The notes: a model not told the origin generated them from the sequence alone. A stretch of DNA of 64,000 bases from Candidatus Marinacidobacterales bacterium (GCA_965237955.1 OZ250169.1:5824001-5888000); one strand, 5' to 3'; counted from the first letter of the stretch, positions 1 through 64,000 are shown. Numbers and translations: made by a program.

Positions 1-1
1 C

Positions 2-220
2 GGTTTCGTAAAGGCGTTGTTTGCAAATCCCGCTGCTTCTGGTTTCACGGCGGACTTGCTGATAACCTCGTCGATATTCTGGATATTCATGTTCCATCAA
101 CACAAGCGCAGAAAGGGGCCGAGCCCCCTAATCTTCATCCTTCTCAATTTGCTCATTGGCCTCTCGTGTGCATTCCCCGCATACCTCTATGCGCGCGAGC
201 GGCGGGAATCAGCCGCATAG
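2..220 (+). CDS. DUF2834-like small membrane protein, 5'-truncated by the window edge
   Basis: Hydrophobic ORF with F-ANPAASGFTADLL...IGLSCAFPAYLYARE pattern; open from base 2. Confidence 0.6.
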   Translation, partial: GFVKALFANPAASGFTADLLITSSIFWIFMFHQHKRRKGPSPLIFILLNLLIGLSCAFPAYLYARERRESAA

Positions 221-263
221 AGCCGCCAAGTGTTTCGCATACTAGACGTGAAGGCGCACAGCT

Positions 264-620
264 ATGGACATTTGGATTCTCTTCGTAATGAACGCCGCAG
301 TGCTCGCTATCCTGGTTGCGGGCTTCTTCGTCGTCACGAACGTGATGCTACGGAATGTTCCAGACAACCAGCGAGCTGCGGTCTTTCGCGGAGGTTCGTT
401 TCTGAAGCTCGGCGGGCCTGGACGGACGCTCGTATTGCCGATGGTGGACCGGGCTGTCATGCTCACCATCGGCGATGAAGGCACCGCCCTGGTCGAGGGA
501 CGCGCGCAGTTCGGGGGCGCGGATATCCCGGTGCGCTCGTCGGCGCATCTCGAATCAGGGGAGCGAGTTCGCATCATTGGTTTCGATCGCGAGGAAGCAG
601 CGGTCATCTTGAAGGCGTGA
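264..620 (+). CDS. Small membrane protein with SPFH/stomatin-like N-terminal segment and NfeD-like C-terminus
   Basis: TM helix, then [24 protein letters not shown] (band-7 start) and [14 protein letters not shown] (NfeD OB-fold-like). Confidence 0.5.
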
Positions 621-1078
621 GCGTCATCTGTTGGGAGAACTACATGCCGCTCGCACGTATGGCGATGTACGACAAGGGTGTGGAGGTCTACCTCGCGCCG
701 ACTGCCGATGCGCGGGATACGTGGCAAGCCACGCTACGCCACGTCGCTCTCGAGGGGCGGTGTTTCGTTCTGGGATCCAACCAGTACGTCACCAAATCGA
801 TGTACCCGGACGATCTCGCGAGCATCGAGGAGCTCGAAGATCAGCCCGAGGTCATGTGCCGTGGCGGCAGCGTCATCGTCTCACCCTTGGGCGAAGTGCT
901 CGCGGGACCGCTCTTCGATGAAGAAGGCATTTTGACCGCGGAGCTCGACCTCGGCGAGATCGCTCGCGCGAAGCTCGATTTCGACGTCGTAGGTCACTAC
1001 GCCCGCCCGGACGTATTCAAGCTCAGCGTCGACGAACGGCCGTCCCGCTCCGTCACCCGCGAGTCCGATTCAACGTGA
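617..1078 (+). pseudogene. Nitrilase (carbon-nitrogen hydrolase), C-terminal half only
   Basis: Begins at the catalytic ICWENYMP motif and ends [14 protein letters not shown]; the N-terminal Glu/Lys part is absent. Confidence 0.75.
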
Positions 1079-1103
1079 GCGGTCGAGTTGCTACTCTAAC
1101 CAG

Positions 1104-1664
1104 GTGAGACTTCTGGCCGCGGTCGTCGCCATCGTTCTATCGGCCCTCAGTTGCGCTCCACCGACAAACTGGACGGATCTGCGTTCGGTCGACGATCTGA
1201 AAGACGCTTTCAACCGCGATCAAGGGCAAGTGCGCCTCGTCCTGATCTTGTCGCCGACGTGAGGGGTTTGCGTTCAGGGCGCCCGGTGGGTGCAAACGAA
1301 CATTCTCGACGCCAAGCCGGACGCCGCGATTCGCGTCTATGCGATCTTCTTCGAGATCGTCGCCGGAGACAAAGGAGCGAAATACGAAGTCGAACCTCAC
1401 GAGCTGCTCGATGACCCGCGGGTGACACACTTTTGGGATGAACGCAGGCTGACCGGCCGCTGGTTCGACGAGAACGTGACACGGATCGGAAAGCGCACCG
1501 GCGAAGAAGGCCGCATCGAGTGGGATACGTTCATCCTTTACGATGATCGCGCGGAGTGGACCGACGAGCCGCCGCACACCGTGAGCTGGGGACGGCCGGT
1601 TATTCAGGAAAAAACTCGCCTCCTCCGAGATCTGGAGGAAGCGTTGGCGCGCCTTCCGGAATAG
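1104..1664 (+). CDS. Exported thioredoxin-like selenoprotein (UxxC), probable lipoprotein
   Basis: GTG 1104 MRLLAAVVAIVLSALSC...RLVLILSPT-TGA(1260-1262)-GVC, in frame with ORF 1290..1664; SECIS-like hairpin follows the TGA. Confidence 0.8.
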
Positions 1665-2830
1665 CTTCGCTCGGCGCAGGCCTTGGCGCGAGAAGCTTGA
1701 AAAGCGTCGGGAAGACGACTCCGGTCACGATCGCGAGGAGAATGACGGCGGCGCTCGTCGGGGAGTCGATCACTTCCATTTCCCGTCCCAGCGTTGCGAT
1801 GGCGACGAGGAGGGTCAACGGCGTCGCCAGCAGAAACGCGCCGGCGGCGACGGCGCGGAGTTGAAGTTCCAGCAACAGTAACAGGGTAGAGGGCACGAGC
1901 TTCGCGACCAGCGAGGCGAGGCCGAGAACGACGAGCGCTCGTCCCAACGTCGACACGTCACCAAGCGCGGACCATTCGAACGTGACACCCACATTAATAA
2001 AGAAAATAGGCACGAAGAAGCCCTGTCCGAGGGCCACTAGCTTGGTCTCGAGGACTCCGGTCTCGCGGAAGACGTAAGCGAACAACATCCCGGCCAAGAA
2101 CGCGCCCAGGATTGCCTCGAGACCCACCCACGCGGCGAGTGCCGCCAGGCCCAGCATGAGCACGAACCCGAAGCGCACGCCGAGCTCCGATGGGTCCTCC
2201 TCCCGCACCCATCGTTGAAAGCTGTGTGGAAACCACCAAGCCGCGAGCCGCATCAGCGCGAGCACCGCGAGGGCAACGACGAACAGCAGAAGCACCTGAA
2301 AGGCTGCCGCGCCCAGCTCGAGACTGATACCGTGCTTGATGGACGAGGTGGTATGCGGTAAGCGTCAGGAGAGTGAGGAACTCTCCGATGGAGCCCACGA
2401 GCAGGAGGATCTGGCCCCAGCGTGTTTGGGACGCGTTGGCCTCGACGAGCGCGACGAGAAGAACGCCGACCGACATCGCGCCAATCACGAGCGCCATGAA
2501 GGGTGGCATCTCGAGTCGCACCACGATGAACGCCGCGGTCGCGAGGACGAGGGAGGCCACCACGAACGCGAGGGTGACCGCCTTTCGTCCTTCACGCTCG
2601 ATGCGGTTGAAGTCGATCTCCATCCCGACGAGGAACATGAGGTAAATGAAGCCGAGCTCGGCGAGAAAATCGGTGGCTTGGCTCTCGTGGACCACGCCGG
2701 CGGCGCCAATGGCTAGGCCGAAGAGAATCTCGGCAACGGCCGCCGGCACGTGGATCCGGGACGCGACCAGGGGCATGAGAAACGCCCCGGTGTAGAAGAC
2801 GACGAGAGATAGGGCTTCAGCCAGCTCCAT
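1600..2830 (-). CDS. Cation:proton antiporter (CPA2/Kef-like), frameshifted near 2335
   Basis: ORFs 1994..2830 (LGFIYLMFLVGMEID) and 1600..2295 (ILGAFLAG, FFVPIFFINVG) are consecutive halves of one transporter. Confidence 0.8.
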
Positions 2831-4331
2831 GCACTCGCTCGCGGTGAGAGAGCGCGAGGACCGAGCTCGGACACCTCGTGATGATCTGAAGAGCTGTGTC
2901 GGGGTTGAAGAACGACGACTTTTGCCCCGCTCGGTGGGAAATCACGAGGAGGTCGCCATCGCCGGCGATGGTTTCGATCTCCTTGGCGGGGTTACCCTCT
3001 TTCACGATTTGATCGATCTTGATGTGATAGAGCGAGCCGACCTCCATGACCGTCTTGAGCGCTTCTTTTTGGTCGTCGACCGCTTCTTGGCCGACGATGA
3101 ACGCCGGTGGGGTCACGACCACGGCGGCGATCTCCAACGTCAGCTGCCGCGACAAATCGATGGCAAGCTCGGCCGCGAGCACGGTCGCGTCGGGGTCGAG
3201 CACCGGTAGCAGAATACGTCGATAAGGTTGGGTTCCGGCGGCGAGCAGCATCGGGCACGCGACGGTGTCGAGCACTTCCGCGAACGGAGGTCGGCTGAAA
3301 CCGATACGGCTCCAGAAACCGACGTGCGGTTTCGGGATCACGAACAGCCCGCAGTCGAGCCCGGGCAGGTCGCGCCGCACGATCGTGAGCAGGCTGTCGG
3401 TGGTGTTCACCGTTTGGGTCTCGATCCTCCCACGAGAAAGCTCGAGCGCGGGAGCGGGAGCACTCTTCGACGTCAACGCGCGAGCCGCCCGGGTTCGTGT
3501 GTTGTCCACGACGTACACGACTTCGTCCCAATAGGTATTGCTTTCCTCTGCTTGTGCGTACGCCACGGTGCGGACACCGTACTGAAGAGGAAAGCGGGCC
3601 ACGCCTTCGCGCAGGTAGTCGGCGATGTAAGGAAGTATCTCGGGCTCGCCCGTCAATAGAAGCCTGTCGCCCTCGCGAATGATGACGTGTCCGTGCGGGA
3701 CGACGTAGCGGTCTTGACGGTAGATCGCAGCGACCAGCCACCGTCGCGCACGAAGATCACGGACGCGCGCGTCGACGGCCGGCGAGCTTCTCAAGACCGG
3801 AATCTCCAGAATCTCGCCTTCGCCGAGCCCGACACCGCTCGCGACCTGGTGTGCTCGCTCGATCCGGTTCTTGATCAGTCCCGCGACCGCTTGCGGGCGG
3901 CTGACCATTTCGGCGCCGGCGCTCTTGAACCACTCCTCGTGCTCGGGGCGGCGCACGAGCCCGATCGTCGTCGGGGGAACCGGAATCGAGCTTGCCACGC
4001 GGCACGCCTCGGCGTTGATCTCGTCCTTGTTCGTCACCGCGGCCAGCCATTCTGCGCCGTCGAGACCCGCCTCTTTCAAATTGAGCAAACTCGTCCCGTC
4101 TTTTTCGAACAGGCGCACGTCGCGATCGGGAAGCTCGCGCTTGAGCCGTTCGAGGCGATCCGCGTCGATATCGAGCACCGCGATATCCCAACTATCGGAG
4201 AGCGTGCGCGCGAGGGCGCGGCCCGTTTGCCCAGCACCGACGATGACGACACGGCGTCTCGTCGGGCTCACTTCTTCGGTGGCATTAGCTTCGGCCGCGG
4301 TCGGTTTTTCCGGCTCGGGCATGGAGGTCAT
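2817..4331 (-). CDS. TrkA-N/TrkA-C (RCK) protein fused to universal-stress-protein-like domains
   Basis: VVIVGAGQTG Rossmann motif, TrkA-C VPHG..IREGDRL, C-terminal YRRILLPV...EGNPAKEI...RCPSSVL. Confidence 0.8.
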   Translation of the reverse strand: MTSMPEPEKPTAAEANATEEVSPTRRRVVIVGAGQTGRALARTLSDSWDIAVLDIDADRLERLKRELPDRDVRLFEKDGTSLLNLKEAGLDGAEWLAAVTNKDEINAEACRVASSIPVPPTTIGLVRRPEHEEWFKSAGAEMVSRPQAVAGLIKNRIERAHQVASGVGLGEGEILEIPVLRSSPAVDARVRDLRARRWLVAAIYRQDRYVVPHGHVIIREGDRLLLTGEPEILPYIADYLREGVARFPLQYGVRTVAYAQAEESNTYWDEVVYVVDNTRTRAARALTSKSAPAPALELSRGRIETQTVNTTDSLLTIVRRDLPGLDCGLFVIPKPHVGFWSRIGFSRPPFAEVLDTVACPMLLAAGTQPYRRILLPVLDPDATVLAAELAIDLSRQLTLEIAAVVVTPPAFIVGQEAVDDQKEALKTVMEVGSLYHIKIDQIVKEGNPAKEIETIAGDGDLLVISHRAGQKSSFFNPDTALQIITRCPSSVLALSHRERVHGAG

Positions 4332-4344
4332 TGTACCTGACCTA

Positions 4345-6066
4345 TCAATAACCGATCGCGGCGCTGGCGCGATAAGGTTCCACGCCCCCGCGAAGGCGCG
4401 TCTCGTCCCAGTCGATCAAGATGCCGCTCGGTCGACCGAAGTGAGAGCTCATGAAGCTTTCGAGCGCGGTGGTGACGTCGTATCCGCGCTCGCGCAAGCC
4501 ATCGGCAACTTGGGAACGAAAAAGTCCGTCGACGAGGACCCCGCTCGCTGCCTCGCGGTGAATACGGGGCGCGGCGATGGCTTCCTGTATGCCCATGTCG
4601 TGGTCCACCAGGTTGAGGAGGACTTGCAACACCGCGCTCATGATCTTGCGCGCTCCCGGGGAGCCGACGGCCGCGAACGCGCCGTCGCTATCGAATAGCA
4701 AGCACGGGGCAGCCGCATGGAGCGCACGCTTGCCGGGAGCGATCGAGCTGATGTGGCCGGGCTCGGGGTCGAACCACATCATCCCATTGTTGAGGACCAC
4801 GCCGAGACCCGGAACGGTGACGGCCGAGCCGAACCTCGCACCGAGCGTCGCGGTCAACGCGACCATGTTCCGTTCCCGATCGATGACGTTGAGGTGAGTC
4901 GTGTGCTGGCCGGGAGCATCGCCCGAGCCTTCGACTGAGGTTGCCCTCGTGTCATAGCGCCAAGGATCGCCAGACGGGAGAGGCTCGATGGTGGGACCGT
5001 TCGCATCGATCAGGGCCCGGCGCTCGTCAACGTAACCTTTCGCGCTAAGCCCTTCGAGCGGCACCGGAACGCTTCCAGGGTCGCCGAGAAAACGAAACCG
5101 ATCGGTGTACGCCATGCGAAGCGCTTCGGCGATGAGGTGCAGCCGGGTTATCGAGTCGTGAGCCAGAGGCTCGAGGGCGAAGCCGTCCAGCAGTTGGAGC
5201 GCAAACGCAACGGTAGGTCCACCGCTGTTCTCCGGCAGGCACGCGATTTCACAATCCCGGTAAGGCACGACCAACGGCTCGAGGACACGTGCCCGGTACG
5301 TTTCGAAGTCCTCCAGCGTGAGCACGCCCTCATGTTCACGGAGAAAGTCCACCGTCGCCGCGGCGAAGCGCCCCGAGTAGAAAACGTCAGGCCCTTCGTC
5401 CGCGATAACGCGCAACGTCTTCGCGAGCTCCGGCTGACGAAGACGTTCCGGCCGCGCAACCTGGAAGCTCGGAACCAGGGGCGTGCCGTCTTCGTGAAAA
5501 AAGATCGCCATGGTTTCGTCGAATGGGCCCAACCGTGACGCGGACGCGGCCGACTGGACGAAGAAATACTCGTCGACAGCGTAACCGTCTTCGGCGAGAC
5601 GAATCGCGGGCCCGAACAGGTCACACCATGGCAGGTCCCCGGATCCTTCGTGAAGCTTCTTCAAGGCAGCGAGGGCTCCCGGGACGGTTGGGGCCCGATA
5701 GCCTGTTTCCGAAGCATCGTCTGCGGTCGCTCGCCAGCCGTAGAGTCCGAGGCTCGTCGTCCCGTGGTCGGCGAGCTCGAACATGTCTTCCCGCGTTTCG
5801 CGCGGCGCTAGCGCGCTTCCGTCGTAGCAAACAGTGCGCTCGGTCTTCGCATCGTAAGAGACAGCGTACGCGCACCCACCAAGTCCGCTCAGGAACGGCT
5901 CGACGACACCAACCGCGAGCGCGGTGGCGACAGCTGCATCGGCGGCGCTACCGCCAGCGCGCAGTATCTCGACACCGGCCTCGGCGGCGAGAGGGTGCAT
6001 CGCCGTTACCATGCCGTTATCAGCAACGGCCTCGGTCTTCGCGATCGCTTGTTCGGTGCGGTTCAA
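4345..6066 (-). CDS. ggt: Gamma-glutamyltransferase
   Basis: GGSAADAAVA, VVEPFLSGLGG, catalytic HTTHLNVID, LNNGM, IAPGKR; probable TTG start 6066 overlapping the upstream stop. Confidence 0.9.
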   Translation of the reverse strand: MNRTEQAIAKTEAVADNGMVTAMHPLAAEAGVEILRAGGSAADAAVATALAVGVVEPFLSGLGGCAYAVSYDAKTERTVCYDGSALAPRETREDMFELADHGTTSLGLYGWRATADDASETGYRAPTVPGALAALKKLHEGSGDLPWCDLFGPAIRLAEDGYAVDEYFFVQSAASASRLGPFDETMAIFFHEDGTPLVPSFQVARPERLRQPELAKTLRVIADEGPDVFYSGRFAAATVDFLREHEGVLTLEDFETYRARVLEPLVVPYRDCEIACLPENSGGPTVAFALQLLDGFALEPLAHDSITRLHLIAEALRMAYTDRFRFLGDPGSVPVPLEGLSAKGYVDERRALIDANGPTIEPLPSGDPWRYDTRATSVEGSGDAPGQHTTHLNVIDRERNMVALTATLGARFGSAVTVPGLGVVLNNGMMWFDPEPGHISSIAPGKRALHAAAPCLLFDSDGAFAAVGSPGARKIMSAVLQVLLNLVDHDMGIQEAIAAPRIHREAASGVLVDGLFRSQVADGLRERGYDVTTALESFMSSHFGRPSGILIDWDETRLRGGVEPYRASAAIGY

Positions 6067-6740
6067 GCGAGAAGCTTTCCGAAGAAATCCAAAGTGCGTT
6101 CTTTGGCGAGCTTCGACGCTGCTTCGTCGAAGGCTCCTCGTCGGTCGCAGTTGAACCCGTGTCCCGCGTCGTAGACGTGGACCTCGGCATCGGGATGGGC
6201 TTTTTGGATCGCTTCGATGTCGCTCGAGGGAATGGACGCGTCCTTTGCTCCGAAATGCATGAGCAGAGGACAGCGCGCGGTTTCGTTCACGTAGGGCATG
6301 ATTTGCCCGCCGTAGTAGACGACGGCCGCGTGGATGTCGACTCGCGTAGCGGAAAGGTAAGAGATCGACCCGCCCCAGCAATAACCGACCGTCCCGACTT
6401 TCAATCCTTCATCGCCGAGCACCGTCACTGCTGCTTTGACGTCGAGGATCGTATCGTCCCACGAGAACTCTCCACGAAGTTTCCTTCCGAGAGACACGTT
6501 TTCTTTCGTATAGGTGAGCTCCGCGTTCTTGTGAGAGCTGCGGTCGTAGAGTTCGGGAGCGATCGCCGCGTACCCGTCTTCGGCGAAGCGATCGCACACG
6601 TCGCGAATGTGGGTGTTGACCCCGAAGATCTCCTGGAGGACGACGACGACGCCCTTGGCGCTGCCATCCGTACCGGCGCGATAGGCACCCAACGAGTGGC
6701 CGTCCGATGCTGTGAGGGTGAAGGTTGTACCCATGGTCAT
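6063..6740 (-). CDS. Dienelactone hydrolase family protein
   Basis: QEIFGVN, GYCWGG nucleophile, YDAGHGF. Confidence 0.92.
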   Translation of the reverse strand: MTMGTTFTLTASDGHSLGAYRAGTDGSAKGVVVVLQEIFGVNTHIRDVCDRFAEDGYAAIAPELYDRSSHKNAELTYTKENVSLGRKLRGEFSWDDTILDVKAAVTVLGDEGLKVGTVGYCWGGSISYLSATRVDIHAAVVYYGGQIMPYVNETARCPLLMHFGAKDASIPSSDIEAIQKAHPDAEVHVYDAGHGFNCDRRGAFDEAASKLAKERTLDFFGKLLA

Positions 6741-7684
6741 TCTCCCGACACGTTGCTCCCCGAAATCAACACTGCGAGACGCTTATCGCGAAACCGTTCA
6801 CGATGCGCGGTGGCGGCGGCCAAAGGGACCGCCCCCGCGGGCTCGACCTTGAGACCCAGGTCGCGTTCGATTGCGGTCATCGCTCGCCGGATCGCCTCGT
6901 CGTCGACGAGCAACATGTCGTCGGTGACTTCGACCATGGTGGTCACGGCTTCGGGAACGGGAACCCGCGTCGCGACCCCGTCGGCGATCGTGGATACGCT
7001 TTCGGTGGTGACGACTTTCTGTTCGCGGAACGATCGCTCCATCGCGGGCGCAGCGACCGCACCGGTACCGATGACGAGCGTCGCCGGGGCGTGCGCCTTG
7101 ACCCAGGTGCCGACGCCTCCGATGAGCGCTCCGTTTCCAACCGGAATCAGTACGGCGTCGAAAGGCTCAGGCCACTGCAATAGCTCGACCGCGAGTGTCC
7201 CCGCGCCCTCGGTGATGGCGACGTCGCGGCCGTCCTCGATGAACGTCCGGCCTTCGTCGGACGCGAACTGCCGGCAGGCATTCTTCGCCGCATCGAAATC
7301 GTCACCGACCAGGCGAACCTCGGCGCCGAGTTGGCGCATCCGCTCGACTTTGAAAGGGTTCGCCGCGGTCGCGGCGTAGACGATGAGCCTGATCTCGTGC
7401 TTGCGAGCGGCGTAGGCCAGTCCCTGTCCGAAATTTCCGGCGGACGCGCACGTCCATGTCTGCAAGAGTGGAGTCGAGGCTTTGTGGACGTGGGTGAAGT
7501 ACGCAGCACCTCTCCCTTTGAACGAGCGCACCGGGTTGACGCATTCGACTTTGACGATGATCTCTGCGCCGACGACGTCGCTGAGCGCATCATTTTGGAA
7601 TTGTGGCGAGTCGAGAAAAACGGGATCGATGACGGAGCGCGCCTCGGCGATGTGCTCGAGCGAGACCGAAGGCGCCGGGTCCAT
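6737..7684 (-). CDS. PLP-dependent threonine/serine dehydratase family protein
   Basis: KVECVNPVRSFKGRGA, SAGNFGQG, PVGNGALIGG, VEPAGA, ISGSN. Confidence 0.88.
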   Translation of the reverse strand: MDPAPSVSLEHIAEARSVIDPVFLDSPQFQNDALSDVVGAEIIVKVECVNPVRSFKGRGAAYFTHVHKASTPLLQTWTCASAGNFGQGLAYAARKHEIRLIVYAATAANPFKVERMRQLGAEVRLVGDDFDAAKNACRQFASDEGRTFIEDGRDVAITEGAGTLAVELLQWPEPFDAVLIPVGNGALIGGVGTWVKAHAPATLVIGTGAVAAPAMERSFREQKVVTTESVSTIADGVATRVPVPEAVTTMVEVTDDMLLVDDEAIRRAMTAIERDLGLKVEPAGAVPLAAATAHRERFRDKRLAVLISGSNVSGE

Positions 7685-7719
7685 GGCGGCCGATTCTATC
7701 GTACTTGGAGAGAGCGCTC

Positions 7720-7968
7720 TTAGTCGTCTGTCTTTTCCGGAGTGATGTTCTTCATCTCCGATTCACGATCGTCTCGGCTGCGCCACATGCCGAGCATGAC
7801 GGCGAGCACACCGAGGATCGCCTCGTCGATGAGAAAAATCGGATCGGGTGTGACTATGTCCACCGTGAAGAGCGCGACGAGCAGCAGAAAGAGCTGCGGG
7901 AACCTGAGGCTCGATAGGAACTTCCGGATGATTCCTTGCCGCTCTTCCTTCCCAATAGATGTAGGCAT
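7720..7968 (-). CDS. Small membrane protein (DUF6116-like)
   Basis: LRFPQLF...DIVTPDPIFLIDE pattern. Confidence 0.6.
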   Translation of the reverse strand: MPTSIGKEERQGIIRKFLSSLRFPQLFLLLVALFTVDIVTPDPIFLIDEAILGVLAVMLGMWRSRDDRESEMKNITPEKTDD

Positions 7969-8139
7969 ATCCCCATATTAACCTTGATATGCGTTGATGG
8001 AAAAGCGCCGACACTTTTTCCTTGAGTGCGAGCGCACGCGACGTGTATAAGGAGGTAACAGAGAGCCGGCCCCCAACCCGGCGGTGCGTTCTTGTAATGC
8101 AAAGCCTCGAAAGGGAGGGCGCAATGTCTTTCAGGCTCA

Positions 8140-11100
8140 GTGCGGTTCTCTCTGCTCGCCATCATCGCCTCGGCACCATTCGTGGACGTCGAAGGCGCTC
8201 AAACGCGTACCCGAAGGAATTTCTACGGGATGCACAACTTGAAAGACGGTGGTGCCCCGATCCCCGAAGGCATGAATTGGACCCGTCACTTGGTCGGTCG
8301 GGGCGGCTACGTCTTCGATTGGGTGAGAGGCGACTACGGGCAGTGGGTCGTCGACGCGATGGACCGGGAGCTAATCCCGGTGCTTCGAGTTCAAAACTGT
8401 AACGGGGGGTGTCTGCCCGATGCAGGCCATGCGGAGATTGTTGCCGACGTCATTCGGGAACATCTCGAACGGCACCGTCCTCAGTACACCAACCGGCTCG
8501 TCTACTTCCAGCTGTGGAACGAGCCCGGCGATGCGAGAGATTTCGTGACCCCCGAAGATTTCGCCGACTTCCTCGTGGCGGCGCACGCGGGCGTCGGGCG
8601 CGCGGACGCGAACGACGTATTCCGTACGATGACGCCGGGGCAAAACGGTCCTGATTGGTGGCGGCAGGCCATCCGCCACAACCCCGCCGTGTGCCAGGCG
8701 TTCGACGTGTGGGCTACGCACCCGTATCCCGAGTCTTACCCGCCGCACTACAACCATCACGACGGCGTTCCCTACATCAATCAAGTCAAAACGATCGACA
8801 GCTACCTGTTGGATCTCGACGCGGTCGTGAGCGAGTGCGCCGCCCAAGGCTCATCGCGCCGCGGGTTCCCGGTCATGATCACCGAGACCATTTACGGGGA
8901 TCGTCTCGGCATCGCTTACGAGGGATACCCCAAGACGACGCGCGGGGGCGTGTGCACCACCGATGGACCGTGCGACTTCCTGCTTGCTGCGCAGTACAAC
9001 CTTACCGCGTTCACCGAGTTTTGGCATCGATGGCCCGAAGTCATCGCGGTGCACCCGTTCATCCTTCAAAACTGGTCCTGGGATCCTTTTGCGTTCGTGA
9101 ACCGGGGAAGCCAATCGCGCGACGATCAGCCGATTCCCGATTGGTGTCCACCCGAGGACATCGGGGCGGCAACGCCGTGGCCCCCTGGATACAACCCCGG
9201 CGCCCAACGCTGTGGCATGCCGCAAGCGATTTACCCGCAGTACAAGGCGATCCTCGACGTCCCCAAGCCGCCTCCGGCCAGTCTCGAGCCTTATCGTGGG
9301 CCCGTCGGTGTCCTCAGGGGACGGGTCACGCGTCAGGGCACGGCTGAGCCCGTACGGTTCGCGACGCTCTTTACCGACGGTTACGAGTTTGGCGGACCGA
9401 CGATGTCCGACGGCATCTATGTCATCCGCGACGTTCCCGTGGGCACCTACACGCTGACGGTCGATAAAGTCGGCTATCGCGGTGACAGTCGGAGCGTGAC
9501 CGTCGCAGCGGGCACGGAAGCGATCGTGGAGTTCGATCTCGTGCACGAAGGGCGCGTATCGAAAGGGATTTACTTTCAGAACCAAGGGACGTGTCACGAC
9601 TGCAATCTTTTTGCGCCGTTTCTCGGCCAAACGCTGACGCTCCCCGACGATGTCGGCTTCATCAAGTTTGCCGCCGCGATGCCTAACGTTGGTGGCGTAA
9701 CCATGAAGCTCTCGATTCACGAAGGAGGTCCCACAGGTCCCCAGGTGGGAAGCTCCATCACCGTTGTTCCCGAATGGGGCGGTGAGATGATCGGGGCGGA
9801 GTGGCCCGGTGACGGCGTAGCGGTGATGCCAGGCGGAACCTACTTCCTCCGCGTCGAGCGAGCTGACGGCGAAGGTGTGTACCTGTACGCCACGGATGCA
9901 AACCCTTACGCCGGGGGCATGGCGTTCACCGGGACGACGCCCCACGCCGGGTGGGATCTTTTTGCGACGGTGCGCGGGAAAACCGCCGCCGTCGATTCGG
10001 TGTTGGGGACCGTGGTGGGCACCGTGGAAGACGAGAGCAACAATCCTCTCGCGGGCGCGAGCGTCACCGCGGAGCCGGGCGGGCTCACCGCGACGACGTC
10101 GGCGAGTGGGGAGTACTCGCTCATCCTTTCGGAAGGGGTTTATTCCATCACCGCGTCGCTTGTGGGCTTCGAGTCGGCGACCCACACGAATGTCTCGGTC
10201 TTGGAAGGTCAGACGAGCGTTTGGAGCTTCACGTTGGTGCGCGATGCGACACCGCCACCGCCACCACCTCCAGCGTCGGGGCTCATCACCAACGGTGATT
10301 TCTCGGCCGGGCTCGACGCGTGGTCGACGTGGACCGAGCGCGGTGCCTTGTCCCCGACAATCGACGGAAGTGGGGGGCTTCATCTCGCCGCCGTCGGCCA
10401 CAATGGGGGTGTGTACCAACAGTTTCTCACCGGCGGTTCCGGGACCGAGATTACCATCGATGGATTTTGGGCGAGTGACCCGACCGTCAGCAACGCGCAA
10501 TGGGCGGAAGTGCTCGTCATCGATTCGGATCGTCTGCCGGTAAACGGTCGAGATTTGAACGCCGGTGAGTCCGACGTTGTTCTCATCCACAAGATGGATA
10601 CGTGGGCGCACCCATCAGGGTGGTCCGGCAGCATGTCGCCGGGGACGTTCACCGCGACATTCATCGCATCTGGGGACGTGGCGACGATCATCCTCAAAAG
10701 CGGTAACCTTCTCGGAGTCGACTCGGGAACGCGGTTCGACGACATCGTGGTTCGTGCATCGTCACCGCCTCCACCGCCGGACAATAGGCCGCCGACGGCC
10801 GAGCTTGCCGCTGCGCCGACATCCGGAGCGGCGCCTCTGTTTGTCAGCTTCGACGGCTCGGGCTCGAGCGACGCGGACGGCGACGCGCTCACGTTTGCGT
10901 GGGATTTCGGCGACGGCGCGATCGCGTCGGGTTCGATATCCACGCATACGTACGTGAGTGAAGGCACGTTCATCGCGAGTCTGACCGTGAACGATGGTCG
11001 CGGTGGCGTTGCAACGGCGACGACGACGATCGGAGTCACACCTTCGGCCCCGGTCAGCGACCTCATTAGCAACGGCGATTTCGCGCGCGGGCTGGAAGCG

Positions 11101-13115
11101 TGGTCCGTGTGGGTGGAGCGGGGTGCGCTCAATCCAGTCGTGCAAGCGGGCAGGTTGGAGCTCGTGGCCGTGGGCACAACGGCGGCGTCTATCAGCAGTT
11201 CGCCACCGGCGGTGCGGGCTCGACGATTACGATCGATGGTTTCTGGGGAAGTGATCCAACGGTTGCCAATGCGCAATGGGCCGAGGTGCTCGTGATCGAT
11301 GGCACCCGAACGCCGACGAGCGGTCAGGACCTCAATGCCGGCCAACCCGACGTCGTTCTGATCCACAAAAACGATACTTGGATATCGCCCGGCGGTTGGT
11401 CGGCTCCAATGCCTCAGGGAAGCTTCACCGCGTCCGGCGACGTGGCAACGATCGTTCTCAAGAGCGGAAATCTCCTTTCCGTGAGCTCGGGAACGTTCTA
11501 TGACGACATCGTCGTTCGCGGCGCAGGCGGAGCTCCCCCCGGCAACCGGACGCCCACGGCACGCGCGACGGGGAATCCGTCCACGGGAACGGCGCCGCTT
11601 ACCGTCAGCTTCGATGCCAGCGCGTCGAGCGATCCCGATGCCGACACCCTCTCGTTCGCATGGGAGCTTGGAGACGGTGCGACAGCGTCGGGGCCTCTCG
11701 CCTCGCACACGTATACGGTTGCGGGGAGCTTCACTGCATCGGTCACGGTGAGCGACGGCCGCGGCGGAGAGGATACAGCGAATGTGTCGGTCACCGTCAG
11801 CGGTGCGAGTCCGCCTCCGGGTGGAGTTTCATGGGACCCGCGGCTTTCCACGCTCGGTCTCGAAGTCATCGAGGCGGACGTGCCGCCGGGCACGTGGTAT
11901 TGGAAGCTGACGACGGCGGTCTTCGAAAGCGACGGCGAGATCCTTCCACCCCCCGGTGGTGGAAGCGAATCGCACGGCACTCACGCGATCTACGTCAAGG
12001 CGCTCAATCCGGACGGCTCGCCGATCGAGAACCAGGAGGCGTTGGTATCGTGGCCGCGCGAGGACCCGACGCAACAATCGTCGATACGCACGAAGGCGGC
12101 CATCGACGATTTCTGGGGCGATTTTCCCATGGCGGGCGGATGGTGTCCTTTCTTTCCCGACGGGCCGCGCGGTCCCTATGGTGCGCGGGTCGCACCGGTC
12201 ACGGACGTCGCGAGCGACGAGGTTTGGGGCATGGGCATGCCGTGCAACCGCCACGTCAGCTACCGGCTGACGTGGAAATGGTCGCAGAAGGATTCAGGCC
12301 AGAGCAAGCTGAGCATCCATGGAGGCTTCGGCGGTCCACTGTCAATGCAGTTCGTCGACCGCGCCAAGCCGCGCATCGTGAAGATTCTCGACTCGTTCTC
12401 TGCGGCGCCCGAGATACGAAGACTCTCGCCCGAGACCGAGATCATCGGGCGCGCGTTTCTTCCAACGCAGCCGATGGACGGCGATCCCATACAGCGTGCA
12501 CGCGAGTGGTGGGATTCCCAGAGGGCCCTCATCCTCCAGTATCCGGACATCGACTATTGGGAGGCCTATAACGAGCCGATCATCCAAACCCCCGAGCTCA
12601 TGGCGTGGTATGCGGCCTTCGAGAGCGAGCGCGTGCGTCTTCTCGCCGAACACGGGCTCCGTGCCTGCATCGGGAACTTCTCGGTCGGAAATCCCGACCT
12701 GCCGCTGTGGCCACACTTTTATCCGGCATTCGATGCGGCGAAAGCACATGGCGGCATCCTCGGACTCCATGAGTACGGGACTCCGATGCAGCAACACTTC
12801 GACGAGTCCGTAGGCGAGGGCTGGTTCACCGGCCGGTACCGCAAACTCTATCGCCAGTACCTCATCCCGGCGGACAAGGACATTCCGCTCGCGATTACCG
12901 AGACCGGAGTCGACGTCGTAGCGCCGGTGGGGTGGAAGCACCATTTCACCGAGGAGGAGTACCTCGATCAGCTGATGTGGTACGACAGCATATTGCTCGA
13001 AGACGACTACGTTCTCGGGGCGACGATCTTCGCGCTCGAGATCCCCGGGTGGTGGAGCTTCGACATCGCTCCCATCGTCGATCGACGCGCCGATTACGTT
13101 GCGGTAGATCCTTAA
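8140..13115 (+). CDS. Large secreted multidomain protein: GH-A-like barrel, carboxypeptidase-regulatory domains, 2x (CBM-like + PKD), second GH-A-like barrel; frameshift near 11173
   Basis: Signal peptide; WNEP...THPY...ITE; two PKD repeats (PL.VSFD.S.SSD.D...W.FGDG); YNEP...LHEY...ITETG. ORFs 8140..11295 and 11100..13115 join at the repeated GHNGGVYQQF motif. Confidence 0.75.
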
Positions 13116-13159
13116 AGCCTCTGCGGTGATCTTTTCTTTTCGGAGAGTACTATAATAAA

Positions 13160-14251
13160 GTGGTGAGCGCGTTCACCGAGGTCGTTCCGACGCAATACTG
13201 GCACGAGCTGCCGGATGGTCGCATTCAATGCGACGTTTGCCCCCGGTTTTGCAAGCTGAAAGAGGGCCAACGGGGCATGTGCTTCGTGCGCGGGCGCGAG
13301 GAGGACGCGGTCGTCTTGACCACCTACGGCCGCTCGAGCGGGTTCTGCATCGACCCGATCGAGAAAAAGCCGCTCAATCACTTCTATCCCGGAAGCGCGG
13401 TGCTATCGTTCGGCACCGCGGGCTGCAATCTCGCTTGTCAGTTCTGCCAGAACTGGGACATCAGCAAATCACGCGAGGTGAATCGGCTCTCGGATAGCGC
13501 GACGCCGGACGCGATTGCGCGCGCGGCGGAAGAGCTCGGGTGCAAGAGCGTGGCGTTCACTTACAACGATCCGGTGATCTTCATGGAGTACGCCGTCGAC
13601 GTCGCCGATGCGTGCCGCGCGCGCGGCGTGAACGCGGTTGCGGTCACCGCGGGCTACATCGCCGAGGCTCCCCGCGCCGAGTTTTACCGGCACCTGGACG
13701 CGGCGAACATCGACCTCAAAGCATTCTCCGAGCGCTTCTACAAGAATGTATGTGCCGCGAGCCTCGCGCCGGTCCTCGAGACGCTCGAGTACGTGAAGCA
13801 CGAGACCAACGTGTGGTTCGAGCTCACGACACTCCTGATTCCGGGCGAGAACGATTCGGAGGAAGAGCTCGACGCGATGACCCAATGGGTGGTGTCACAC
13901 CTCGGACCGGACGTGCCGATGCACTTCACTGCGTTTCATCCCGATTGGAAAATGCTCGACAAACCAGCGACGCCACCGGCGACTCTGTTTCGCGCGCGCA
14001 CCATCGCTCTCGGGAACGGTGTCCGCTACGCCTACACCGGAAACGTCCACGACAAATCCGGGGGAAGCACGTACTGCCACGAGTGTGGTGAGGTACTCAT
14101 CGGGCGAGATTGGTACGAGCTGTCGGATTGGAACCTGATTGATGAAGGACGGTGCCGATTCTGCCGGTCGTCGTGTCCGGGTGTCTTCGAGGCCGAGCCC
14201 GGCGATTGGGGGGCGAAGCGTTTGCCGGTGCGGATGAAGGATTTTGCGTAG
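13160..14251 (+). CDS. amrS: AmmeMemoRadiSam system radical SAM enzyme
   Basis: CDVCPRFC, DPIEKKPL.HF.PG, CNLACQFCQNWDIS, FTYNDP. Confidence 0.9.
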   Translation: MVSAFTEVVPTQYWHELPDGRIQCDVCPRFCKLKEGQRGMCFVRGREEDAVVLTTYGRSSGFCIDPIEKKPLNHFYPGSAVLSFGTAGCNLACQFCQNWDISKSREVNRLSDSATPDAIARAAEELGCKSVAFTYNDPVIFMEYAVDVADACRARGVNAVAVTAGYIAEAPRAEFYRHLDAANIDLKAFSERFYKNVCAASLAPVLETLEYVKHETNVWFELTTLLIPGENDSEEELDAMTQWVVSHLGPDVPMHFTAFHPDWKMLDKPATPPATLFRARTIALGNGVRYAYTGNVHDKSGGSTYCHECGEVLIGRDWYELSDWNLIDEGRCRFCRSSCPGVFEAEPGDWGAKRLPVRMKDFA

Positions 14252-14287
14252 ATCTGCCGCGAGCCGTTTACTAGTGAGAGGATCTCA

Positions 14288-15394
14288 ATGACAAAGAAAC
14301 TCAGCCGACGTGAATTCGTGAAGACCGGTGCGGCCGCTGCAGGCCTGTCGGCGGCTCCGACGGTGTTGACCCCCCAGACGGGGAAGCCGGTCGTGATCTC
14401 GTCGAGCAACGGGTACCGCTACAAGAACGGCGGCACCGAGACATGCGTCGAGCGAGCGTTCCGGATGATTACCGAGGGTGAAGACGTTCTCGAAAGCTTG
14501 GTTGCGGGCGTGAATATCTTGGAGCTGGATCCCGCCGATACCAGCGTTGGATACGGTGGGCTCCCGAACGCAGACGGAGTGGTGCAGCTCGATTCGTGCT
14601 GCATGCATGGCCCCAAGAAGCGGGCCGGCGGAGTCGCAGCTCTCGAGGGTGTCCGCACGCCGTCTCTCGTGGCCCACGCGGTGATGGAGATGACCGACCA
14701 CCACCTGTTGGTCGGTGCGGGGGCGCAGACGTTCGCGCGGAACATGGGGTTCGAGATCCAAGACGACTTGAATACCGAAACGTCGCGCGAGCGCTGGCTC
14801 GACTGGAAGCGACGCATCGACCCGGGCCACTATCTCAATCCGCAGGAGCGAGCGGAGGCTGGCTACAAGGCGGGTCTTCAGATGGTGCGTGAAGGCCTCA
14901 TCGACGAAGACCATTTCTACGGCACCATCAACTGCAACGGCATCGCCCCGAACGGTGACGTTTGCGGAGTGACGACCACCAGCGGTATGGCGTTCAAGAT
15001 TCCGGGACGGGTCGGCGACTCTCCGATCCTCGGAGCCGGGCTCTATGTGGACGGCGACGTCGGCGCGGCGGGGTCGACGGGACGCGGCGAGGCGAATCTC
15101 TACGGGTTGTGCTCGTTCGTCATCGTAGAAGAAATGCGTCGCGGCGCCCACCCGAAGGATGCTGGCATGGAAGCGCTCCGTCGGGCGAAGGAGGCTACGG
15201 TGGAAAGGCGGCTTTTGAACGACCGCGGCCTCCCGAATTTCGATCTGACGTTCTACGCGCTCAACAAGAAGGGCGAATTCGCAGGAGTCGACTTCTACGC
15301 GTCCGAGACATCCACATACGCCGTGTGCACCGAGAACGGACCGGAGCTACTACCCATAGAGCCGCTGTTCGAGGAAAGCGCCACCGACGACTAG
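14288..15394 (+). CDS. Tat-exported N(4)-(beta-N-acetylglucosaminyl)-L-asparaginase / asparaginase-2 family
   Basis: SRREFVK Tat motif, SVGYGGLPN, GTI nucleophile, TTTSG..FKIPGRVGDSP. Confidence 0.88.
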   Translation: MTKKLSRREFVKTGAAAAGLSAAPTVLTPQTGKPVVISSSNGYRYKNGGTETCVERAFRMITEGEDVLESLVAGVNILELDPADTSVGYGGLPNADGVVQLDSCCMHGPKKRAGGVAALEGVRTPSLVAHAVMEMTDHHLLVGAGAQTFARNMGFEIQDDLNTETSRERWLDWKRRIDPGHYLNPQERAEAGYKAGLQMVREGLIDEDHFYGTINCNGIAPNGDVCGVTTTSGMAFKIPGRVGDSPILGAGLYVDGDVGAAGSTGRGEANLYGLCSFVIVEEMRRGAHPKDAGMEALRRAKEATVERRLLNDRGLPNFDLTFYALNKKGEFAGVDFYASETSTYAVCTENGPELLPIEPLFEESATDD

Positions 15395-15470
15395 AACGGC
15401 AATCGCGCGAACAACTTGCGGGGATCGTTCCTCCGGAATAAGATGACTTTTTTCGAGCAGGGAAGCTTCG

Positions 15471-16823
15471 TTGAGAGTTCTGGGAATCACCGCAGGTGCG
15501 GCCAACATGTACTGCGGGAGCTGTCTTCGCGACAACGCTCTTGCGGCCGAGCTGAGACGTCAGGGTCACGACGTGACCCTCGTCCCCGTCTACACCCCGA
15601 CCCGCACCGACGAGCCGAACGTCAGTGAAGAGCGCGTCCTCTACGGAGGCGTGAACGTCTACCTGCAACAGGTCGTTCCGCTATTCCGGCGGACTCCCGA
15701 GTTCGTGGATCGGGTCTTCGACTCGAAGTGGGTCATGAAGCTCTTGAGCCGACTGCCGGTCTCGACCGACCCAGCGGAGCTCGGCGATTTGACAGTCTCG
15801 ACTCTCAAAGGCGAAAGCGGTTTCCAACGGAAAGAAGTCAACAAGCTCACTGCTTGGCTGACCGCCCAACCCCGGCCCGACGTCGTCGTCCTTCCGAACT
15901 CGTTGATGATTGGCCTGGCGCGGCCGCTAGCGCGGGCACTGCAAGTGCCCATCGCGTGCACTCTTCAAGGAGAAGATTTGTTTCTGGATGGGCTCTCCGA
16001 AGCGCACCGGGCCGAAGCCATCAGCCTCATTCGCGACCAAGTGCAGTTTGTCGACGGCTTTATGGCGGTGAGCGACTACTACGCCGGGTTCATGGCGAAT
16101 CTTCTCTCGATCCCGGCGGAGAAGATGGCGATAGTGCCACTCGGGATCAATTTCGACGGCTACGCGCCGAGCACGCCGCCGAGTACGTCGACGGACACGC
16201 CGCTCAAGATCGGCTATTTGGCTCGAATCGCTCCCGAAAAAGGTCTGCACAACCTCGTCGAGGCGTATCGGCTGTTGCGCGAGCGCGACGACGTGCCCCC
16301 GACTCGGTTGGAAGTGGCCGGCTATCTGGGGCGTGAGCACCGTGGCTACCTGGCAAAACTCAGCGCCGAGATCGCACGCTACGGTCTGGCGGACGAGTTT
16401 CATTACCACGGTGTTTTGGACCGACGCGAAAAGATCGAATTTCTCCAGTCTCTATCGCTGGTGTCGGTTCCGACGGACTACGAGGAGCCCAAGGGAATCT
16501 TTGTGCTCGAGGCCATGGCTGCCGGCGTTCCGGTAGTGCAGCCACGACGTGGCGCATTTCCGGAGCTTCTCGGGCGAACCGGCGGTGGCAAGCTCGTCGA
16601 GGCCGGCAACAGTGGGGAGCTCGCCGAGGCTTTGGCCTCTCTCGTGCGGGACGCCGGCGAGCGACGCGAGCTCGGACGCCGAGCGGCGGAAGGCGTCCGG
16701 CTTCACTACCCGGTAGAGATGATGGCGCGGCGATCCATCGCTGCATTCGAGAAACTGGTCGAGCGGGAGCGGGTCGGCCCTGTCGGTAAAGTAGAGGGCG
16801 TTGCGACGGGAGTGACGATTTGA
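15471..16823 (+). CDS. Glycosyltransferase family 4
   Basis: GT-B fold, ARIAPEKG, EPKGIFVLEAMAAGVPVV; unusual N-terminal MYCGSCLRDN CxxC. Confidence 0.88.
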   Translation: MRVLGITAGAANMYCGSCLRDNALAAELRRQGHDVTLVPVYTPTRTDEPNVSEERVLYGGVNVYLQQVVPLFRRTPEFVDRVFDSKWVMKLLSRLPVSTDPAELGDLTVSTLKGESGFQRKEVNKLTAWLTAQPRPDVVVLPNSLMIGLARPLARALQVPIACTLQGEDLFLDGLSEAHRAEAISLIRDQVQFVDGFMAVSDYYAGFMANLLSIPAEKMAIVPLGINFDGYAPSTPPSTSTDTPLKIGYLARIAPEKGLHNLVEAYRLLRERDDVPPTRLEVAGYLGREHRGYLAKLSAEIARYGLADEFHYHGVLDRREKIEFLQSLSLVSVPTDYEEPKGIFVLEAMAAGVPVVQPRRGAFPELLGRTGGGKLVEAGNSGELAEALASLVRDAGERRELGRRAAEGVRLHYPVEMMARRSIAAFEKLVERERVGPVGKVEGVATGVTI

Positions 16824-17923
16824 ACGAGTTGAGCACGAGTCTCGAAGAAAGAAAGTCGGGAGCCAAAGCGGCGCTCGACGATCACGTTCGTGAGATCGTC
16901 CAATGGCACTTCGACCCGGACAAAGGAACGCCTTTTTGGCTCGAGTACGCCGAGAAACTGAACTTTGATCCACGTAAAGACATCCACAGTTTCGAAGACC
17001 TGCGCAAGTTCCCCCTGTTCGAGGACGAGTGGCTGCGTGGAGGACCCGTGAGGCGATGGGTACCGAATCTGTACCACGATCGCCCCATCCATGTGTTCGA
17101 GACGGGAGGCACGACCGGGATTCCGAAGAGCCGGATCGCCATCGAAGATTTCCGAATCGACTATGAGCTCTTCAGCGACACGTTGCCCGATGAGTACTTC
17201 CCCAAAGGCTCGAACTGGCTCATGCTCGGCCCCAGCGGGCCGCGCCGCCTCCGTCTCGCGGTGGAGCATCTCGCTCAGTATCGTGGAGGCATTTGCTTTT
17301 GCCTCGACCTCGATCCGCGATGGGTGATCAAGCTCATCAACAAAGGTTGGAAGGAACACCTCGAAGCGTACAAGAATCATGTGATCGACCAGGCGATGAC
17401 TCTCTTGAGCGCCGGACACGACCTCAAAGTTCTATTCACAACACCCAAGCTGCTCGAAGCGTTCGCGCTCCGCCTCGAAGACGAAGGCTCGAGCCTGAAA
17501 GAAGCAGGATTTACAGGGGTCTTCTCCGGCGGTACCGAGTTCACGCCGCAGTGGACAAGGTTTGCGGTGGAGGAGCTTCTCGACGGTGTCTACATCACGC
17601 CGACTTACGGAAACACGCTCATGGGGCTCGCGGCCTCGCGACCGGTGGGCCCGGACGACGGCTACAAGATCACGTACTACGCCCCGCAGCCGCGGGCGGT
17701 CGTCGAAGTCGTCGACCCCGATGACGGCACCACCGTTGTCGACTACGGCGAGACCGGCCGGGTCCGTCTCACCACCTTGACGAAAGAGTTCTTCGTCCCC
17801 GGTTTTCTCGAACGGGACGAGGGTGAGCGCGAGCCTCCCTACGATGCTTACCCGTGGGATGGAGTCAGCGGCGTGAGACCCTTCCAGAAATTCGCGTCGA
17901 CCACGACGGTGGGCGTCTACTAG
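16820..17923 (+). CDS. EhpF-like adenylate-forming (ANL-like) enzyme
   Basis: WHFDPDKGTPFWL...NFDP, P-loop VFETGGTTGIPK, YGNT, FLERD; pattern recalled from Pantoea EhpF. Confidence 0.75.
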   Translation: MNELSTSLEERKSGAKAALDDHVREIVQWHFDPDKGTPFWLEYAEKLNFDPRKDIHSFEDLRKFPLFEDEWLRGGPVRRWVPNLYHDRPIHVFETGGTTGIPKSRIAIEDFRIDYELFSDTLPDEYFPKGSNWLMLGPSGPRRLRLAVEHLAQYRGGICFCLDLDPRWVIKLINKGWKEHLEAYKNHVIDQAMTLLSAGHDLKVLFTTPKLLEAFALRLEDEGSSLKEAGFTGVFSGGTEFTPQWTRFAVEELLDGVYITPTYGNTLMGLAASRPVGPDDGYKITYYAPQPRAVVEVVDPDDGTTVVDYGETGRVRLTTLTKEFFVPGFLERDEGEREPPYDAYPWDGVSGVRPFQKFASTTTVGVY

Positions 17924-17956
17924 TAATTAGTAATTAGTGTTAGCGGCGATCCGACC

Positions 17957-19384
17957 ATGATCAACATTCCGGTTCTGCGGTGGGGAAGTCCTTACGAAAG
18001 CCTCGAGACCGACACCGTCGTTCACTTCGATACCGGCGAGGAGCTCGCCAAAGTCGGTCTCGCGAACGGCGGGCTCATCCAGCGAGACATGCGCAAAGCG
18101 CAGCGGGCGCGCGACTTGCTGCGTGAGATCCCACCCGTCGAGTTGATCGGCATGGTGACGAAGGCCGCGGACCTCTACATGGAGGCCGAGTTGCCGCTTG
18201 GTGATGGGACGCAGGGACCTGACGATTTCCTCAAGTATCAATCCGCGACGACAGGGCTTCCCGAGCACATGTGCCGGGCGAACATGGAGAAAAACCATTT
18301 CGTTCTGACTCGCATGGACGAAGTGCTCGACGCCCTCACCCGCGGATTGGATCTGTCCATCCTGAGTCAGGGGCACGGTGTCGAAGAACGCGGAGTGCGA
18401 CTCAGCTTCCAGGCGCAAACACCGGTGTTGGGGCTGGTGCTACCGTCGAATTCTCCCGGTGTCCACACGTTGTGGATGCCCGTGATCCCGCTCCAAGTCG
18501 GGCTCGTGTTCAAACCCGGACCCCAAGAGCCATGGACGCCCTACCGCATGGCGGGCGCGTTTTTCGAGGCGGGCGTTCCGCGAGAGACGATCTCCATCTA
18601 TCCGGGACTCGGCGACATCGGCGCCGCGGTGCTCGCGAGATGTCCCCGTAGTATGATTTTCGGCGGTACCCCGACCGTCGAGCGCTACAAGAACGATCCG
18701 CGAGTGCAGGTACACGGCCCGGGCTTCAGCAAGATCCTTCTCGGCGACGATGTTGTCGACGATTGGGAGAAATACCTCGACGTGATGGTCGACAGTGTTC
18801 TCGTCAACAGCGGACGAAGCTGCATCAACTGCTCCGGAATCTGGGCATCGCGGAACACCCGAGAGATCGCGGAAGCCATCGCCGAGCGTATCGGTCCGAC
18901 CGCGCCGCTGCCGCCGGAGAATCCGGAAAGCGCTCTCGCCGCATTCACCGTTCCGGGAGTCGCCGAAACCATCTCCGCTGAGATCGACCGCCATCTCGAG
19001 GAGGCGGGCACGGAAGAGGTGACGAAAAAATATCGCGGAGAAGACTCCGAGCGCCTCGTACCCCGAGATCGGTGTGACTACCTTCGTCCCACCGTGATCC
19101 ATTGTGAGTCGGCCGATCAATGGCTCGCGAACAAGGAGTACATGTTCCCCTTTGTTTCAGTGGTCGAGTGCGAGCAGAAAAACATGATCCGTGAGATCGG
19201 ACCGACACTCGTCGGTAGCGCTATCACCTTCGATGAGTCGTTCCGTCAACAACTCCTCGACGCCGTTCACATCGACCGACTGAACGTCGGACCAGTGCCG
19301 ACGATCCGGCTCAACTGGCTGCAACCGCACGAGGGCAACATCATCGACTTCCTGTTCCGCGCTCGCGCCTACCAGGAGGCGTGA
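17957..19384 (+). CDS. Aldehyde dehydrogenase / acyl-reductase (EhpG/LuxC-like)
   Basis: VLPSNSPGVH, KPGPQEPWTP, HGPGFSK, catalytic NSGRSCINCS, EYMFPF. Confidence 0.8.
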   Translation: MINIPVLRWGSPYESLETDTVVHFDTGEELAKVGLANGGLIQRDMRKAQRARDLLREIPPVELIGMVTKAADLYMEAELPLGDGTQGPDDFLKYQSATTGLPEHMCRANMEKNHFVLTRMDEVLDALTRGLDLSILSQGHGVEERGVRLSFQAQTPVLGLVLPSNSPGVHTLWMPVIPLQVGLVFKPGPQEPWTPYRMAGAFFEAGVPRETISIYPGLGDIGAAVLARCPRSMIFGGTPTVERYKNDPRVQVHGPGFSKILLGDDVVDDWEKYLDVMVDSVLVNSGRSCINCSGIWASRNTREIAEAIAERIGPTAPLPPENPESALAAFTVPGVAETISAEIDRHLEEAGTEEVTKKYRGEDSERLVPRDRCDYLRPTVIHCESADQWLANKEYMFPFVSVVECEQKNMIREIGPTLVGSAITFDESFRQQLLDAVHIDRLNVGPVPTIRLNWLQPHEGNIIDFLFRARAYQEA

Positions 19385-20061
19385 TCGAAGGCGACTCAGT
19401 GCTCGAAGCCCACGATCTCTTCAAAGAATTCCCGACACCTATTGGTGCTCTTCGGATCCTGAAGGGCATCTCCCTCGACCTTGCTCCGGGCGACGCCGTT
19501 TCGATCATGGGCCCGTCCGGCGGCGGGAAGAGCACGCTCCTGTTTCTTCTCGGCGCGCTCGACACGCCGACTTCGGGGAGCATCGAACTCGACGGGCGAA
19601 ACCCGTTCGAGCTCTCGGAGCCGGAGCTCGCGGAGTTTCGCAATGCACAAGTCGGCTTCGTTTTTCAGGATCACTGCCTGTTGCCGCAATGCACCGTCCT
19701 CGAGAACGTGCTCGCCCCGACGCTCGTCGCCCCTCCAGGCGAATACCGGAAGCGGGCGGAAGAGCTTCTAGACCAAGTCGGCCTGCGTGAGCGGATCACC
19801 CACCGTCCCGCCGAGCTCTCCGGTGGCGAAAAGCAACGCGTTGCGATCGCGCGCGCGCTGATTCGTCAACCCCAATTGTTACTCTGCGACGAACCGACAG
19901 GGAACCTGGACGGCGACAACGCGCAGACGGTGACATCGCTGTTGCTGGATCTGCAAGAACGCGAAAAGAGGATCCTGGTTGTCGTCACCCACAGCCCCGA
20001 GCTAGCGGATCGCTTCCCTAAGCGAATGGAGCTGAAAAACGGGACGCTTCGAGAGCGATGA
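19381..20061 (+). CDS. ABC transporter ATP-binding protein (LolD/MacB-like)
   Basis: GPSGGGKS, LSGGEKQRVAIARAL, DEPTGNLD, VTH. Confidence 0.93.
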   Translation: MIEGDSVLEAHDLFKEFPTPIGALRILKGISLDLAPGDAVSIMGPSGGGKSTLLFLLGALDTPTSGSIELDGRNPFELSEPELAEFRNAQVGFVFQDHCLLPQCTVLENVLAPTLVAPPGEYRKRAEELLDQVGLRERITHRPAELSGGEKQRVAIARALIRQPQLLLCDEPTGNLDGDNAQTVTSLLLDLQEREKRILVVVTHSPELADRFPKRMELKNGTLRER

Positions 20062-23000
20062 AGCTTCGCGAGCTCGTCCACAGAAACCTCGTCTACTTCT
20101 GGCGGACGAATCTGGCGGTTTTCGGCGGGGTGGCGGTCGCGGTCGGGGTCCTTACCGGAGCGCTCTTCGTTGGGGATTCGGTTCGGGGGAGTCTTCGCGA
20201 GCTGTTCTTGTCGCGACTCGGCAACACAGAAACCGTCATCATCGCCAACAACTTCCTTCGGGAAGAGCTTGCGAGCGACATCGGGGCGGACCCTGTACGT
20301 ACTGTCCCGCTCATAGCGTTCGTCGGAATGGTGACGCACGAGCCCAGTGGTCGACGAAGGGCGGATGTCCAAGTGTACGGCGTCGACGAGCGTTTTTGGT
20401 CGTTTCACGATGTTGGCAATCGTGAGCTTTCCGGGCGTGATGCGCTCGTGACCTCGAGTCTTCGAGATGAGCTCGGAAGCCGCGGCGGAGATGTACTGTT
20501 ACTTCGCGTCGAGCGTCCTTCCGCCGTCGCACGTGGATCGCTCCATGGTCTCAAGGAAGACAACGGCCGGACGCTGAGACTCACGGTGCGCGACGAGGCA
20601 GCGCCCGAGCTCTCGATGTATCCACAACAGGATGCGGTGCGGGCGGTGTTCGTGCCGCTCGCGCGGCTCCAGCGGGATCTCGGTCAGGAGGACAAGGTCA
20701 ATAAAATTCTCGTCGGAGGCGATCTCGATAGCGCGGAGGTTCGGGAGCGGTTGCGAACGAGCGCCAAGCTTTCGGATCTCGGCGTGCGTGTTCGTGTGCT
20801 CGAAGCGCGTGGGGCGCTCTCCGTCGAGTCGGACGCGCTGATGTTGAGTGAGCCTATCGTCGCTGCTGCTCGCGCGGAGGCAGCGGCGCGTAGCATGGCG
20901 TCGACCTCCATTTTCACCTATCTCGCGAACACGCTCGAGGTGGGTGACAGTACAGTGCCCTATTCGCTCGTGACCGCACTCGACGACAAAGCCTACACGT
21001 CACTCCTCGAAGGTGAGCGACCTATGTCGCCGAGCCTCGTTCTGAACTCGTGGGCGGCGTCGGACTTGGGCGCGGAGCGGGGTGATTCGCTCACGATGGA
21101 GTTTTACGTCTGGCGGAACGAGGGGCAGATCGAAACCCACACCGCGGATTTCGTCGTCGATGGCGTGATCGAGATGGAAGGGTGGGGGGCCGATCGTGAT
21201 GTCGCGCCCGAGTTCCCAGGCATCTCGGCGACCGAGGATCTCGCCGATTGGGACCCGCCATTTCCGATCGATTTGCGGCGTGTGCGTGACAAAGACGAAG
21301 ACTACTGGGATGAGCATCGGACGACGCCGAAGGCATTCATCCGCCTTGCTCGGGGTCAACGTCTTTGGCCGGTGCAGCAGGGGACACTGACGTCGTTTCG
21401 GCTCGAGAGCGATCAACCGACGGAAGACGTTTTTGATATCGAATCCGGATTGCGAGCGCGGCTAGACCCGCTCGACATGGGATTTTCCGTCATCCCCGCG
21501 CGCGTGGAAGGCGTTGCCGCTTCACGTGGGGCCACAGACTTCGGCGAATATTTTGTCTACTTCAGCTACTTTCTCGTCGTAGCCGCACTCCTTCTGACCG
21601 GGTTGTTCTTCAAGCTCGGTGTCGAGCAGCGCCTTCGCGAGATCGGGACGCTACGCGCAGTCGGTTTTTCCGTCGCCACCATCCGACGCGTTTTTTGGCT
21701 CGAGGGTGCGGCGCTGTCCGTCGCTGGAGGTATCGTTGGGATCGGCATTGCCTTGGGCTACGCGTGGATCGTCATGTACGGTCTTCGTACCTGGTGGGTC
21801 GACGCCGTCGGAACGCGTTTGCTCACACTTCACGTGAGCACGACGTCGCTCGTCATCGGCTTGGTGGGTGGCGTCACGGTGGCGAGTGTTTCGATCGCCC
21901 TGACGCTCCGGCACTTGGAAAAGATTCCACCCCGTCGCTTGCTCTCCGGAGACGTCGGACGGGAAACGTCGTCAACTGTCAGAAAGACCTCACGCAGGGC
22001 GGGGGTGACGGCATTGGTGACGCTCGCTCTTGGCATTGCGCTCGTTGCAGCCGCGAGCACCGACATCGGCATCATCAGTCAAGTGTTCGGGTTCTTTGGC
22101 GCGGGGAACCTGTTTCTGGTCTCGGCGCTCCTGTTCCAGTGGGTATGGTTGCGATCCGACTCGCAACGCGCGGTCGCCGGACACTTTGGCCAGGGTTTGG
22201 TGGCGATCTCACGCCTCGGTTTTCGGAACGCAACCTATCGGCCGGGTAGAAGCCTGGTCGCCATTGCCCTCATCGCCTTCGCGAGCTTCACCATCGTCGC
22301 CATGGACGCGTTTCGAAAAAACGATGACGCCATCGAGTTGGTGCGCAACTCGGGAAGCGGGGGCTATCCGCTCGTGGCCGAATCGCTGCTGCCACTCCAC
22401 TGGGATCCGAACACCGAAGAAGGCCGGGACGCGGCCAACTTGCCGTACCCGGGTGACCCGGATGCCGTCGACATGCGCATCGAGACGTTTCGTTTGCGAC
22501 CCGGTGATGACGCGAGCTGTCTCAATCTCTACCGTCCGCAGAACCCGAGAGTGCTCGCCGTCAGCGCGGAGTTCATTCACGAGAGCCGCTTCCGGTTCAA
22601 CGCCTCTCTCGCATCGACACCTGAGGAAGAGGAGAACCCATGGCTCTTGCTCAACGAGAGCTTCTCCGATGGTGCCGTTCCTGTTATCGGCGACGCCAAC
22701 TCGATGACCTATGTCCTCCATCTCGGACTCGGCGACGATTTCCTGTTGCCGCGCGTCGGAGAGACACCGTTGCGGCTGCGTCTGGTAGCGACTCTCGCGG
22801 ACAGCATCTTCCAAGGTGAGTTGTTGATGTCGGAAGATCGCTTTCTCACTCAGTTTCCGCGGGTCGACGGGTTTCGCTTCCTTCTCGTGGACACGCCAGA
22901 ACCGGAAGCCGCTTTGAATCTTCTCGAGCAACGTCTTTCGGATTTCGGCCTGGACGTGCAGTCGACGTCTCAGAAGCTCGCGGGATTTCACCGCGTGGAG

Positions 23001-23384
23001 AACACGTACCTGTCCACGTTCCAGACGCTCGGCGGGCTCGGATTGGTGTTGGGAACGTTCGGGCTCGCGGCGGTATTGCTGCGGAACGTTCTCGAGCGTC
23101 GCCGGGAGCTCGCGCTGTTGAGAGCGGTAGGGTATCGACACAAAGACTTTTCCCTCATGATCGCTGCCGAGAACAGCCTGCTATTGCTTCTGGGGCTCGT
23201 GACCGGAGGCGTCGCTGCGGTAGTGGCGATTGCACCGGCTCTTTGGGCGCGAGGCGGCAGTTTCGGGGGCGGCTCGCTCGGCCTCCTGCTGCTCGCCGTC
23301 GTTGTGAGCGGGTTTCTCTCATCCGTCCTTGCCGTGTCGGCAGTGTCGCGAGCACCGCTTCTCTCGAGCCTCAAAGCCGAATGA
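20058..23384 (+). CDS. ABC transporter permease, duplicated FtsX/MacB type
   Basis: Two EQRLREIGTLRAVG / ERRRELALLRAVG modules with large periplasmic domains. Confidence 0.9.
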   Translation: MKLRELVHRNLVYFWRTNLAVFGGVAVAVGVLTGALFVGDSVRGSLRELFLSRLGNTETVIIANNFLREELASDIGADPVRTVPLIAFVGMVTHEPSGRRRADVQVYGVDERFWSFHDVGNRELSGRDALVTSSLRDELGSRGGDVLLLRVERPSAVARGSLHGLKEDNGRTLRLTVRDEAAPELSMYPQQDAVRAVFVPLARLQRDLGQEDKVNKILVGGDLDSAEVRERLRTSAKLSDLGVRVRVLEARGALSVESDALMLSEPIVAAARAEAAARSMASTSIFTYLANTLEVGDSTVPYSLVTALDDKAYTSLLEGERPMSPSLVLNSWAASDLGAERGDSLTMEFYVWRNEGQIETHTADFVVDGVIEMEGWGADRDVAPEFPGISATEDLADWDPPFPIDLRRVRDKDEDYWDEHRTTPKAFIRLARGQRLWPVQQGTLTSFRLESDQPTEDVFDIESGLRARLDPLDMGFSVIPARVEGVAASRGATDFGEYFVYFSYFLVVAALLLTGLFFKLGVEQRLREIGTLRAVGFSVATIRRVFWLEGAALSVAGGIVGIGIALGYAWIVMYGLRTWWVDAVGTRLLTLHVSTTSLVIGLVGGVTVASVSIALTLRHLEKIPPRRLLSGDVGRETSSTVRKTSRRAGVTALVTLALGIALVAAASTDIGIISQVFGFFGAGNLFLVSALLFQWVWLRSDSQRAVAGHFGQGLVAISRLGFRNATYRPGRSLVAIALIAFASFTIVAMDAFRKNDDAIELVRNSGSGGYPLVAESLLPLHWDPNTEEGRDAANLPYPGDPDAVDMRIETFRLRPGDDASCLNLYRPQNPRVLAVSAEFIHESRFRFNASLASTPEEEENPWLLLNESFSDGAVPVIGDANSMTYVLHLGLGDDFLLPRVGETPLRLRLVATLADSIFQGELLMSEDRFLTQFPRVDGFRFLLVDTPEPEAALNLLEQRLSDFGLDVQSTSQKLAGFHRVENTYLSTFQTLGGLGLVLGTFGLAAVLLRNVLERRRELALLRAVGYRHKDFSLMIAAENSLLLLLGLVTGGVAAVVAIAPALWARGGSFGGGSLGLLLLAVVVSGFLSSVLAVSAVSRAPLLSSLKAE

Positions 23385-23550
23385 GTTGACGCTCCTCTCC
23401 GGGGACGCGACAATAACAGAAGGAATCCAGTTCCCACCAAATCCAGCTTCAAAGGACTCCGTTCTGACCGACTCTCACTCTTCCGACATCAGCGCCGAGC
23501 TGAAGGAATCGCTCCTGGAGGCTATCCAGGATTTCTTCGATGAGCGACTG

Positions 23551-23994
23551 ATGCCGCAGCGGAAACCCGGGGCCGCCTCGAAGGTGGAGCGCACTCGGGT
23601 CACGGACCGTCAGCTGCAGCTCGCGACCGCGGTTTTGCTGCTCGAAGTCGCTCGATGTGACTTCGACTTGAGGGCGGACGAGCTCAATGCCGTGTCTCGT
23701 GGCGTGCGTGAGGTTCTCGGGCTGACGGAAGACGAAGCCGTCGCGGTCGTTCGTTTCGCCGAAGAGGAAGTGCGTCAATCGAAACGTCTCTACCAGTTCA
23801 CCGATCTCATCGACAAGAACTACTCGCCCGACCAGAAGAAACTCGTCGTCCAGTACCTGTGGCAGGTCGCGTTCGCGGATGCTCAGCTGGTCGCGACCGA
23901 AGAGTACATCGTGCGCAAGATCGCGGATTTATTGCACGTGTCGCTCGCTGATTTTCTCGACGCCAAAATCAACGCCCGCGATTCCTTTCGCTAG
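23551..23994 (+). CDS. TerB family protein (start uncertain, possibly slightly upstream)
   Basis: [23 protein letters not shown]...[12 protein letters not shown]. Confidence 0.8.
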
Positions 23995-24055
23995 TCTGAT
24001 TTCGCTTGCGCTCCGGCTAGATTCGCGCGACACTTCGTGGCAACGGAGGGTTTCG

Positions 24056-24706
24056 ATGTTCCTTGCCAACAAGAAGCTGGAGTTCCCGACCCAAGACGAA
24101 GCGCTCCCCGGCCGCACGGAGACGATGGAAGTTCCGGACGCCCATTTCGTCAACGGAAACCCGTTGACGCCCCCGTTTCCGGAAGGCATGCAGAGAGCGC
24201 TCTTCGGCCTCGGCTGCTTCTGGGGCGCCGAGAAGGCGTTTTGGGACCTCGACGGCGTATTCACCACCGCCGTGGGGTACGCGGGTGGCATCACCCCGAA
24301 TTCCACCTACCAGGAAGTGTGCACGGGGAGGACCGGCCACAACGAGGTGGTGCTCGTCGTGTTCGACCCGAAGGTCATCTCGTACGAAGAGCTTTTGAAG
24401 ACGTTTTGGGAAAGCCACGACCCGACACAAGGGATGCGCCAGGGCGGGGATACCGGAACGCAATATCGCTCCGGGATTTATACCTACGGTCCCGACCAGG
24501 CGAAAGCCGCGGAGGCGTCGTTGGAACGCTATCAGGAGAAATTGCGCGAGGCCGACTACGATCCGATTACTACCGAGATTGTGGACGCACCGGAGTTTTA
24601 TTACGCGGAGGAGTACCACCAGCAGTACTTGGAGAAGAATCCGGGAGGGTATTGCGGTTTGGGCGGTACTGGGGTTGCGTGTCCCATGAGCCTCGCTGTG
24701 GAGTAG
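24056..24706 (+). CDS. msrA: Peptide-methionine (S)-S-oxide reductase
   Basis: [40 protein letters not shown]; GGAGG RBS before ATG 24056. Confidence 0.95.
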
Positions 24707-24842
24707 GCCGCAGTACGTAATCAAAGGAGAGCGGCAGCACCGGGATCTTCACGAGTATTTTCGCTTCGCTGATATCCAGACGTGCCTGATCGGTCTTAGC
24801 GCCGAAGCTCTTGGTCCGACGTAACGCGTCCAAGTTTCCCAC

Positions 24843-26156
24843 TCAGTTCCTTTGTTGTGCCGATGATGCTTTTCGAATCAGCTCGGCCACGTCCGTCAGG
24901 CCTTGCTGCTCCGCGTAAGTCCTCAACCGGTTCGATTCTTTCTCATCGATCGTGGCGCCGCGGTCCAACAGGCTTTCGATGAGATCGGAAAAAGCACCCT
25001 CGGCAGCGACGATCAGCGGCGTGCGACCCTTGGCATCTTCGACGTTGACATCGGCGCCCTCGTCCGCGAGCCGTTCGACGAGCCGGGTACGCCCCTCTTC
25101 GGCTGCTTTGAAGAGCGCGCTCGCACCGTGTCCGTCGGTCGCGTCGACGGACGCACCTGATTTCAGAACGAGCTCGACGATCGCTTCGTGCCCACCGTGT
25201 GCGGCGGCGATGAGCGTGGTCGTGCCGTTCTCCGCTTTCGAGTCGACCGACGCGCCCCGCGACAACATCGCTCGGGCGAGCTCGACGTGACCGCCGGTAG
25301 CGGCAAGGATCAGCGCAGTGCGCCCAAGGCGGTCACATTCGTCGATCGCTTGGCCGTGGTCGAGCATGGTTTCGGCAAGATCGACATGTCCGTACATCGC
25401 GCTTCGAAGAAACGGACTGAGCCCGTGACGATCTTTTTGAAGTGCATCGGCCCCGGCGTTCAATAAAAGCTCGACCATCGCGCGATTACCAACCGACGCA
25501 GCCGTCATGAGTCCGGTGCTGCCATCTTCTCGCGCGGCGTTCGCATCAGCGCCGATGTCGAGGAGCCGCTGTGCCAGCTCTCGGTTCCCCGACTCGGCAG
25601 CGAGCATGAGAGACGTCGTTCCATCGGCGTCCTTGAGGTCGACCGGAACCCCGAGCTCCAACAGGGCGGACACGACGTCGTCGTGGCCGTCGACCACCCC
25701 AAGCGTCAAGACGGAATGGCCATCGTCGTTTCGTGCAGCTCTGTCGGCACCGGCTTCGATCAGAAAGCGAACCGCACCGACTTGTCCGTTCTGACTCGCC
25801 ACCATGACGGGCGTATTGGCTTTGCGGTCTTTGGCGTTGATGTCTCCACCTCGAGCCAAAAGCCGCTCCAAGACTTCGGTGTGTCCGGCGAAAGCGGCGG
25901 CACCGACCGGTGTCACCCCGAGCGGGTTCCGTGTGTTCGGCTGCGCGTCGGCGTCGAGAAGAAAATCGACGACCGCCGTGTGACCTTCTTGCGCCGCGAG
26001 CATGAGAGCGGTCGCGCCTTGTCGGCCCCGCTCCTCCACGAAACCACCTTCGTCGAGTCGCTTTTTCACCGCGGCCAGCTCACCCGCATAGGAAGCCTCG
26101 TGGAGGGTTGGCTCGCGCGAGCCACGCTTGAAAAACCTCAGAATCAGCACACACAT
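24843..26156 (-). CDS. Ankyrin repeat protein (~12 repeats)
   Basis: Repeated G.T.L..AA..GH...V..LL..GA.VN units. Confidence 0.92.
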   Translation of the reverse strand: MCVLILRFFKRGSREPTLHEASYAGELAAVKKRLDEGGFVEERGRQGATALMLAAQEGHTAVVDFLLDADAQPNTRNPLGVTPVGAAAFAGHTEVLERLLARGGDINAKDRKANTPVMVASQNGQVGAVRFLIEAGADRAARNDDGHSVLTLGVVDGHDDVVSALLELGVPVDLKDADGTTSLMLAAESGNRELAQRLLDIGADANAAREDGSTGLMTAASVGNRAMVELLLNAGADALQKDRHGLSPFLRSAMYGHVDLAETMLDHGQAIDECDRLGRTALILAATGGHVELARAMLSRGASVDSKAENGTTTLIAAAHGGHEAIVELVLKSGASVDATDGHGASALFKAAEEGRTRLVERLADEGADVNVEDAKGRTPLIVAAEGAFSDLIESLLDRGATIDEKESNRLRTYAEQQGLTDVAELIRKASSAQQRN

Positions 26157-26177
26157 GGAATTGTTCGCGCTCCGAGT

Positions 26178-27620
26178 TTATCGCGAACGCCCTCGCGGCG
26201 TCTCCTTGAAGTGTTCCTTCCGCAGACCATGGCGCTTCATCATTCCGTAGAGCGTGCGTTCGTTCAGCCCGGCGAGGCGCGCGCTCTCACCGACGCGGCC
26301 TTTGGTCGCATCGAGGATGTGTTCGAGATAGTCGTGCTCGAACGCATGAAGAACCTCGACCCGCGCGGCAGAGAACGGCTTTCCCAGAAGCGACTGCCAT
26401 GCGGACGCGGCTCCGCTCTTGGAAGGAGTCGACTCGGTGTCGTCGAGCGTCCAGCTTTCGCCGCCGCGCAAATCGGCGATACGAATCTCGGATCGCGGTG
26501 CGAGCAAGACAGCCCGTTCGATGACGTTGATGAGCTCGCGGACGTTCCCCGGCCACTGGTGGCGCAGCATGGCCTGCATCGCGTCCGGCCGGAAACCGAC
26601 GACATGACGTCCGAGTTGGCGCCGACTTCGTTCGAGAAACGCGTGGGCGAGATCCGGAAGATCTTCGAGCCGCTCACGGAGCGGCGGCACCGTGAGCGTG
26701 ACCACGGCGAGACGATAGTAGAGGTCCGCGCGGAACGTCTTTTCGTCGACTTCGCGTTTCACTTCGCGGTTGGTTGCGGCCATGATGCGAACGTCGATCT
26801 CGATCGGCTTTTCGCTGCCGACGCGCCGGACGCGCCGGTCTTCGAGTACCTGCAGAAGCTTCACTTGAAGGTGGAGCGGCATCTCTCCGATCTCGTCGAG
26901 GAAAATAGTTCCGTGGTGAGCGAGCTCGAAGTAGCCGCGCCGCGCTCTCGTGGCGCCGGTAAACGCTCCCTCCTCGTGTCCGAAGAGCTCGCTCTCGAGG
27001 AGCGTTTCCGGAAGCGCGCCACAGTTCACGATGATGAACGGACCGCCGCTACGCCCGCTCTCTGAATGGATCGAACGCGCGAGGCGTTCTTTGCCGACGC
27101 CGGTCTCGCCGAGGATCAAAAGCGCGCTGTCGCCTTTTACGACGCGCCGCGCCATTTGAAGAAAGCGTTGCATCGTGGGACTCGCGGAGATGAAGTCGTC
27201 GAGCGTGGAGCGTTTCTCCGCGCGCTCTGCGCCGAGGCGCTCCAGCACCTCGTCGCCTTGGCGGCGGGCGAGCGAGATCAAAGCATCACCGAGGACCGCG
27301 TCGTCGAGCCCCAGCCACAGAACTGCCAGAGCGCCGGAAGCGAGAAGCTCGGCGCGTTGGTTCGCCTGGTCCTCGCGAGCGAGGACGATGACGCCGGGGT
27401 GTTCCGGGAGCGCTTGGAGGGAGCCGAGGAACTCTCTTGGCGATGCCGGCAAAAGGCTGCGATCGACTATCAAGAGATCGAAATCCTCTCGCGTCAGCTT
27501 CTCCCAGAGGTCGTCGAGGCCGCGCGCGCTGACGGAGGCAACTGCACCGTGGCGCAGGAGCCCGTCGAGACGGTCAGACGTAGGCTCGTCATCCGTTGCA
27601 ATCAAAACTCGGGTCAGCAT
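26178..27620 (-). CDS. Sigma54-dependent response regulator (NtrC/AtoC family)
   Basis: REC domain, GETGVGKE, ESELFGHEEGAFTGA, WPGNVREL, C-terminal HTH. Confidence 0.93.
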   Translation of the reverse strand: MLTRVLIATDDEPTSDRLDGLLRHGAVASVSARGLDDLWEKLTREDFDLLIVDRSLLPASPREFLGSLQALPEHPGVIVLAREDQANQRAELLASGALAVLWLGLDDAVLGDALISLARRQGDEVLERLGAERAEKRSTLDDFISASPTMQRFLQMARRVVKGDSALLILGETGVGKERLARSIHSESGRSGGPFIIVNCGALPETLLESELFGHEEGAFTGATRARRGYFELAHHGTIFLDEIGEMPLHLQVKLLQVLEDRRVRRVGSEKPIEIDVRIMAATNREVKREVDEKTFRADLYYRLAVVTLTVPPLRERLEDLPDLAHAFLERSRRQLGRHVVGFRPDAMQAMLRHQWPGNVRELINVIERAVLLAPRSEIRIADLRGGESWTLDDTESTPSKSGAASAWQSLLGKPFSAARVEVLHAFEHDYLEHILDATKGRVGESARLAGLNERTLYGMMKRHGLRKEHFKETPRGRSR

Positions 27621-27652
27621 TGCTGATTTACGCCTGGGAGCATTGATTCAGC

Positions 27653-27681
27653 AATATATACCTGATTAAAGCAGGTGTCAA
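27653..27681 (-). promoter_or_regulatory. Sigma70-like promoter of the sigma54 activator gene
   Basis: Minus strand TTGACA-17 bp-TATATT, 32 bp upstream of the ATG; spacer holds the palindrome ACCTG-N7-CAGGT. Confidence 0.7.
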
Positions 27682-27720
27682 ATACCGATCCTGGCGGTTG
27701 CGTTCTAGCGATGCTAATAG

Positions 27721-27733
27721 AATCAGTTACTTA
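27721..27733 (+). promoter_or_regulatory. Putative IHF binding site
   Basis: AATCAGTTACTTA, one mismatch to WATCAANNNNTTR, just upstream of a sigma54 promoter. Confidence 0.55.
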
Positions 27734-27746
27734 CGAGGACAGCGCC

Positions 27747-27761
27747 TGGCACCTTTCTTGC
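27747..27761 (+). promoter_or_regulatory. Sigma54 (-24/-12) promoter
   Basis: TGGCAC-CTTTC-TTGC, divergent from a GAFTGA activator, followed by AGGAGGAG RBS. Confidence 0.8.
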
Positions 27762-27791
27762 CTATAGGGGGGTAGCAGGAGGAGCGTAATT

Positions 27792-28112
27792 ATGAAGCTA
27801 CGCACACACCGAGGCGACGAGTTCCAGCCGCAAATGACCGACGAGCGCAAGCCCCTACGCCCGGTCTACGTGACGCTGACCCGGCGACCCATCAAAGTCA
27901 CCAAGCCGATGTCCTTGGGCGGCGAAACGTTGCCCGTCCGCCGAACCCGGCTAGCCGTCCCGCAGCCGCTCCCAGCGCGGCCTGCGGCTGCGACCACAAG
28001 GGATGGCCACAGAGTCACAGCGCGGCGGAGCCGCGCTGTGCTAACCCATAGAAGCTTCCATTTCTTGCAAGAAATTGGGCGGCGGTGGTCGGATCAGCCA
28101 GACGGTAAATGA
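27792..28112 (+). CDS. Small basic hypothetical protein (3' part may be read-through into repeats)
   Basis: Strong RBS and sigma54 promoter upstream; no recognisable family. Confidence 0.45.
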   Translation: MKLRTHRGDEFQPQMTDERKPLRPVYVTLTRRPIKVTKPMSLGGETLPVRRTRLAVPQPLPARPAAATTRDGHRVTARRSRAVLTHRSFHFLQEIGRRWSDQPDGK

Positions 28113-28269
28113 GTTAGCAGAGGACACGGCGGCGAGGATTTTGGACGGTCCGTACTGAGAATGGGATCGAGGCGCCAAGCGGCGAGTTCCACAGAGCTGA
28201 TGGCTGATGGCCCGCGGCGGCCAATTGGTTGCGGCTCCGCCGCGCTGTGTCTTGGTGTCTCTGTGGCCA
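28004..28269. repeat. Inverted pair of REP-like elements
   Basis: TGGCCACAGAGTCACAGCGCGGCGGAGCCGC (28004-28034) and inverted TGGCCACAGAGACACCAAGACACAGCGCGGCGGAGCCGC (28231-28269). Confidence 0.65.
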
Positions 28270-28498
28270 AACGTTTTTCCAGCTTTATGGAGCGAAGAAA
28301 GACTGTCACGTGGGCGACAACCCAAATGGGCTACCGGAATCACAAATCGGGCCACGGGCGTCGTCACTTAATTGGTGTCGTATCAGCGAGTTCCGGCAGT
28401 TGAACGCCGCGTTGCCGTGAGGTGACATTTGCGGGGCGACTCGTCAAAGCGAAAACTTCGTAGTTGTACCCCAAATGGGGTGTGGCGGATTTCCGGTC

Positions 28499-29523
28499 CT
28501 ATGGATTCACTTGCGGGATCGCCTCGAGCATGCGGCGCACGAGCGTAGCTTGACGGTGGGTTCCGGTCTTTCGCTGGATCTTCTTCAAGTGAAGCCGCAC
28601 GGTATGGACGCTGATGTCGAGATGAGCGGCGATCTCGTCGACCTTGTGACCGACCGCGAAAAGTGATCCTACCCGGGCTTCAGCCGGCGTCAGGTCGAAG
28701 GCGTCGATCAAGAGCTCTGGTGCCAGGGAGCGCTCCTGACGCTCGCGCGCAATGTACGCGACGGCGCGATCGCGGCCGAGTCCGCGGAGCCAAAGCGTCG
28801 CTCCGGAGGCGAGCGGTTGGCCACACAAGGATCGCTTTTGGCCGGACGTTGCGCTTTTGAGATTCTGCTGGAACGTCTGGTTGACGTTGCAGTTCGGGGC
28901 GCACAGTTTGCCGTTTTCGTAGACGAGCCCACACTGTCCATCGAGGTAGTCGAGCGCGGCTTGATTCGCGTACAGCACGGTGGCGTTGGTGTCGAGAAGC
29001 ACCATCCCGGTGGAGAGCTCATCCAGGCACGTGGTGAGATTGTCGTGCTCCCGTTGGAACGCTTCAGCTGGAAATGGAGCACCAAGGCACGATGGAGGTG
29101 CGGCAGCACAGCGCGGAGCAGAGCCCGGTCATCGGCATCGAGTGAGCGCGTCTCGTCGGCGAAAACCTGAACCCCCGTTGGCGCGGCGCCGTAGGGCTGG
29201 AGTTGCGACCAATCCTCCACGATCTCGCCGGAAACGTAGGCGATGGCGAAGCTGCGTTTGGAAAGAGCTTTGTTTTCGAAAACTCGACTCGGGTTGATGG
29301 TGTCGAATCTGCTCCCCGGCGCATCCAAACACACGTAGCGCGTCGGTCCGAAGCCGTGGATGACGAGGTTCGAAGCGCGATGCCCGACACTCGCGGCGAG
29401 CGCGTCGAACCAAAACGGCCAGCGGGACGGCTCGGCTGCGGCCTCGTACAGGAGCCCGATGAGCTCGGACGGCGGAAAGGCGGAGGTTTGGCTCGGCTGA
29501 AATTGCGGGTCCAAGGTGCTCAC
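28499..29523 (-). pseudogene. PAS/LuxR-type HTH regulator, frameshifted near 29040
   Basis: N-part LIGLLYEAAAEPSRW...LPHLHRAL; C-part FDLTPAEARV...ISVHTVRLHLKKI..KTGTHRQ in another frame. Confidence 0.75.
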
Positions 29524-29589
29524 GTCGGTACCCTCCTCGGAGGATAAGACGGGACTCAGCGCCGAGATTCTACCGACAAAATGTAACGT

Positions 29590-31611
29590 CTAGTTGAAGA
29601 CCCTCAACTCGATGCCGCCGTGCACCGTTCTCGGTGGGCCGAGAAGGGGGAGCGGATCGGCGCGAACTGCGTACTCCTCATCGAGGAGATTCTCGATCGC
29701 GACGTAGATTTGCAGTTTGGGCGCCACGGGGACGCGCACGGATAAATCGAAGAGGGCATAGCTTGGCAGCACGATGTCGTTGAGATCGTCTTCGAACGCA
29801 TCCCCGACGAGGCGAAGATCGGCGGTGAACTGCAAGCGACCGTCGTAGCCGATACCGAAGGGACCGTCGAAGCCGAAGGGACCGTCGTAGCCGATACCGA
29901 GGTTCGCTTGGTTCTTCGCAACCTGCGGAAGGCGAAGGTCCGTGTCGTCGTTAATGGCGTTCGAAAACAGGTAGCTGGCGCGGGCCGTCCACACGCGCGC
30001 GAAATTGTAGTTCACAGCGGCTTCGAACCCGGCGACGGTTGCGTTTCCGATGTTTTGACGTTGGCGAAGAATCGTTCCCACGGGATTGCCGGCGCAGTCC
30101 GCGCCGCCCACCGGGTCCGGTCCGACGCAGAGCGTGCGGTTCGCCACCGCGTCGAGGAGCCTGTTGTAGAACGCGTTTAGCCGGACGAGCAGGTCGCGGG
30201 TAGGGTAGAAATCGACGCCGATCTCGCCGCCCCACAGGTACTCTGCGATGAGCCCGTCGTTGGCGGTGGTGACGACGTTTCCGACGCGGAACGGCCGGTA
30301 GAGCTCGTTCAACGACGGAGCCCGGAAACCTCGATAGACCGAGGTCCTGACCGTAGCGTTGTCGGTGGCGCGGAACGTCAGGCCCGCGCGGTGGTTGAAC
30401 GTCCCCTTGGTGGTCGTGGTCTGATACAGGTCGAATCGTCCGCCGACGAGGAGATCGATCCGATCGCCAAACGTGAATACATATTGCGCGAACGTGCCGG
30501 CAAAATTCTGGGTCTCGTTGTTGCCGTCTATGTCGTCGTCCGGATCCCAGCTCACATACCGCCAGTCGAGCCCCCACTGGATGCCGATCGGCGTCCGCAT
30601 CGAGAACGAGCTGCCGAAGCCGACGGATGGAAAACGGGTCTCACCGAACGAGATTTCTCGATCGCGTCCAGGCAGGACGCGAGAGAACGTGCTCGCGAGC
30701 TCCTGCTTCTGCCCGTAGAAATTGAAGCTCCATGTGTCGGTGTCGTATCCGGTCTCGACGAGAAGGATCTGCGAGTCGTTCCTTTGTGCCTGCGTGCCGT
30801 TGTTACGCTTCTCGTCGTAGATGTTCACGCCGACGTGGAAATCGCGATACTCGAGACGCCCGAGGAACGTCTGAAACTTCGTCTTCATCGGCTCGTCGAC
30901 GTAGCCGCGGAGCGGCTCTCCCTCGTCGTTGGTTTCCGCCACGGGGATGTACCCGTCGGTGTCGAACACGCGACCCGACGCGATCCACGCCCAGTCGCCG
31001 CTGCGATGGGACGCGAAGATATCGGCATCGTAGGTACCCCGGTTGCCGATCTGGAGGCGAGCGTCGAGAGTACGTTCTTCCGGCGGACGCGGGATGAGCT
31101 GGATCGTGCCACCCAGTGCCGAGCTGCCGTAGAGTTGGCTGGTCGCACCTCGCGCGATCTCGGCGGAGCGGTTGGATGTCGCCGGTAGCCGGTTCCAATA
31201 GACCCAGTTACCGAACGGGTCGTTCAGGGGGATGCCGTTCCACAGAACGAGGCTCCGGCTCGCCCCGCTCGGGCCGATGCCGCGTAGCGACACTCCCTGC
31301 GTCGTCGGATGGGAGTAGAGGCTCGACGAGCGACGGAACAAGCTGAAGCCGGGCACCCGGCGCAGCGTGTCGTCGATGACGAGGGCGGGCGAGCGCTCGA
31401 GGGCTTCCGCGGTGAACGCGGTTACCAGCGAGGAGGCGTCGATGAGCTCCTGCGGTTCGTTGGCCGCGGTGACGACAACGGTCTCCTGGTAGGTGAGAGG
31501 CTCCTGCTCCTCGGCCTGGGATTCGGTGTCGTCCTGCGGTTTCTGCTCTTCTTGGTCCTGGTCAGCGGTAACCGCCGCGAGCGCGGCGGAGAGAAGAAAG
31601 ATCTTGAGCAT
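29590..31611 (-). CDS. TonB-dependent receptor
   Basis: Signal peptide, ETVVVTA TonB box, plug LRRVPGF...SLRGIG..GASRSLVL, C-terminal ENLLDEEY. Confidence 0.9.
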   Translation of the reverse strand: MLKIFLLSAALAAVTADQDQEEQKPQDDTESQAEEQEPLTYQETVVVTAANEPQELIDASSLVTAFTAEALERSPALVIDDTLRRVPGFSLFRRSSSLYSHPTTQGVSLRGIGPSGASRSLVLWNGIPLNDPFGNWVYWNRLPATSNRSAEIARGATSQLYGSSALGGTIQLIPRPPEERTLDARLQIGNRGTYDADIFASHRSGDWAWIASGRVFDTDGYIPVAETNDEGEPLRGYVDEPMKTKFQTFLGRLEYRDFHVGVNIYDEKRNNGTQAQRNDSQILLVETGYDTDTWSFNFYGQKQELASTFSRVLPGRDREISFGETRFPSVGFGSSFSMRTPIGIQWGLDWRYVSWDPDDDIDGNNETQNFAGTFAQYVFTFGDRIDLLVGGRFDLYQTTTTKGTFNHRAGLTFRATDNATVRTSVYRGFRAPSLNELYRPFRVGNVVTTANDGLIAEYLWGGEIGVDFYPTRDLLVRLNAFYNRLLDAVANRTLCVGPDPVGGADCAGNPVGTILRQRQNIGNATVAGFEAAVNYNFARVWTARASYLFSNAINDDTDLRLPQVAKNQANLGIGYDGPFGFDGPFGIGYDGRLQFTADLRLVGDAFEDDLNDIVLPSYALFDLSVRVPVAPKLQIYVAIENLLDEEYAVRADPLPLLGPPRTVHGGIELRVFN

Positions 31612-31674
31612 AGCTCGCTTCTACCCTACGTGTTGGAGGCCCCTTCATGGACGGGAGAATAGCACAAGCGTGAA

Positions 31675-31695
31675 GCGGCGGGCTGAGCCCGCCGC
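31675..31695. repeat. Perfect GC-rich palindrome (REP-like or regulatory hairpin)
   Basis: GCGGCGGGC-TGA-GCCCGCCGC between the RAYT-like gene and the TonB receptor. Confidence 0.5.
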
Positions 31696-31923
31696 GGGGC
31701 TGGCCAAAGCAACGTGCCATGTTCTTACTCGTGAGGAAAACGAAGAATCGTCGAATTTCGGTGTTGGTTTGAGCTTAGCGGGCGGATTAGAGGAACGTGC
31801 AGCGGTGCCGACGAGGGGAGATCGACTCAGAACGTCATTCTTTGTCGACAATTCTGGAGTGCGGGCAAACGGGGGGGTGTTGCTAGACGACCAAAAATGA
31901 TGAGGTGCCGCGATAAAACCTTG

Positions 31924-32849
31924 TTACGTAGGCGCCCGGCTTTCCACATACGGGAGTCGTGGAGGAAAGCATCCCTCGGGAAAGCGCACGTCAGTCTCAC
32001 CCCTCTTCAAACGTTCGGCTGCAGCGCGATAGTCGGCCACTTTGGCTCGGCGCGCGTTGTACATCGTCCAAAACTCGTCCCGGTTCGCGGCGTGAAATTT
32101 CGGCGCGGGGGAGGCTTTGAATTCCTTCGGTTTGTCGTGGGGTTTCTGGCGTTGAATGGCTCGAGCCCCTAAAGGCTTCGTGCCGTTTTCGCTGTTTTTT
32201 TGTGCAGTCTCCTGTTCGACCTGCCGGACAGCTTCGGTCACGAACTCTCGCTGCTCGTCCAAGCTTCGTTCCTTGAGAAAAGGAAGCGGGCTCAGATGGA
32301 CGGTTTCGGTGGAAGGAAAAAGCTTGTACTCCCCGCGATTGAGTGCCCGGTACTGCGCGGTGCGGTCATACCAGGTGCCCTGCATCGTCGTTTCCCCGCG
32401 GTAGAGGGCCCCAGCGGTGCTGACACCCGGCCAATCAAGCGGCGAGGCGACGAGTCCTTCTTTGCAGCCGTTCGAGAGGAGGTACAGGAATCTCGCAATC
32501 TGTTCTTCCTCATTATCGCTGATCGATGCGGAATGATAGCGTCGCCCCCAAAAGTTCTCTCTCCAGTCGTAAAGTGCCCCCAGTTCCTTAGCCACGTTGC
32601 CCTTGAAAAACCCTACGAAGCGGGACATTTGCTTGACGGAGCACACCGACATGATCATGTGGAAGTGGTTGCTGAGAATGATGAATGCATGCAAGTAGAC
32701 GCCGTACTTTGCTTGAGCCCGCCCGAGCGCGCCAAGAATGAGATCGTTGGAGCGCGCCGAGGGGCGGAGTAGATAAGACCGTGCTGGGTCCGTGACGTAA
32801 TTTCTACCAGGCCACTCTCGTTGTCGAGCATACGTGGGTCCCGTGCCAT
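31924..32849 (-). mobile_element. Y1 HUH transposase (RAYT/IS200-like), frameshifted near 32775
   Basis: MARDPR...EITSRT, then LLRPS...HAFIILSNHFHMI (HUH), FWGRRY, YLLSN.CKEGLV..P.DWP. Confidence 0.8.
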
Positions 32850-33098
32850 TCCCTTTATAGACGAGATGTGGCCGCGTAACCTCCCGACTATTTAGAAAAA
32901 GTGAGCCGCCGCCCCTGAGTCACAGAGTCACACTGCAGCGCCGTAGACGATATTCGGAGGAGTAATCCTCCCTGACCGCTATGTTTTCTCGCAAGAAAGT
33001 CACGCCGGCTGGCGCTCAGACGGCGCGTGCGAATAAAATGTTTGAACCTTTTTTTGAACCTTTTTTTTGGATTAACGATTCTGGGCTGCGGCGACTGA

Positions 33099-34010
33099 TT
33101 AACGATTCTGGACGAACTGCCAGCCGAAGCGGCCTTTGATGCAGAGGTGTCCGTTCGTTACATCATGGTCCATGGGCGAGGTGACGCGGACGATCTCGTT
33201 GTCTTGGACTCGTAGCTCGAGATTGCAGCCGACGCCGCAGTACGGACAGACCGTGCGGGTCACGGATTGTTTCGATTCGTCCCAGGTGCCGGCCTCGCGG
33301 TGGTCGTACTCACTCTTGAACATGAGCGCGCCCGTGGGGCAGACCCCGATGCAGTTGCCGCAATAGACGCACGCCGAATCATCCAGGCGGGTGTCGAGCT
33401 CGGTGGAGATGCGCGCGTCGAACCCCCGGCCTGCCACCGCGATTGCGAACGAATTCTGGGCATCGACACCGCAGGCTTCGACGCACTTGTAGCAGAGGAT
33501 GCAGCGGCTGTAGTCGCGCACGTACATCTCGTCGTGGATCTTGACGGGCTGCGACACCGTTTCCGCGGTGGTGCCGTCGGTCGCGTGGTGGTGTCCCGCT
33601 CGGCGTCGGTCACGCGCGCCCGCTTCCGTCTCCGGCCCGGCCTTGCCGAATTTTTCCGGCTCGGCGCGGTAGAGCTTCATGAAGTCTTTGATGTCGTCGT
33701 CCGCGAGGGACATGTCGACCGAGGATGCGAGGAGCTCGAGAACCAGCTTCCGGCTATGGCGCACGCGCTCGCTATCCGTCTGAACCTTCATGCCCGGCTC
33801 GGCCATGCGCGAGCAAGCGGGCACGAGGGTGCGCGAGCCTTCGAGCTCGACCACACACACCCGGCACGCGTTCACCGGCGTGAGGTTCTCGAGGTAGCAG
33901 AGCGTCGGGGTCTCGACGCCCTTCTTGCGGCACGCGTCGAGGAGCGTCGCGCCTTCTTGGACGGAGACGTTGTCGCCGTCGATCGAAACTTCTACCGAGC
34001 GCTCGCTCAT
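33099..34010 (-). CDS. Formate dehydrogenase Fe-S subunit (NuoG/FdsA N-terminal part: 2Fe-2S, 2x4Fe-4S, Molybdop_Fe4S4)
   Basis: PTLCY..ACRVCVVE..AC, CILCYKCVEAC, CVYCGNCIGVCP, CPYCGVGC...LCIKGRFG. Confidence 0.88.
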   Translation of the reverse strand: MSERSVEVSIDGDNVSVQEGATLLDACRKKGVETPTLCYLENLTPVNACRVCVVELEGSRTLVPACSRMAEPGMKVQTDSERVRHSRKLVLELLASSVDMSLADDDIKDFMKLYRAEPEKFGKAGPETEAGARDRRRAGHHHATDGTTAETVSQPVKIHDEMYVRDYSRCILCYKCVEACGVDAQNSFAIAVAGRGFDARISTELDTRLDDSACVYCGNCIGVCPTGALMFKSEYDHREAGTWDESKQSVTRTVCPYCGVGCNLELRVQDNEIVRVTSPMDHDVTNGHLCIKGRFGWQFVQNR

Positions 34011-35870
34011 GGATTGGATTCCTCGGATGTCAGTAGGTTTTTCGCGAGCGCCGACTGGATCGCACTCGCCGCAGTGTGCCCGAGGCCGCAGATCGAGGCG
34101 TCTTTCATGACTCGAGCGAGCTCGTCGACGAGGGCGATGTCGGCGGCGTTGTTACCCCCGTTGATGTTGCTACGGACAAGTCGCTGCAAAGCTTCCTCGA
34201 CACGTACCGTGCCGACGCGACAGGGAACGCATTGACCACAGGATTCATCGCGGAAGAACGCGGCGACTCGAAGCAATATGGCCGACATATCGGCGCTATC
34301 GTCGAACACCATCACCACGCCCGAGCCGAGCGATGCGCCGATCGCACGCGTTCCTTCGAACGTGAGCTCGACGTCGAGCTCGTCGAGGCCGACGAACGTG
34401 CCCGCAGCCCCTCCGAGCAGGACCGCTTGAATGTTGCTGGCGCTTCCCGACTTGTCCAGAAGCTCCCTCAACGTGGTGCCGAACGGGACTTCATAGACAC
34501 CGGGCCGCTCGACGTGTCCGGAGACACAAAAGAGCTTCCCGGTCCAGACCGTGTCCGGAGACACAAAAGAGCTTGGGACCGGTGGAATCTTTGGAACCGG
34601 TTTGTGCGAACGCTGGGCCGCCTTCGCTCACGATGTCGAGAACATTGACGAGGGTCTCGACGTTATTCACCACGGTCGGCTTACCAAACAAACCTTCTTG
34701 AGTGGGAAAGGGCGGTTTGTTGCGGGGCTCGCCACGGAAGCCCTCGATCGAGTTGAACAGCGCGGTCTCCTCGCCACAGATGTACGCGCCAGCACCACAG
34801 CGGATCTCGATCTCGAAGCGGAAGCCGCCGCCCATCACATCGTCGCCAAGGAACCCGCGGCGCGTCGCCATGTCGATCGCGTTCTGAAGACGTTTCACCG
34901 CGAGCGGATATTCTCCTCGGATGTAGAGGTAGCCTCGCTCCGAGCCGGTCGCGAAGCCGGCTATGGTCATCGCTTCCACGGTCGCGAACGGGTCTTCCTC
35001 CATGAGCACGCGATCCTTGAACGTCCCCGGCTCGGATTCGTCGGCGTTGCAGACGATGTAGCGCGGGGTTGCCGGCGCTTTGGCGACAGCCTCCCACTTG
35101 ATCCCCATCGGGAACGCGGCGCCACCGCGGCCGCGCACACCCGAATCCTTCACCTCTCGGACGATCTTTTCCGCGCCGATGTCGACCGCACGACGAAGCG
35201 CGCGGTAGCCCCCGTGCTCTCGGTACTCGTCGAGGCTCGTCGGGTCGCAGAGCCCGACGCGGCGAAGTAGCCGGAGCCCTTGCTCTCGTGGCTCCTGCGT
35301 CTGCGGTGTGGACGGAGTCGGTTCAGGTCGCTTACCTTTACCCTCGAGGCCTGCCCGGATGCTGGCGACGTCCGCGTCCGTCAACGTCCAGTCCTCATCG
35401 CCTGCGAGCTGAAACAAGACAGCCGGTCCACGCTCGCATTGTCCGAGACACGGACTGCGATGCCACGTTCCGGAATCGAGTGTTCGCTCGAGCTCGTCGC
35501 ACAGAGCGTCGGCTCCCTTCAACTTGCAAGCGATGTCGTCGCAGACATGAGCGATGCGCTTCGGACGTTCCACGGTGGACAACAGTGCATAGAACGTCGC
35601 CACGCCGTACGCTTCCGCGGGTGGCACGGTGAGGCGGCGACAGATGTAGTTCAACGCGCCTGGGCTGATCCAGCCGATCTCGCCTTGCACGGCGTGGAGC
35701 GCGGGTAGCAACAAGTGGCGCTTGTTCTCCGCCGACTCGCGTCCGCCACGGACGACGTGCTCCTCGAGGGGCTCGCCCGGTATGTCGGTAGCCTCGGGCG
35801 CACCTATTAGCGCGTCCACGGCCGCACGCTCGTCCTCGGTGGGCGAGGCGTCCATCCAATGTAAATCCAT
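34007..35870 (-). CDS. Fused NuoE/NuoF-like NAD(H) diaphorase subunit, frameshifted by a 37-bp insertion
   Basis: GVATFY..CDDIAC, GRGGAAFP, NADESEPGTFKDR, GAYICGEETAL, ESCGQCVPCR; 25-bp direct repeat at 34513-34537 and 34550-34574. Confidence 0.85.
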
Positions 35871-35880
35871 GAAGTAATCC

Positions 35881-37767
35881 CTATGTTACTTCAATGCGAA
35901 TGGCCGTTGCTTTGAACTCCGACGTGCCCGACTTCGGATCCCAAGCTTCGATGGTGAGCTGGTTGATGTCCACCTCGTCGGGGAAATGAACCGTCATGAA
36001 CGCGAGCCCGGGGCGAAGGTTTTCGTCGAAGCGCACCGGCGCTTCGATCGAGCCGCGGCGGGAGGTGATCTTGACGCACTGACCCTCGGAAACGTTGTAG
36101 CGTTTTCCATCAGCAGGAGCAAGATCGAGCGTTTCTCCGTCCCGGATGGGCGAAGCGAAGCTTCCGGTCTGGACCCCGGTGTTGAATGAGTCGAGGCGAC
36201 GGCCGGTGGTAAGGCGGATCGGATACTCCTCGTTGAGCTCGTCCACGGGAGGAACGTGCTCGACCGGCGAGAACGGTGCGAGCCGTCCCTCCGCGGGTCG
36301 TTTCCACAACCGGCCGTGAAGGAACGGGCTTCCGGGATCGTTCTCGTCACGGCATGGCCACTGAAGCCCGCCGAGCTCTTCGAGACGGGCGTACGTCATG
36401 CCCGTGTGAAGCGGCGACAGGCTTCGAAGCTCGTTCCACGCGTCTTCTGCCGTCGGGACGTCCCAAACGTGTCCGAGCGCGTTTGCGAGCAAGCACACGA
36501 CCTCGATGTCGTCCTTCGCATCGCCCGGCGAATCGATCGCCTTGCGTACGCGCTGAACGCGGCGCTCACTGCTCGTGACCGTCCCTTCACTCTCGGCCCA
36601 GGCGGCGGAAGCAGGGAAAACAACGTCGGCGAGCGCGGCGGTTTTCGTCAAGAACAGATCCTGGACCACGAGATGATCCAAGCCCTCCAGAAGTTTCGTC
36701 GCATGGGCCACGTCCGCTTCCGACTGGGCCGGATTTTCGCCGATGATGTAGAGGCTCGTGAGATCGCCGCGCTCCATTGCTTCGAACATGAGCGAGAGGT
36801 GCCACCCGTTCTTGTCCGGAAGCTTCGTGCCCCATGCCTTCTCGAACTTCGCTCGATGCTCGGGGTTCTCGACGTCTTGGAATCCCGGGAACTTGTTCGG
36901 AATCGCGCCCATGTCGCCGCCACCTTGGACGTTGTTCTGTCCACGGAGTGGGACGACACCCGAGCCCCAACGGCCGACGTGGCCGGTCAGGAGCGACAGG
37001 TTGATGAGCGCGAGGACGTTGTCGGTGGCGGTGTGATGTTCGGTGATTCCGAGCGTCCAGCAGATCTGTGCGCGATCGGCCTTCGCGTACGCGTGCGCCA
37101 TTTCCCGAATACACTCGCGCGGCAGGGACGTGATCTTCTCGGCGTATTCGAGGGTGTACGGCTCGAGAGATGCCTCGTATGCCTCGAAGTCCGTCGTCGC
37201 ATTATCGATGAACGCGCGATTCTCTAGTCCCGCGGCGAGGATCTCGCGGCCGACGGCGTTGGCGAGTGCGATGTCGGTGCCCACGTCGAGACCGAGCCAG
37301 AGGTCGGCCCACTGCGCGGACGACGTGCGGCGGGGGTCGACCGTGAAGAGCTTGGCTCCGTTTCTGATACCTTTCAGGAGGTGGTGAAAGAAAATCGGGT
37401 GGGCATCGCGCGCGTTCGAGCCCCAAAGGATGATGACATCCGTCTCTTCAATCTCCTGGTAGGAGCTCGTCCCACCGCCTGCTCCGAAGACGTGCGCCAG
37501 ACCGGCGACGCTGGGAGCGTGTCACGTGCGGTTACAGCTATCGATGTTGTTGCTTCCCATGACGACGCGTGCGAACTTCTGTGCCATGAAGTTCATCTCG
37601 TTCGTCGACTTGGAGCAGCTGAACAGCCCGAAAGACGTACCCTTGTGCTTTTTAAAGCCGTTTGCCGCGCGCTCGAGCGCTTCGTCCCAGCTCGCGGGAC
37701 GGAGCGAGCCCCTGTCGCCATTGTCGCGCACCAACGGCTGCGTCAATCGCTTGTAGCCTTTTCCCAT
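35881..37767 (-). CDS. Selenocysteine-containing formate dehydrogenase catalytic subunit
   Basis: NNIDSCNRT-TGA(37524-37522)-HAPSV in frame with 35881..37284 (PLRGQNNVQG); SECIS with GGUCU loop. Confidence 0.9.
37480..37521 (-). promoter_or_regulatory. SECIS element of the FDH gene
   Basis: UGA CAC GCU CCC AGC GUC GCC GGU CUG GCG: CGCC-GGUCU-GGCG hairpin at the E. coli fdhF-like position. Confidence 0.75.
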
Positions 37768-37794
37768 GGCATCTACCTTTCACCCAGAATCTTA

Positions 37795-38007
37795 TCACGT
37801 AGGATGGAGCATGCTTTTTAGGGTCTTCAGAAGTAGTGCGGGAGCGAGGCGCGTCCAGAGTGCGACGCCGTTGGGGAGGGGATAGCCGGAAGCGACGCCG
37901 AGAGTAAACGGGTTCGTCGAAAAACGCATCGGACTCTGTCGGATCAGAAGCGCGGGGGCGGCCGAGGCCGTAGTTGTCACGAAACGGCGGCGTGAGACTC
38001 GTCCCAT
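37795..38007 (-). pseudogene. Alkaline phosphatase D (PhoD) N-terminal remnant
   Basis: SRRRFV Tat motif and PFTLGVASGYP.PNGVALWTRLAP, then abrupt end. Confidence 0.75.
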
Positions 38008-38078
38008 ATCGTAGCTCTCCTCCTGTGACCGCGCGGAGCCTGACATATTCTCTTGGTCGAACCGGGACGGTGTGATTA

Positions 38079-39392
38079 ATGTGGTGCATGGGTGTGGTGC
38101 TCGCTATGGTGGTTGTCGCTGCGACCGCGCTCCATCCACAAGTAACTGAGCAAGAGGAAAGCGAGCAGTACTTCGAGGAATCGGGCCGCGCCATCGAGCT
38201 CAAAACCGTTTGGGACTTTCGTTACGTTCGCACCGACGCGACCGCGAGTTGGCTCGAACGCGCGTTGGGAAAAGCGCGCTACGGCGGCGAGGGTTCAGAA
38301 AGGCGAAGCCTCTTCAGGGTCCCGCAAGCGTCGTTCGTCGTCGATACCCGACTCGCAAACAGTCTCACGACGCATCTCCACGTCAACTTGGATCTCGAGC
38401 GCCAGATTCCCGAAGGACGCTACGGGTGGGATCGCATTCGGTTGATCGAAGCGTTCGCCGACTGGCGATGGGCGTTCGACGCGCCGAGAGAGCTAAGAGT
38501 CAAAGGCGGGATGTTTTTCCCGCCGGTCTCGCTCGAGCACATCGGCGACGCGTGGACGACGTTCTACACGGTCACGCCGGCCGCCATCAACGCATGGATC
38601 GGTGAAGAGGTTCGGGCAACCGGCACCGAGTTGACGCTCGCGCACGTCGGCGTCGCGAATGAAGTCGGGGTCAAAGGAGCCGCGTTTTGGAACAGCGATC
38701 CGAGCGGTAGTCTCCTGGCGTACCGTGGCTTTGCAATCCACGATCGTCAGACGGGGTGGCGAGATCGATTGCCGTTGCCGCCCCTCCCGCCGCTCGATCC
38801 CGGCGGGATCTTCGAGCAACAAGCACCCTATGTCGAGCCGCTCGTCGAGATTGACGACCGCGCAGGCTACTACGGAGCGGTCTCATGGGAGAACTATCAA
38901 TTCTTCGAGGTGAACGCGCTCTATTTCGACAACCGCGGCATACCCGATCGCTTCGACGGCAAACAGTATTCGTGGAAGACCCGGTTCACCAACGTCGGCG
39001 GCGTGGCGTTCCTGCCCGCCGAAATGGAGATCCTCGGTCAGTTCATGAGCGGCGACACCGACATGGGCTTCCGCGGACCGGACGAGCCCAAAGTGACCGC
39101 AGATTTCCGCTCGTGGTATTTGTTATGGAGCATTCCATGGGACAGGCATCGCTTCAGCGTGCGCTACGAAGATTTCCGCGTCTGGGATCGGGATCGGTTT
39201 CGCTTTCCCAACAGCAGTAATGAGACAGGAAACGCGTGGACGTTCAGCTATCTCATGAGGATCGCGGGTCGACATCGCGTCGCGGTGGAGCTTCTCAGGA
39301 TCGATAGCATCCGCCCCGCGCGGGCCTCGATCGGGCTCCCGGTCGTGGCGGACGAGCTCATGTTGCAGCTGAGCTTGCGGATTCAGTTCTGA
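38079..39392 (+). CDS. Putative outer-membrane beta-barrel (porin-like) protein
   Basis: Signal peptide, amphipathic beta pattern, KGGMFFPPVSLEH, C-terminal F. Confidence 0.65.
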   Translation: MWCMGVVLAMVVVAATALHPQVTEQEESEQYFEESGRAIELKTVWDFRYVRTDATASWLERALGKARYGGEGSERRSLFRVPQASFVVDTRLANSLTTHLHVNLDLERQIPEGRYGWDRIRLIEAFADWRWAFDAPRELRVKGGMFFPPVSLEHIGDAWTTFYTVTPAAINAWIGEEVRATGTELTLAHVGVANEVGVKGAAFWNSDPSGSLLAYRGFAIHDRQTGWRDRLPLPPLPPLDPGGIFEQQAPYVEPLVEIDDRAGYYGAVSWENYQFFEVNALYFDNRGIPDRFDGKQYSWKTRFTNVGGVAFLPAEMEILGQFMSGDTDMGFRGPDEPKVTADFRSWYLLWSIPWDRHRFSVRYEDFRVWDRDRFRFPNSSNETGNAWTFSYLMRIAGRHRVAVELLRIDSIRPARASIGLPVVADELMLQLSLRIQF

Positions 39393-39394
39393 GG

Positions 39395-39779
39395 GCGCAC
39401 GGCGTCGTCGATGAAGTCGAGCGCCATATGGACCCCGGACGGCACCCGCATCATTTTCGGTGTCGCGGAGCCTGACCGAAACGCCCTCAATCTCCATTGG
39501 ATGCCGATCGATGGCTCGAGCCCGATGGACAGACTTGCGACGTCGGGCAATATCCAGAATGCGACCGATGTTTCTCCCGACGGTCGATTTCTCGTGTTCA
39601 CGGACAGTAGTCCGGAAACCGGGAGAGACATTTGGCTTCGCTCCCTCGAGGGCGACGATGCGCCTCGACCCTTCTTGAACACACAGTTCGATGTTGTGAT
39701 ACTATCCGCGAGCGGCGCAAAAGATAGTTGGTCGTGGCTTCCAATCGACGCAGGTACCCAAGCCTGGGGGTCGGTGTAG
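39395..39779 (+). pseudogene. TolB/PD40 beta-propeller fragment
   Basis: WTPDGTRIIF, VSPDGRFLVFT...RDIW...PFLNT; no start context. Confidence 0.6.
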
Positions 39780-39939
39780 TTACTTCTCCGCGCAGCAGCA
39801 ACGACAGCCTTCCTATGAGCGAGCAAAGGCCGGAACTGCCCCTTTACTCTCCGGCTCCCGATTGAGGGCCCTCCGCTCGTAGCTTGAAATGGGCTAGGGG
39901 ACGGAGTCTGCCCGCTCAAGGATTGGTCAAGGAAATGGA

Positions 39940-40818
39940 ATGGGTCAGTCATCGGTGATTAGTGACAGGATTGAGGACGGGGAGCGTTCACACGCGGTCC
40001 CATTTGAATCCGTCGTCCCCGGAATCCTTGCCAACTTACATGGCGAGCTCCGAGAAGAGCTTCAGGCATGGAAAGACAGGCCCGACCCCGGGCGGAAGAA
40101 TGCCAAGGGAGACATCCAGCGCTCCTTTGACCTCGCCGCCGACGAGTGCGTGCGGAGCTATCTCGAACGGGCGTTTCCTGCTGGTGTGCTGCTCTCGGAA
40201 GAGAGCGATGAGAGAAGATTCGGCAGAGGAGAGCCCCAGTACCGTTTTGTAGTCGATCCCGTGGACGGTTCGGACAACTTCGCTCGGCGACTGCCGCTCG
40301 CGGCACTCAACATAGCGGTGCTTCCTGTCGAAGGGCCTCTGTCACCGGAACAGGTCCTTTTCAGCGTGGTCGGAGATCTTCGAGACGAGAGTCCGATTCT
40401 GGCCGCACGAGGAGAGGGTGCTCATCGCGGCAGCATGCGGTTAAAGACCTCGTCGGTTGCCAGTCTTTCCAAAGCCTTCGTTTCCTGCGAGCTCAATCAT
40501 TTCGCACCTCCGCCGCAGCTCGGAGCGCTGCTGCGCCAGGCCCGGGGGGTGCGGTCCTACGGGTGCTGCTCGCTTGCCCTTAGTCTCGTGGCCTCTGGAG
40601 CCATCGACGCGCACGTGGATGTGCGTGATCGATTGACACTAGAGAGCTTTCTGGCCGCTTCACTTGCCGTAGAAGAGGCCGGAGGCTCGGTCGTAGACCA
40701 GAAAGGCAATCCGCTCGGTGCTCTGACGGGGCTCGCGCACCGTACCAGTCTGATCGCGGCGGCAAGCTCTGAACTCGCCAATGAGATCGTGAATGTCCTC
40801 GCTCCATCCGATTCCTGA
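39940..40818 (+). CDS. Inositol monophosphatase / FBPase family protein
   Basis: LSEE, VVDPVDGSDNF, RSYGC, EEAGG. Confidence 0.85.
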   Translation: MGQSSVISDRIEDGERSHAVPFESVVPGILANLHGELREELQAWKDRPDPGRKNAKGDIQRSFDLAADECVRSYLERAFPAGVLLSEESDERRFGRGEPQYRFVVDPVDGSDNFARRLPLAALNIAVLPVEGPLSPEQVLFSVVGDLRDESPILAARGEGAHRGSMRLKTSSVASLSKAFVSCELNHFAPPPQLGALLRQARGVRSYGCCSLALSLVASGAIDAHVDVRDRLTLESFLAASLAVEEAGGSVVDQKGNPLGALTGLAHRTSLIAAASSELANEIVNVLAPSDS

Positions 40819-41263
40819 GACCGCGAGATAAGAGGCGAACCTAGCGTCCCCACCGTCGTTATGTTGGCGGCCGTGGAACCTGGCCAGAAACCGGCGGAAG
40901 GCACGTTCGTAGGCCACCCACGCTGCGACCGCCGACCGTATGTGTAAATATATCTGACATTATTGACGGATACACGTAGTTTGTGTTACAGTTCAGACGT
41001 CCCTGAGAAGGTGCGGGAGCCCAGGGATGGCCCAGCAGCTGAAGGAGATCGGTAGTATTCTCCCACCCCTGGTGGATTTTTTTCCGAGAGCGTGGCACCA
41101 GGCGAGAAAGCGGCGGAGGGCACGCTCGTACGCCACCCGCACGGCGAAAGTCCGCCCAGGCTGCGGCCGCCGGCCGTAGGGTGTAAAAATATCTAACATT
41201 GTTGACGAGCATCCGATATCGTGTTACAGTACAGCGTCCCTGAGAAGGAGAGGGAGCCTAGGC

Positions 41264-41653
41264 ATGGCCGAGAAACTGAAGGATATCGGTAGTATTCTCC
41301 AGAAAGCGCGGACGTCACGCGGTTTCACTCAGGCTGAGATCGCACCTCAGCTCGGTGTCTCACGAGCCACCGTCGCCCAGATCGAGACAGGGCGGCGATC
41401 CTTGAAAGCTGAAGACCTGCGGCGGCTAGCTGCCTTCTACGGCTGCAGCCCCAGCGAGCTCCTGCCCCGGGCTACCAACGACGAGAAAGTGGATGGCCCT
41501 GCCGAGCTGTTCCGCTCCCATCCTGATCTCACCCCCTGGTGGATTTTTTTCCGAGAGCGTGGCACCAGGCGAGAAAGCGGCGGAGGGCACGCTCGTACGC
41601 CACCCGCACGGCGAAAGTCCGCCCAGGCTGCGGCCGCCGGCCGCAGGGTGTAA
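41264..41653 (+). pseudogene. Truncated copy of the XRE regulator (HTH only)
   Basis: First ~89 codons match 41731.., then run into the repeat junction. Confidence 0.75.
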
Positions 41654-41668
41654 AAATATCTAACATTG

Positions 41669-41697
41669 TTGACGAGCATCCGATATCGTGTTACAGT
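41669..41697 (+). promoter_or_regulatory. Sigma70-like promoter (also at 41202-41230, and 40963-40992 with 18-bp spacer)
   Basis: TTGACG-17 bp-TACAGT; both hexamers conserved in the diverged copy. Confidence 0.7.
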
Positions 41698-41730
41698 ACC
41701 GCGTCCCTGAGAAGGAGAGGGAGCCTAGGC

Positions 41731-43038
41731 ATGGCCGAGAAACTGAAGGATATCGGTAGTATTCTCCAGAAAGCGCGGACGTCACGCGGTTTCACTCAGG
41801 CTGAGATCGCACCTCAGCTCGGTGTCTCACGAGCCACCGTCGCCCAGATCGAGACAGGGCGGCGATCCTTGAAAGCTGAAGACCTGCGGCGGCTAGCTGC
41901 CTTCTACGGCTGCAGCCCCAGCGAACTCCTGCCCCGGGCTACCGACGACGAGAAAGTGGATGGCCCTGCCGAGCTGTTCCGCTCCCATCCTGATCTCGCC
42001 GAAGATCGGGGGCTGAGCTCCTTCGCCGGTGTGTGCGCGATGGCGAGAGCTCTCACCCAGCTGGAATCAAGACTCGAGATCGACGTCCTGGCACACCCGC
42101 TTCCTTTGTACAGAATCGAGCGCTCCGATTCGCCGTGGCAAGCGGCGCGGCAAGGACATCGCATCGCGGAGGATGAGCGGCGCCGCCTAGCACTTGGAGA
42201 GGGGCCCGTCCGTTTCGTCGACGAACTGCTCATGACGTCGGGCGTTCGTTCGGCCAGGGCGACTCTGCGTAAGGGAATCATCTCGATTTCCATCGCTGAC
42301 CCGGACCACGGGCTTCTCGTTGTGGTCGACAAGAATCTTAGTCTCGAACACCGCCGCTTTAGATACGCACACGGACTTGCTCATTTCCTGTTCGATACCG
42401 AAGCGCCGTGGCGGGTATGCATTTCTGGCGCGACGCCTGATCTTGTGGAGCTGAGGGCCGACGCTTTTGCAAGCGGCCTTCTGATTCCCCAGCATGGCCT
42501 GCGTCGGTACGTGGAGACCCTCGGCAAGGAGACCGTGGGACGCGCTGGTCCCACGGTGCTCTCCGTGTTTTCAGAGGGCGACGGTCACGACAAGAAGGGC
42601 GAGAGCCGTCGGGTGGATGGTCGCCAGCGCAAGGGTTCTCATCCCATCACCTTGTCGGACGTCCTCCGCACGGCTCACTACTACGGCACGAGCCCTAGAG
42701 TGGCTGCACATCGTTTGAGGAACCTCCGGCTGTTAACGGAACGGGAGCTCGATCAACTAGAAACGATGTTGCAGAGTGAAAAGCATGCGCCCATCGACAG
42801 GGAACTCGCGCTACCGCCGCCAGCACTCCACGAGATGGACTCCCTTTGTTCTCGACTGGCGGTGCTGGCGGCCAGTGCACTCCATCGGGGGAATATCGAT
42901 GCCCCCCGATTCAACGAGCTAGCGGATCTCGCGGGAGTTCGCGTCGCCGACCGAGAGCGTATCTTGGCCATTACGGCGACGCCTCCACGACTAGAGCGTG
43001 AGACTTCTAGCCAAACATCCGAGGCGACGCCTCATTAG
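41731..43038 (+). CDS. XRE-HTH + ImmA/IrrE (peptidase M78)-like regulator
   Basis: TQAEIA..LGVSRATVAQIETGRR; RRFRYAHGLAH; ELRADAFASGLLIP. Confidence 0.85.
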   Translation: MAEKLKDIGSILQKARTSRGFTQAEIAPQLGVSRATVAQIETGRRSLKAEDLRRLAAFYGCSPSELLPRATDDEKVDGPAELFRSHPDLAEDRGLSSFAGVCAMARALTQLESRLEIDVLAHPLPLYRIERSDSPWQAARQGHRIAEDERRRLALGEGPVRFVDELLMTSGVRSARATLRKGIISISIADPDHGLLVVVDKNLSLEHRRFRYAHGLAHFLFDTEAPWRVCISGATPDLVELRADAFASGLLIPQHGLRRYVETLGKETVGRAGPTVLSVFSEGDGHDKKGESRRVDGRQRKGSHPITLSDVLRTAHYYGTSPRVAAHRLRNLRLLTERELDQLETMLQSEKHAPIDRELALPPPALHEMDSLCSRLAVLAASALHRGNIDAPRFNELADLAGVRVADRERILAITATPPRLERETSSQTSEATPH

Positions 43039-43051
43039 AGAAGGAGCATTC

Positions 43052-44329
43052 GTGAAAAGTGAAATCAAGATTGCAATCGCCGGCGTTGGCAACTGTGCCA
43101 GCTCCCTGGTTCAGGGACTCGAGTACTATCGGCACCACGATTCCTCGGAAGCTGCCGGGCTGATCCATCCTGAGCTTGGTGGCTACCGAATCGAGGACGT
43201 CGAGGTTGTTGCTGCATTTGATGTGGATCGACGAAAAGTGGGGCGACCTCTGCACGAGGCCGTTTTTGCCCATCCCAATTGCACAACCGTGTTCCAACGG
43301 GAGCTTTCCGAGAATAGTGTCACGGTCCAGATGGGGCCCGTCTTGGACGGGATTGCGGGTCAAATGGATCGCTATCCCAACGACCGGGCTTTTCGTCTGT
43401 CCGATGCCGAGCCCGTTGATATTGTGGAAGCGCTCGAGGCATCAGGCGCGGAGATCCTCGTCTGCTACCTGCCGGTAGGTTCGGAGAAGGCCGTGCGTCA
43501 CTACGCGCAGGCGTGCCTCGATGCTGGTGTTGCCATGGTCAACTGCGTGCCGGTGTTCATCGCCTCTGAGCCGGCGTTCGCCGAGGAGTTCACGAAGAAA
43601 GGGCTTCCGATCGTAGGCGACGATATCAAGAGCCAGTTCGGCGCCACGCTCCTGCACCGAATCATCACGCGCACACTCGGCGACCGTGGCGTGAAGATCG
43701 AGCGTACCTACCAACTCAACACGGGTGGTAATACCGACTTCCTGAATATGTTGGAACAGACCCGACTCGCGTCCAAGAAGGTCTCAAAGACGGAATCGGT
43801 ACAGTCTCAGCTCGACCAACGCCTCGCGGACGAGAACATTCACATCGGCCCCTCCGACTACGTGCCCTGGCAGAACGACAACAAGATCTGCTTTCTTCGC
43901 ATGGAATGGCGCGGCTTCGGTGACGTTCCCATGAACCTCGAGGCACGACTCTCGGTTGAAGACTCGCCGAACTCCGCGGGCGTGGTCATCGACGCCATCC
44001 GGTGCGCCAAGCTGGCACTCGATCGAAAGATCGGCGGGCCGCTGGACGCCGCATCCGCCTGCATGATGAAGCACCCGCGGAAGCAGATGCGTGACAGCGA
44101 AGCATTCGTTGCGCTCGAGCAGTTCATTCGAGGGCAAGATGCTGTGACCAACGCGCTGCTCTACGACACATCGACGGACTCTCCGGAGAGGCCGGCGTTG
44201 CTGAAGCGGGTTCAGGTTGATCCCCTGCAGGTTCTCGATCACGTTCGCCCTGGGCGGGACCAGAGGGAAGCCGTCGGTGTAAATGCCAATGGCGGCGACC
44301 AGAAGCCCTTTGACGGTACTGTCAGTTGA
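43052..44329 (+). CDS. ino1: myo-Inositol-1-phosphate synthase (C-terminal extension probably from a lost stop)
   Basis: GVGNCASSLVQG, YLPVGSE, GDDIKSQFGAT, QLNTGGNTDFLNM, DSPNSAGV; AAGGAG RBS before GTG 43052. Confidence 0.93.
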   Translation: MKSEIKIAIAGVGNCASSLVQGLEYYRHHDSSEAAGLIHPELGGYRIEDVEVVAAFDVDRRKVGRPLHEAVFAHPNCTTVFQRELSENSVTVQMGPVLDGIAGQMDRYPNDRAFRLSDAEPVDIVEALEASGAEILVCYLPVGSEKAVRHYAQACLDAGVAMVNCVPVFIASEPAFAEEFTKKGLPIVGDDIKSQFGATLLHRIITRTLGDRGVKIERTYQLNTGGNTDFLNMLEQTRLASKKVSKTESVQSQLDQRLADENIHIGPSDYVPWQNDNKICFLRMEWRGFGDVPMNLEARLSVEDSPNSAGVVIDAIRCAKLALDRKIGGPLDAASACMMKHPRKQMRDSEAFVALEQFIRGQDAVTNALLYDTSTDSPERPALLKRVQVDPLQVLDHVRPGRDQREAVGVNANGGDQKPFDGTVS

Positions 44330-44502
44330 GCCGGTGAGTGGGCAGACTGGGCCAGCACCACACGGCGCGACCACGGACATCGATTTCCAGCAGAAATCAT
44401 CAGGCCACGCCGTGTGGCTCTATCATCGCTTCTGTCTCAGCGAAGACATCTTGCCGCAGCGCGGCATCACGGTTTCTTATGAAGCCATCCGCCAGTGGTG
44501 CC
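44315..44502 (+). mobile_element. IS6-family remnant (left IR plus degraded transposase start)
   Basis: GGTACTGTCAGTTGAG IR-like end; HGHRFPAEII / HAVWLYHRFCLS..QRGITVSYEAIRQWC across a frameshift. Confidence 0.75.
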
Positions 44503-44656
44503 TGCCGTAGAAGAGGCTTCAGGTTCGGTCGTAGACCGGAAAGGCAATCCGCTCGGTGCTCTGACCGGGCTCGAGCAACGTACCAGCTTGATCGCGGCGG
44601 CAAGCTCAGAACTCGCAAAGGAGATCGCTAATGTCCTCGCTCCATCGAATTACTGA
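44503..44656 (+). pseudogene. Diverged duplicate of the 3' end of the inositol monophosphatase
   Basis: Aligns by eye to 40665-40818 with scattered substitutions. Confidence 0.8.
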
Positions 44657-46127
44657 GATCGCAGGAGGCGATCCTGTTACTGAGATCGCAAGAGACTATC
44701 CTGGCGTCCCCATCGTCGTCATGTTGGCGGCTGGCATGGGTTCCCGTGTGGCTTCGTTGGGCAATGGCCGCCCCAAGCCAACGATTCCTTTGCTCGGCCT
44801 GTCCCTTGCCGAACGGATCATCCTCACCTACCAGGCCTCTGGGCTCCATCACTTCGTCGTGGTGCTGGGCTCCCGAGCGGACGAGGTTCGTGAACACGTC
44901 CTCGACATAGCGGCTCGTCGCGGCTGCGAGGCAGAGTGCGTCGTCGCCAAGGACTGGCGGCTGGGAAACGGCGCCAGTGCTCTCGCCGCCTCCAGTGTCG
45001 TGTCGGAGGAACCCTTTCTGTTGACGATGGCCGATCATCTGATCGACCCGTCGCTGTTGGAGCAGGTGTTGCGCTTCCCTCCCACGGAGGAGGAAATTTG
45101 TCTCGCCGTGGACTCGAACAAAGAGGATCTCCTCGATCTCGAGGACGTGACAAAGGTGCAGGTCGTAAACGGGCGGGTAGTGCAGATTGGAAAAGAGCTG
45201 AGCGACTGGGAGACAGCGGACACAGGGGTTTTCTACTGCACGCAGGCACTCTTCGAGGGTATCCGGCGCGCATCGGCTAAGGGACACTACGGGCTCTCGG
45301 ATGCGGTCAGGGAGCTAGCGGCCGAGCGGCGGGTTCGCGCGGTCGATGTCACCGGCGAGAAATGGATCGATATGGACAACGCCTTCGCGTTCCGCCACGC
45401 GAAGCGGAGGATTCTATCCTCGGTCGTCAAAAATACGGACGACGGCTACGTCTCGCAACATCTCAACCGGCCTCTCTCCTTACGGCTCTCGAGTCTGCTG
45501 GCCGAGGCGCGGATCTCTCCCGACCGCATCACCGTCGCCGCCTTTGTGCTTTCGCTTGGCGGGGCGGCTCTCCTCGCTTTGCCGAGTTATCTGGCCGCGC
45601 TTTTGGGGGGACTCGTGGTACAGCTCTCCTCAGTAATAGACGGCTGTGATGGTGAAGTGGCTCGTCTCAGACAGATCGCCAGCCCCAGGGGAGGTTGGCT
45701 CGATACGATGCTCGACCGCTATGCGGATCTTGCGGTGGTGCTGGCTGTCACCTTTTCTTACTCGTCTTCCTATGCAGGCCATCCGGGGCATCCGGGGGCT
45801 CTCGCGTGGATGGGGGGGTTCCTTTCCCTTTCCGGCTTCTTCATGGCGAGCTACGTGACCAAGGAGTATGCTCTGCGGCACGGCAAACCCTACCCGCCCG
45901 ATTTCCTGAACCGAATCAAACGCCGGGACCTTCGCCTGTTGGGGATTTCAATAGGAGCTGTTTTCGGTGTCGCGTTTCAGGCCATGGTTGCCCTTGGCGT
46001 GCTCAGTCACCTGTGCGTGGCGGGAATCTTGGCCCGCGGCTGGCGGCAAGGGCGCCGTGTCCAGCCAGCCGCATCATTGAGACCTGCACCCGTCCTGAAA
46101 AAGGCACCGGGCCCGGCGGTCGTGTAG
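44631..46127 (+). CDS. Bifunctional IPCT/DIPPS-like enzyme (nucleotidyltransferase + CDP-alcohol phosphotransferase)
   Basis: MLAAGMGSR...PKP; DG.VS..LNRPLS; DGCDGEVAR...GGWLDTMLDRYAD. Confidence 0.88.
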   Translation: MSSLHRITEIAGGDPVTEIARDYPGVPIVVMLAAGMGSRVASLGNGRPKPTIPLLGLSLAERIILTYQASGLHHFVVVLGSRADEVREHVLDIAARRGCEAECVVAKDWRLGNGASALAASSVVSEEPFLLTMADHLIDPSLLEQVLRFPPTEEEICLAVDSNKEDLLDLEDVTKVQVVNGRVVQIGKELSDWETADTGVFYCTQALFEGIRRASAKGHYGLSDAVRELAAERRVRAVDVTGEKWIDMDNAFAFRHAKRRILSSVVKNTDDGYVSQHLNRPLSLRLSSLLAEARISPDRITVAAFVLSLGGAALLALPSYLAALLGGLVVQLSSVIDGCDGEVARLRQIASPRGGWLDTMLDRYADLAVVLAVTFSYSSSYAGHPGHPGALAWMGGFLSLSGFFMASYVTKEYALRHGKPYPPDFLNRIKRRDLRLLGISIGAVFGVAFQAMVALGVLSHLCVAGILARGWRQGRRVQPAASLRPAPVLKKAPGPAVV

Positions 46128-46136
46128 ACGGTTCTT

Positions 46137-46386
46137 CTAGTCGCCTAACGCGCCGCGGTAGACGTCTAGCGCCGCGGGACTCGTCGAACGGGCGCGGGTT
46201 GAAGCCTCCGGTCCACTCGAGGGAGCGTTGCGCGCTCTCGACGTGCGGCGTCGCGAGAACGCCCGGGTCAGCGGTCCGGCGGGTGCGGCGAAAACCTGCA
46301 GCCTTGGCAAGCTCGCCCAGGCGCTCAATGGTACCAGGGCCGAAAACGACCTTCGGCTTCGGGATGTACTCGAACGCCTCCACCAC
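46137..46386 (-). pseudogene. Iron-containing alcohol dehydrogenase N-terminal remnant
   Basis: FEYIPKPKVVFGPGTIERLGEL...ADPGV; ATG adjacent to the upstream stop; degenerates after ~60 codons. Confidence 0.65.
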
Positions 46387-47844
46387 CTATTCGTCGTTCG
46401 CGAGGGCGAACAGCTGATTGCGGCTCGCGATGTACAGCACGCCGTTCGCAGGCGTGGCCGTGCTGTAAACGGAGCTCCCCAGGTTCATCTCGGCGAGGAC
46501 CTTTTCTTCGCGGCCGGGCGCGAGCACGACGACGTCACCATCCTCGTCGCCGAGGTAGATCCTGCCGTCGACGATCATCGCCGACGCCCACACCGCCGCG
46601 AAGGTGTCGTGCACCCAGAGCGGCTCGCCGGTCGCGACGTCGAGCGCGTGGAAGAAACCACTGAAGTCGGGCATGTAGATGATGCCGTCGTGGATCGCCG
46701 GCGTCGACATTGAGCGACGGATCTTGTCGTAGTGCCAGACGCGCCCGGTCTCGGTGATGTCGCCCCGCTTGGTCGCGTCGATGGCGTAGAAGTGGCCGAC
46801 GCCTTCACCATGTTCGGGGTCTTGTCCATTGGCAATGTAGACCTTGTCGTCGTACAGCACCGGGGTACTGATGACATTGTTCCGCGTTCGCGGCCACGTC
46901 GCGTCCTTCGGGTTCGAGTCGAATTCCCAGAGTTTTTCGCCGGTCTCGGCGACGTAACCTCGAATCCAACCGTCGCCCTCACCCATGACGACCTGCACGA
47001 CGCCTCCGAGCGGTCCGACGGCCGCCGAGGACCATTGCCCGTGAAGGATGTTCTCGCCGACGGAGTTGTCCTCCCACACGAGCTCGCCGGTGTTCTTGTT
47101 CAGGGCGATGATTTCAGGGCACATCGGAGAGGGAACGTTGACGTGAGACTCGTCGTGACCGTTCGACGTATTAACGAAAATCAAATCGCCGTACATCACC
47201 GGGGACGAGTTGGCCATGTTGTGCGGGAACGAGCCGAGCTCTTCAATCATGTCGAACTTCCAAATGATGTCGCCGTCGTGCGGGGTCGTGTGCTTCTCGT
47301 CCTGATAGGGTCCGTCGTTCTCGCCATCCATGAATCCTTCGGTGTCGAGCGCGAGAACTTCGCCGCGATTGGTGACGTAGTAGAGGACCTCTCCATCGAC
47401 GATTGGCGATGAGCACACCCCTTGAAACGGCCAGTCATTGACGCGGCCCGCGGGATGCTTGTCGGTCACCATCTGCCAAAGAAACTTCCCATCCTCTTCG
47501 TTGAACGCGGCGAGAATACCTTTGTCACCCGGGACCTCTTTGTCGTAGAGCGCCTCGTTGTTCGTCCCGACGAAGACCTTGCCGCCCGCGACCACCGGGT
47601 TCCCGTACGTCTGCGAGCCGAGACCGGCGATCCACTTCACGTTCTTCTTCGTCTCCACGTCCCACGTTTCGGGGAGCCCGGTCATGGACGACACCATGTT
47701 TCGATCGGGTGTGCCGCCCCACATCGGCCAATCGCCGGGCTTCGATTTTTGGGATTGCTGGGCCCGGGTGGAAGGGGACTGAGAGATGGCGCAAACCAAA
47801 AGCCCGGCCGTCCACAGGAGCTGTCTCGTCGTTTCACCTTTCAT
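46387..47844 (-). CDS. Secreted PQQ/BamB-like beta-propeller protein
   Basis: DWPMWGGTPDRN, LGSQTYGNPVV, repeated SSP/STP and TGE..W blades. Confidence 0.85.
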   Translation of the reverse strand: MKGETTRQLLWTAGLLVCAISQSPSTRAQQSQKSKPGDWPMWGGTPDRNMVSSMTGLPETWDVETKKNVKWIAGLGSQTYGNPVVAGGKVFVGTNNEALYDKEVPGDKGILAAFNEEDGKFLWQMVTDKHPAGRVNDWPFQGVCSSPIVDGEVLYYVTNRGEVLALDTEGFMDGENDGPYQDEKHTTPHDGDIIWKFDMIEELGSFPHNMANSSPVMYGDLIFVNTSNGHDESHVNVPSPMCPEIIALNKNTGELVWEDNSVGENILHGQWSSAAVGPLGGVVQVVMGEGDGWIRGYVAETGEKLWEFDSNPKDATWPRTRNNVISTPVLYDDKVYIANGQDPEHGEGVGHFYAIDATKRGDITETGRVWHYDKIRRSMSTPAIHDGIIYMPDFSGFFHALDVATGEPLWVHDTFAAVWASAMIVDGRIYLGDEDGDVVVLAPGREEKVLAEMNLGSSVYSTATPANGVLYIASRNQLFALANDE

Positions 47845-50033
47845 TCGTTCTCTACGACTTTCAGATTGTCGAAAAAGACTTCCGTCGGCGTCGCGTCGGC
47901 GTAGATGCCCGGACTACCCTGTCGATTGGGACTCTCGTCCTGACGCTCGACGAGCCAAGCGGCAGGCTCGTCTTCGTCGCGCGGCCACACTTTGCCGCGA
48001 GCGCGCACGCTGCCGTCATCGAGCGTTGCGACTTCGAGCTTCAAGCGGTACCACGTCTCCGCCCGCCATTGGAATGGAATCCTTGCGGTGCGCTCGGTCT
48101 CGGGATGCCATGACTGCAGCTCGATTCGTTGATGGGTTCCGAGAAGCGAGAGCTGATACCGGCCGGCAACGACGCCGACGACTCCCATCTGCCGCCTCTT
48201 CGTCGTCGCCATGGCGTCGACCTCGACGGTGTAGTTCGACCAATCCGAGGGTCCCATGTAAACGCGAGCACGGCGCAGAAAGGGGTTGTCGGCTTTCTTC
48301 ACCAGCACGTTCGAGCCGTCCAGCTGCCGTAGCTCGTACTTGCCGGCAGAGTTGATCCATTGAGCGGGGAGCGCGGTCATCGTTCCGAAGTCTTCGCTCC
48401 AGGGAAGCGGGGGGACGACGCGGATGCGCGCCGCACCGTTCAGGCCGCCCACGGTTGCGCTCACTTTTCCGGCATGACCCGAAGCTTCCGCGGAAACGGT
48501 GAAACGTCCGTCGACCACGGATCCATCGAGTCCGTCGAGACTCCACGCGGCATCGCCGTTGTCGTCCTTAATGAACCGCCCGGCGGCATCGTAAAGACGC
48601 GCGGTCAACTCCACGGACTCGCCTGGGGCGAGGACGAGCTCGGTCGGTGCCACCTGCAACCACGCCGGCTCTCCCGGGGTGCCGCTCGGACGCGTGCTCG
48701 CCACATCCGACGGTCCCCGACGTCGCTCGCTCCCGATGGCGTAGAGTCTCCGCGCGGTCGCGAGATAGACTCGTCCGTTCGAGATCGCCACCGACGCGTA
48801 GATCTCCTCGAACTCTTCTCCGTCGGTGAGCTCGTCGCGATCGAGAATCTCGGCGCCATCTTCACTGGGCTCGATGATGAAGAACGTCCCGTTGACGGTT
48901 CCGACGTAGAGCTTTCCGTCCGCCAGGACCGGGGAGGCTCTTTGAATCGTGCCCAGGTTCAACTCCCAAAGCTCGGTGCCGGTGGCAAAATCGAACGCCG
49001 TCAAGTTCGCGCTGTTGTCGATGAGGTAGAAGCGATCGCCGTCGAGCACCGGCGATGAATACCCGCCGAGGATTCCGCCCACCGACCACTTGGCGGCGTC
49101 CGCCTCGATGTCGCCCGAGGCGCCCGCATCGATGGCGGCGACGAGCCCCATTTGACTCGTGTTCAAGTTCTCTTCGCCCTGGCTCACGACAGCAACGCCG
49201 TCTTTCAAGATCGCGCCGGCGTTGATCCCACGCTTCGAGTACTCGAAACGCCACACCGACTCTCCGGTCTGGGGCTTCAACGCGTGCATCGCGCCGTCGC
49301 CGCCGCCGGTAATGAGAAGCCGCACACCACCAACCTCGGTTGCGTATGGCGGCGCGTACGTCGTGTCGTAGGGACGTCCGCCTGGCGAGCTGACCCACTG
49401 CGTCTCACCGGTCGTCTTGTCGAAGGCGAAAAAACGCTGACTACCGCGCGCTTGCTCGCCCCAACCGGAGCTCAACCCGCTGACGATGAGAAGGTCTCCT
49501 TCGATGACGGGCGATGCGGTGCGTCCGCCGTGGGTCGTGATCAGACCAAAATCTTCGTTGAGTGATCGATCCCAGAGTAGCTCCCCGTCGGAAGAGAGGC
49601 TCAATAGCAACCCAGCGACAGTGTACACGAACACGTTCGCAGTGGCCGGATCGGCGACGGGCGAGGCCCACCCGACGCGATGAGGAGGCACCTCGCTCAT
49701 GTAGAGATTGATGCGACGCTCCCAAAGGAGCTCTCCAGTATCCGCATGGAAACACATGATGCGCTCTTGCAGGTCGGCACCTTCGCCCGAGGCGTTTTGG
49801 AGATAAACGTGATCGCCGAGAACGATCGGAGTCGAGCGTCCGCCGTAGGGCACGCGCCACGCGAGGTTCTCCCCGTCGGGCGACCACCTCGAAGGGAGCC
49901 CGGTTTCCGACGAGTGGCCGTCCCGCCGAGGGCCGCGCCAATCAGTCCAGTCTTCTGCGCTTGCGGGCATAATCAAGAGCAGGCCCAAGAGAAGGAAAGC
50001 TACGAGGCACGAGAAAATCGTTGTCCTTGTCAT
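47841..50033 (-). CDS. Secreted PQQ/BamB-like beta-propeller protein with Ig-like and concanavalin-like C-terminal domains
   Basis: DWTDWRGPRRDG, blades, then APTELVLAPGESV and NYTVEVD...WYRLKL...FDNLKV. Confidence 0.85.
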   Translation of the reverse strand: MTRTTIFSCLVAFLLLGLLLIMPASAEDWTDWRGPRRDGHSSETGLPSRWSPDGENLAWRVPYGGRSTPIVLGDHVYLQNASGEGADLQERIMCFHADTGELLWERRINLYMSEVPPHRVGWASPVADPATANVFVYTVAGLLLSLSSDGELLWDRSLNEDFGLITTHGGRTASPVIEGDLLIVSGLSSGWGEQARGSQRFFAFDKTTGETQWVSSPGGRPYDTTYAPPYATEVGGVRLLITGGGDGAMHALKPQTGESVWRFEYSKRGINAGAILKDGVAVVSQGEENLNTSQMGLVAAIDAGASGDIEADAAKWSVGGILGGYSSPVLDGDRFYLIDNSANLTAFDFATGTELWELNLGTIQRASPVLADGKLYVGTVNGTFFIIEPSEDGAEILDRDELTDGEEFEEIYASVAISNGRVYLATARRLYAIGSERRRGPSDVASTRPSGTPGEPAWLQVAPTELVLAPGESVELTARLYDAAGRFIKDDNGDAAWSLDGLDGSVVDGRFTVSAEASGHAGKVSATVGGLNGAARIRVVPPLPWSEDFGTMTALPAQWINSAGKYELRQLDGSNVLVKKADNPFLRRARVYMGPSDWSNYTVEVDAMATTKRRQMGVVGVVAGRYQLSLLGTHQRIELQSWHPETERTARIPFQWRAETWYRLKLEVATLDDGSVRARGKVWPRDEDEPAAWLVERQDESPNRQGSPGIYADATPTEVFFDNLKVVENE

Positions 50034-50180
50034 ATTTGTAGAACCGATATCATATCGTTACGTTCACAGGCGTTATTATCTTTTGGGCGCTGCTGTCAGT
50101 CAAAAAGTGCCAAAAATGACAAGATGCGTCAAGAAGTTCACATCGCCGCCAAGCGTCCATCAATCGATAATCGTGGCGTG

Positions 50181-51139
50181 ATGGGCAAGCTCTCAGCAGT
50201 ACTCGTCGGTGTCCTTGCGGTCGCGGCATCGGGCAAACAAGACAAGCCGGAAGGCTATCCCAGATAGTACCGAGAGGTCGAATTGCTGCCGTCAACGCAC
50301 CGACGTACGTTGCCGCGTCCGAGGCCGAGATCAAGCCCAGGTCTTGGGTGCTCGGTGTCGTCATCGATGGCCAGGCCCGCGCCTACAGTCTCAACCTGTT
50401 GAACGCGCACGAAGTCGTGAACGATACCATCGGCGACACCAACTTCGCCGCCGTGTGGTGACCGCTCTCCAATACGGCTGTCGTGTACAGCCGAGACTAC
50501 CGGGGCCGCACGGTGAACTTCGAAGCGTCGGGGGGGCTCGTCAACGCATCGCTGGTCATACAGGACGAGCAAACCGACACCTACTGGTCGATCATGAAAG
50601 GCGAAGCCGTCGCCGGTGAGCTCAGCGGAGAACAACTCGTGGTGCTGCCAATAGGCGAGAAGATTCAGTGGCGCCACTGGAAGGAGCGACATCCGGACAC
50701 TCTCGTATTGTCGGTCAATGGGCGCGAGGATGGCCCGGACGGTTACCGAGACTACTTCCGTGACTCACGGGGCTTCGGAGGTGCTTCGGCAAAAGACGAT
50801 CGACTCGAAACGAAAACGCCGGTGTTCGCATTCCATCGTGGGACGGAATCCTATGCGGTCACGCAAAAGTCGATCGAAGACGGCACGGTCTTCGTGTTGG
50901 AGGATGGCGCGTCCGTGTTCTTGTATCGCCGGAAGGGCAGCTCGATGTTCCACTCAACGCACGCGTTCATCTCGACGAGTGGTTTCGAGCAGCAAAACGG
51001 GGTCTGGGTCGAGAAAGGGAGCGGCGCACGATTTGATAAGACCAGCGGAGAGTTTTCCGGCGTCGAGAGTCTCGGTGGTTTCGACACGTTCTGGTACAAC
51101 TTCAGCCTGAACAACCCCGAGACGTTGCTTCTGGAGTAG
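50181..51139 (+). CDS. DUF3179-family selenoprotein (UxxS), frameshift near 50259
   Basis: Signal peptide from ATG 50181; QIVPRGRI...ARAYSLNLLNAHEVVND..NFAAVW-TGA(50459-50461)-PLSNT in frame with 50483..51139; 7-bp hairpin after the TGA. Confidence 0.8.
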
Positions 51140-51144
51140 GATCG

Positions 51145-51716
51145 GGCCACTCGTAGGTGACAACAACGGAGACGAACGGCTCGCGAGGGACGAAGTCGAA
51201 GGCCACCTGAGCTCCTGGTTCGGTTTCGTTGATTTGGACACCGATGGTGCCCTCGACCGCGCGGAGTGGGATTTCTACCGGCTCGCTTCGCGCAACGGAA
51301 TCCTGGGGATCCGCGTCGGAAGCGTTGGGGACATGACGAAGCAAAACGTCGTGTGAACGTACGGCAAACGTGTGCCGCAACTCCCGTCGCCGCTCGTGTA
51401 CGAGGATGCCCTCTACATGGTGAACGAAGGCGGTATCGTGACGTTGCTCGAGCCCGACACCGGTGTACTTGTAGCCCAAGGCCGCTTGAAGGGCGTGGTC
51501 GATAGCTACTACGCGTCGCCCGTGGTCGCGGACGAGAAGATTTTCATGGGAGTGAGCTCGGCAAGGTCGCGGTTTTGCGTCCCGGGAGTAGACTCGACGT
51601 CGTCGCGGTGAACGATCTCGACGATCTGATCTACCCAACGCCGGCGATTGACGACGGCCGTCTATTACATTCGCACTCGGAACACGCTGTATTGCTTCGG
51701 CGAAGAGAGTGATTGA
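51145..51716 (+). pseudogene. Degraded C-terminal fragment of a PQQ-like beta-propeller protein
   Basis: PSPLVY..ALYMVNEGG, YYASPVVAD, TPAIDDGR..IRT..TLYCFG across stops and frameshifts. Confidence 0.7.
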
Positions 51717-51732
51717 GTGCTAAGAAACACCC

Positions 51733-53037
51733 ATGTTTACGGTATTTCCGAGCACCGGTAGTATGCTATCGAGGATGCTCGAGAAGAGCTTTTCGACTCT
51801 TGCCGTCGTGGTGATGACGGCGAGTTTCGTTCATGGCGAGGATTGGCCCCACTGGCGCGGGCCGACGCGTGACGGGATCAGCGGCGAGACCGAGCTTCCG
51901 ACCGAATGGAGTCCGACCAAAAACGTTACTTGGCGGATTCCCATGCCCGACCGGAGCGGATCGACACCTATCATCTGGGGCGAGACGATCTTTCTGAACG
52001 TGGCGGATGAGGGTGAGCTGTTTCTGTGGGCGCTCGACCGTAACGATGGAAGTCTGAAGTGGAAGGCGTTTGTGAGCGGCGGTGATCGCCGTCAACGCAA
52101 GCAGAACATGTCGTCACCGTCACCGGTCACCGATGGCGAACGCGTGTGGGTGATGACAGGCACCGGCTTGCTGCGGGCGTTCGACTTCGACGGGAAGGAA
52201 CAGTGGTCTCGAGATATCCAATCCGACTACGGTCGGTTCGGACTCAACTGGGGCTACGCATCATCGCCTCTTCTGTTCGAGGGGGCGCTCTATTTGCCGG
52301 TGCTTCACGGCATGAAGACCGACGACCCTTCATATCTCTTGAAGATCGATGCCGCGACCGGCGAGACAGTGTGGCGAGTGGAACGCCTCACGAACGCGAT
52401 CCGGGAATCTCCGGACGCCTACATCACCCCAGCGCTTCTCGAGTACGACGGCAAGCGTGAGATCGTCCTGACTGGAGGCGATGTCGTGACCGGTCATGAT
52501 TTGGGTACGGGCGAGGAGCTCTGGCGCGCCGACGGCTTGAACCCGGAGAACGATCCAAACTATCGCATCATCGCCTCACCCGTCGTCTTCGGAGGCATCA
52601 TCTATGCCCCGACGCGCGTCCGCCCGATGCTTGCGCTCAAAGCTGGCGGCCGCGGCGACATCACCACGTCGCATCTTCTTTGGAAGTTCGGAAACGGCCC
52701 GGACGTCCCGACGCCCGTGACCGATGGCAAGTACCTTTACGTCGTGAACGATCGCGGCGTCACCTATTGTCTCGACGCGAAATCGGGCGAGGTTATCTGG
52801 GGGCCGCAGCGCATTGCCTCGGGCACGTACAGCTCGTCGCCCGTGCTCGCGGACGGCAAGATTTACATCACCAGCGAGGATGGGATCACGACGGTGATGA
52901 AGGCGGGACCGGAGTTCGGTGTCGTCGCCGAGAACGATCTCGAGAGCTACACGCTACCTTCGGTCGCGGTCTCTCGCGGACAGCTCTTTTTGCGGATGGA
53001 GGACTTCTTGTACTGCGTCGGTGAAAGAAAGCCGTAG
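51733..53037 (+). CDS. Secreted PQQ/BamB-like beta-propeller protein
   Basis: [42 protein letters not shown]. Confidence 0.88.
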
Positions 53038-53051
53038 ATCAAATCCGCCGT

Positions 53052-53891
53052 TCAAGCGAGAGCGAACTTCACTGTAACCGTCATCAGGATCGGTACCGGA
53101 GTCCCGCCGATGACGGTGGGCTCCTACTTCCAGCACTTGACCGCTTCGACGGCGGCGCCATCGAGCAGCGGAATGGAGCGCAGGATGCGCAGGTTCTCGA
53201 CGTTGCCCTCGCCGTTGATGGTGGCCTCGAGGATGACCAGACCCTCGACGCGCGCGGCGGTGACGATAGCGGGGTACACAGGATCGATGTGAACGAGTTT
53301 TTCGGGACGCTCGAACTCGCCGGTCACGACGTAGATCGTGGGCTCCGGTTCCGGTCCGCTCGGCACAAGAATCCCACCCAGGCCGCCAACCAACCCCCCG
53401 ATGACGCCGCCGGGAACGCCGTCCTCGACACCTTCGTCGAAGCCGAAACCCGTGAAGTCACCAATATCGCCCGGCATCGTCGAGGGTACGAGATCCGCGA
53501 GCCGCATCGGCGTCGCCACCACCGGTCGTTTGCTGGCAACACTCGCGGTCGACGTGGGCGTGGCGACGGCTGCCGGAGGTGGGGGAGGCGGTGTCGGAGC
53601 AAGCGGCGCAACCATCATGAACGTCTTGACGACGCGCGGCGCAGGAAGCTCACTTTCCGCTGTGACCGAGCGTAGAACCCAGAACCCGACGACGAGCGCC
53701 TGAAACGCGAGCGACACGCATAGCCAGCGGAGTCTTTTCGGTCGCGTACGGTCGCAGGGATCCGCGAACAGATCTTCGTTCGACGCGCCGCGCCAGGAAG
53801 TGCTTGTGTTTTCTTCCAGATCCGTGGAGTGTGCGTGTCTGTCTACGAGGTTCAACGTGATGAGCTCCCGTCCCGTCATACCTGCCCCCAA
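53052..53891 (-). pseudogene. Energy transducer TonB family protein with an in-frame TAG at 53126-53124
   Basis: TM anchor, Pro-rich linker, GVPGGVIGG, PVYP..ARVEGLVILEA; the frame continues WK*EPTVIGGTPVPILMTVTVKFALA. Confidence 0.75.
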
Positions 53892-53973
53892 TTCTGCGGC
53901 GCTGAATCACATGTCTAGTAGATAAGACGGACGTAACCGCGAAGTTGACCTTATTTGGGCCGTTACCGCCCGA

Positions 53974-55884
53974 TCAGGAGGTTTTCAGTCGAAGCTGGCG
54001 GGCGAGGACGGCGACGAGAACCGCGAGCCCGATGCCGTTCACGGCGCCCCACCCGCTTCCCGGAAAAAACAGCAGGGCGGCTGCAACGAGAACCGCGGCG
54101 CGATATGCGGGCGTCAACGGGCCGTGCAAATAACCCGCGATTCCGGCCGCGAGCGGAATGATGCCGAGGATGGCGATCGCAGCCGCGGATAGCGCGGTGA
54201 ACAGCCCGACGTTCGAGCCGTCGGCACTGAGGAAAAGGAGCTCGGGTCGGAACACGAACATGAACGGCAACGTGAACCCGACCAGTGCGAACCGGAACGC
54301 GGCCAGGGCGGTGCGCATGATGTCGCAGTCGGCGATCGACGCAGCAGCATAGGCGGCGAGCGCGACCGGAGGGGTGACCATCGACATCATCCCGAAATAG
54401 AAGATGAAGAAATGGGCCGCCAGCGGGACGACGCCGAGCCCGCCGATGATGGGACCAATGAGCGTCGCCATGAGCAGGTAGCAGACTGCCGACGGGAGTC
54501 CCATCCCCAAAACGATCGAGCCCACCATGATCAATATCAGCGCCAGCAACAAGTTCTCACCCGCGAGGAGCAGGATCGTCGAGGGAAACTTCGTCCCGAT
54601 GCCGGTGAGTGTGACCACTCCGAGGATAATCCCGACCGTCGCGGCCGCGGCAACGAGCGGAACCCCGCCTTTCGCAGTTCGTGTGAACACGCGCTGGATT
54701 GCACTCCATGTGAGGCGCGTTCTCGCGTGAAAAAAGCTGAGACCCACCACAGCCGCGATCGCGAGGCTCACCGAGCGGAACACGGTGTAGCCGAGCAGAA
54801 GAAACCCTATGAGGGAGCCGAGGGTCAGGACGAAGACGATCCCTTCGTACATCAAACCGGAGGAGTCCGAGTCTTTCCGAGGCGCGGCAGGCACGTCTTG
54901 CATCCCGATCCGCTGCGAGTAGAAGTGAACGATGAGAAACAGAGCGAGATAGTAAATGAGCGCAGGGATCAGCGCAGCGCGGATCACTTCGATATAGGTG
55001 ACCGGCGGTGAAACGAGCTCGAGCATCATGTAGGCGCCGGCACCCATGACCGGTGGCACCAGCGCGCCTCCCGAGCTGGCCGCGGCGGTGACGCCGGCGG
55101 CGATATGGGGCTTGAACCCAATACTGCGCATCAGCGGAATCGTGAACGTTCCCATCGTCGCGGTGTTCGCGACCGCACTTCCCGATAGCGAGCCCATCAA
55201 GCCGCTGCTGAGAACCGCCACCTTCGCGGCACCGCCGGGCGAGTTCCGGAAAAGACGCTGCGCGAACGCGACGATGAATCCGCTGGCTCCGGTCGCCTCG
55301 AGCAACGCTCCGAAAAGCACGAACAAGAACACGTAGCTGAACATCACTTTGAGAGCGATGCCGAACACACCTTGGCTGTGTAAGAACGTCTGCGCGACGA
55401 TACGTTCCACCGAGTAACCACGATGGGGAAAGAGCCAAGACGGGAATTGTGAACCGAAGAGTGCGTAGAGAACGAAGAGCGAGGACAGGATCGGCAGCGC
55501 CCAGCCGAGACATCGCCGCGCGGCTTCGAGAACGAGGAGAACCCCGAGCCCGCCGACGAAGAAGTCGAGCGAGGACTCGGCCCCGGCTCGATCGCCGAGG
55601 GACGAGCCAGAGGTCCACATCGATTCGAACCGGGGCTCGGTCTGGACGACGACGTAGAGGCATACGAAGGCGGACGCGAGAGACGCGAGCGCATCGATCA
55701 ACCGCCCAACGCGCTCCGGCTTTTGGGTTGGAAAGAACAAGAAGCAAAGAACGAGACCGAAGAGGGCGAAAATCGCTAGCTGCGACTGCGGTGAGAGCTG
55801 TGCGTAGTTGGCTTCGACGAGAACGAAGACCGACAGGCCTATCGACAGCGCAAGAATGAGGTGCCCGCGGAACGCGGTGGGCAT
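53974..55884 (-). CDS. TRAP transporter fused 4TM/12TM permease (TAXI type)
   Basis: GGAAKVAV.SSGLMGSLSGSAVAN, ASSGG..PPVMGAGA, LGMGLP, TPPVALAAYAAA. Confidence 0.92.
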   Translation of the reverse strand: MPTAFRGHLILALSIGLSVFVLVEANYAQLSPQSQLAIFALFGLVLCFLFFPTQKPERVGRLIDALASLASAFVCLYVVVQTEPRFESMWTSGSSLGDRAGAESSLDFFVGGLGVLLVLEAARRCLGWALPILSSLFVLYALFGSQFPSWLFPHRGYSVERIVAQTFLHSQGVFGIALKVMFSYVFLFVLFGALLEATGASGFIVAFAQRLFRNSPGGAAKVAVLSSGLMGSLSGSAVANTATMGTFTIPLMRSIGFKPHIAAGVTAAASSGGALVPPVMGAGAYMMLELVSPPVTYIEVIRAALIPALIYYLALFLIVHFYSQRIGMQDVPAAPRKDSDSSGLMYEGIVFVLTLGSLIGFLLLGYTVFRSVSLAIAAVVGLSFFHARTRLTWSAIQRVFTRTAKGGVPLVAAAATVGIILGVVTLTGIGTKFPSTILLLAGENLLLALILIMVGSIVLGMGLPSAVCYLLMATLIGPIIGGLGVVPLAAHFFIFYFGMMSMVTPPVALAAYAAASIADCDIMRTALAAFRFALVGFTLPFMFVFRPELLFLSADGSNVGLFTALSAAAIAILGIIPLAAGIAGYLHGPLTPAYRAAVLVAAALLFFPGSGWGAVNGIGLAVLVAVLARQLRLKTS

Positions 55885-55892
55885 GCGAGTGG

Positions 55893-56064
55893 TCAGCTTT
55901 CAGGCCAGATGCCGAGCTCGCGGTAATAGCGAACCGCGCCCGGATGAAATTCCACGCAGGTATCGCGAACGACGTTTTCGGGATTGATGGGTCATCTGAT
56001 AAACGAGCGCTCCGGTGGCAATGACCATCGCAACGATGGCTGACAGAAGAGGTTGATGTCGCAT
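55893..56064 (-). pseudogene. TAXI TRAP solute receptor with a large internal deletion
   Basis: Signal MRHQPLLSAIVAMVIATG joined to LVYQMT and to C-terminal FHPGAVRYYRELGIW. Confidence 0.7.
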
Positions 56065-56112
56065 CGGCGGCGATGATAGTGGCGACCTGAGGCCGAAGCA
56101 AGCCCTGATGGT

Positions 56113-58242
56113 TTACAGCTTGACGTCGACGCTGAAAAAAGCCGAGATCGGAGGAGCGGGAATCACGGACGTAGCGCCGAAGCCGCGCAAGAAATACTCG
56201 CGATCGGTCAGATTCTTCACGTTGAGTCGTAGCTGGACCGCACCGATGCGGTAGAAGATCATCGCGTCGAACGTCAGCACACCGTCGAGCGCGAACAGGT
56301 TGTCCTCGGCGATGAACTGATGGCTCACATAGCGCCCGCCGCCACCGATGCCCCAATTCGAGGCGAAGTCGTGGCTGAGCCAGAAATTCAGAATGTGTTT
56401 CGGTGCGAACGCCGGATCGTTGCCCGAACGATCGAAAACCACGACCGCCGGCGGCGCAATCGAGACGACGACGGCTTCGCTGAAATTGGTGAGCTCGGAG
56501 TCGTTGAACGCGTACGAGACAAAAGCTCTCGAGCGCGAGCTCGGTTGCGCCGCGAAATCGATCTCGAATCCGCGCGAGCGTTGGTTGCCGGTCTGCTGCG
56601 TGAAGCCGGTGTCGTCCGGGATCGGGATGTTCTCGCGTTCGAGTTGATAGACGGCGAACGTCGTCTCCGCGTTCAAGGCACCGAAGCGCTTCTTGACGCC
56701 GGCTTCGATCTGAGTGCTTCGCTCGGGCACGAGCTCACCGATGACCCGCGGTGATGGCGGGGCGAACGATCGCGAGAAGTTTCCGTAGATCGAAAGCTCG
56801 TCGTTGGGTGCCGCGAGAATTCCGACCATGGGGGAGAACTCGGTGTCGTTGCGCTCGCGTGCGCTAGCCTCGTCCTTGAAATCGATATTGTCGACGCGCC
56901 CGCCTATTAACACGTTCACGTACTCACCGAGCTCGATCTGGTCGATCACGTACGGAGCGATGACGATGCTTCGGGAATCTCCGGCGAAGCCCACGCCCGG
57001 AAGAGGAATCGGCTCGGAGCCCGGGGGCTCGACGGGGTCGAATAGATCGACAAGAGGGAGAAGGCTCACGTCGAGGGTGAACACGTCCGCGTAGCGGGCG
57101 AGCTCGAGCCCAGTCAACAAGCTGTGTCGTACCGCGCCGGTGTCGAAGGAGAAGATTGCTTCGAACTGGTTTCCAGTGAGATCTTGCCGGTCGTCGAGCT
57201 CGAGAAGACTGCGGATGAGACCGAACGATGTCGGCCCGGTCGGAATGGCGCCGTTGAAGATGGTGCCGTTCGTCATCCAGTCGAGATCGCGCCGATAGAA
57301 CTTGTCACGTATCGTGACCGAGCTCGAGATTACTTTTTGGTAGTCCGCCTGGAAGCGAAAGACTTCCTGTTCGGACATGTCGAGCGGTGACTGGTAGTTG
57401 GTGTCGAGCTCGACGGGCGCAATCTCGTTACCAAGAGCCGGGATACCGCTATCCGGCGTGAAGTCCGCGTTCATGTACTCGAAGTTGACGTTGAGATTCG
57501 AGGTGTCGTCGAATCGCCACGTCAGCGCGGGGTTGATGGCGGCGGTGCGTCCGCCCTTGCCCTCGCGATGGCTCCCTTGGTCACGGAAGAGTCCGTTCAA
57601 GCGAAACGACACGGGGTTGTCGACGCTTCCGGTGTTCCAATCGAAGGAACCCTCGTAGTTGTCGAACGAGCCCGCGGCCAGATGGAAATCGAGGAAATTA
57701 GCCGGCGCGGGCTGTTTTCTGACGAGGTTGATCGCCCCCGCCAACGGGTTGCTCCCATAGAGAAAACCGCCCGGCCCTTTCAGCACTTCCACGCGCTCCA
57801 CGTTGTAGAGCTGGTAGAAGGTCGCTTCCGGCTCGGCGGCTCCGTCGGTGAGCACGAGAGCACTCGACAACGAATCGAATCCGCGGATGTAGAAGAAATC
57901 GTGGACCCCGTTTTGCGTTTGAATATTAATGTTACTGACGTTCACCAAAGCGTCGCCGACCACTCGATCGAACTGCTCGTTGAACAACGGCGCGGTCACG
58001 ACACCGACGTTACTCGGCGTCAGCCGTAACTCGAGAGGGAGGCGAGCAATCACCGTATTCGAGTTGGGCACGTAGGGCAGTGAATCTTCGACGTAGACGT
58101 ACTCCTCCACTTCCGGACGAGGCGCTCCGGAGGTTGTCTTCTCCGGGTCGCCGTCCGTTTTTTGCTCTTGTGGGTGAGCGAGACCCGCAAACAGCGTGAT
58201 GGCGGCTAGTAGAAACGCGATCGTTCCATGCTTATGGCCCAT
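56113..58242 (-). CDS. TonB-dependent siderophore-type receptor
   Basis: Signal peptide, FYIRGF, NVERVEVLKGPGGFLYG..AGAINLVRKQP, NVKNLTDREY; GGAG RBS. Confidence 0.92.
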   Translation of the reverse strand: MGHKHGTIAFLLAAITLFAGLAHPQEQKTDGDPEKTTSGAPRPEVEEYVYVEDSLPYVPNSNTVIARLPLELRLTPSNVGVVTAPLFNEQFDRVVGDALVNVSNINIQTQNGVHDFFYIRGFDSLSSALVLTDGAAEPEATFYQLYNVERVEVLKGPGGFLYGSNPLAGAINLVRKQPAPANFLDFHLAAGSFDNYEGSFDWNTGSVDNPVSFRLNGLFRDQGSHREGKGGRTAAINPALTWRFDDTSNLNVNFEYMNADFTPDSGIPALGNEIAPVELDTNYQSPLDMSEQEVFRFQADYQKVISSSVTIRDKFYRRDLDWMTNGTIFNGAIPTGPTSFGLIRSLLELDDRQDLTGNQFEAIFSFDTGAVRHSLLTGLELARYADVFTLDVSLLPLVDLFDPVEPPGSEPIPLPGVGFAGDSRSIVIAPYVIDQIELGEYVNVLIGGRVDNIDFKDEASARERNDTEFSPMVGILAAPNDELSIYGNFSRSFAPPSPRVIGELVPERSTQIEAGVKKRFGALNAETTFAVYQLERENIPIPDDTGFTQQTGNQRSRGFEIDFAAQPSSRSRAFVSYAFNDSELTNFSEAVVVSIAPPAVVVFDRSGNDPAFAPKHILNFWLSHDFASNWGIGGGGRYVSHQFIAEDNLFALDGVLTFDAMIFYRIGAVQLRLNVKNLTDREYFLRGFGATSVIPAPPISAFFSVDVKL

Positions 58243-58284
58243 TCAATCTCCGTGCTCAAGAACGCCCCGGCAATGCAATTCGCC

Positions 58285-58313
58285 ATCATAGATAGGGGGG
58301 GACTTGGCCGCAA
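58285..58313 (-). promoter_or_regulatory. Sigma70-like promoter facing the TonB receptor (copies at 60019-60047 and 63294-63322)
   Basis: Minus strand TTGCGG-17 bp-TATGAT, 42 bp upstream of ATG 58242. Confidence 0.55.
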
Positions 58314-58466
58314 ATCTCGTCGCTTTACATTCGGAGAGCGCTGAAATACTTTGGAGTCCTCAGACACTCTCCATGAGAGGACCGATCGGTGAAACGATTC
58401 AACGCCATCTTCAACTGGCACGAAGAGCTGCTTAGGCTGGTTCCGGTGAATTGAGTGGGGATGTGA

Positions 58467-58709
58467 TGGACGCAGCTCGCGAAAGAACATGAAAAACATT
58501 TCCGGTTAAGGCAGACTGGTGCGGTCCGGAGCGGTGAGATCGACGAACCAGTGGGGCCGTTGAGACCGTTCAACTGGCTGATCCGGCGTGTGCGTTGGTA
58601 GAGCGAATAAGTAGGCGTCGCCGTGAGCGCTTTGTCCACGGTGCGAGCCTGAGATCCTGATTAATGAAGTTGATTAGCACGCGCTCCGCTGCGGCGATGA
58701 GGAGGAGCG
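58467..58709 (+). ncRNA. Putative IS110 bridge RNA region (repeated at 60201, 61742, 63476)
   Basis: 243-bp non-coding leader with stems (CCAGT/ACTGG, CCGGA/TCCGG, GAGC/GCTC) and GATCCTG matching the right end plus core. Confidence 0.6.
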
Positions 58710-59987
58710 ATGCCAAACCGGATTGCTGGGATAGACGTTCACAAGAAGATGCTGGCGGTGGTGGTCGCCGACATCGCAGTAGAGGGCGAGTATAAGTTTT
58801 CGCGCCGGCGTGTGGGTACGAGACCGAGTGAGCTTCGGGCTCTGGCGGAGTGGCTGGTGGCCGAGGGGGTCGATGAAGTAGTGATGGAATCGACCGCGCA
58901 ATATTGGCGCCCGGTGTGGGAGGCGTTGGAGCGGTCCTGGGCTCCGCAGTGCCGAGCTCGGCCGGGCGCGGGTGCGCAGTCGGGCAACTTGCATCTGGCG
59001 CAAGCAAAGTCGAATCGCGGCGCGCGGGGTCGGAAGCGGGATTTTCCGGATGCCGAACGATTGGTGAAGCGTTTGGTGGCGCAGGAGCTGACTCTAAGCT
59101 TCGTTCCCGAGCCGGAGCAGCGCCTGTGGCGAACGGTGATGCGCCGCAAGTACCAGTTCACGCGTAACCGGGTTCAGCTCCAAAACCGCCTAGAGTCGTT
59201 GCTGGAGGAAGCGCATCTAAAGTTGTCGAGCCTGGTGTCGGATCTTCTGGGGCTGAGTGCGCGGCAGATGTTGCAAGCCTTGGCGGACGGGGAAACGGAG
59301 CCGGCCCGCTTGGCGGAGTTGGCCGACCGTCGATTGCGTGCCACGCCCGAGCAGTTGTGCGATGCGCTCGGCGCGTGTGCCGATCTCAACCCCGTCTATC
59401 GGAAGCTCGTGCAAATGACGCTCGAGGAATTACGATTGCTCGAAGAGCAGAGCGCGCAACTCGATGAAGAGATGGCGCATCTGCTCGGCGAGCATCAAGC
59501 AGCTGTGCAACGACTCGCTGAAGTGCCTGGGCTCGGCGTGGATTCGGCGCAGCAGATCATCGCGGAAGTCGGGGCGAGCGCCGAGACGTTTCCGTCGGCC
59601 AAGCACCTCGCGTCCTGGGTGGGCGTGTGCCCCGGAGAGCACGAAAGCGCCGGCAAAAGCTACAGCCATCGCTCGCCCAAAGGCAGTCGGCCGATGCGCC
59701 GCCTCCTCAATCAAGCCGCCAACGCGGCCGTCAAGACCAAAGGGAGTTTCTTCCAGCTCGTGTACCGGCGGTTGGTTCCACGCCTGGGGCACGCGCAAGC
59801 CATCTGGGCCGTTGCCCATCGGTTGTGTCGTTTAATCTGGAAGATTCTCCACCAGGGCGTTGACTATGAGGAACGTGGCCCCGACGTTAGCCGCGCGCGC
59901 TCCAAACGACGCATTGCCAATATGATCCGCGACCTGCGCAAACTCGGATATCACATCGAGCCTTCTCTACGGGGAGATCCAGCATGA
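58710..59987 (+). CDS. IS110 family recombinase/transposase, copy 1
   Basis: DEDD motif (GIDVHK, VMEST, KRDFPDA) and Tnp_20 domain (VPGLG, HESAGK). Confidence 0.95.
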   Translation: MPNRIAGIDVHKKMLAVVVADIAVEGEYKFSRRRVGTRPSELRALAEWLVAEGVDEVVMESTAQYWRPVWEALERSWAPQCRARPGAGAQSGNLHLAQAKSNRGARGRKRDFPDAERLVKRLVAQELTLSFVPEPEQRLWRTVMRRKYQFTRNRVQLQNRLESLLEEAHLKLSSLVSDLLGLSARQMLQALADGETEPARLAELADRRLRATPEQLCDALGACADLNPVYRKLVQMTLEELRLLEEQSAQLDEEMAHLLGEHQAAVQRLAEVPGLGVDSAQQIIAEVGASAETFPSAKHLASWVGVCPGEHESAGKSYSHRSPKGSRPMRRLLNQAANAAVKTKGSFFQLVYRRLVPRLGHAQAIWAVAHRLCRLIWKILHQGVDYEERGPDVSRARSKRRIANMIRDLRKLGYHIEPSLRGDPA

Positions 59988-60443
59988 CGATAGATGTTTT
60001 TCGATCCTGCAATTCGCCATCATAGATAGGGGGGGACTTGGCCGCAAATCTCGTCGCTTTACATTCGGAGAGCGCTGAAATACTTTGGAGTCCTCAGACA
60101 CTCTCCATGAGAGGACCGATCGGTGAAACGATTCAACGCCATCTTCAACTGGCACGAAGAGCTGCTTAGGCTGGTTCCGGTGAATTGAGTGGGGATGTGA
60201 TGGACGCAGCTCGCGAAAGAACATGAAAAACATTTCCGGTTAAGGCAGACTGGTGCGGTCCGGAGCGGTGAGATCGACGAACCAGTGGGGCCGTTGAGAC
60301 CGTTCAACTGGCTGATCCGGCGTGTGCGTTGGTAGAGCGAATAAGTAGGCGTCGCCGTGAGCGCTTTGTCCACGGTGCGAGCCTGAGATCCTGATTAATG
60401 AAGTTGATTAGCACGCGCTCCGCTGCGGCGATGAGGAGGAGCG

Positions 60444-61721
60444 ATGCCAAACCGGATTGCTGGGATAGACGTTCACAAGAAGATGCTGGCGGTGGTGGTC
60501 GCCGACATCGCAGTAGAGGGCGAGTATAAGTTTTCGCGCCGGCGTGTGGGCACGAGACCGAGTGAGCTTCGGGCTCTGGCGGAGTGGCTGGTGGCCGAGG
60601 GGGTCGATGAAGTAGTGATGGAATCGACCGCGCAATATTGGCGCCCGGTGTGGGAGGCGTTGGAGCGGTCCTGGGCTCCGCAGTGCCGAGCTCGGCCGGG
60701 CGCGGGTGCGCAGTCGGGCAACTTGCATCTGGCGCAAGCAAAGTCGAATCGCGGCGCGCGGGGTCGGAAGCGGGATTTTCCGGATGCCGAACGATTGGTG
60801 AAGCGTTTGGTGGCGCAGGAGCTGACTCTAAGCTTCGTTCCCGAGCCGGAGCAGCGCCTGTGGCGAACGGTGATGCGCCGCAAGTACCAGTTCACGCGTA
60901 ACCGGGTTCAGCTCCAAAACCGCCTAGAGTCGTTGCTGGAGGAAGCGCATCTAAAGTTGTCGAGCCTGGTGTCGGATCTTCTGGGGCTGAGTGCGCGGCG
61001 GATGTTGCAAGCCTTGGCGGACGGGGAAACGGAGCCGGCCCGCTTGGCGGAGTTGGCCGACCGTCGATTGCGTGCCACGCCCGAGCAGTTGTGCGATGCG
61101 CTCGGCGCGTGTGCCGATCTCAACCCCGTCTATCGGAAGCTCGTGCAAATGACGCTCGAGGAATTACGATTGCTCGAAGAGCAGAGCGCGCAACTCGATG
61201 AAGAGATGGCGCATCTGCTCGGCGAGCATCAAGCAGCTGTGCAACGACTCGCTGAAGTGCCTGGGCTCGGCGTGGATTCGGCGCAGCAGATCATCGCGGA
61301 AGTCGGGGCGAGCGCCGAGACGTTTCCGTCGGCCAAGCACCTCGCGTCCTGGGTGGGCGTGTGCCCCGGAGAGCACGAAAGCGCCGGCAAAAGCTACAGC
61401 CATCGCTCGCCCAAAGGCAGTCGGCCGATGCGCCGCCTCCTCAATCAAGCCGCCAACGCGGCCGTCAAGACCAAAGGGAGTTTCTTCCAGCTCGTGTACC
61501 GGCGCTTGGTTCCACGCCTGGGGCACGCGCAAGCCATCTGGGCCGTTGCCCATCGGTTGTGTCGTTTAATCTGGAAGATTCTCCACCAGGGCGTTGACTA
61601 TGAGGAACGTGGCCCCGACGTTAGCCGCGCGCGCTCCAAACGACGCATTGCCAATATGATCCGCGACCTGCGCAAACTCGGATATCACATCGAGCCTTCT
61701 CTACGGGGAGATCCAGCATGA
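60444..61721 (+). CDS. IS110 family recombinase/transposase, copy 2
   Basis: As copy 1 with one Q>R change. Confidence 0.95.
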   Translation: MPNRIAGIDVHKKMLAVVVADIAVEGEYKFSRRRVGTRPSELRALAEWLVAEGVDEVVMESTAQYWRPVWEALERSWAPQCRARPGAGAQSGNLHLAQAKSNRGARGRKRDFPDAERLVKRLVAQELTLSFVPEPEQRLWRTVMRRKYQFTRNRVQLQNRLESLLEEAHLKLSSLVSDLLGLSARRMLQALADGETEPARLAELADRRLRATPEQLCDALGACADLNPVYRKLVQMTLEELRLLEEQSAQLDEEMAHLLGEHQAAVQRLAEVPGLGVDSAQQIIAEVGASAETFPSAKHLASWVGVCPGEHESAGKSYSHRSPKGSRPMRRLLNQAANAAVKTKGSFFQLVYRRLVPRLGHAQAIWAVAHRLCRLIWKILHQGVDYEERGPDVSRARSKRRIANMIRDLRKLGYHIEPSLRGDPA

Positions 61722-61984
61722 CGATAGATGTTTTTCGATCCTGGACGCAGCTCGCGAAAGAACATGAAAAACATTTCCGGTTAAGGCAGACTGGTGCGGT
61801 CCGGAGCGGTGAGATCGACGAACCAGTGGGGCCGTTGAGACCGTTCAACTGGCTGATCCGGCGTGTGCGTTGGTAGAGCGAATAAGTAGGCGTCGCCGTG
61901 AGCGCTTTGTCCACGGTGCGAGCCTGAGATCCTGATTAATGAAGTTGATTAGCACGCGCTCCGCTGCGGCGATGAGGAGGAGCG

Positions 61985-63262
61985 ATGCCAAACCGGATTG
62001 CTGGGATAGACGTTCACAAGAAGATGCTGGCGGTGGTGGTCGCCGACATCGCAGTAGAGGGCGAGTATAAGTTTTCGCGCCGGCGTGTGGGTACGAGACC
62101 GAGTGAGCTTCGGGCTCTGGCGGAGTGGCTGGTGGCCGAGGGGGTCGATGAAGTAGTGATGGAATCGACCGCGCAATATTGGCGCCCGGTGTGGGAGGCG
62201 TTGGAGCGGTCCTGGGCTCCGCAGTGCCGAGCTCGGCCGGGCGCGGGTGCGCAGTCGGGCAACTTGCATCTGGCGCAAGCAAAGTCGAATCGCGGCGCGC
62301 GGGGTCGGAAGCGGGATTTTCCGGATGCCGAACGATTGGTGAAGCGTTTGGTGGCGCAGGAGCTGACTCTAAGCTTCGTTCCCGAGCCGGAGCAGCGCCT
62401 GTGGCGAACGGTGATGCGCCGCAAGTACCAGTTCACGCGTAACCGGGTTCAGCTCCAAAACCGCCTAGAGTCGTTGCTGGAGGAAGCGCATCTAAAGTTG
62501 TCGAGCCTGGTGTCGGATCTTCTGGGGCTGAGTGCGCGGCAGATGTTGCAAGCCTTGGCGGACGGGGAAACGGAGCCGGCCCGCTTGGCGGAGTTGGCCG
62601 ACCGTCGATTGCGTGCCACGCCCGAGCAGTTGTGCGATGCGCTCGGCGCGTGTGCCGATCTCAACCCCGTCTATCGGAAGCTCGTGCAAATGACGCTCGA
62701 GGAATTACGATTGCTCGAAGAGCAGAGCGCGCAACTCGATGAAGAGATGGCGCATCTGCTCGGCGAGCATCAAGCAGCTGTGCAACGACTCGCTGAAGTG
62801 CCTGGGCTCGGCGTGGATTCGGCGCAGCAGATCATCGCGGAAGTCGGGGCGAGCGCCGAGACGTTTCCGTCGGCCAAGCACCTCGCGTCCTGGGTGGGCG
62901 TGTGCCCCGGAGAGCACGAAAGCGCCGGCAAAAGCTACAGCCATCGCTCGCCCAAAGGCAGTCGGCCGATGCGCCGCCTCCTCAATCAAGCCGCCAACGC
63001 GGCCGTCAAGACCAAAGGGAGTTTCTTCCAGCTCGTGTACCGGCGCTTGGTTCCACGCCTGGGGCACGCGCAAGCCATCTGGGCCGTTGCCCATCGGTTG
63101 TGTCGTTTAATCTGGAAGATTCTCCACCAGGGCGTTGACTATGAGGAACGTGGCCCCGACGTTAGCCGCGCGCGCTCCAAACGACGCATTGCCAATATGA
63201 TCCGCGACCTGCGCAAACTCGGATATCACATCGAGCCTTCTCTACGGGGAGATCCAGCATGA
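61985..63262 (+). CDS. IS110 family recombinase/transposase, copy 3
   Basis: Same protein as copy 1. Confidence 0.95.
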   Translation: MPNRIAGIDVHKKMLAVVVADIAVEGEYKFSRRRVGTRPSELRALAEWLVAEGVDEVVMESTAQYWRPVWEALERSWAPQCRARPGAGAQSGNLHLAQAKSNRGARGRKRDFPDAERLVKRLVAQELTLSFVPEPEQRLWRTVMRRKYQFTRNRVQLQNRLESLLEEAHLKLSSLVSDLLGLSARQMLQALADGETEPARLAELADRRLRATPEQLCDALGACADLNPVYRKLVQMTLEELRLLEEQSAQLDEEMAHLLGEHQAAVQRLAEVPGLGVDSAQQIIAEVGASAETFPSAKHLASWVGVCPGEHESAGKSYSHRSPKGSRPMRRLLNQAANAAVKTKGSFFQLVYRRLVPRLGHAQAIWAVAHRLCRLIWKILHQGVDYEERGPDVSRARSKRRIANMIRDLRKLGYHIEPSLRGDPA

Positions 63263-63718
63263 CGATAGATGTTTTTCGATCCTGCAATTCGCCATCATAG
63301 ATAGGGGGGGACTTGGCCGCAAATCTCGTCGCTTTACATTCGGAGAGCGCTGAAATACTTTGGAGTCCTCAGACACTCTCCATGAGAGGACCGATCGGTG
63401 AAACGATTCAACGCCATCTTCAACTGGCACGAAGAGCTGCTTAGGCTGGTTCCGGTGAATTGAGTGGGGATGTGATGGACGCAGCTCGCGAAAGAACATG
63501 AAAAACATTTCCGGTTAAGGCAGACTGGTGCGGTCCGGAGCGGTGAGATCGACGAACCAGTGGGGCCGTTGAGACCGTTCAACTGGCTGATCCGGCGTGT
63601 GCGTTGGTAGAGCGAATAAGTAGGCGTCGCCGTGAGCGCTTTGTCCACGGTGCGAGCCTGAGATCCTGATTAATGAAGTTGATTAGCACGCGCTCCGCTG
63701 CGGCGATGAGGAGGAGCG

Positions 63719-64000
63719 ATGCCAAACCGGATTGCTGGGATAGACGTTCACAAGAAGATGCTGGCGGTGGTGGTCGCCGACATCGCAGTAGAGGGCGAGT
63801 ATAAGTTTTCGCGCCGGCGTGTGGGCACGAGACCGAGTGAGCTTCGGGCTCTGGCGGAGTGGCTGGTGGCCGAGGGGGTCGATGAAGTAGTGATGGAATC
63901 GACCGCGCAATATTGGCGCCCGGTGTGGGAGGCGTTGGAGCGGTCCTGGGCTCCGCAGTGCCGAGCTCGGCCGGGCGCGGGTGCGCAGTCGGGCAACTTG
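63719..64000 (+). CDS. IS110 family recombinase/transposase, copy 4 (truncated by the window edge)
   Basis: ATGCCAAACCGG start identical to the other copies. Confidence 0.93.
   Translation, partial: MPNRIAGIDVHKKMLAVVVADIAVEGEYKFSRRRVGTRPSELRALAEWLVAEGVDEVVMESTAQYWRPVWEALERSWAPQCRARPGAGAQSGNL

Follow-up and report, generated by a model that had tools for sequence, protein, structure and literature searches.

The locus raises the question of why an adenylating enzyme, a reductase, a glycosyltransferase and an ABC transporter should be encoded together. It lies in a 64,000-nucleotide stretch of DNA (the window) from a Candidatus Marinacidobacterales bacterium, and consists of five co-oriented genes on the + strand at 15471-23384, all with intact frames. 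These encode a 450-residue GT4 (GT-B) glycosyltransferase (15471..16823; Pfam PF00534/PF13439), a short adenylating enzyme of the EhpF/GriC type (367 residues, 16820..17923; assigned by phmmer match to EhpF, Foldseek and clade), a reductase of the EhpG/GriD type with the aldehyde dehydrogenase (ALDH) fold (475 residues, 17957..19384; PF00171, E 8e-16), an ABC ATPase resembling LolD, YbbA and MacB (226 residues, 19381..20061; PF00005), and an FtsX-family type VII ABC permease of 1108 residues (20058..23384; two FtsX stretches and hydropathy). The open reading frames and joint sequences agree with the preliminary description of three 4-bp overlaps (TTGA, GTGA and ATGA); the joint between the EhpF-like and ALDH-fold genes is a 33-bp gap. 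Contigs from three other studies extend across all five genes with about 98% identity; only two indels are listed against them, one of 7 nt between genes at 17921 and another at 23541, beyond the operon, with none listed in coding sequence. A promoter and terminator scan of 13000-25000 stayed at the level of shuffled sequence (1 against 2.3 and 13 against 10.7) and is uninformative.

The EhpF-like protein matches EhpF (3L2K) over its full length, with E 8e-44 in phmmer and about 30% identity. Its predicted structure (pLDDT 88) has EhpF chains as its five best Foldseek matches, at TM scores of 0.77-0.79, and full-length PaaK-type ligases reach at most 0.69 against 0.78 for EhpF. It lacks the C-terminal domain of ANL enzymes, with no AMP-binding_C match in Pfam, and ends in GVY. 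The ALDH-fold protein is 23% identical to Pantoea EhpG (E 6e-26), and across 30 orthologues the motifs H253-G-P-G-x-S-K and N284-x-G-R-x-C289 are invariant. The catalytic C289 is kept, and His253 aligns with the general-base Glu of the ALDH LECGGK motif, where EhpG carries Gln; the protein and EhpG have in common GPGxS, the cysteine and H458 of a PHEG motif. A short ANL enzyme beside a Cys-bearing ALDH-fold partner with no general-base Glu is the arrangement of an EhpF/GriC-type pair. Ordinary enzymes fit poorly: with the NCBIfam PaaK (phenylacetate-CoA ligase) models, whose cut-offs are 646-700 bits, the score is 17-21, and the ALDH models (cut-offs 449-850) give no more than 34 bits. The phmmer, Foldseek, profile and motif results all uphold the earlier proposal of an EhpF/EhpG-type pair rather than ordinary PaaK and ALDH, and from sequence we predict with good confidence that the two proteins form a two-protein carboxylate reductase of the EhpF/EhpG (GriC/GriD) type. 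The label LuxC-like, which had also been applied, does not hold, neither Pfam LuxE nor LuxC matching the pair at E 0.01. In the Lux system activation is likewise followed by reduction through a Cys thioester, and LuxE carries its acylated Cys near the C-terminus, whereas an alignment of 33 EhpF-like sequences has no Cys close to the GVY end.

EhpF is the nearest solved structure, and the genome has one PhzF-family gene, both of which could suggest phenazine tailoring. However, a tblastn search of the whole genome with Pantoea Phz queries gave no match to PhzA/B, PhzD or PhzG at E 1e-3, extending to the genome the earlier remark that phenazine genes are missing; there is one 28% match to PhzE, and the one PhzF match (28%) is unlinked, 3.3 Mb away. 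A search with the PF03284 profile, run without a positive control, found it neither in this genome (0/1) nor in others (0/80). Moreover, the sequence itself departs from EhpF proper: in place of its GPH[IV][IV]G signature (GPHIVG in EhpF) all 33 aligned sequences have GPRRLR, and the proteins with GPRRLR form a separate clade (SH-aLRT 99 in a quick tree), the GPH-type motif being found in EhpF and in the nine distant planctomycete homologues examined. With the phz core not found, the motif and clade different and the PaaK and ALDH models so far below cut-off, phenazine tailoring or a plain PaaK and aldehyde dehydrogenase is extremely improbable. The three invariant arginines suggest an acid more highly charged than plain 4-hydroxybenzoate.

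The EhpF/EhpG system of Pantoea agglomerans (D-alanylgriseoluteic acid; 3HGU, 3HGV, 3L2K) has the same order of a GVY-ending adenylating enzyme followed by an ALDH-fold partner. It differs in having a phz core, in far lower conservation than is seen within the present clade, and in its neighbours, which are methyltransferase, MFS and NRPS-like genes rather than a GT4, a type VII ABC system and propellers. Its chemistry was taken as established in the preliminary description; the EhpF structure paper reportedly put it forward as a proposal. The tested precedent is instead GriC/GriD of Streptomyces griseus (grixazone), in which, according to the available part of the source, GriC adenylates and GriD reduces 3-amino-4-hydroxybenzoate (PMC10179220). 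This is the same two-protein logic of an AMP-binding protein and a reductase giving an aryl aldehyde, the likeness being one of description (PMC10179220, in part); genes for aminohydroxybenzoate synthesis are absent from the recurring neighbours here. Plasmid proteins annotated as arylcarboxylate reductase match at 33-37%; one homologue so annotated has GPHIVG and lies outside the clade. Few two-protein carboxylic acid reductases are known, and the clade, with its new arginine-rich motif, would add to them; such enzymes are also of biocatalytic interest.

The five genes are not self-contained, as had been supposed. A survey of up to 10 kb around 80 EhpF-like genes, many of them in loci ending at contig edges, found ALDH-like genes at 67, GT4 at 29, ABC ATPase at 26 and permease at 24, an association beyond chance; the exact gene order of the window is complete in nine of the 80, all close relatives. 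In complete systems elsewhere, the genes belong to one operon of about 15, co-oriented in most of 10 mapped genomes from two phyla. This also holds an Fe-alcohol dehydrogenase (Fe-ADH), a HemN-like radical SAM enzyme, an aryl-CoA ligase, a thioesterase, a halogenase-like flavoenzyme resembling PltA-type halogenases (E 3e-57, with a WxWxIP motif), transporters including importers, and exported PQQ-like β-propellers. We compared 40 genomes with the EhpF-like clade and 40 without, a chosen rather than random sample in which kin are not independent. Orthologues were present in positive and negative genomes, respectively, as follows: GT4 in 40 and 2, permease in 40 and 3, the propeller P485 in 39 and 1, HemN-like radical SAM in 39 and 0, the halogenase-like flavoenzyme in 38 and 1, and a chorismate-lyase-fold gene in 20 and 0, this last being a weak call (2NWI, E 0.0013; PF01947, E 0.23 in one of six). 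The TonB receptor orthologue was found in 14 of 22 positive Acidobacteriota, none of 18 positive Planctomycetota and none of the 40 negatives. The loci and counts together bear out a conserved linkage of all five genes, which almost certainly belong to the same larger system as the operons elsewhere. Co-occurrence argues for one system and gives no direction, so that the propellers could be pathway enzymes or assembly factors. In three EhpF-negative genomes (G094, G122, G129) the permease and propellers are present, in G122 and G129 with the GT4 as well, and the reductase was not found. We do not count as members the AmmeMemoRadiSam and asparaginase genes upstream or TerB and MsrA downstream, which occur at only 7-10 of the 80 loci, nearly all in close relatives; inserts confined to Poribacteria (TPP enzyme, creatininase, PhyH, AAA ATPase) were also rejected.

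The set of about 15 genes is common to many Acidobacteriota and Planctomycetota and is so far undescribed; no account of the operon was found in the literature searched, most subscription journals lying outside its reach. The nearest reports are two preprints. One defines a Halo_AMP pseudoclass (halogenase and AMP-binding genes, frequently with PQQ-like, TonB, rSAM, TE and GT genes) in Acidobacteriota, Latescibacterota and Poribacteria (bioRxiv 10.64898/2026.08.03.742642), which, from the portion available, probably captures some complete systems; with no halogenase-like gene found in the present genome, the window would fall outside its rule. The other describes baaAB, in which a chorismate-lyase-like gene adjoins a halogenase gene in a planctomycete (bioRxiv 10.1101/723874, in part). 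Neither the two-protein reductase nor the GT4 with its CxxC is described in the accessible portions of these texts, and the same goes for the permease and the co-occurrence.

The GT4 carries the unusual MYCGSC sequence at residues 13-18, in its N-terminal loop. Across 18 orthologues M13, Y14, C15, G16, C18, C163, R252, K257 and E347 are invariant, and position 339 is E or D in most rows. The GT-B fold, Pfam scores above cut-off and R252, K257 and E347 place the enzyme in the retaining class; the Arg, Lys and E-x7-E residues we take to be donor-binding. The CxxC, which may be a metal or redox site, occurs in one of the best 40 of 41 GT-like ORFs in the genome, and model confidence is low at residues 10-13 and 45-61. 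The best Foldseek matches are MshA, GlgM and BshA. The GT4 is likely to add a sugar.

The permease has 10 predicted helices, with extracytoplasmic domains of about 460 residues between helices 1 and 2 and about 240 between helices 7 and 8 (hydropathy). Its FtsX-type 1+3 repeats, large periplasmic domains and LolD/MacB-like ATPase (best NCBIfam model LolD, at 248 bits below the cut-off of 308) are those of a type VII ABC system (the MacB/LolCDE/YbbP class). As far as the available part of PMC12646458 describes it, YbbP has the same layout of 10 helices and two periplasmic domains with a separate ATPase, YbbAP hands its cargo to a periplasmic partner, and type VII systems pull hydrophobic cargo out of the membrane. 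The likeness to YbbP is topological only, because no YbbP chain is among the phmmer matches of the permease at E 1. It also differs from the E. coli YbbAP-TesA system in the 1108-residue length of the permease, and in that the recurring exported partners are propellers and the recurring neighbours include nothing of the TesA type; MacA and TolC are likewise absent from those of the mapped loci. The preliminary description overstated the case in concluding that the permease exports the product, given a YbbP-type layout and a class that acts periplasmically with a partner. The same features could serve envelope decoration, in which the GT4 would attach the reduced aryl group, or another acyl unit, to a lipid or a lipid-linked glycan, the ABC complex would lift it from the inner membrane, and BamB-like propellers would carry or transfer it onto the envelope or exported proteins. 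Extraction of hydrophobic cargo by a similarly laid-out permease (PMC12646458, in part) is consistent with this, as are the best NCBIfam models for ATPase (LolD) and propellers (BamB), both below cut-off. We nevertheless consider it unlikely, since no membrane helix is predicted in the GT4, the enzymes that it most resembles in structure use small soluble acceptors, and the recurring genes include no acyltransferase, carrier protein or flippase.

The window itself holds further members of the system 23-35 kb downstream. The propeller P485 (46387..47844, - strand; PF13360), with many conserved His, Asp and Glu, is 54-60% identical to propellers adjoining EhpF-like genes elsewhere; a sequence-cluster search returned only PQQ_2 clusters without names. 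Immediately upstream, as in all 10 mapped operons, is P730 (47841..50033, - strand; assigned by similarity and conservation), with an N-terminal hydrophobic leader and a WxxWRGP motif. A third propeller, P434 (51733..53037, + strand; WPHWRGP), is 63% identical to a propeller that comes after the permease in locus L011. Next come a fused TRAP permease (DctM; 53974..55884, - strand; PF06808), 65% identical to a gene adjoining P730 in G089 and with orthologues that border the operon or lie inside it in several Acidobacteriota (G089, G043), and a TonB-dependent receptor (56113..58242, - strand; PF00593/PF07715), orthologous to the receptor lying within the complete operons of G040, G089, G077 and G005. 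The genome thus retains the five genes, three propellers and the receptor, all within the window, propellers and receptor being intact.

Other members are damaged or gone. The Fe-ADH, intact between P485 and P370 in five of five relatives, is reduced to a 59-residue stub (46207..46383, - strand; 64% to the first 60 residues of a relative's gene); a contig from another study joins the same flanks by 514 letters, against 148 here. The TRAP binding protein, whose intact gene precedes the permease in G089, survives as 31 residues (55896..55988, - strand; 84% to the last 31 of the G089 protein). The aryl-CoA ligase is frameshifted, P370 is displaced 3.3 Mb away, and no radical SAM or halogenase-like gene was found in the genome; nor was a chorismate-lyase fold, by profile (without positive control) or by single-sequence tblastn, although one of the query proteins has matches in 20 of 80 other genomes. 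The five genes are best read as the surviving late arm of the system, and the split between lost and kept arms is visible in the window. The missing Fe-ADH, frameshifted ligase and binding-protein remnant mean that this arm could itself be on the way out, and with the displaced P370 and 10 copies of one IS110 element they invite the view that it is a relic, or serves to detoxify environmental aromatic acids by reduction, glycosylation and efflux. This is very unlikely, given five intact frames with no coding indel listed across three other studies, the intact propellers and receptor, and an operon dN/dS of 0.04-0.16 (a long-term measure, against three relatives with dS near saturation). In four other genomes (G016, G227, G226, G228) the early arm is missing or partial and the reductase gene and propellers are kept, as expected if a precursor is imported.

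From the gene identities, co-occurrence, losses and intact frames, we infer the following chemistry. The early arm (an optional chorismate-lyase-fold protein, aryl-CoA ligase, PltA-like flavoenzyme, HemN-like radical SAM enzyme and thioesterase) would make an acid, probably a decorated hydroxybenzoate; that the substrate is an aromatic hydroxy-acid we judge evenly balanced. By analogy with GriC/GriD and ALDH chemistry, the acyl-AMP would form on the EhpF-like protein and the acyl group pass to Cys289 of its partner, where the thioester would be reduced by NAD(P)H, converting an anionic aromatic acid to the aldehyde. With no general-base Glu, hydrolysis back to the acid would be disfavoured. 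In complete systems the Fe-ADH would give the benzyl alcohol. The GT4 would then attach a sugar to the reduced product, and the type VII complex would deliver it to the exported propellers as ligand or cofactor; whether the product does serve the propellers is, in our estimate, an even call. With the early arm and Fe-ADH lost and the TonB receptor and TRAP permease kept, this genome would have to obtain the acid, or an intermediate further along, by salvage. Taken whole, the explanation of a late arm of a vitamin-like pathway serving propellers, here likely fed by uptake, falls a little short of an even chance. More tentatively still, the product may be a vitamin-like cofactor of a new kind for the large family of "empty" WPxWRGP propellers of Planctomycetota, Acidobacteriota and Poribacteria, namely a reduced aromatic compound bearing a sugar and probably halogen or methyl groups, the present genome being a natural auxotroph that keeps uptake, reduction, glycosylation and delivery. 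If so, the free acid would be a precursor exchanged between species. The natural disappearance of the early arm in this lineage separates synthesis from maturation and delivery within the pathway.

A secreted secondary metabolite has to be weighed against this: an aromatic aldehyde or alcohol bearing halogen or methyl groups, which the cell would glycosylate to protect itself and then export, with the propellers as tailoring or deglycosylating enzymes. The closest tested homologues (EhpF, PltA-type halogenases) are natural-product enzymes, a baaAB-like adjacency of chorismate-lyase-like and halogenase-like genes occurs in G170, G187, G219, G185, G186, G125 and G043, and Halo_AMP clusters are classed as natural-product clusters in the available part of bioRxiv 10.64898/2026.08.03.742642. 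However, the likeness to baaA and baaB is by description only, BaaB being compared with Bmp5 in the accessible text (bioRxiv 10.1101/723874). Furthermore, the system genes are mostly single-copy, are 53-76% identical between phyla and occur in about one fifth to one quarter of sampled genomes of the two phyla; such copy number and conservation place them closer to primary metabolism than to an antibiotic cluster. With importers in the operon, a late arm left intact after synthesis is gone, and a genome-wide propeller family that tracks the system (below), the secondary-metabolite reading is rather unlikely.

A pathway serving propellers would recall the logic of PQQ and mycofactocin, in which a small cofactor is made or imported, glycosylated (mycofactocin) and delivered to paralogous apo-proteins. 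It differs from these in its enzyme set, the operon having no precursor peptide and no PqqE/MftC-type enzyme. The propellers score 29-45 bits against TIGR03075 (cut-off 480) and do not classify as quinoproteins, BamB being their best NCBIfam model. Since pqqC is present in only three of the 40 positive genomes, and neither pqqC nor pqqE scores above cut-off in this genome, the propellers are unlikely to depend on home-made PQQ; imported PQQ remains compatible. PQQ-like propellers are plentiful and unexplained in these phyla, most genomes that have them being without pqqC, and a gene set whose occurrence matches theirs nearly one for one offers a direct route to what they bind or do. The pattern WPx[WF]RGP has 338 matches in the positive genomes and 95 in the negatives (medians 7.5 and 2), against 75 and 86 for the reversed-pattern control, and all eight matches in the present genome read WPxWRGP.

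The reductase pair is real and its enzyme types are known; the system that surrounds it is widespread, and we found no published description of it. The five open reading frames of the operon lie on the forward strand at 15471-16823 (GT4 glycosyltransferase), 16820-17923 (EhpF-like), 17957-19384 (aldehyde dehydrogenase (ALDH) fold), 19381-20061 (ABC ATPase) and 20058-23384 (permease), with three joints that overlap by 4 bp, the span and the overlaps as in the preliminary description, and a gap of 33 bp between the EhpF-like and ALDH-fold genes. The source genome is a single contig of 8.13 Mb (completeness 98%, contamination 6.2%). The operon is also covered by contigs of three other studies, which are about 98% identical, and no indel is listed within the five genes. 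A short TAGTAAT repeat is found at the EhpF-like stop (17921-17940), and has one 7-nt unit fewer in the strains of three other studies.

The EhpF-type identity claimed for the 367-residue protein is borne out by a full-length match to EhpF (E 8e-44). The structural model has a pLDDT of 88, and its five best structural matches are all EhpF chains (TM 0.77-0.79). PaaK models scored far under the cut-off on this protein, and it is thus not an ordinary PaaK. The family is large and conserved, with at least 8000 members: all of the 8000 candidates that were scored passed, and the best 120 of them have 74-97% identity. Of the named records, those nearest to this protein come from Acidobacteriota (Vicinamibacteria, 'Candidatus Marinacidobacterales'), at 81-89%. 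In the 475-residue partner the catalytic cysteine of ALDHs is kept as C289, and His253 stands where they have their general-base Glu; neither residue varies among 30 orthologues. The partner is EhpG-like, as had been proposed: it matches Pantoea EhpG at 23% identity (E 6e-26), against E 6e-10 for the nearest solved ALDH, and shares with EhpG the GPGxS stretch and H458 of a PHEG motif. The LuxC-like label is an overstatement, as neither Pfam LuxE nor LuxC was matched at E 0.01.

A reductase role has been proposed for EhpF/EhpG. The two-protein logic of carboxylate reduction has a tested precedent in GriC/GriD, according to PMC10179220, and EhpF-O turn a phenazine dicarboxylate into an antibiotic, according to PMC3175449. 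Here the phenazine core is missing: Pantoea PhzA/B, D and G queries gave no match in a genome search, while PhzE and PhzF queries found only 28% homologues, unlinked to the operon. That these are phenazine-tailoring or simply ordinary genes is hardly credible.

In all 33 aligned members, the motif GPRRLR occupies the position of GPHIVG in EhpF. A quick maximum-likelihood tree places the GPRR proteins in one clade (35 of 71 rows, SH-aLRT 99), separate from Pantoea EhpF, and nine distant planctomycete homologues (31-35% identity in the alignment) carry a GPH-type motif. By analogy with other adenylating enzymes, we take the GPRRLR motif to line the acid pocket; this location and the three arginines, R142, R143 and R145, would point to a strongly anionic acid substrate. 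The distant GPH-type homologues at L125-L133 (Planctomycetota) appear to belong to loci of their own, for aryl-acid reduction or for natural products; none of the other genes of the system occurs in the six genomes of this kind that were profiled. An archaeal EhpF/EhpG-type pair with the motif GANNAG directly follows a sodium:solute symporter gene on a Halalkalicoccus jeotgali plasmid (L202, 6962-9578). One Chloracidobacterium bin has two EhpF-like genes (L037, L077), 65% and 73% identical to that in the window and with motifs GGSTG vs GGTTG, one beside GT4/ABC genes and the other beside an ALDH-fold gene.

The operon is part of a larger set. In the neighbourhoods of 80 EhpF-like genes, 42 loci contain PQQ-like β-propellers, 26 an Fe-alcohol dehydrogenase (Fe-ADH) and 20 a HemN-like radical SAM gene. 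In maps of ten genomes a co-oriented set recurs: the propellers P730 and P485, EhpF-like, ALDH-fold, Fe-ADH, the propeller P370, HemN-like radical SAM, a TonB receptor, a chorismate-lyase-fold gene, a PltA-like (halogenase-like) flavoenzyme, a sodium:solute symporter, GT4, a thioesterase, a small membrane protein, a PaaK-like ligase, ABC ATPase and permease. The TonB receptor, chorismate-lyase-fold and ligase genes are often missing from the locus, and other members are lacking in single maps. Second, more distant HemN-like copies (40-43%) occur in G167, G173, G213 and G053, in G173 and G213 again adjoining a halogenase-like gene. Members of the GPRR clade were found in 26 of the 110 other Acidobacteriota genomes (a further one has a 36% homologue) and in 21 of 111 Planctomycetota, centre genome counted (11 further have 31-39% homologues).

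Co-occurrence was profiled in 40 genomes with a GPRR-clade gene (22 of 26 Acidobacteriota and 18 of 20 Planctomycetota, centre excluded) and 40 without (20 of 83 Acidobacteriota, 14 of 79 Planctomycetota and 6 of 11 with a distant homologue only), picked non-randomly from lists; related genomes are non-independent, and counts are given without a p-value. Orthologues of the genes profiled were found in positives vs negatives as follows: GT4 40 vs 2, permease 40 vs 3, P485 39 vs 1, radical SAM 39 vs 0, halogenase-like 38 vs 1 (the one negative with a match being the unpublished genome G023, counted among the negatives throughout), chorismate-lyase-fold 20 vs 0, and TonB 14, exclusively Acidobacteriota, vs 0. 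The gene pqqC was found in 3 vs 2. The propeller motif WPx[WF]RGP, searched as a DNA pattern whose eight matches in the source genome were all correct, gave 338 matches in positives vs 95 in negatives, and reversed-pattern controls gave 75 vs 86. A strict link of the reductase to the rest is countered by G122 and G129, with GT4, ABC, permease and propellers, and by G094, with permease and propellers, in all of which an EhpF-like gene was not found.

The source genome has only part of the set. Between 46387 and 58242, the window holds P485 (46387-47844, reverse), P730 (47841-50033, reverse), the propeller P434 (51733-53037, forward), a TRAP permease (53974-55884, reverse) and the TonB receptor orthologue (56113-58242, reverse). 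Directly after P485, Fe-ADH is a 59-residue stub, 64% identical to the intact gene of a relative; P485, intact Fe-ADH and P370 stand in a row in all five close relatives examined, and P370 of the source genome is at genome position 2517840. In a contig of another study these flanks are likewise joined, by 514 letters where the source has 148, and the break is therefore not specific to the source assembly. With relatives' proteins as queries, orthologues of the radical SAM (best 29-30%), halogenase-like (a partial 32% match) and thioesterase (best 28%) genes were not found in the source genome, nor, with more distant queries, were those of the chorismate-lyase-fold and symporter genes. The PaaK-like ligase gene of the source genome (G000 C1, 6329079-6330367), whose orthologues in other genomes (41-46%) belong to the operon, is interrupted by a frameshift in the assembly. 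The relative G227 has no radical SAM gene; in G226 and G228 it lies, together with the thioesterase gene, amid transposase-like ORFs, and no halogenase-like gene is alongside; G229 and G230 have both. G016 lacks both (the search covered all but 45.6 kb) and keeps the late arm, that is, the five operon genes, and Fe-ADH. These losses split the system into two arms: the early arm is lost repeatedly, and the late arm stays with the propellers. The dN/dS of the operon against three relatives is 0.04-0.16, a long-term measure as dS is near saturation. We regard it as improbable that the five genes are a relic in the source genome or serve a detoxification function.

The best structural matches of the GT4, which has a GT-B fold, are MshA, GlgM and BshA. 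The MYCGxC motif of this enzyme, with Cys15 and Cys18, and C163 are invariant among 18 orthologues; the motif, a possible metal site, found in one of 40 GT-like ORFs of the genome (among the matches listed, 40 of 41), is situated in a poorly predicted loop of the model. Ten helices are predicted in the permease, and large domains separate helix 1 from helix 2 and helix 7 from helix 8. This topology matches the YbbP layout described in PMC12646458, where the YbbP complex hands membrane-extracted cargo to a periplasmic partner; in sequence searches the permease matched no YbbP chain. The EhpF-like and ALDH-fold pair would most likely reduce an anionic aromatic acid to the aldehyde, via an acyl-AMP and then a Cys289 thioester. 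An alcohol dehydrogenase, dedicated in other genomes, and in the source genome some other or none, would yield the alcohol, the GT4 may add a sugar to the alcohol or to a phenolic hydroxyl, and delivery of the product to the periplasmic propellers would fall to the type VII ABC transporter. That the product is instead a secreted metabolite is possible but doubtful, and a decoration of the cell envelope is slightly less probable again. As a guess, the substrate may be a hydroxybenzoate. This draws on the chorismate-lyase-fold gene, which is optional and weakly assigned, on the presence of an aryl-CoA ligase, a thioesterase and a PltA-like enzyme in the set, and on the precedent of planctomycete dibromo-anisic acid.

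No description of the gene set was found in the searchable literature, including the accessible text of PMC4549113, PMC11278526, PMC11429834 and PMC12078418. The nearest published account, by comparison with its main text, is the Halo_AMP preprint (bioRxiv 10.64898/2026.08.03.742642), where PQQ-like, TonB and radical SAM genes are frequent near halogenases in the same phyla, and left unexplained.

The operon is flanked (13160-15394 and 23329-24706, forward) by an AmmeMemoRadiSam radical SAM gene (above cut-off), a Tat-like asparaginase-2, TerB and MsrA, an arrangement almost confined to close relatives. Upstream (8140-13115, forward), a large protein that looks secreted and carries carboxypeptidase-regulatory and PKD domains is divided between two overlapping frames at about 11100-11295. 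A formate-dehydrogenase-like set of molybdopterin oxidoreductase, Nuo51-like and Fe-S subunits lies at 33099-37284 (reverse), its flavin subunit apparently two overlapping ORFs. Abutting the Fe-ADH break (39940-46127, forward) are genes for an inositol monophosphatase, a myo-inositol-1-phosphate synthase and a nucleotidyltransferase fused to a CDP-alcohol phosphotransferase, together reminiscent of the synthesis of solutes of the di-myo-inositol-phosphate type; contigs of two other studies skip 43222-44483. Three IS110-family transposase genes in tandem, each of 425 residues and with identical ends, follow at 58710-59987, 60444-61721 and 61985-63262 (forward), and a fourth copy begins at the end of the window, with 10 copies at ≥90% genome-wide.
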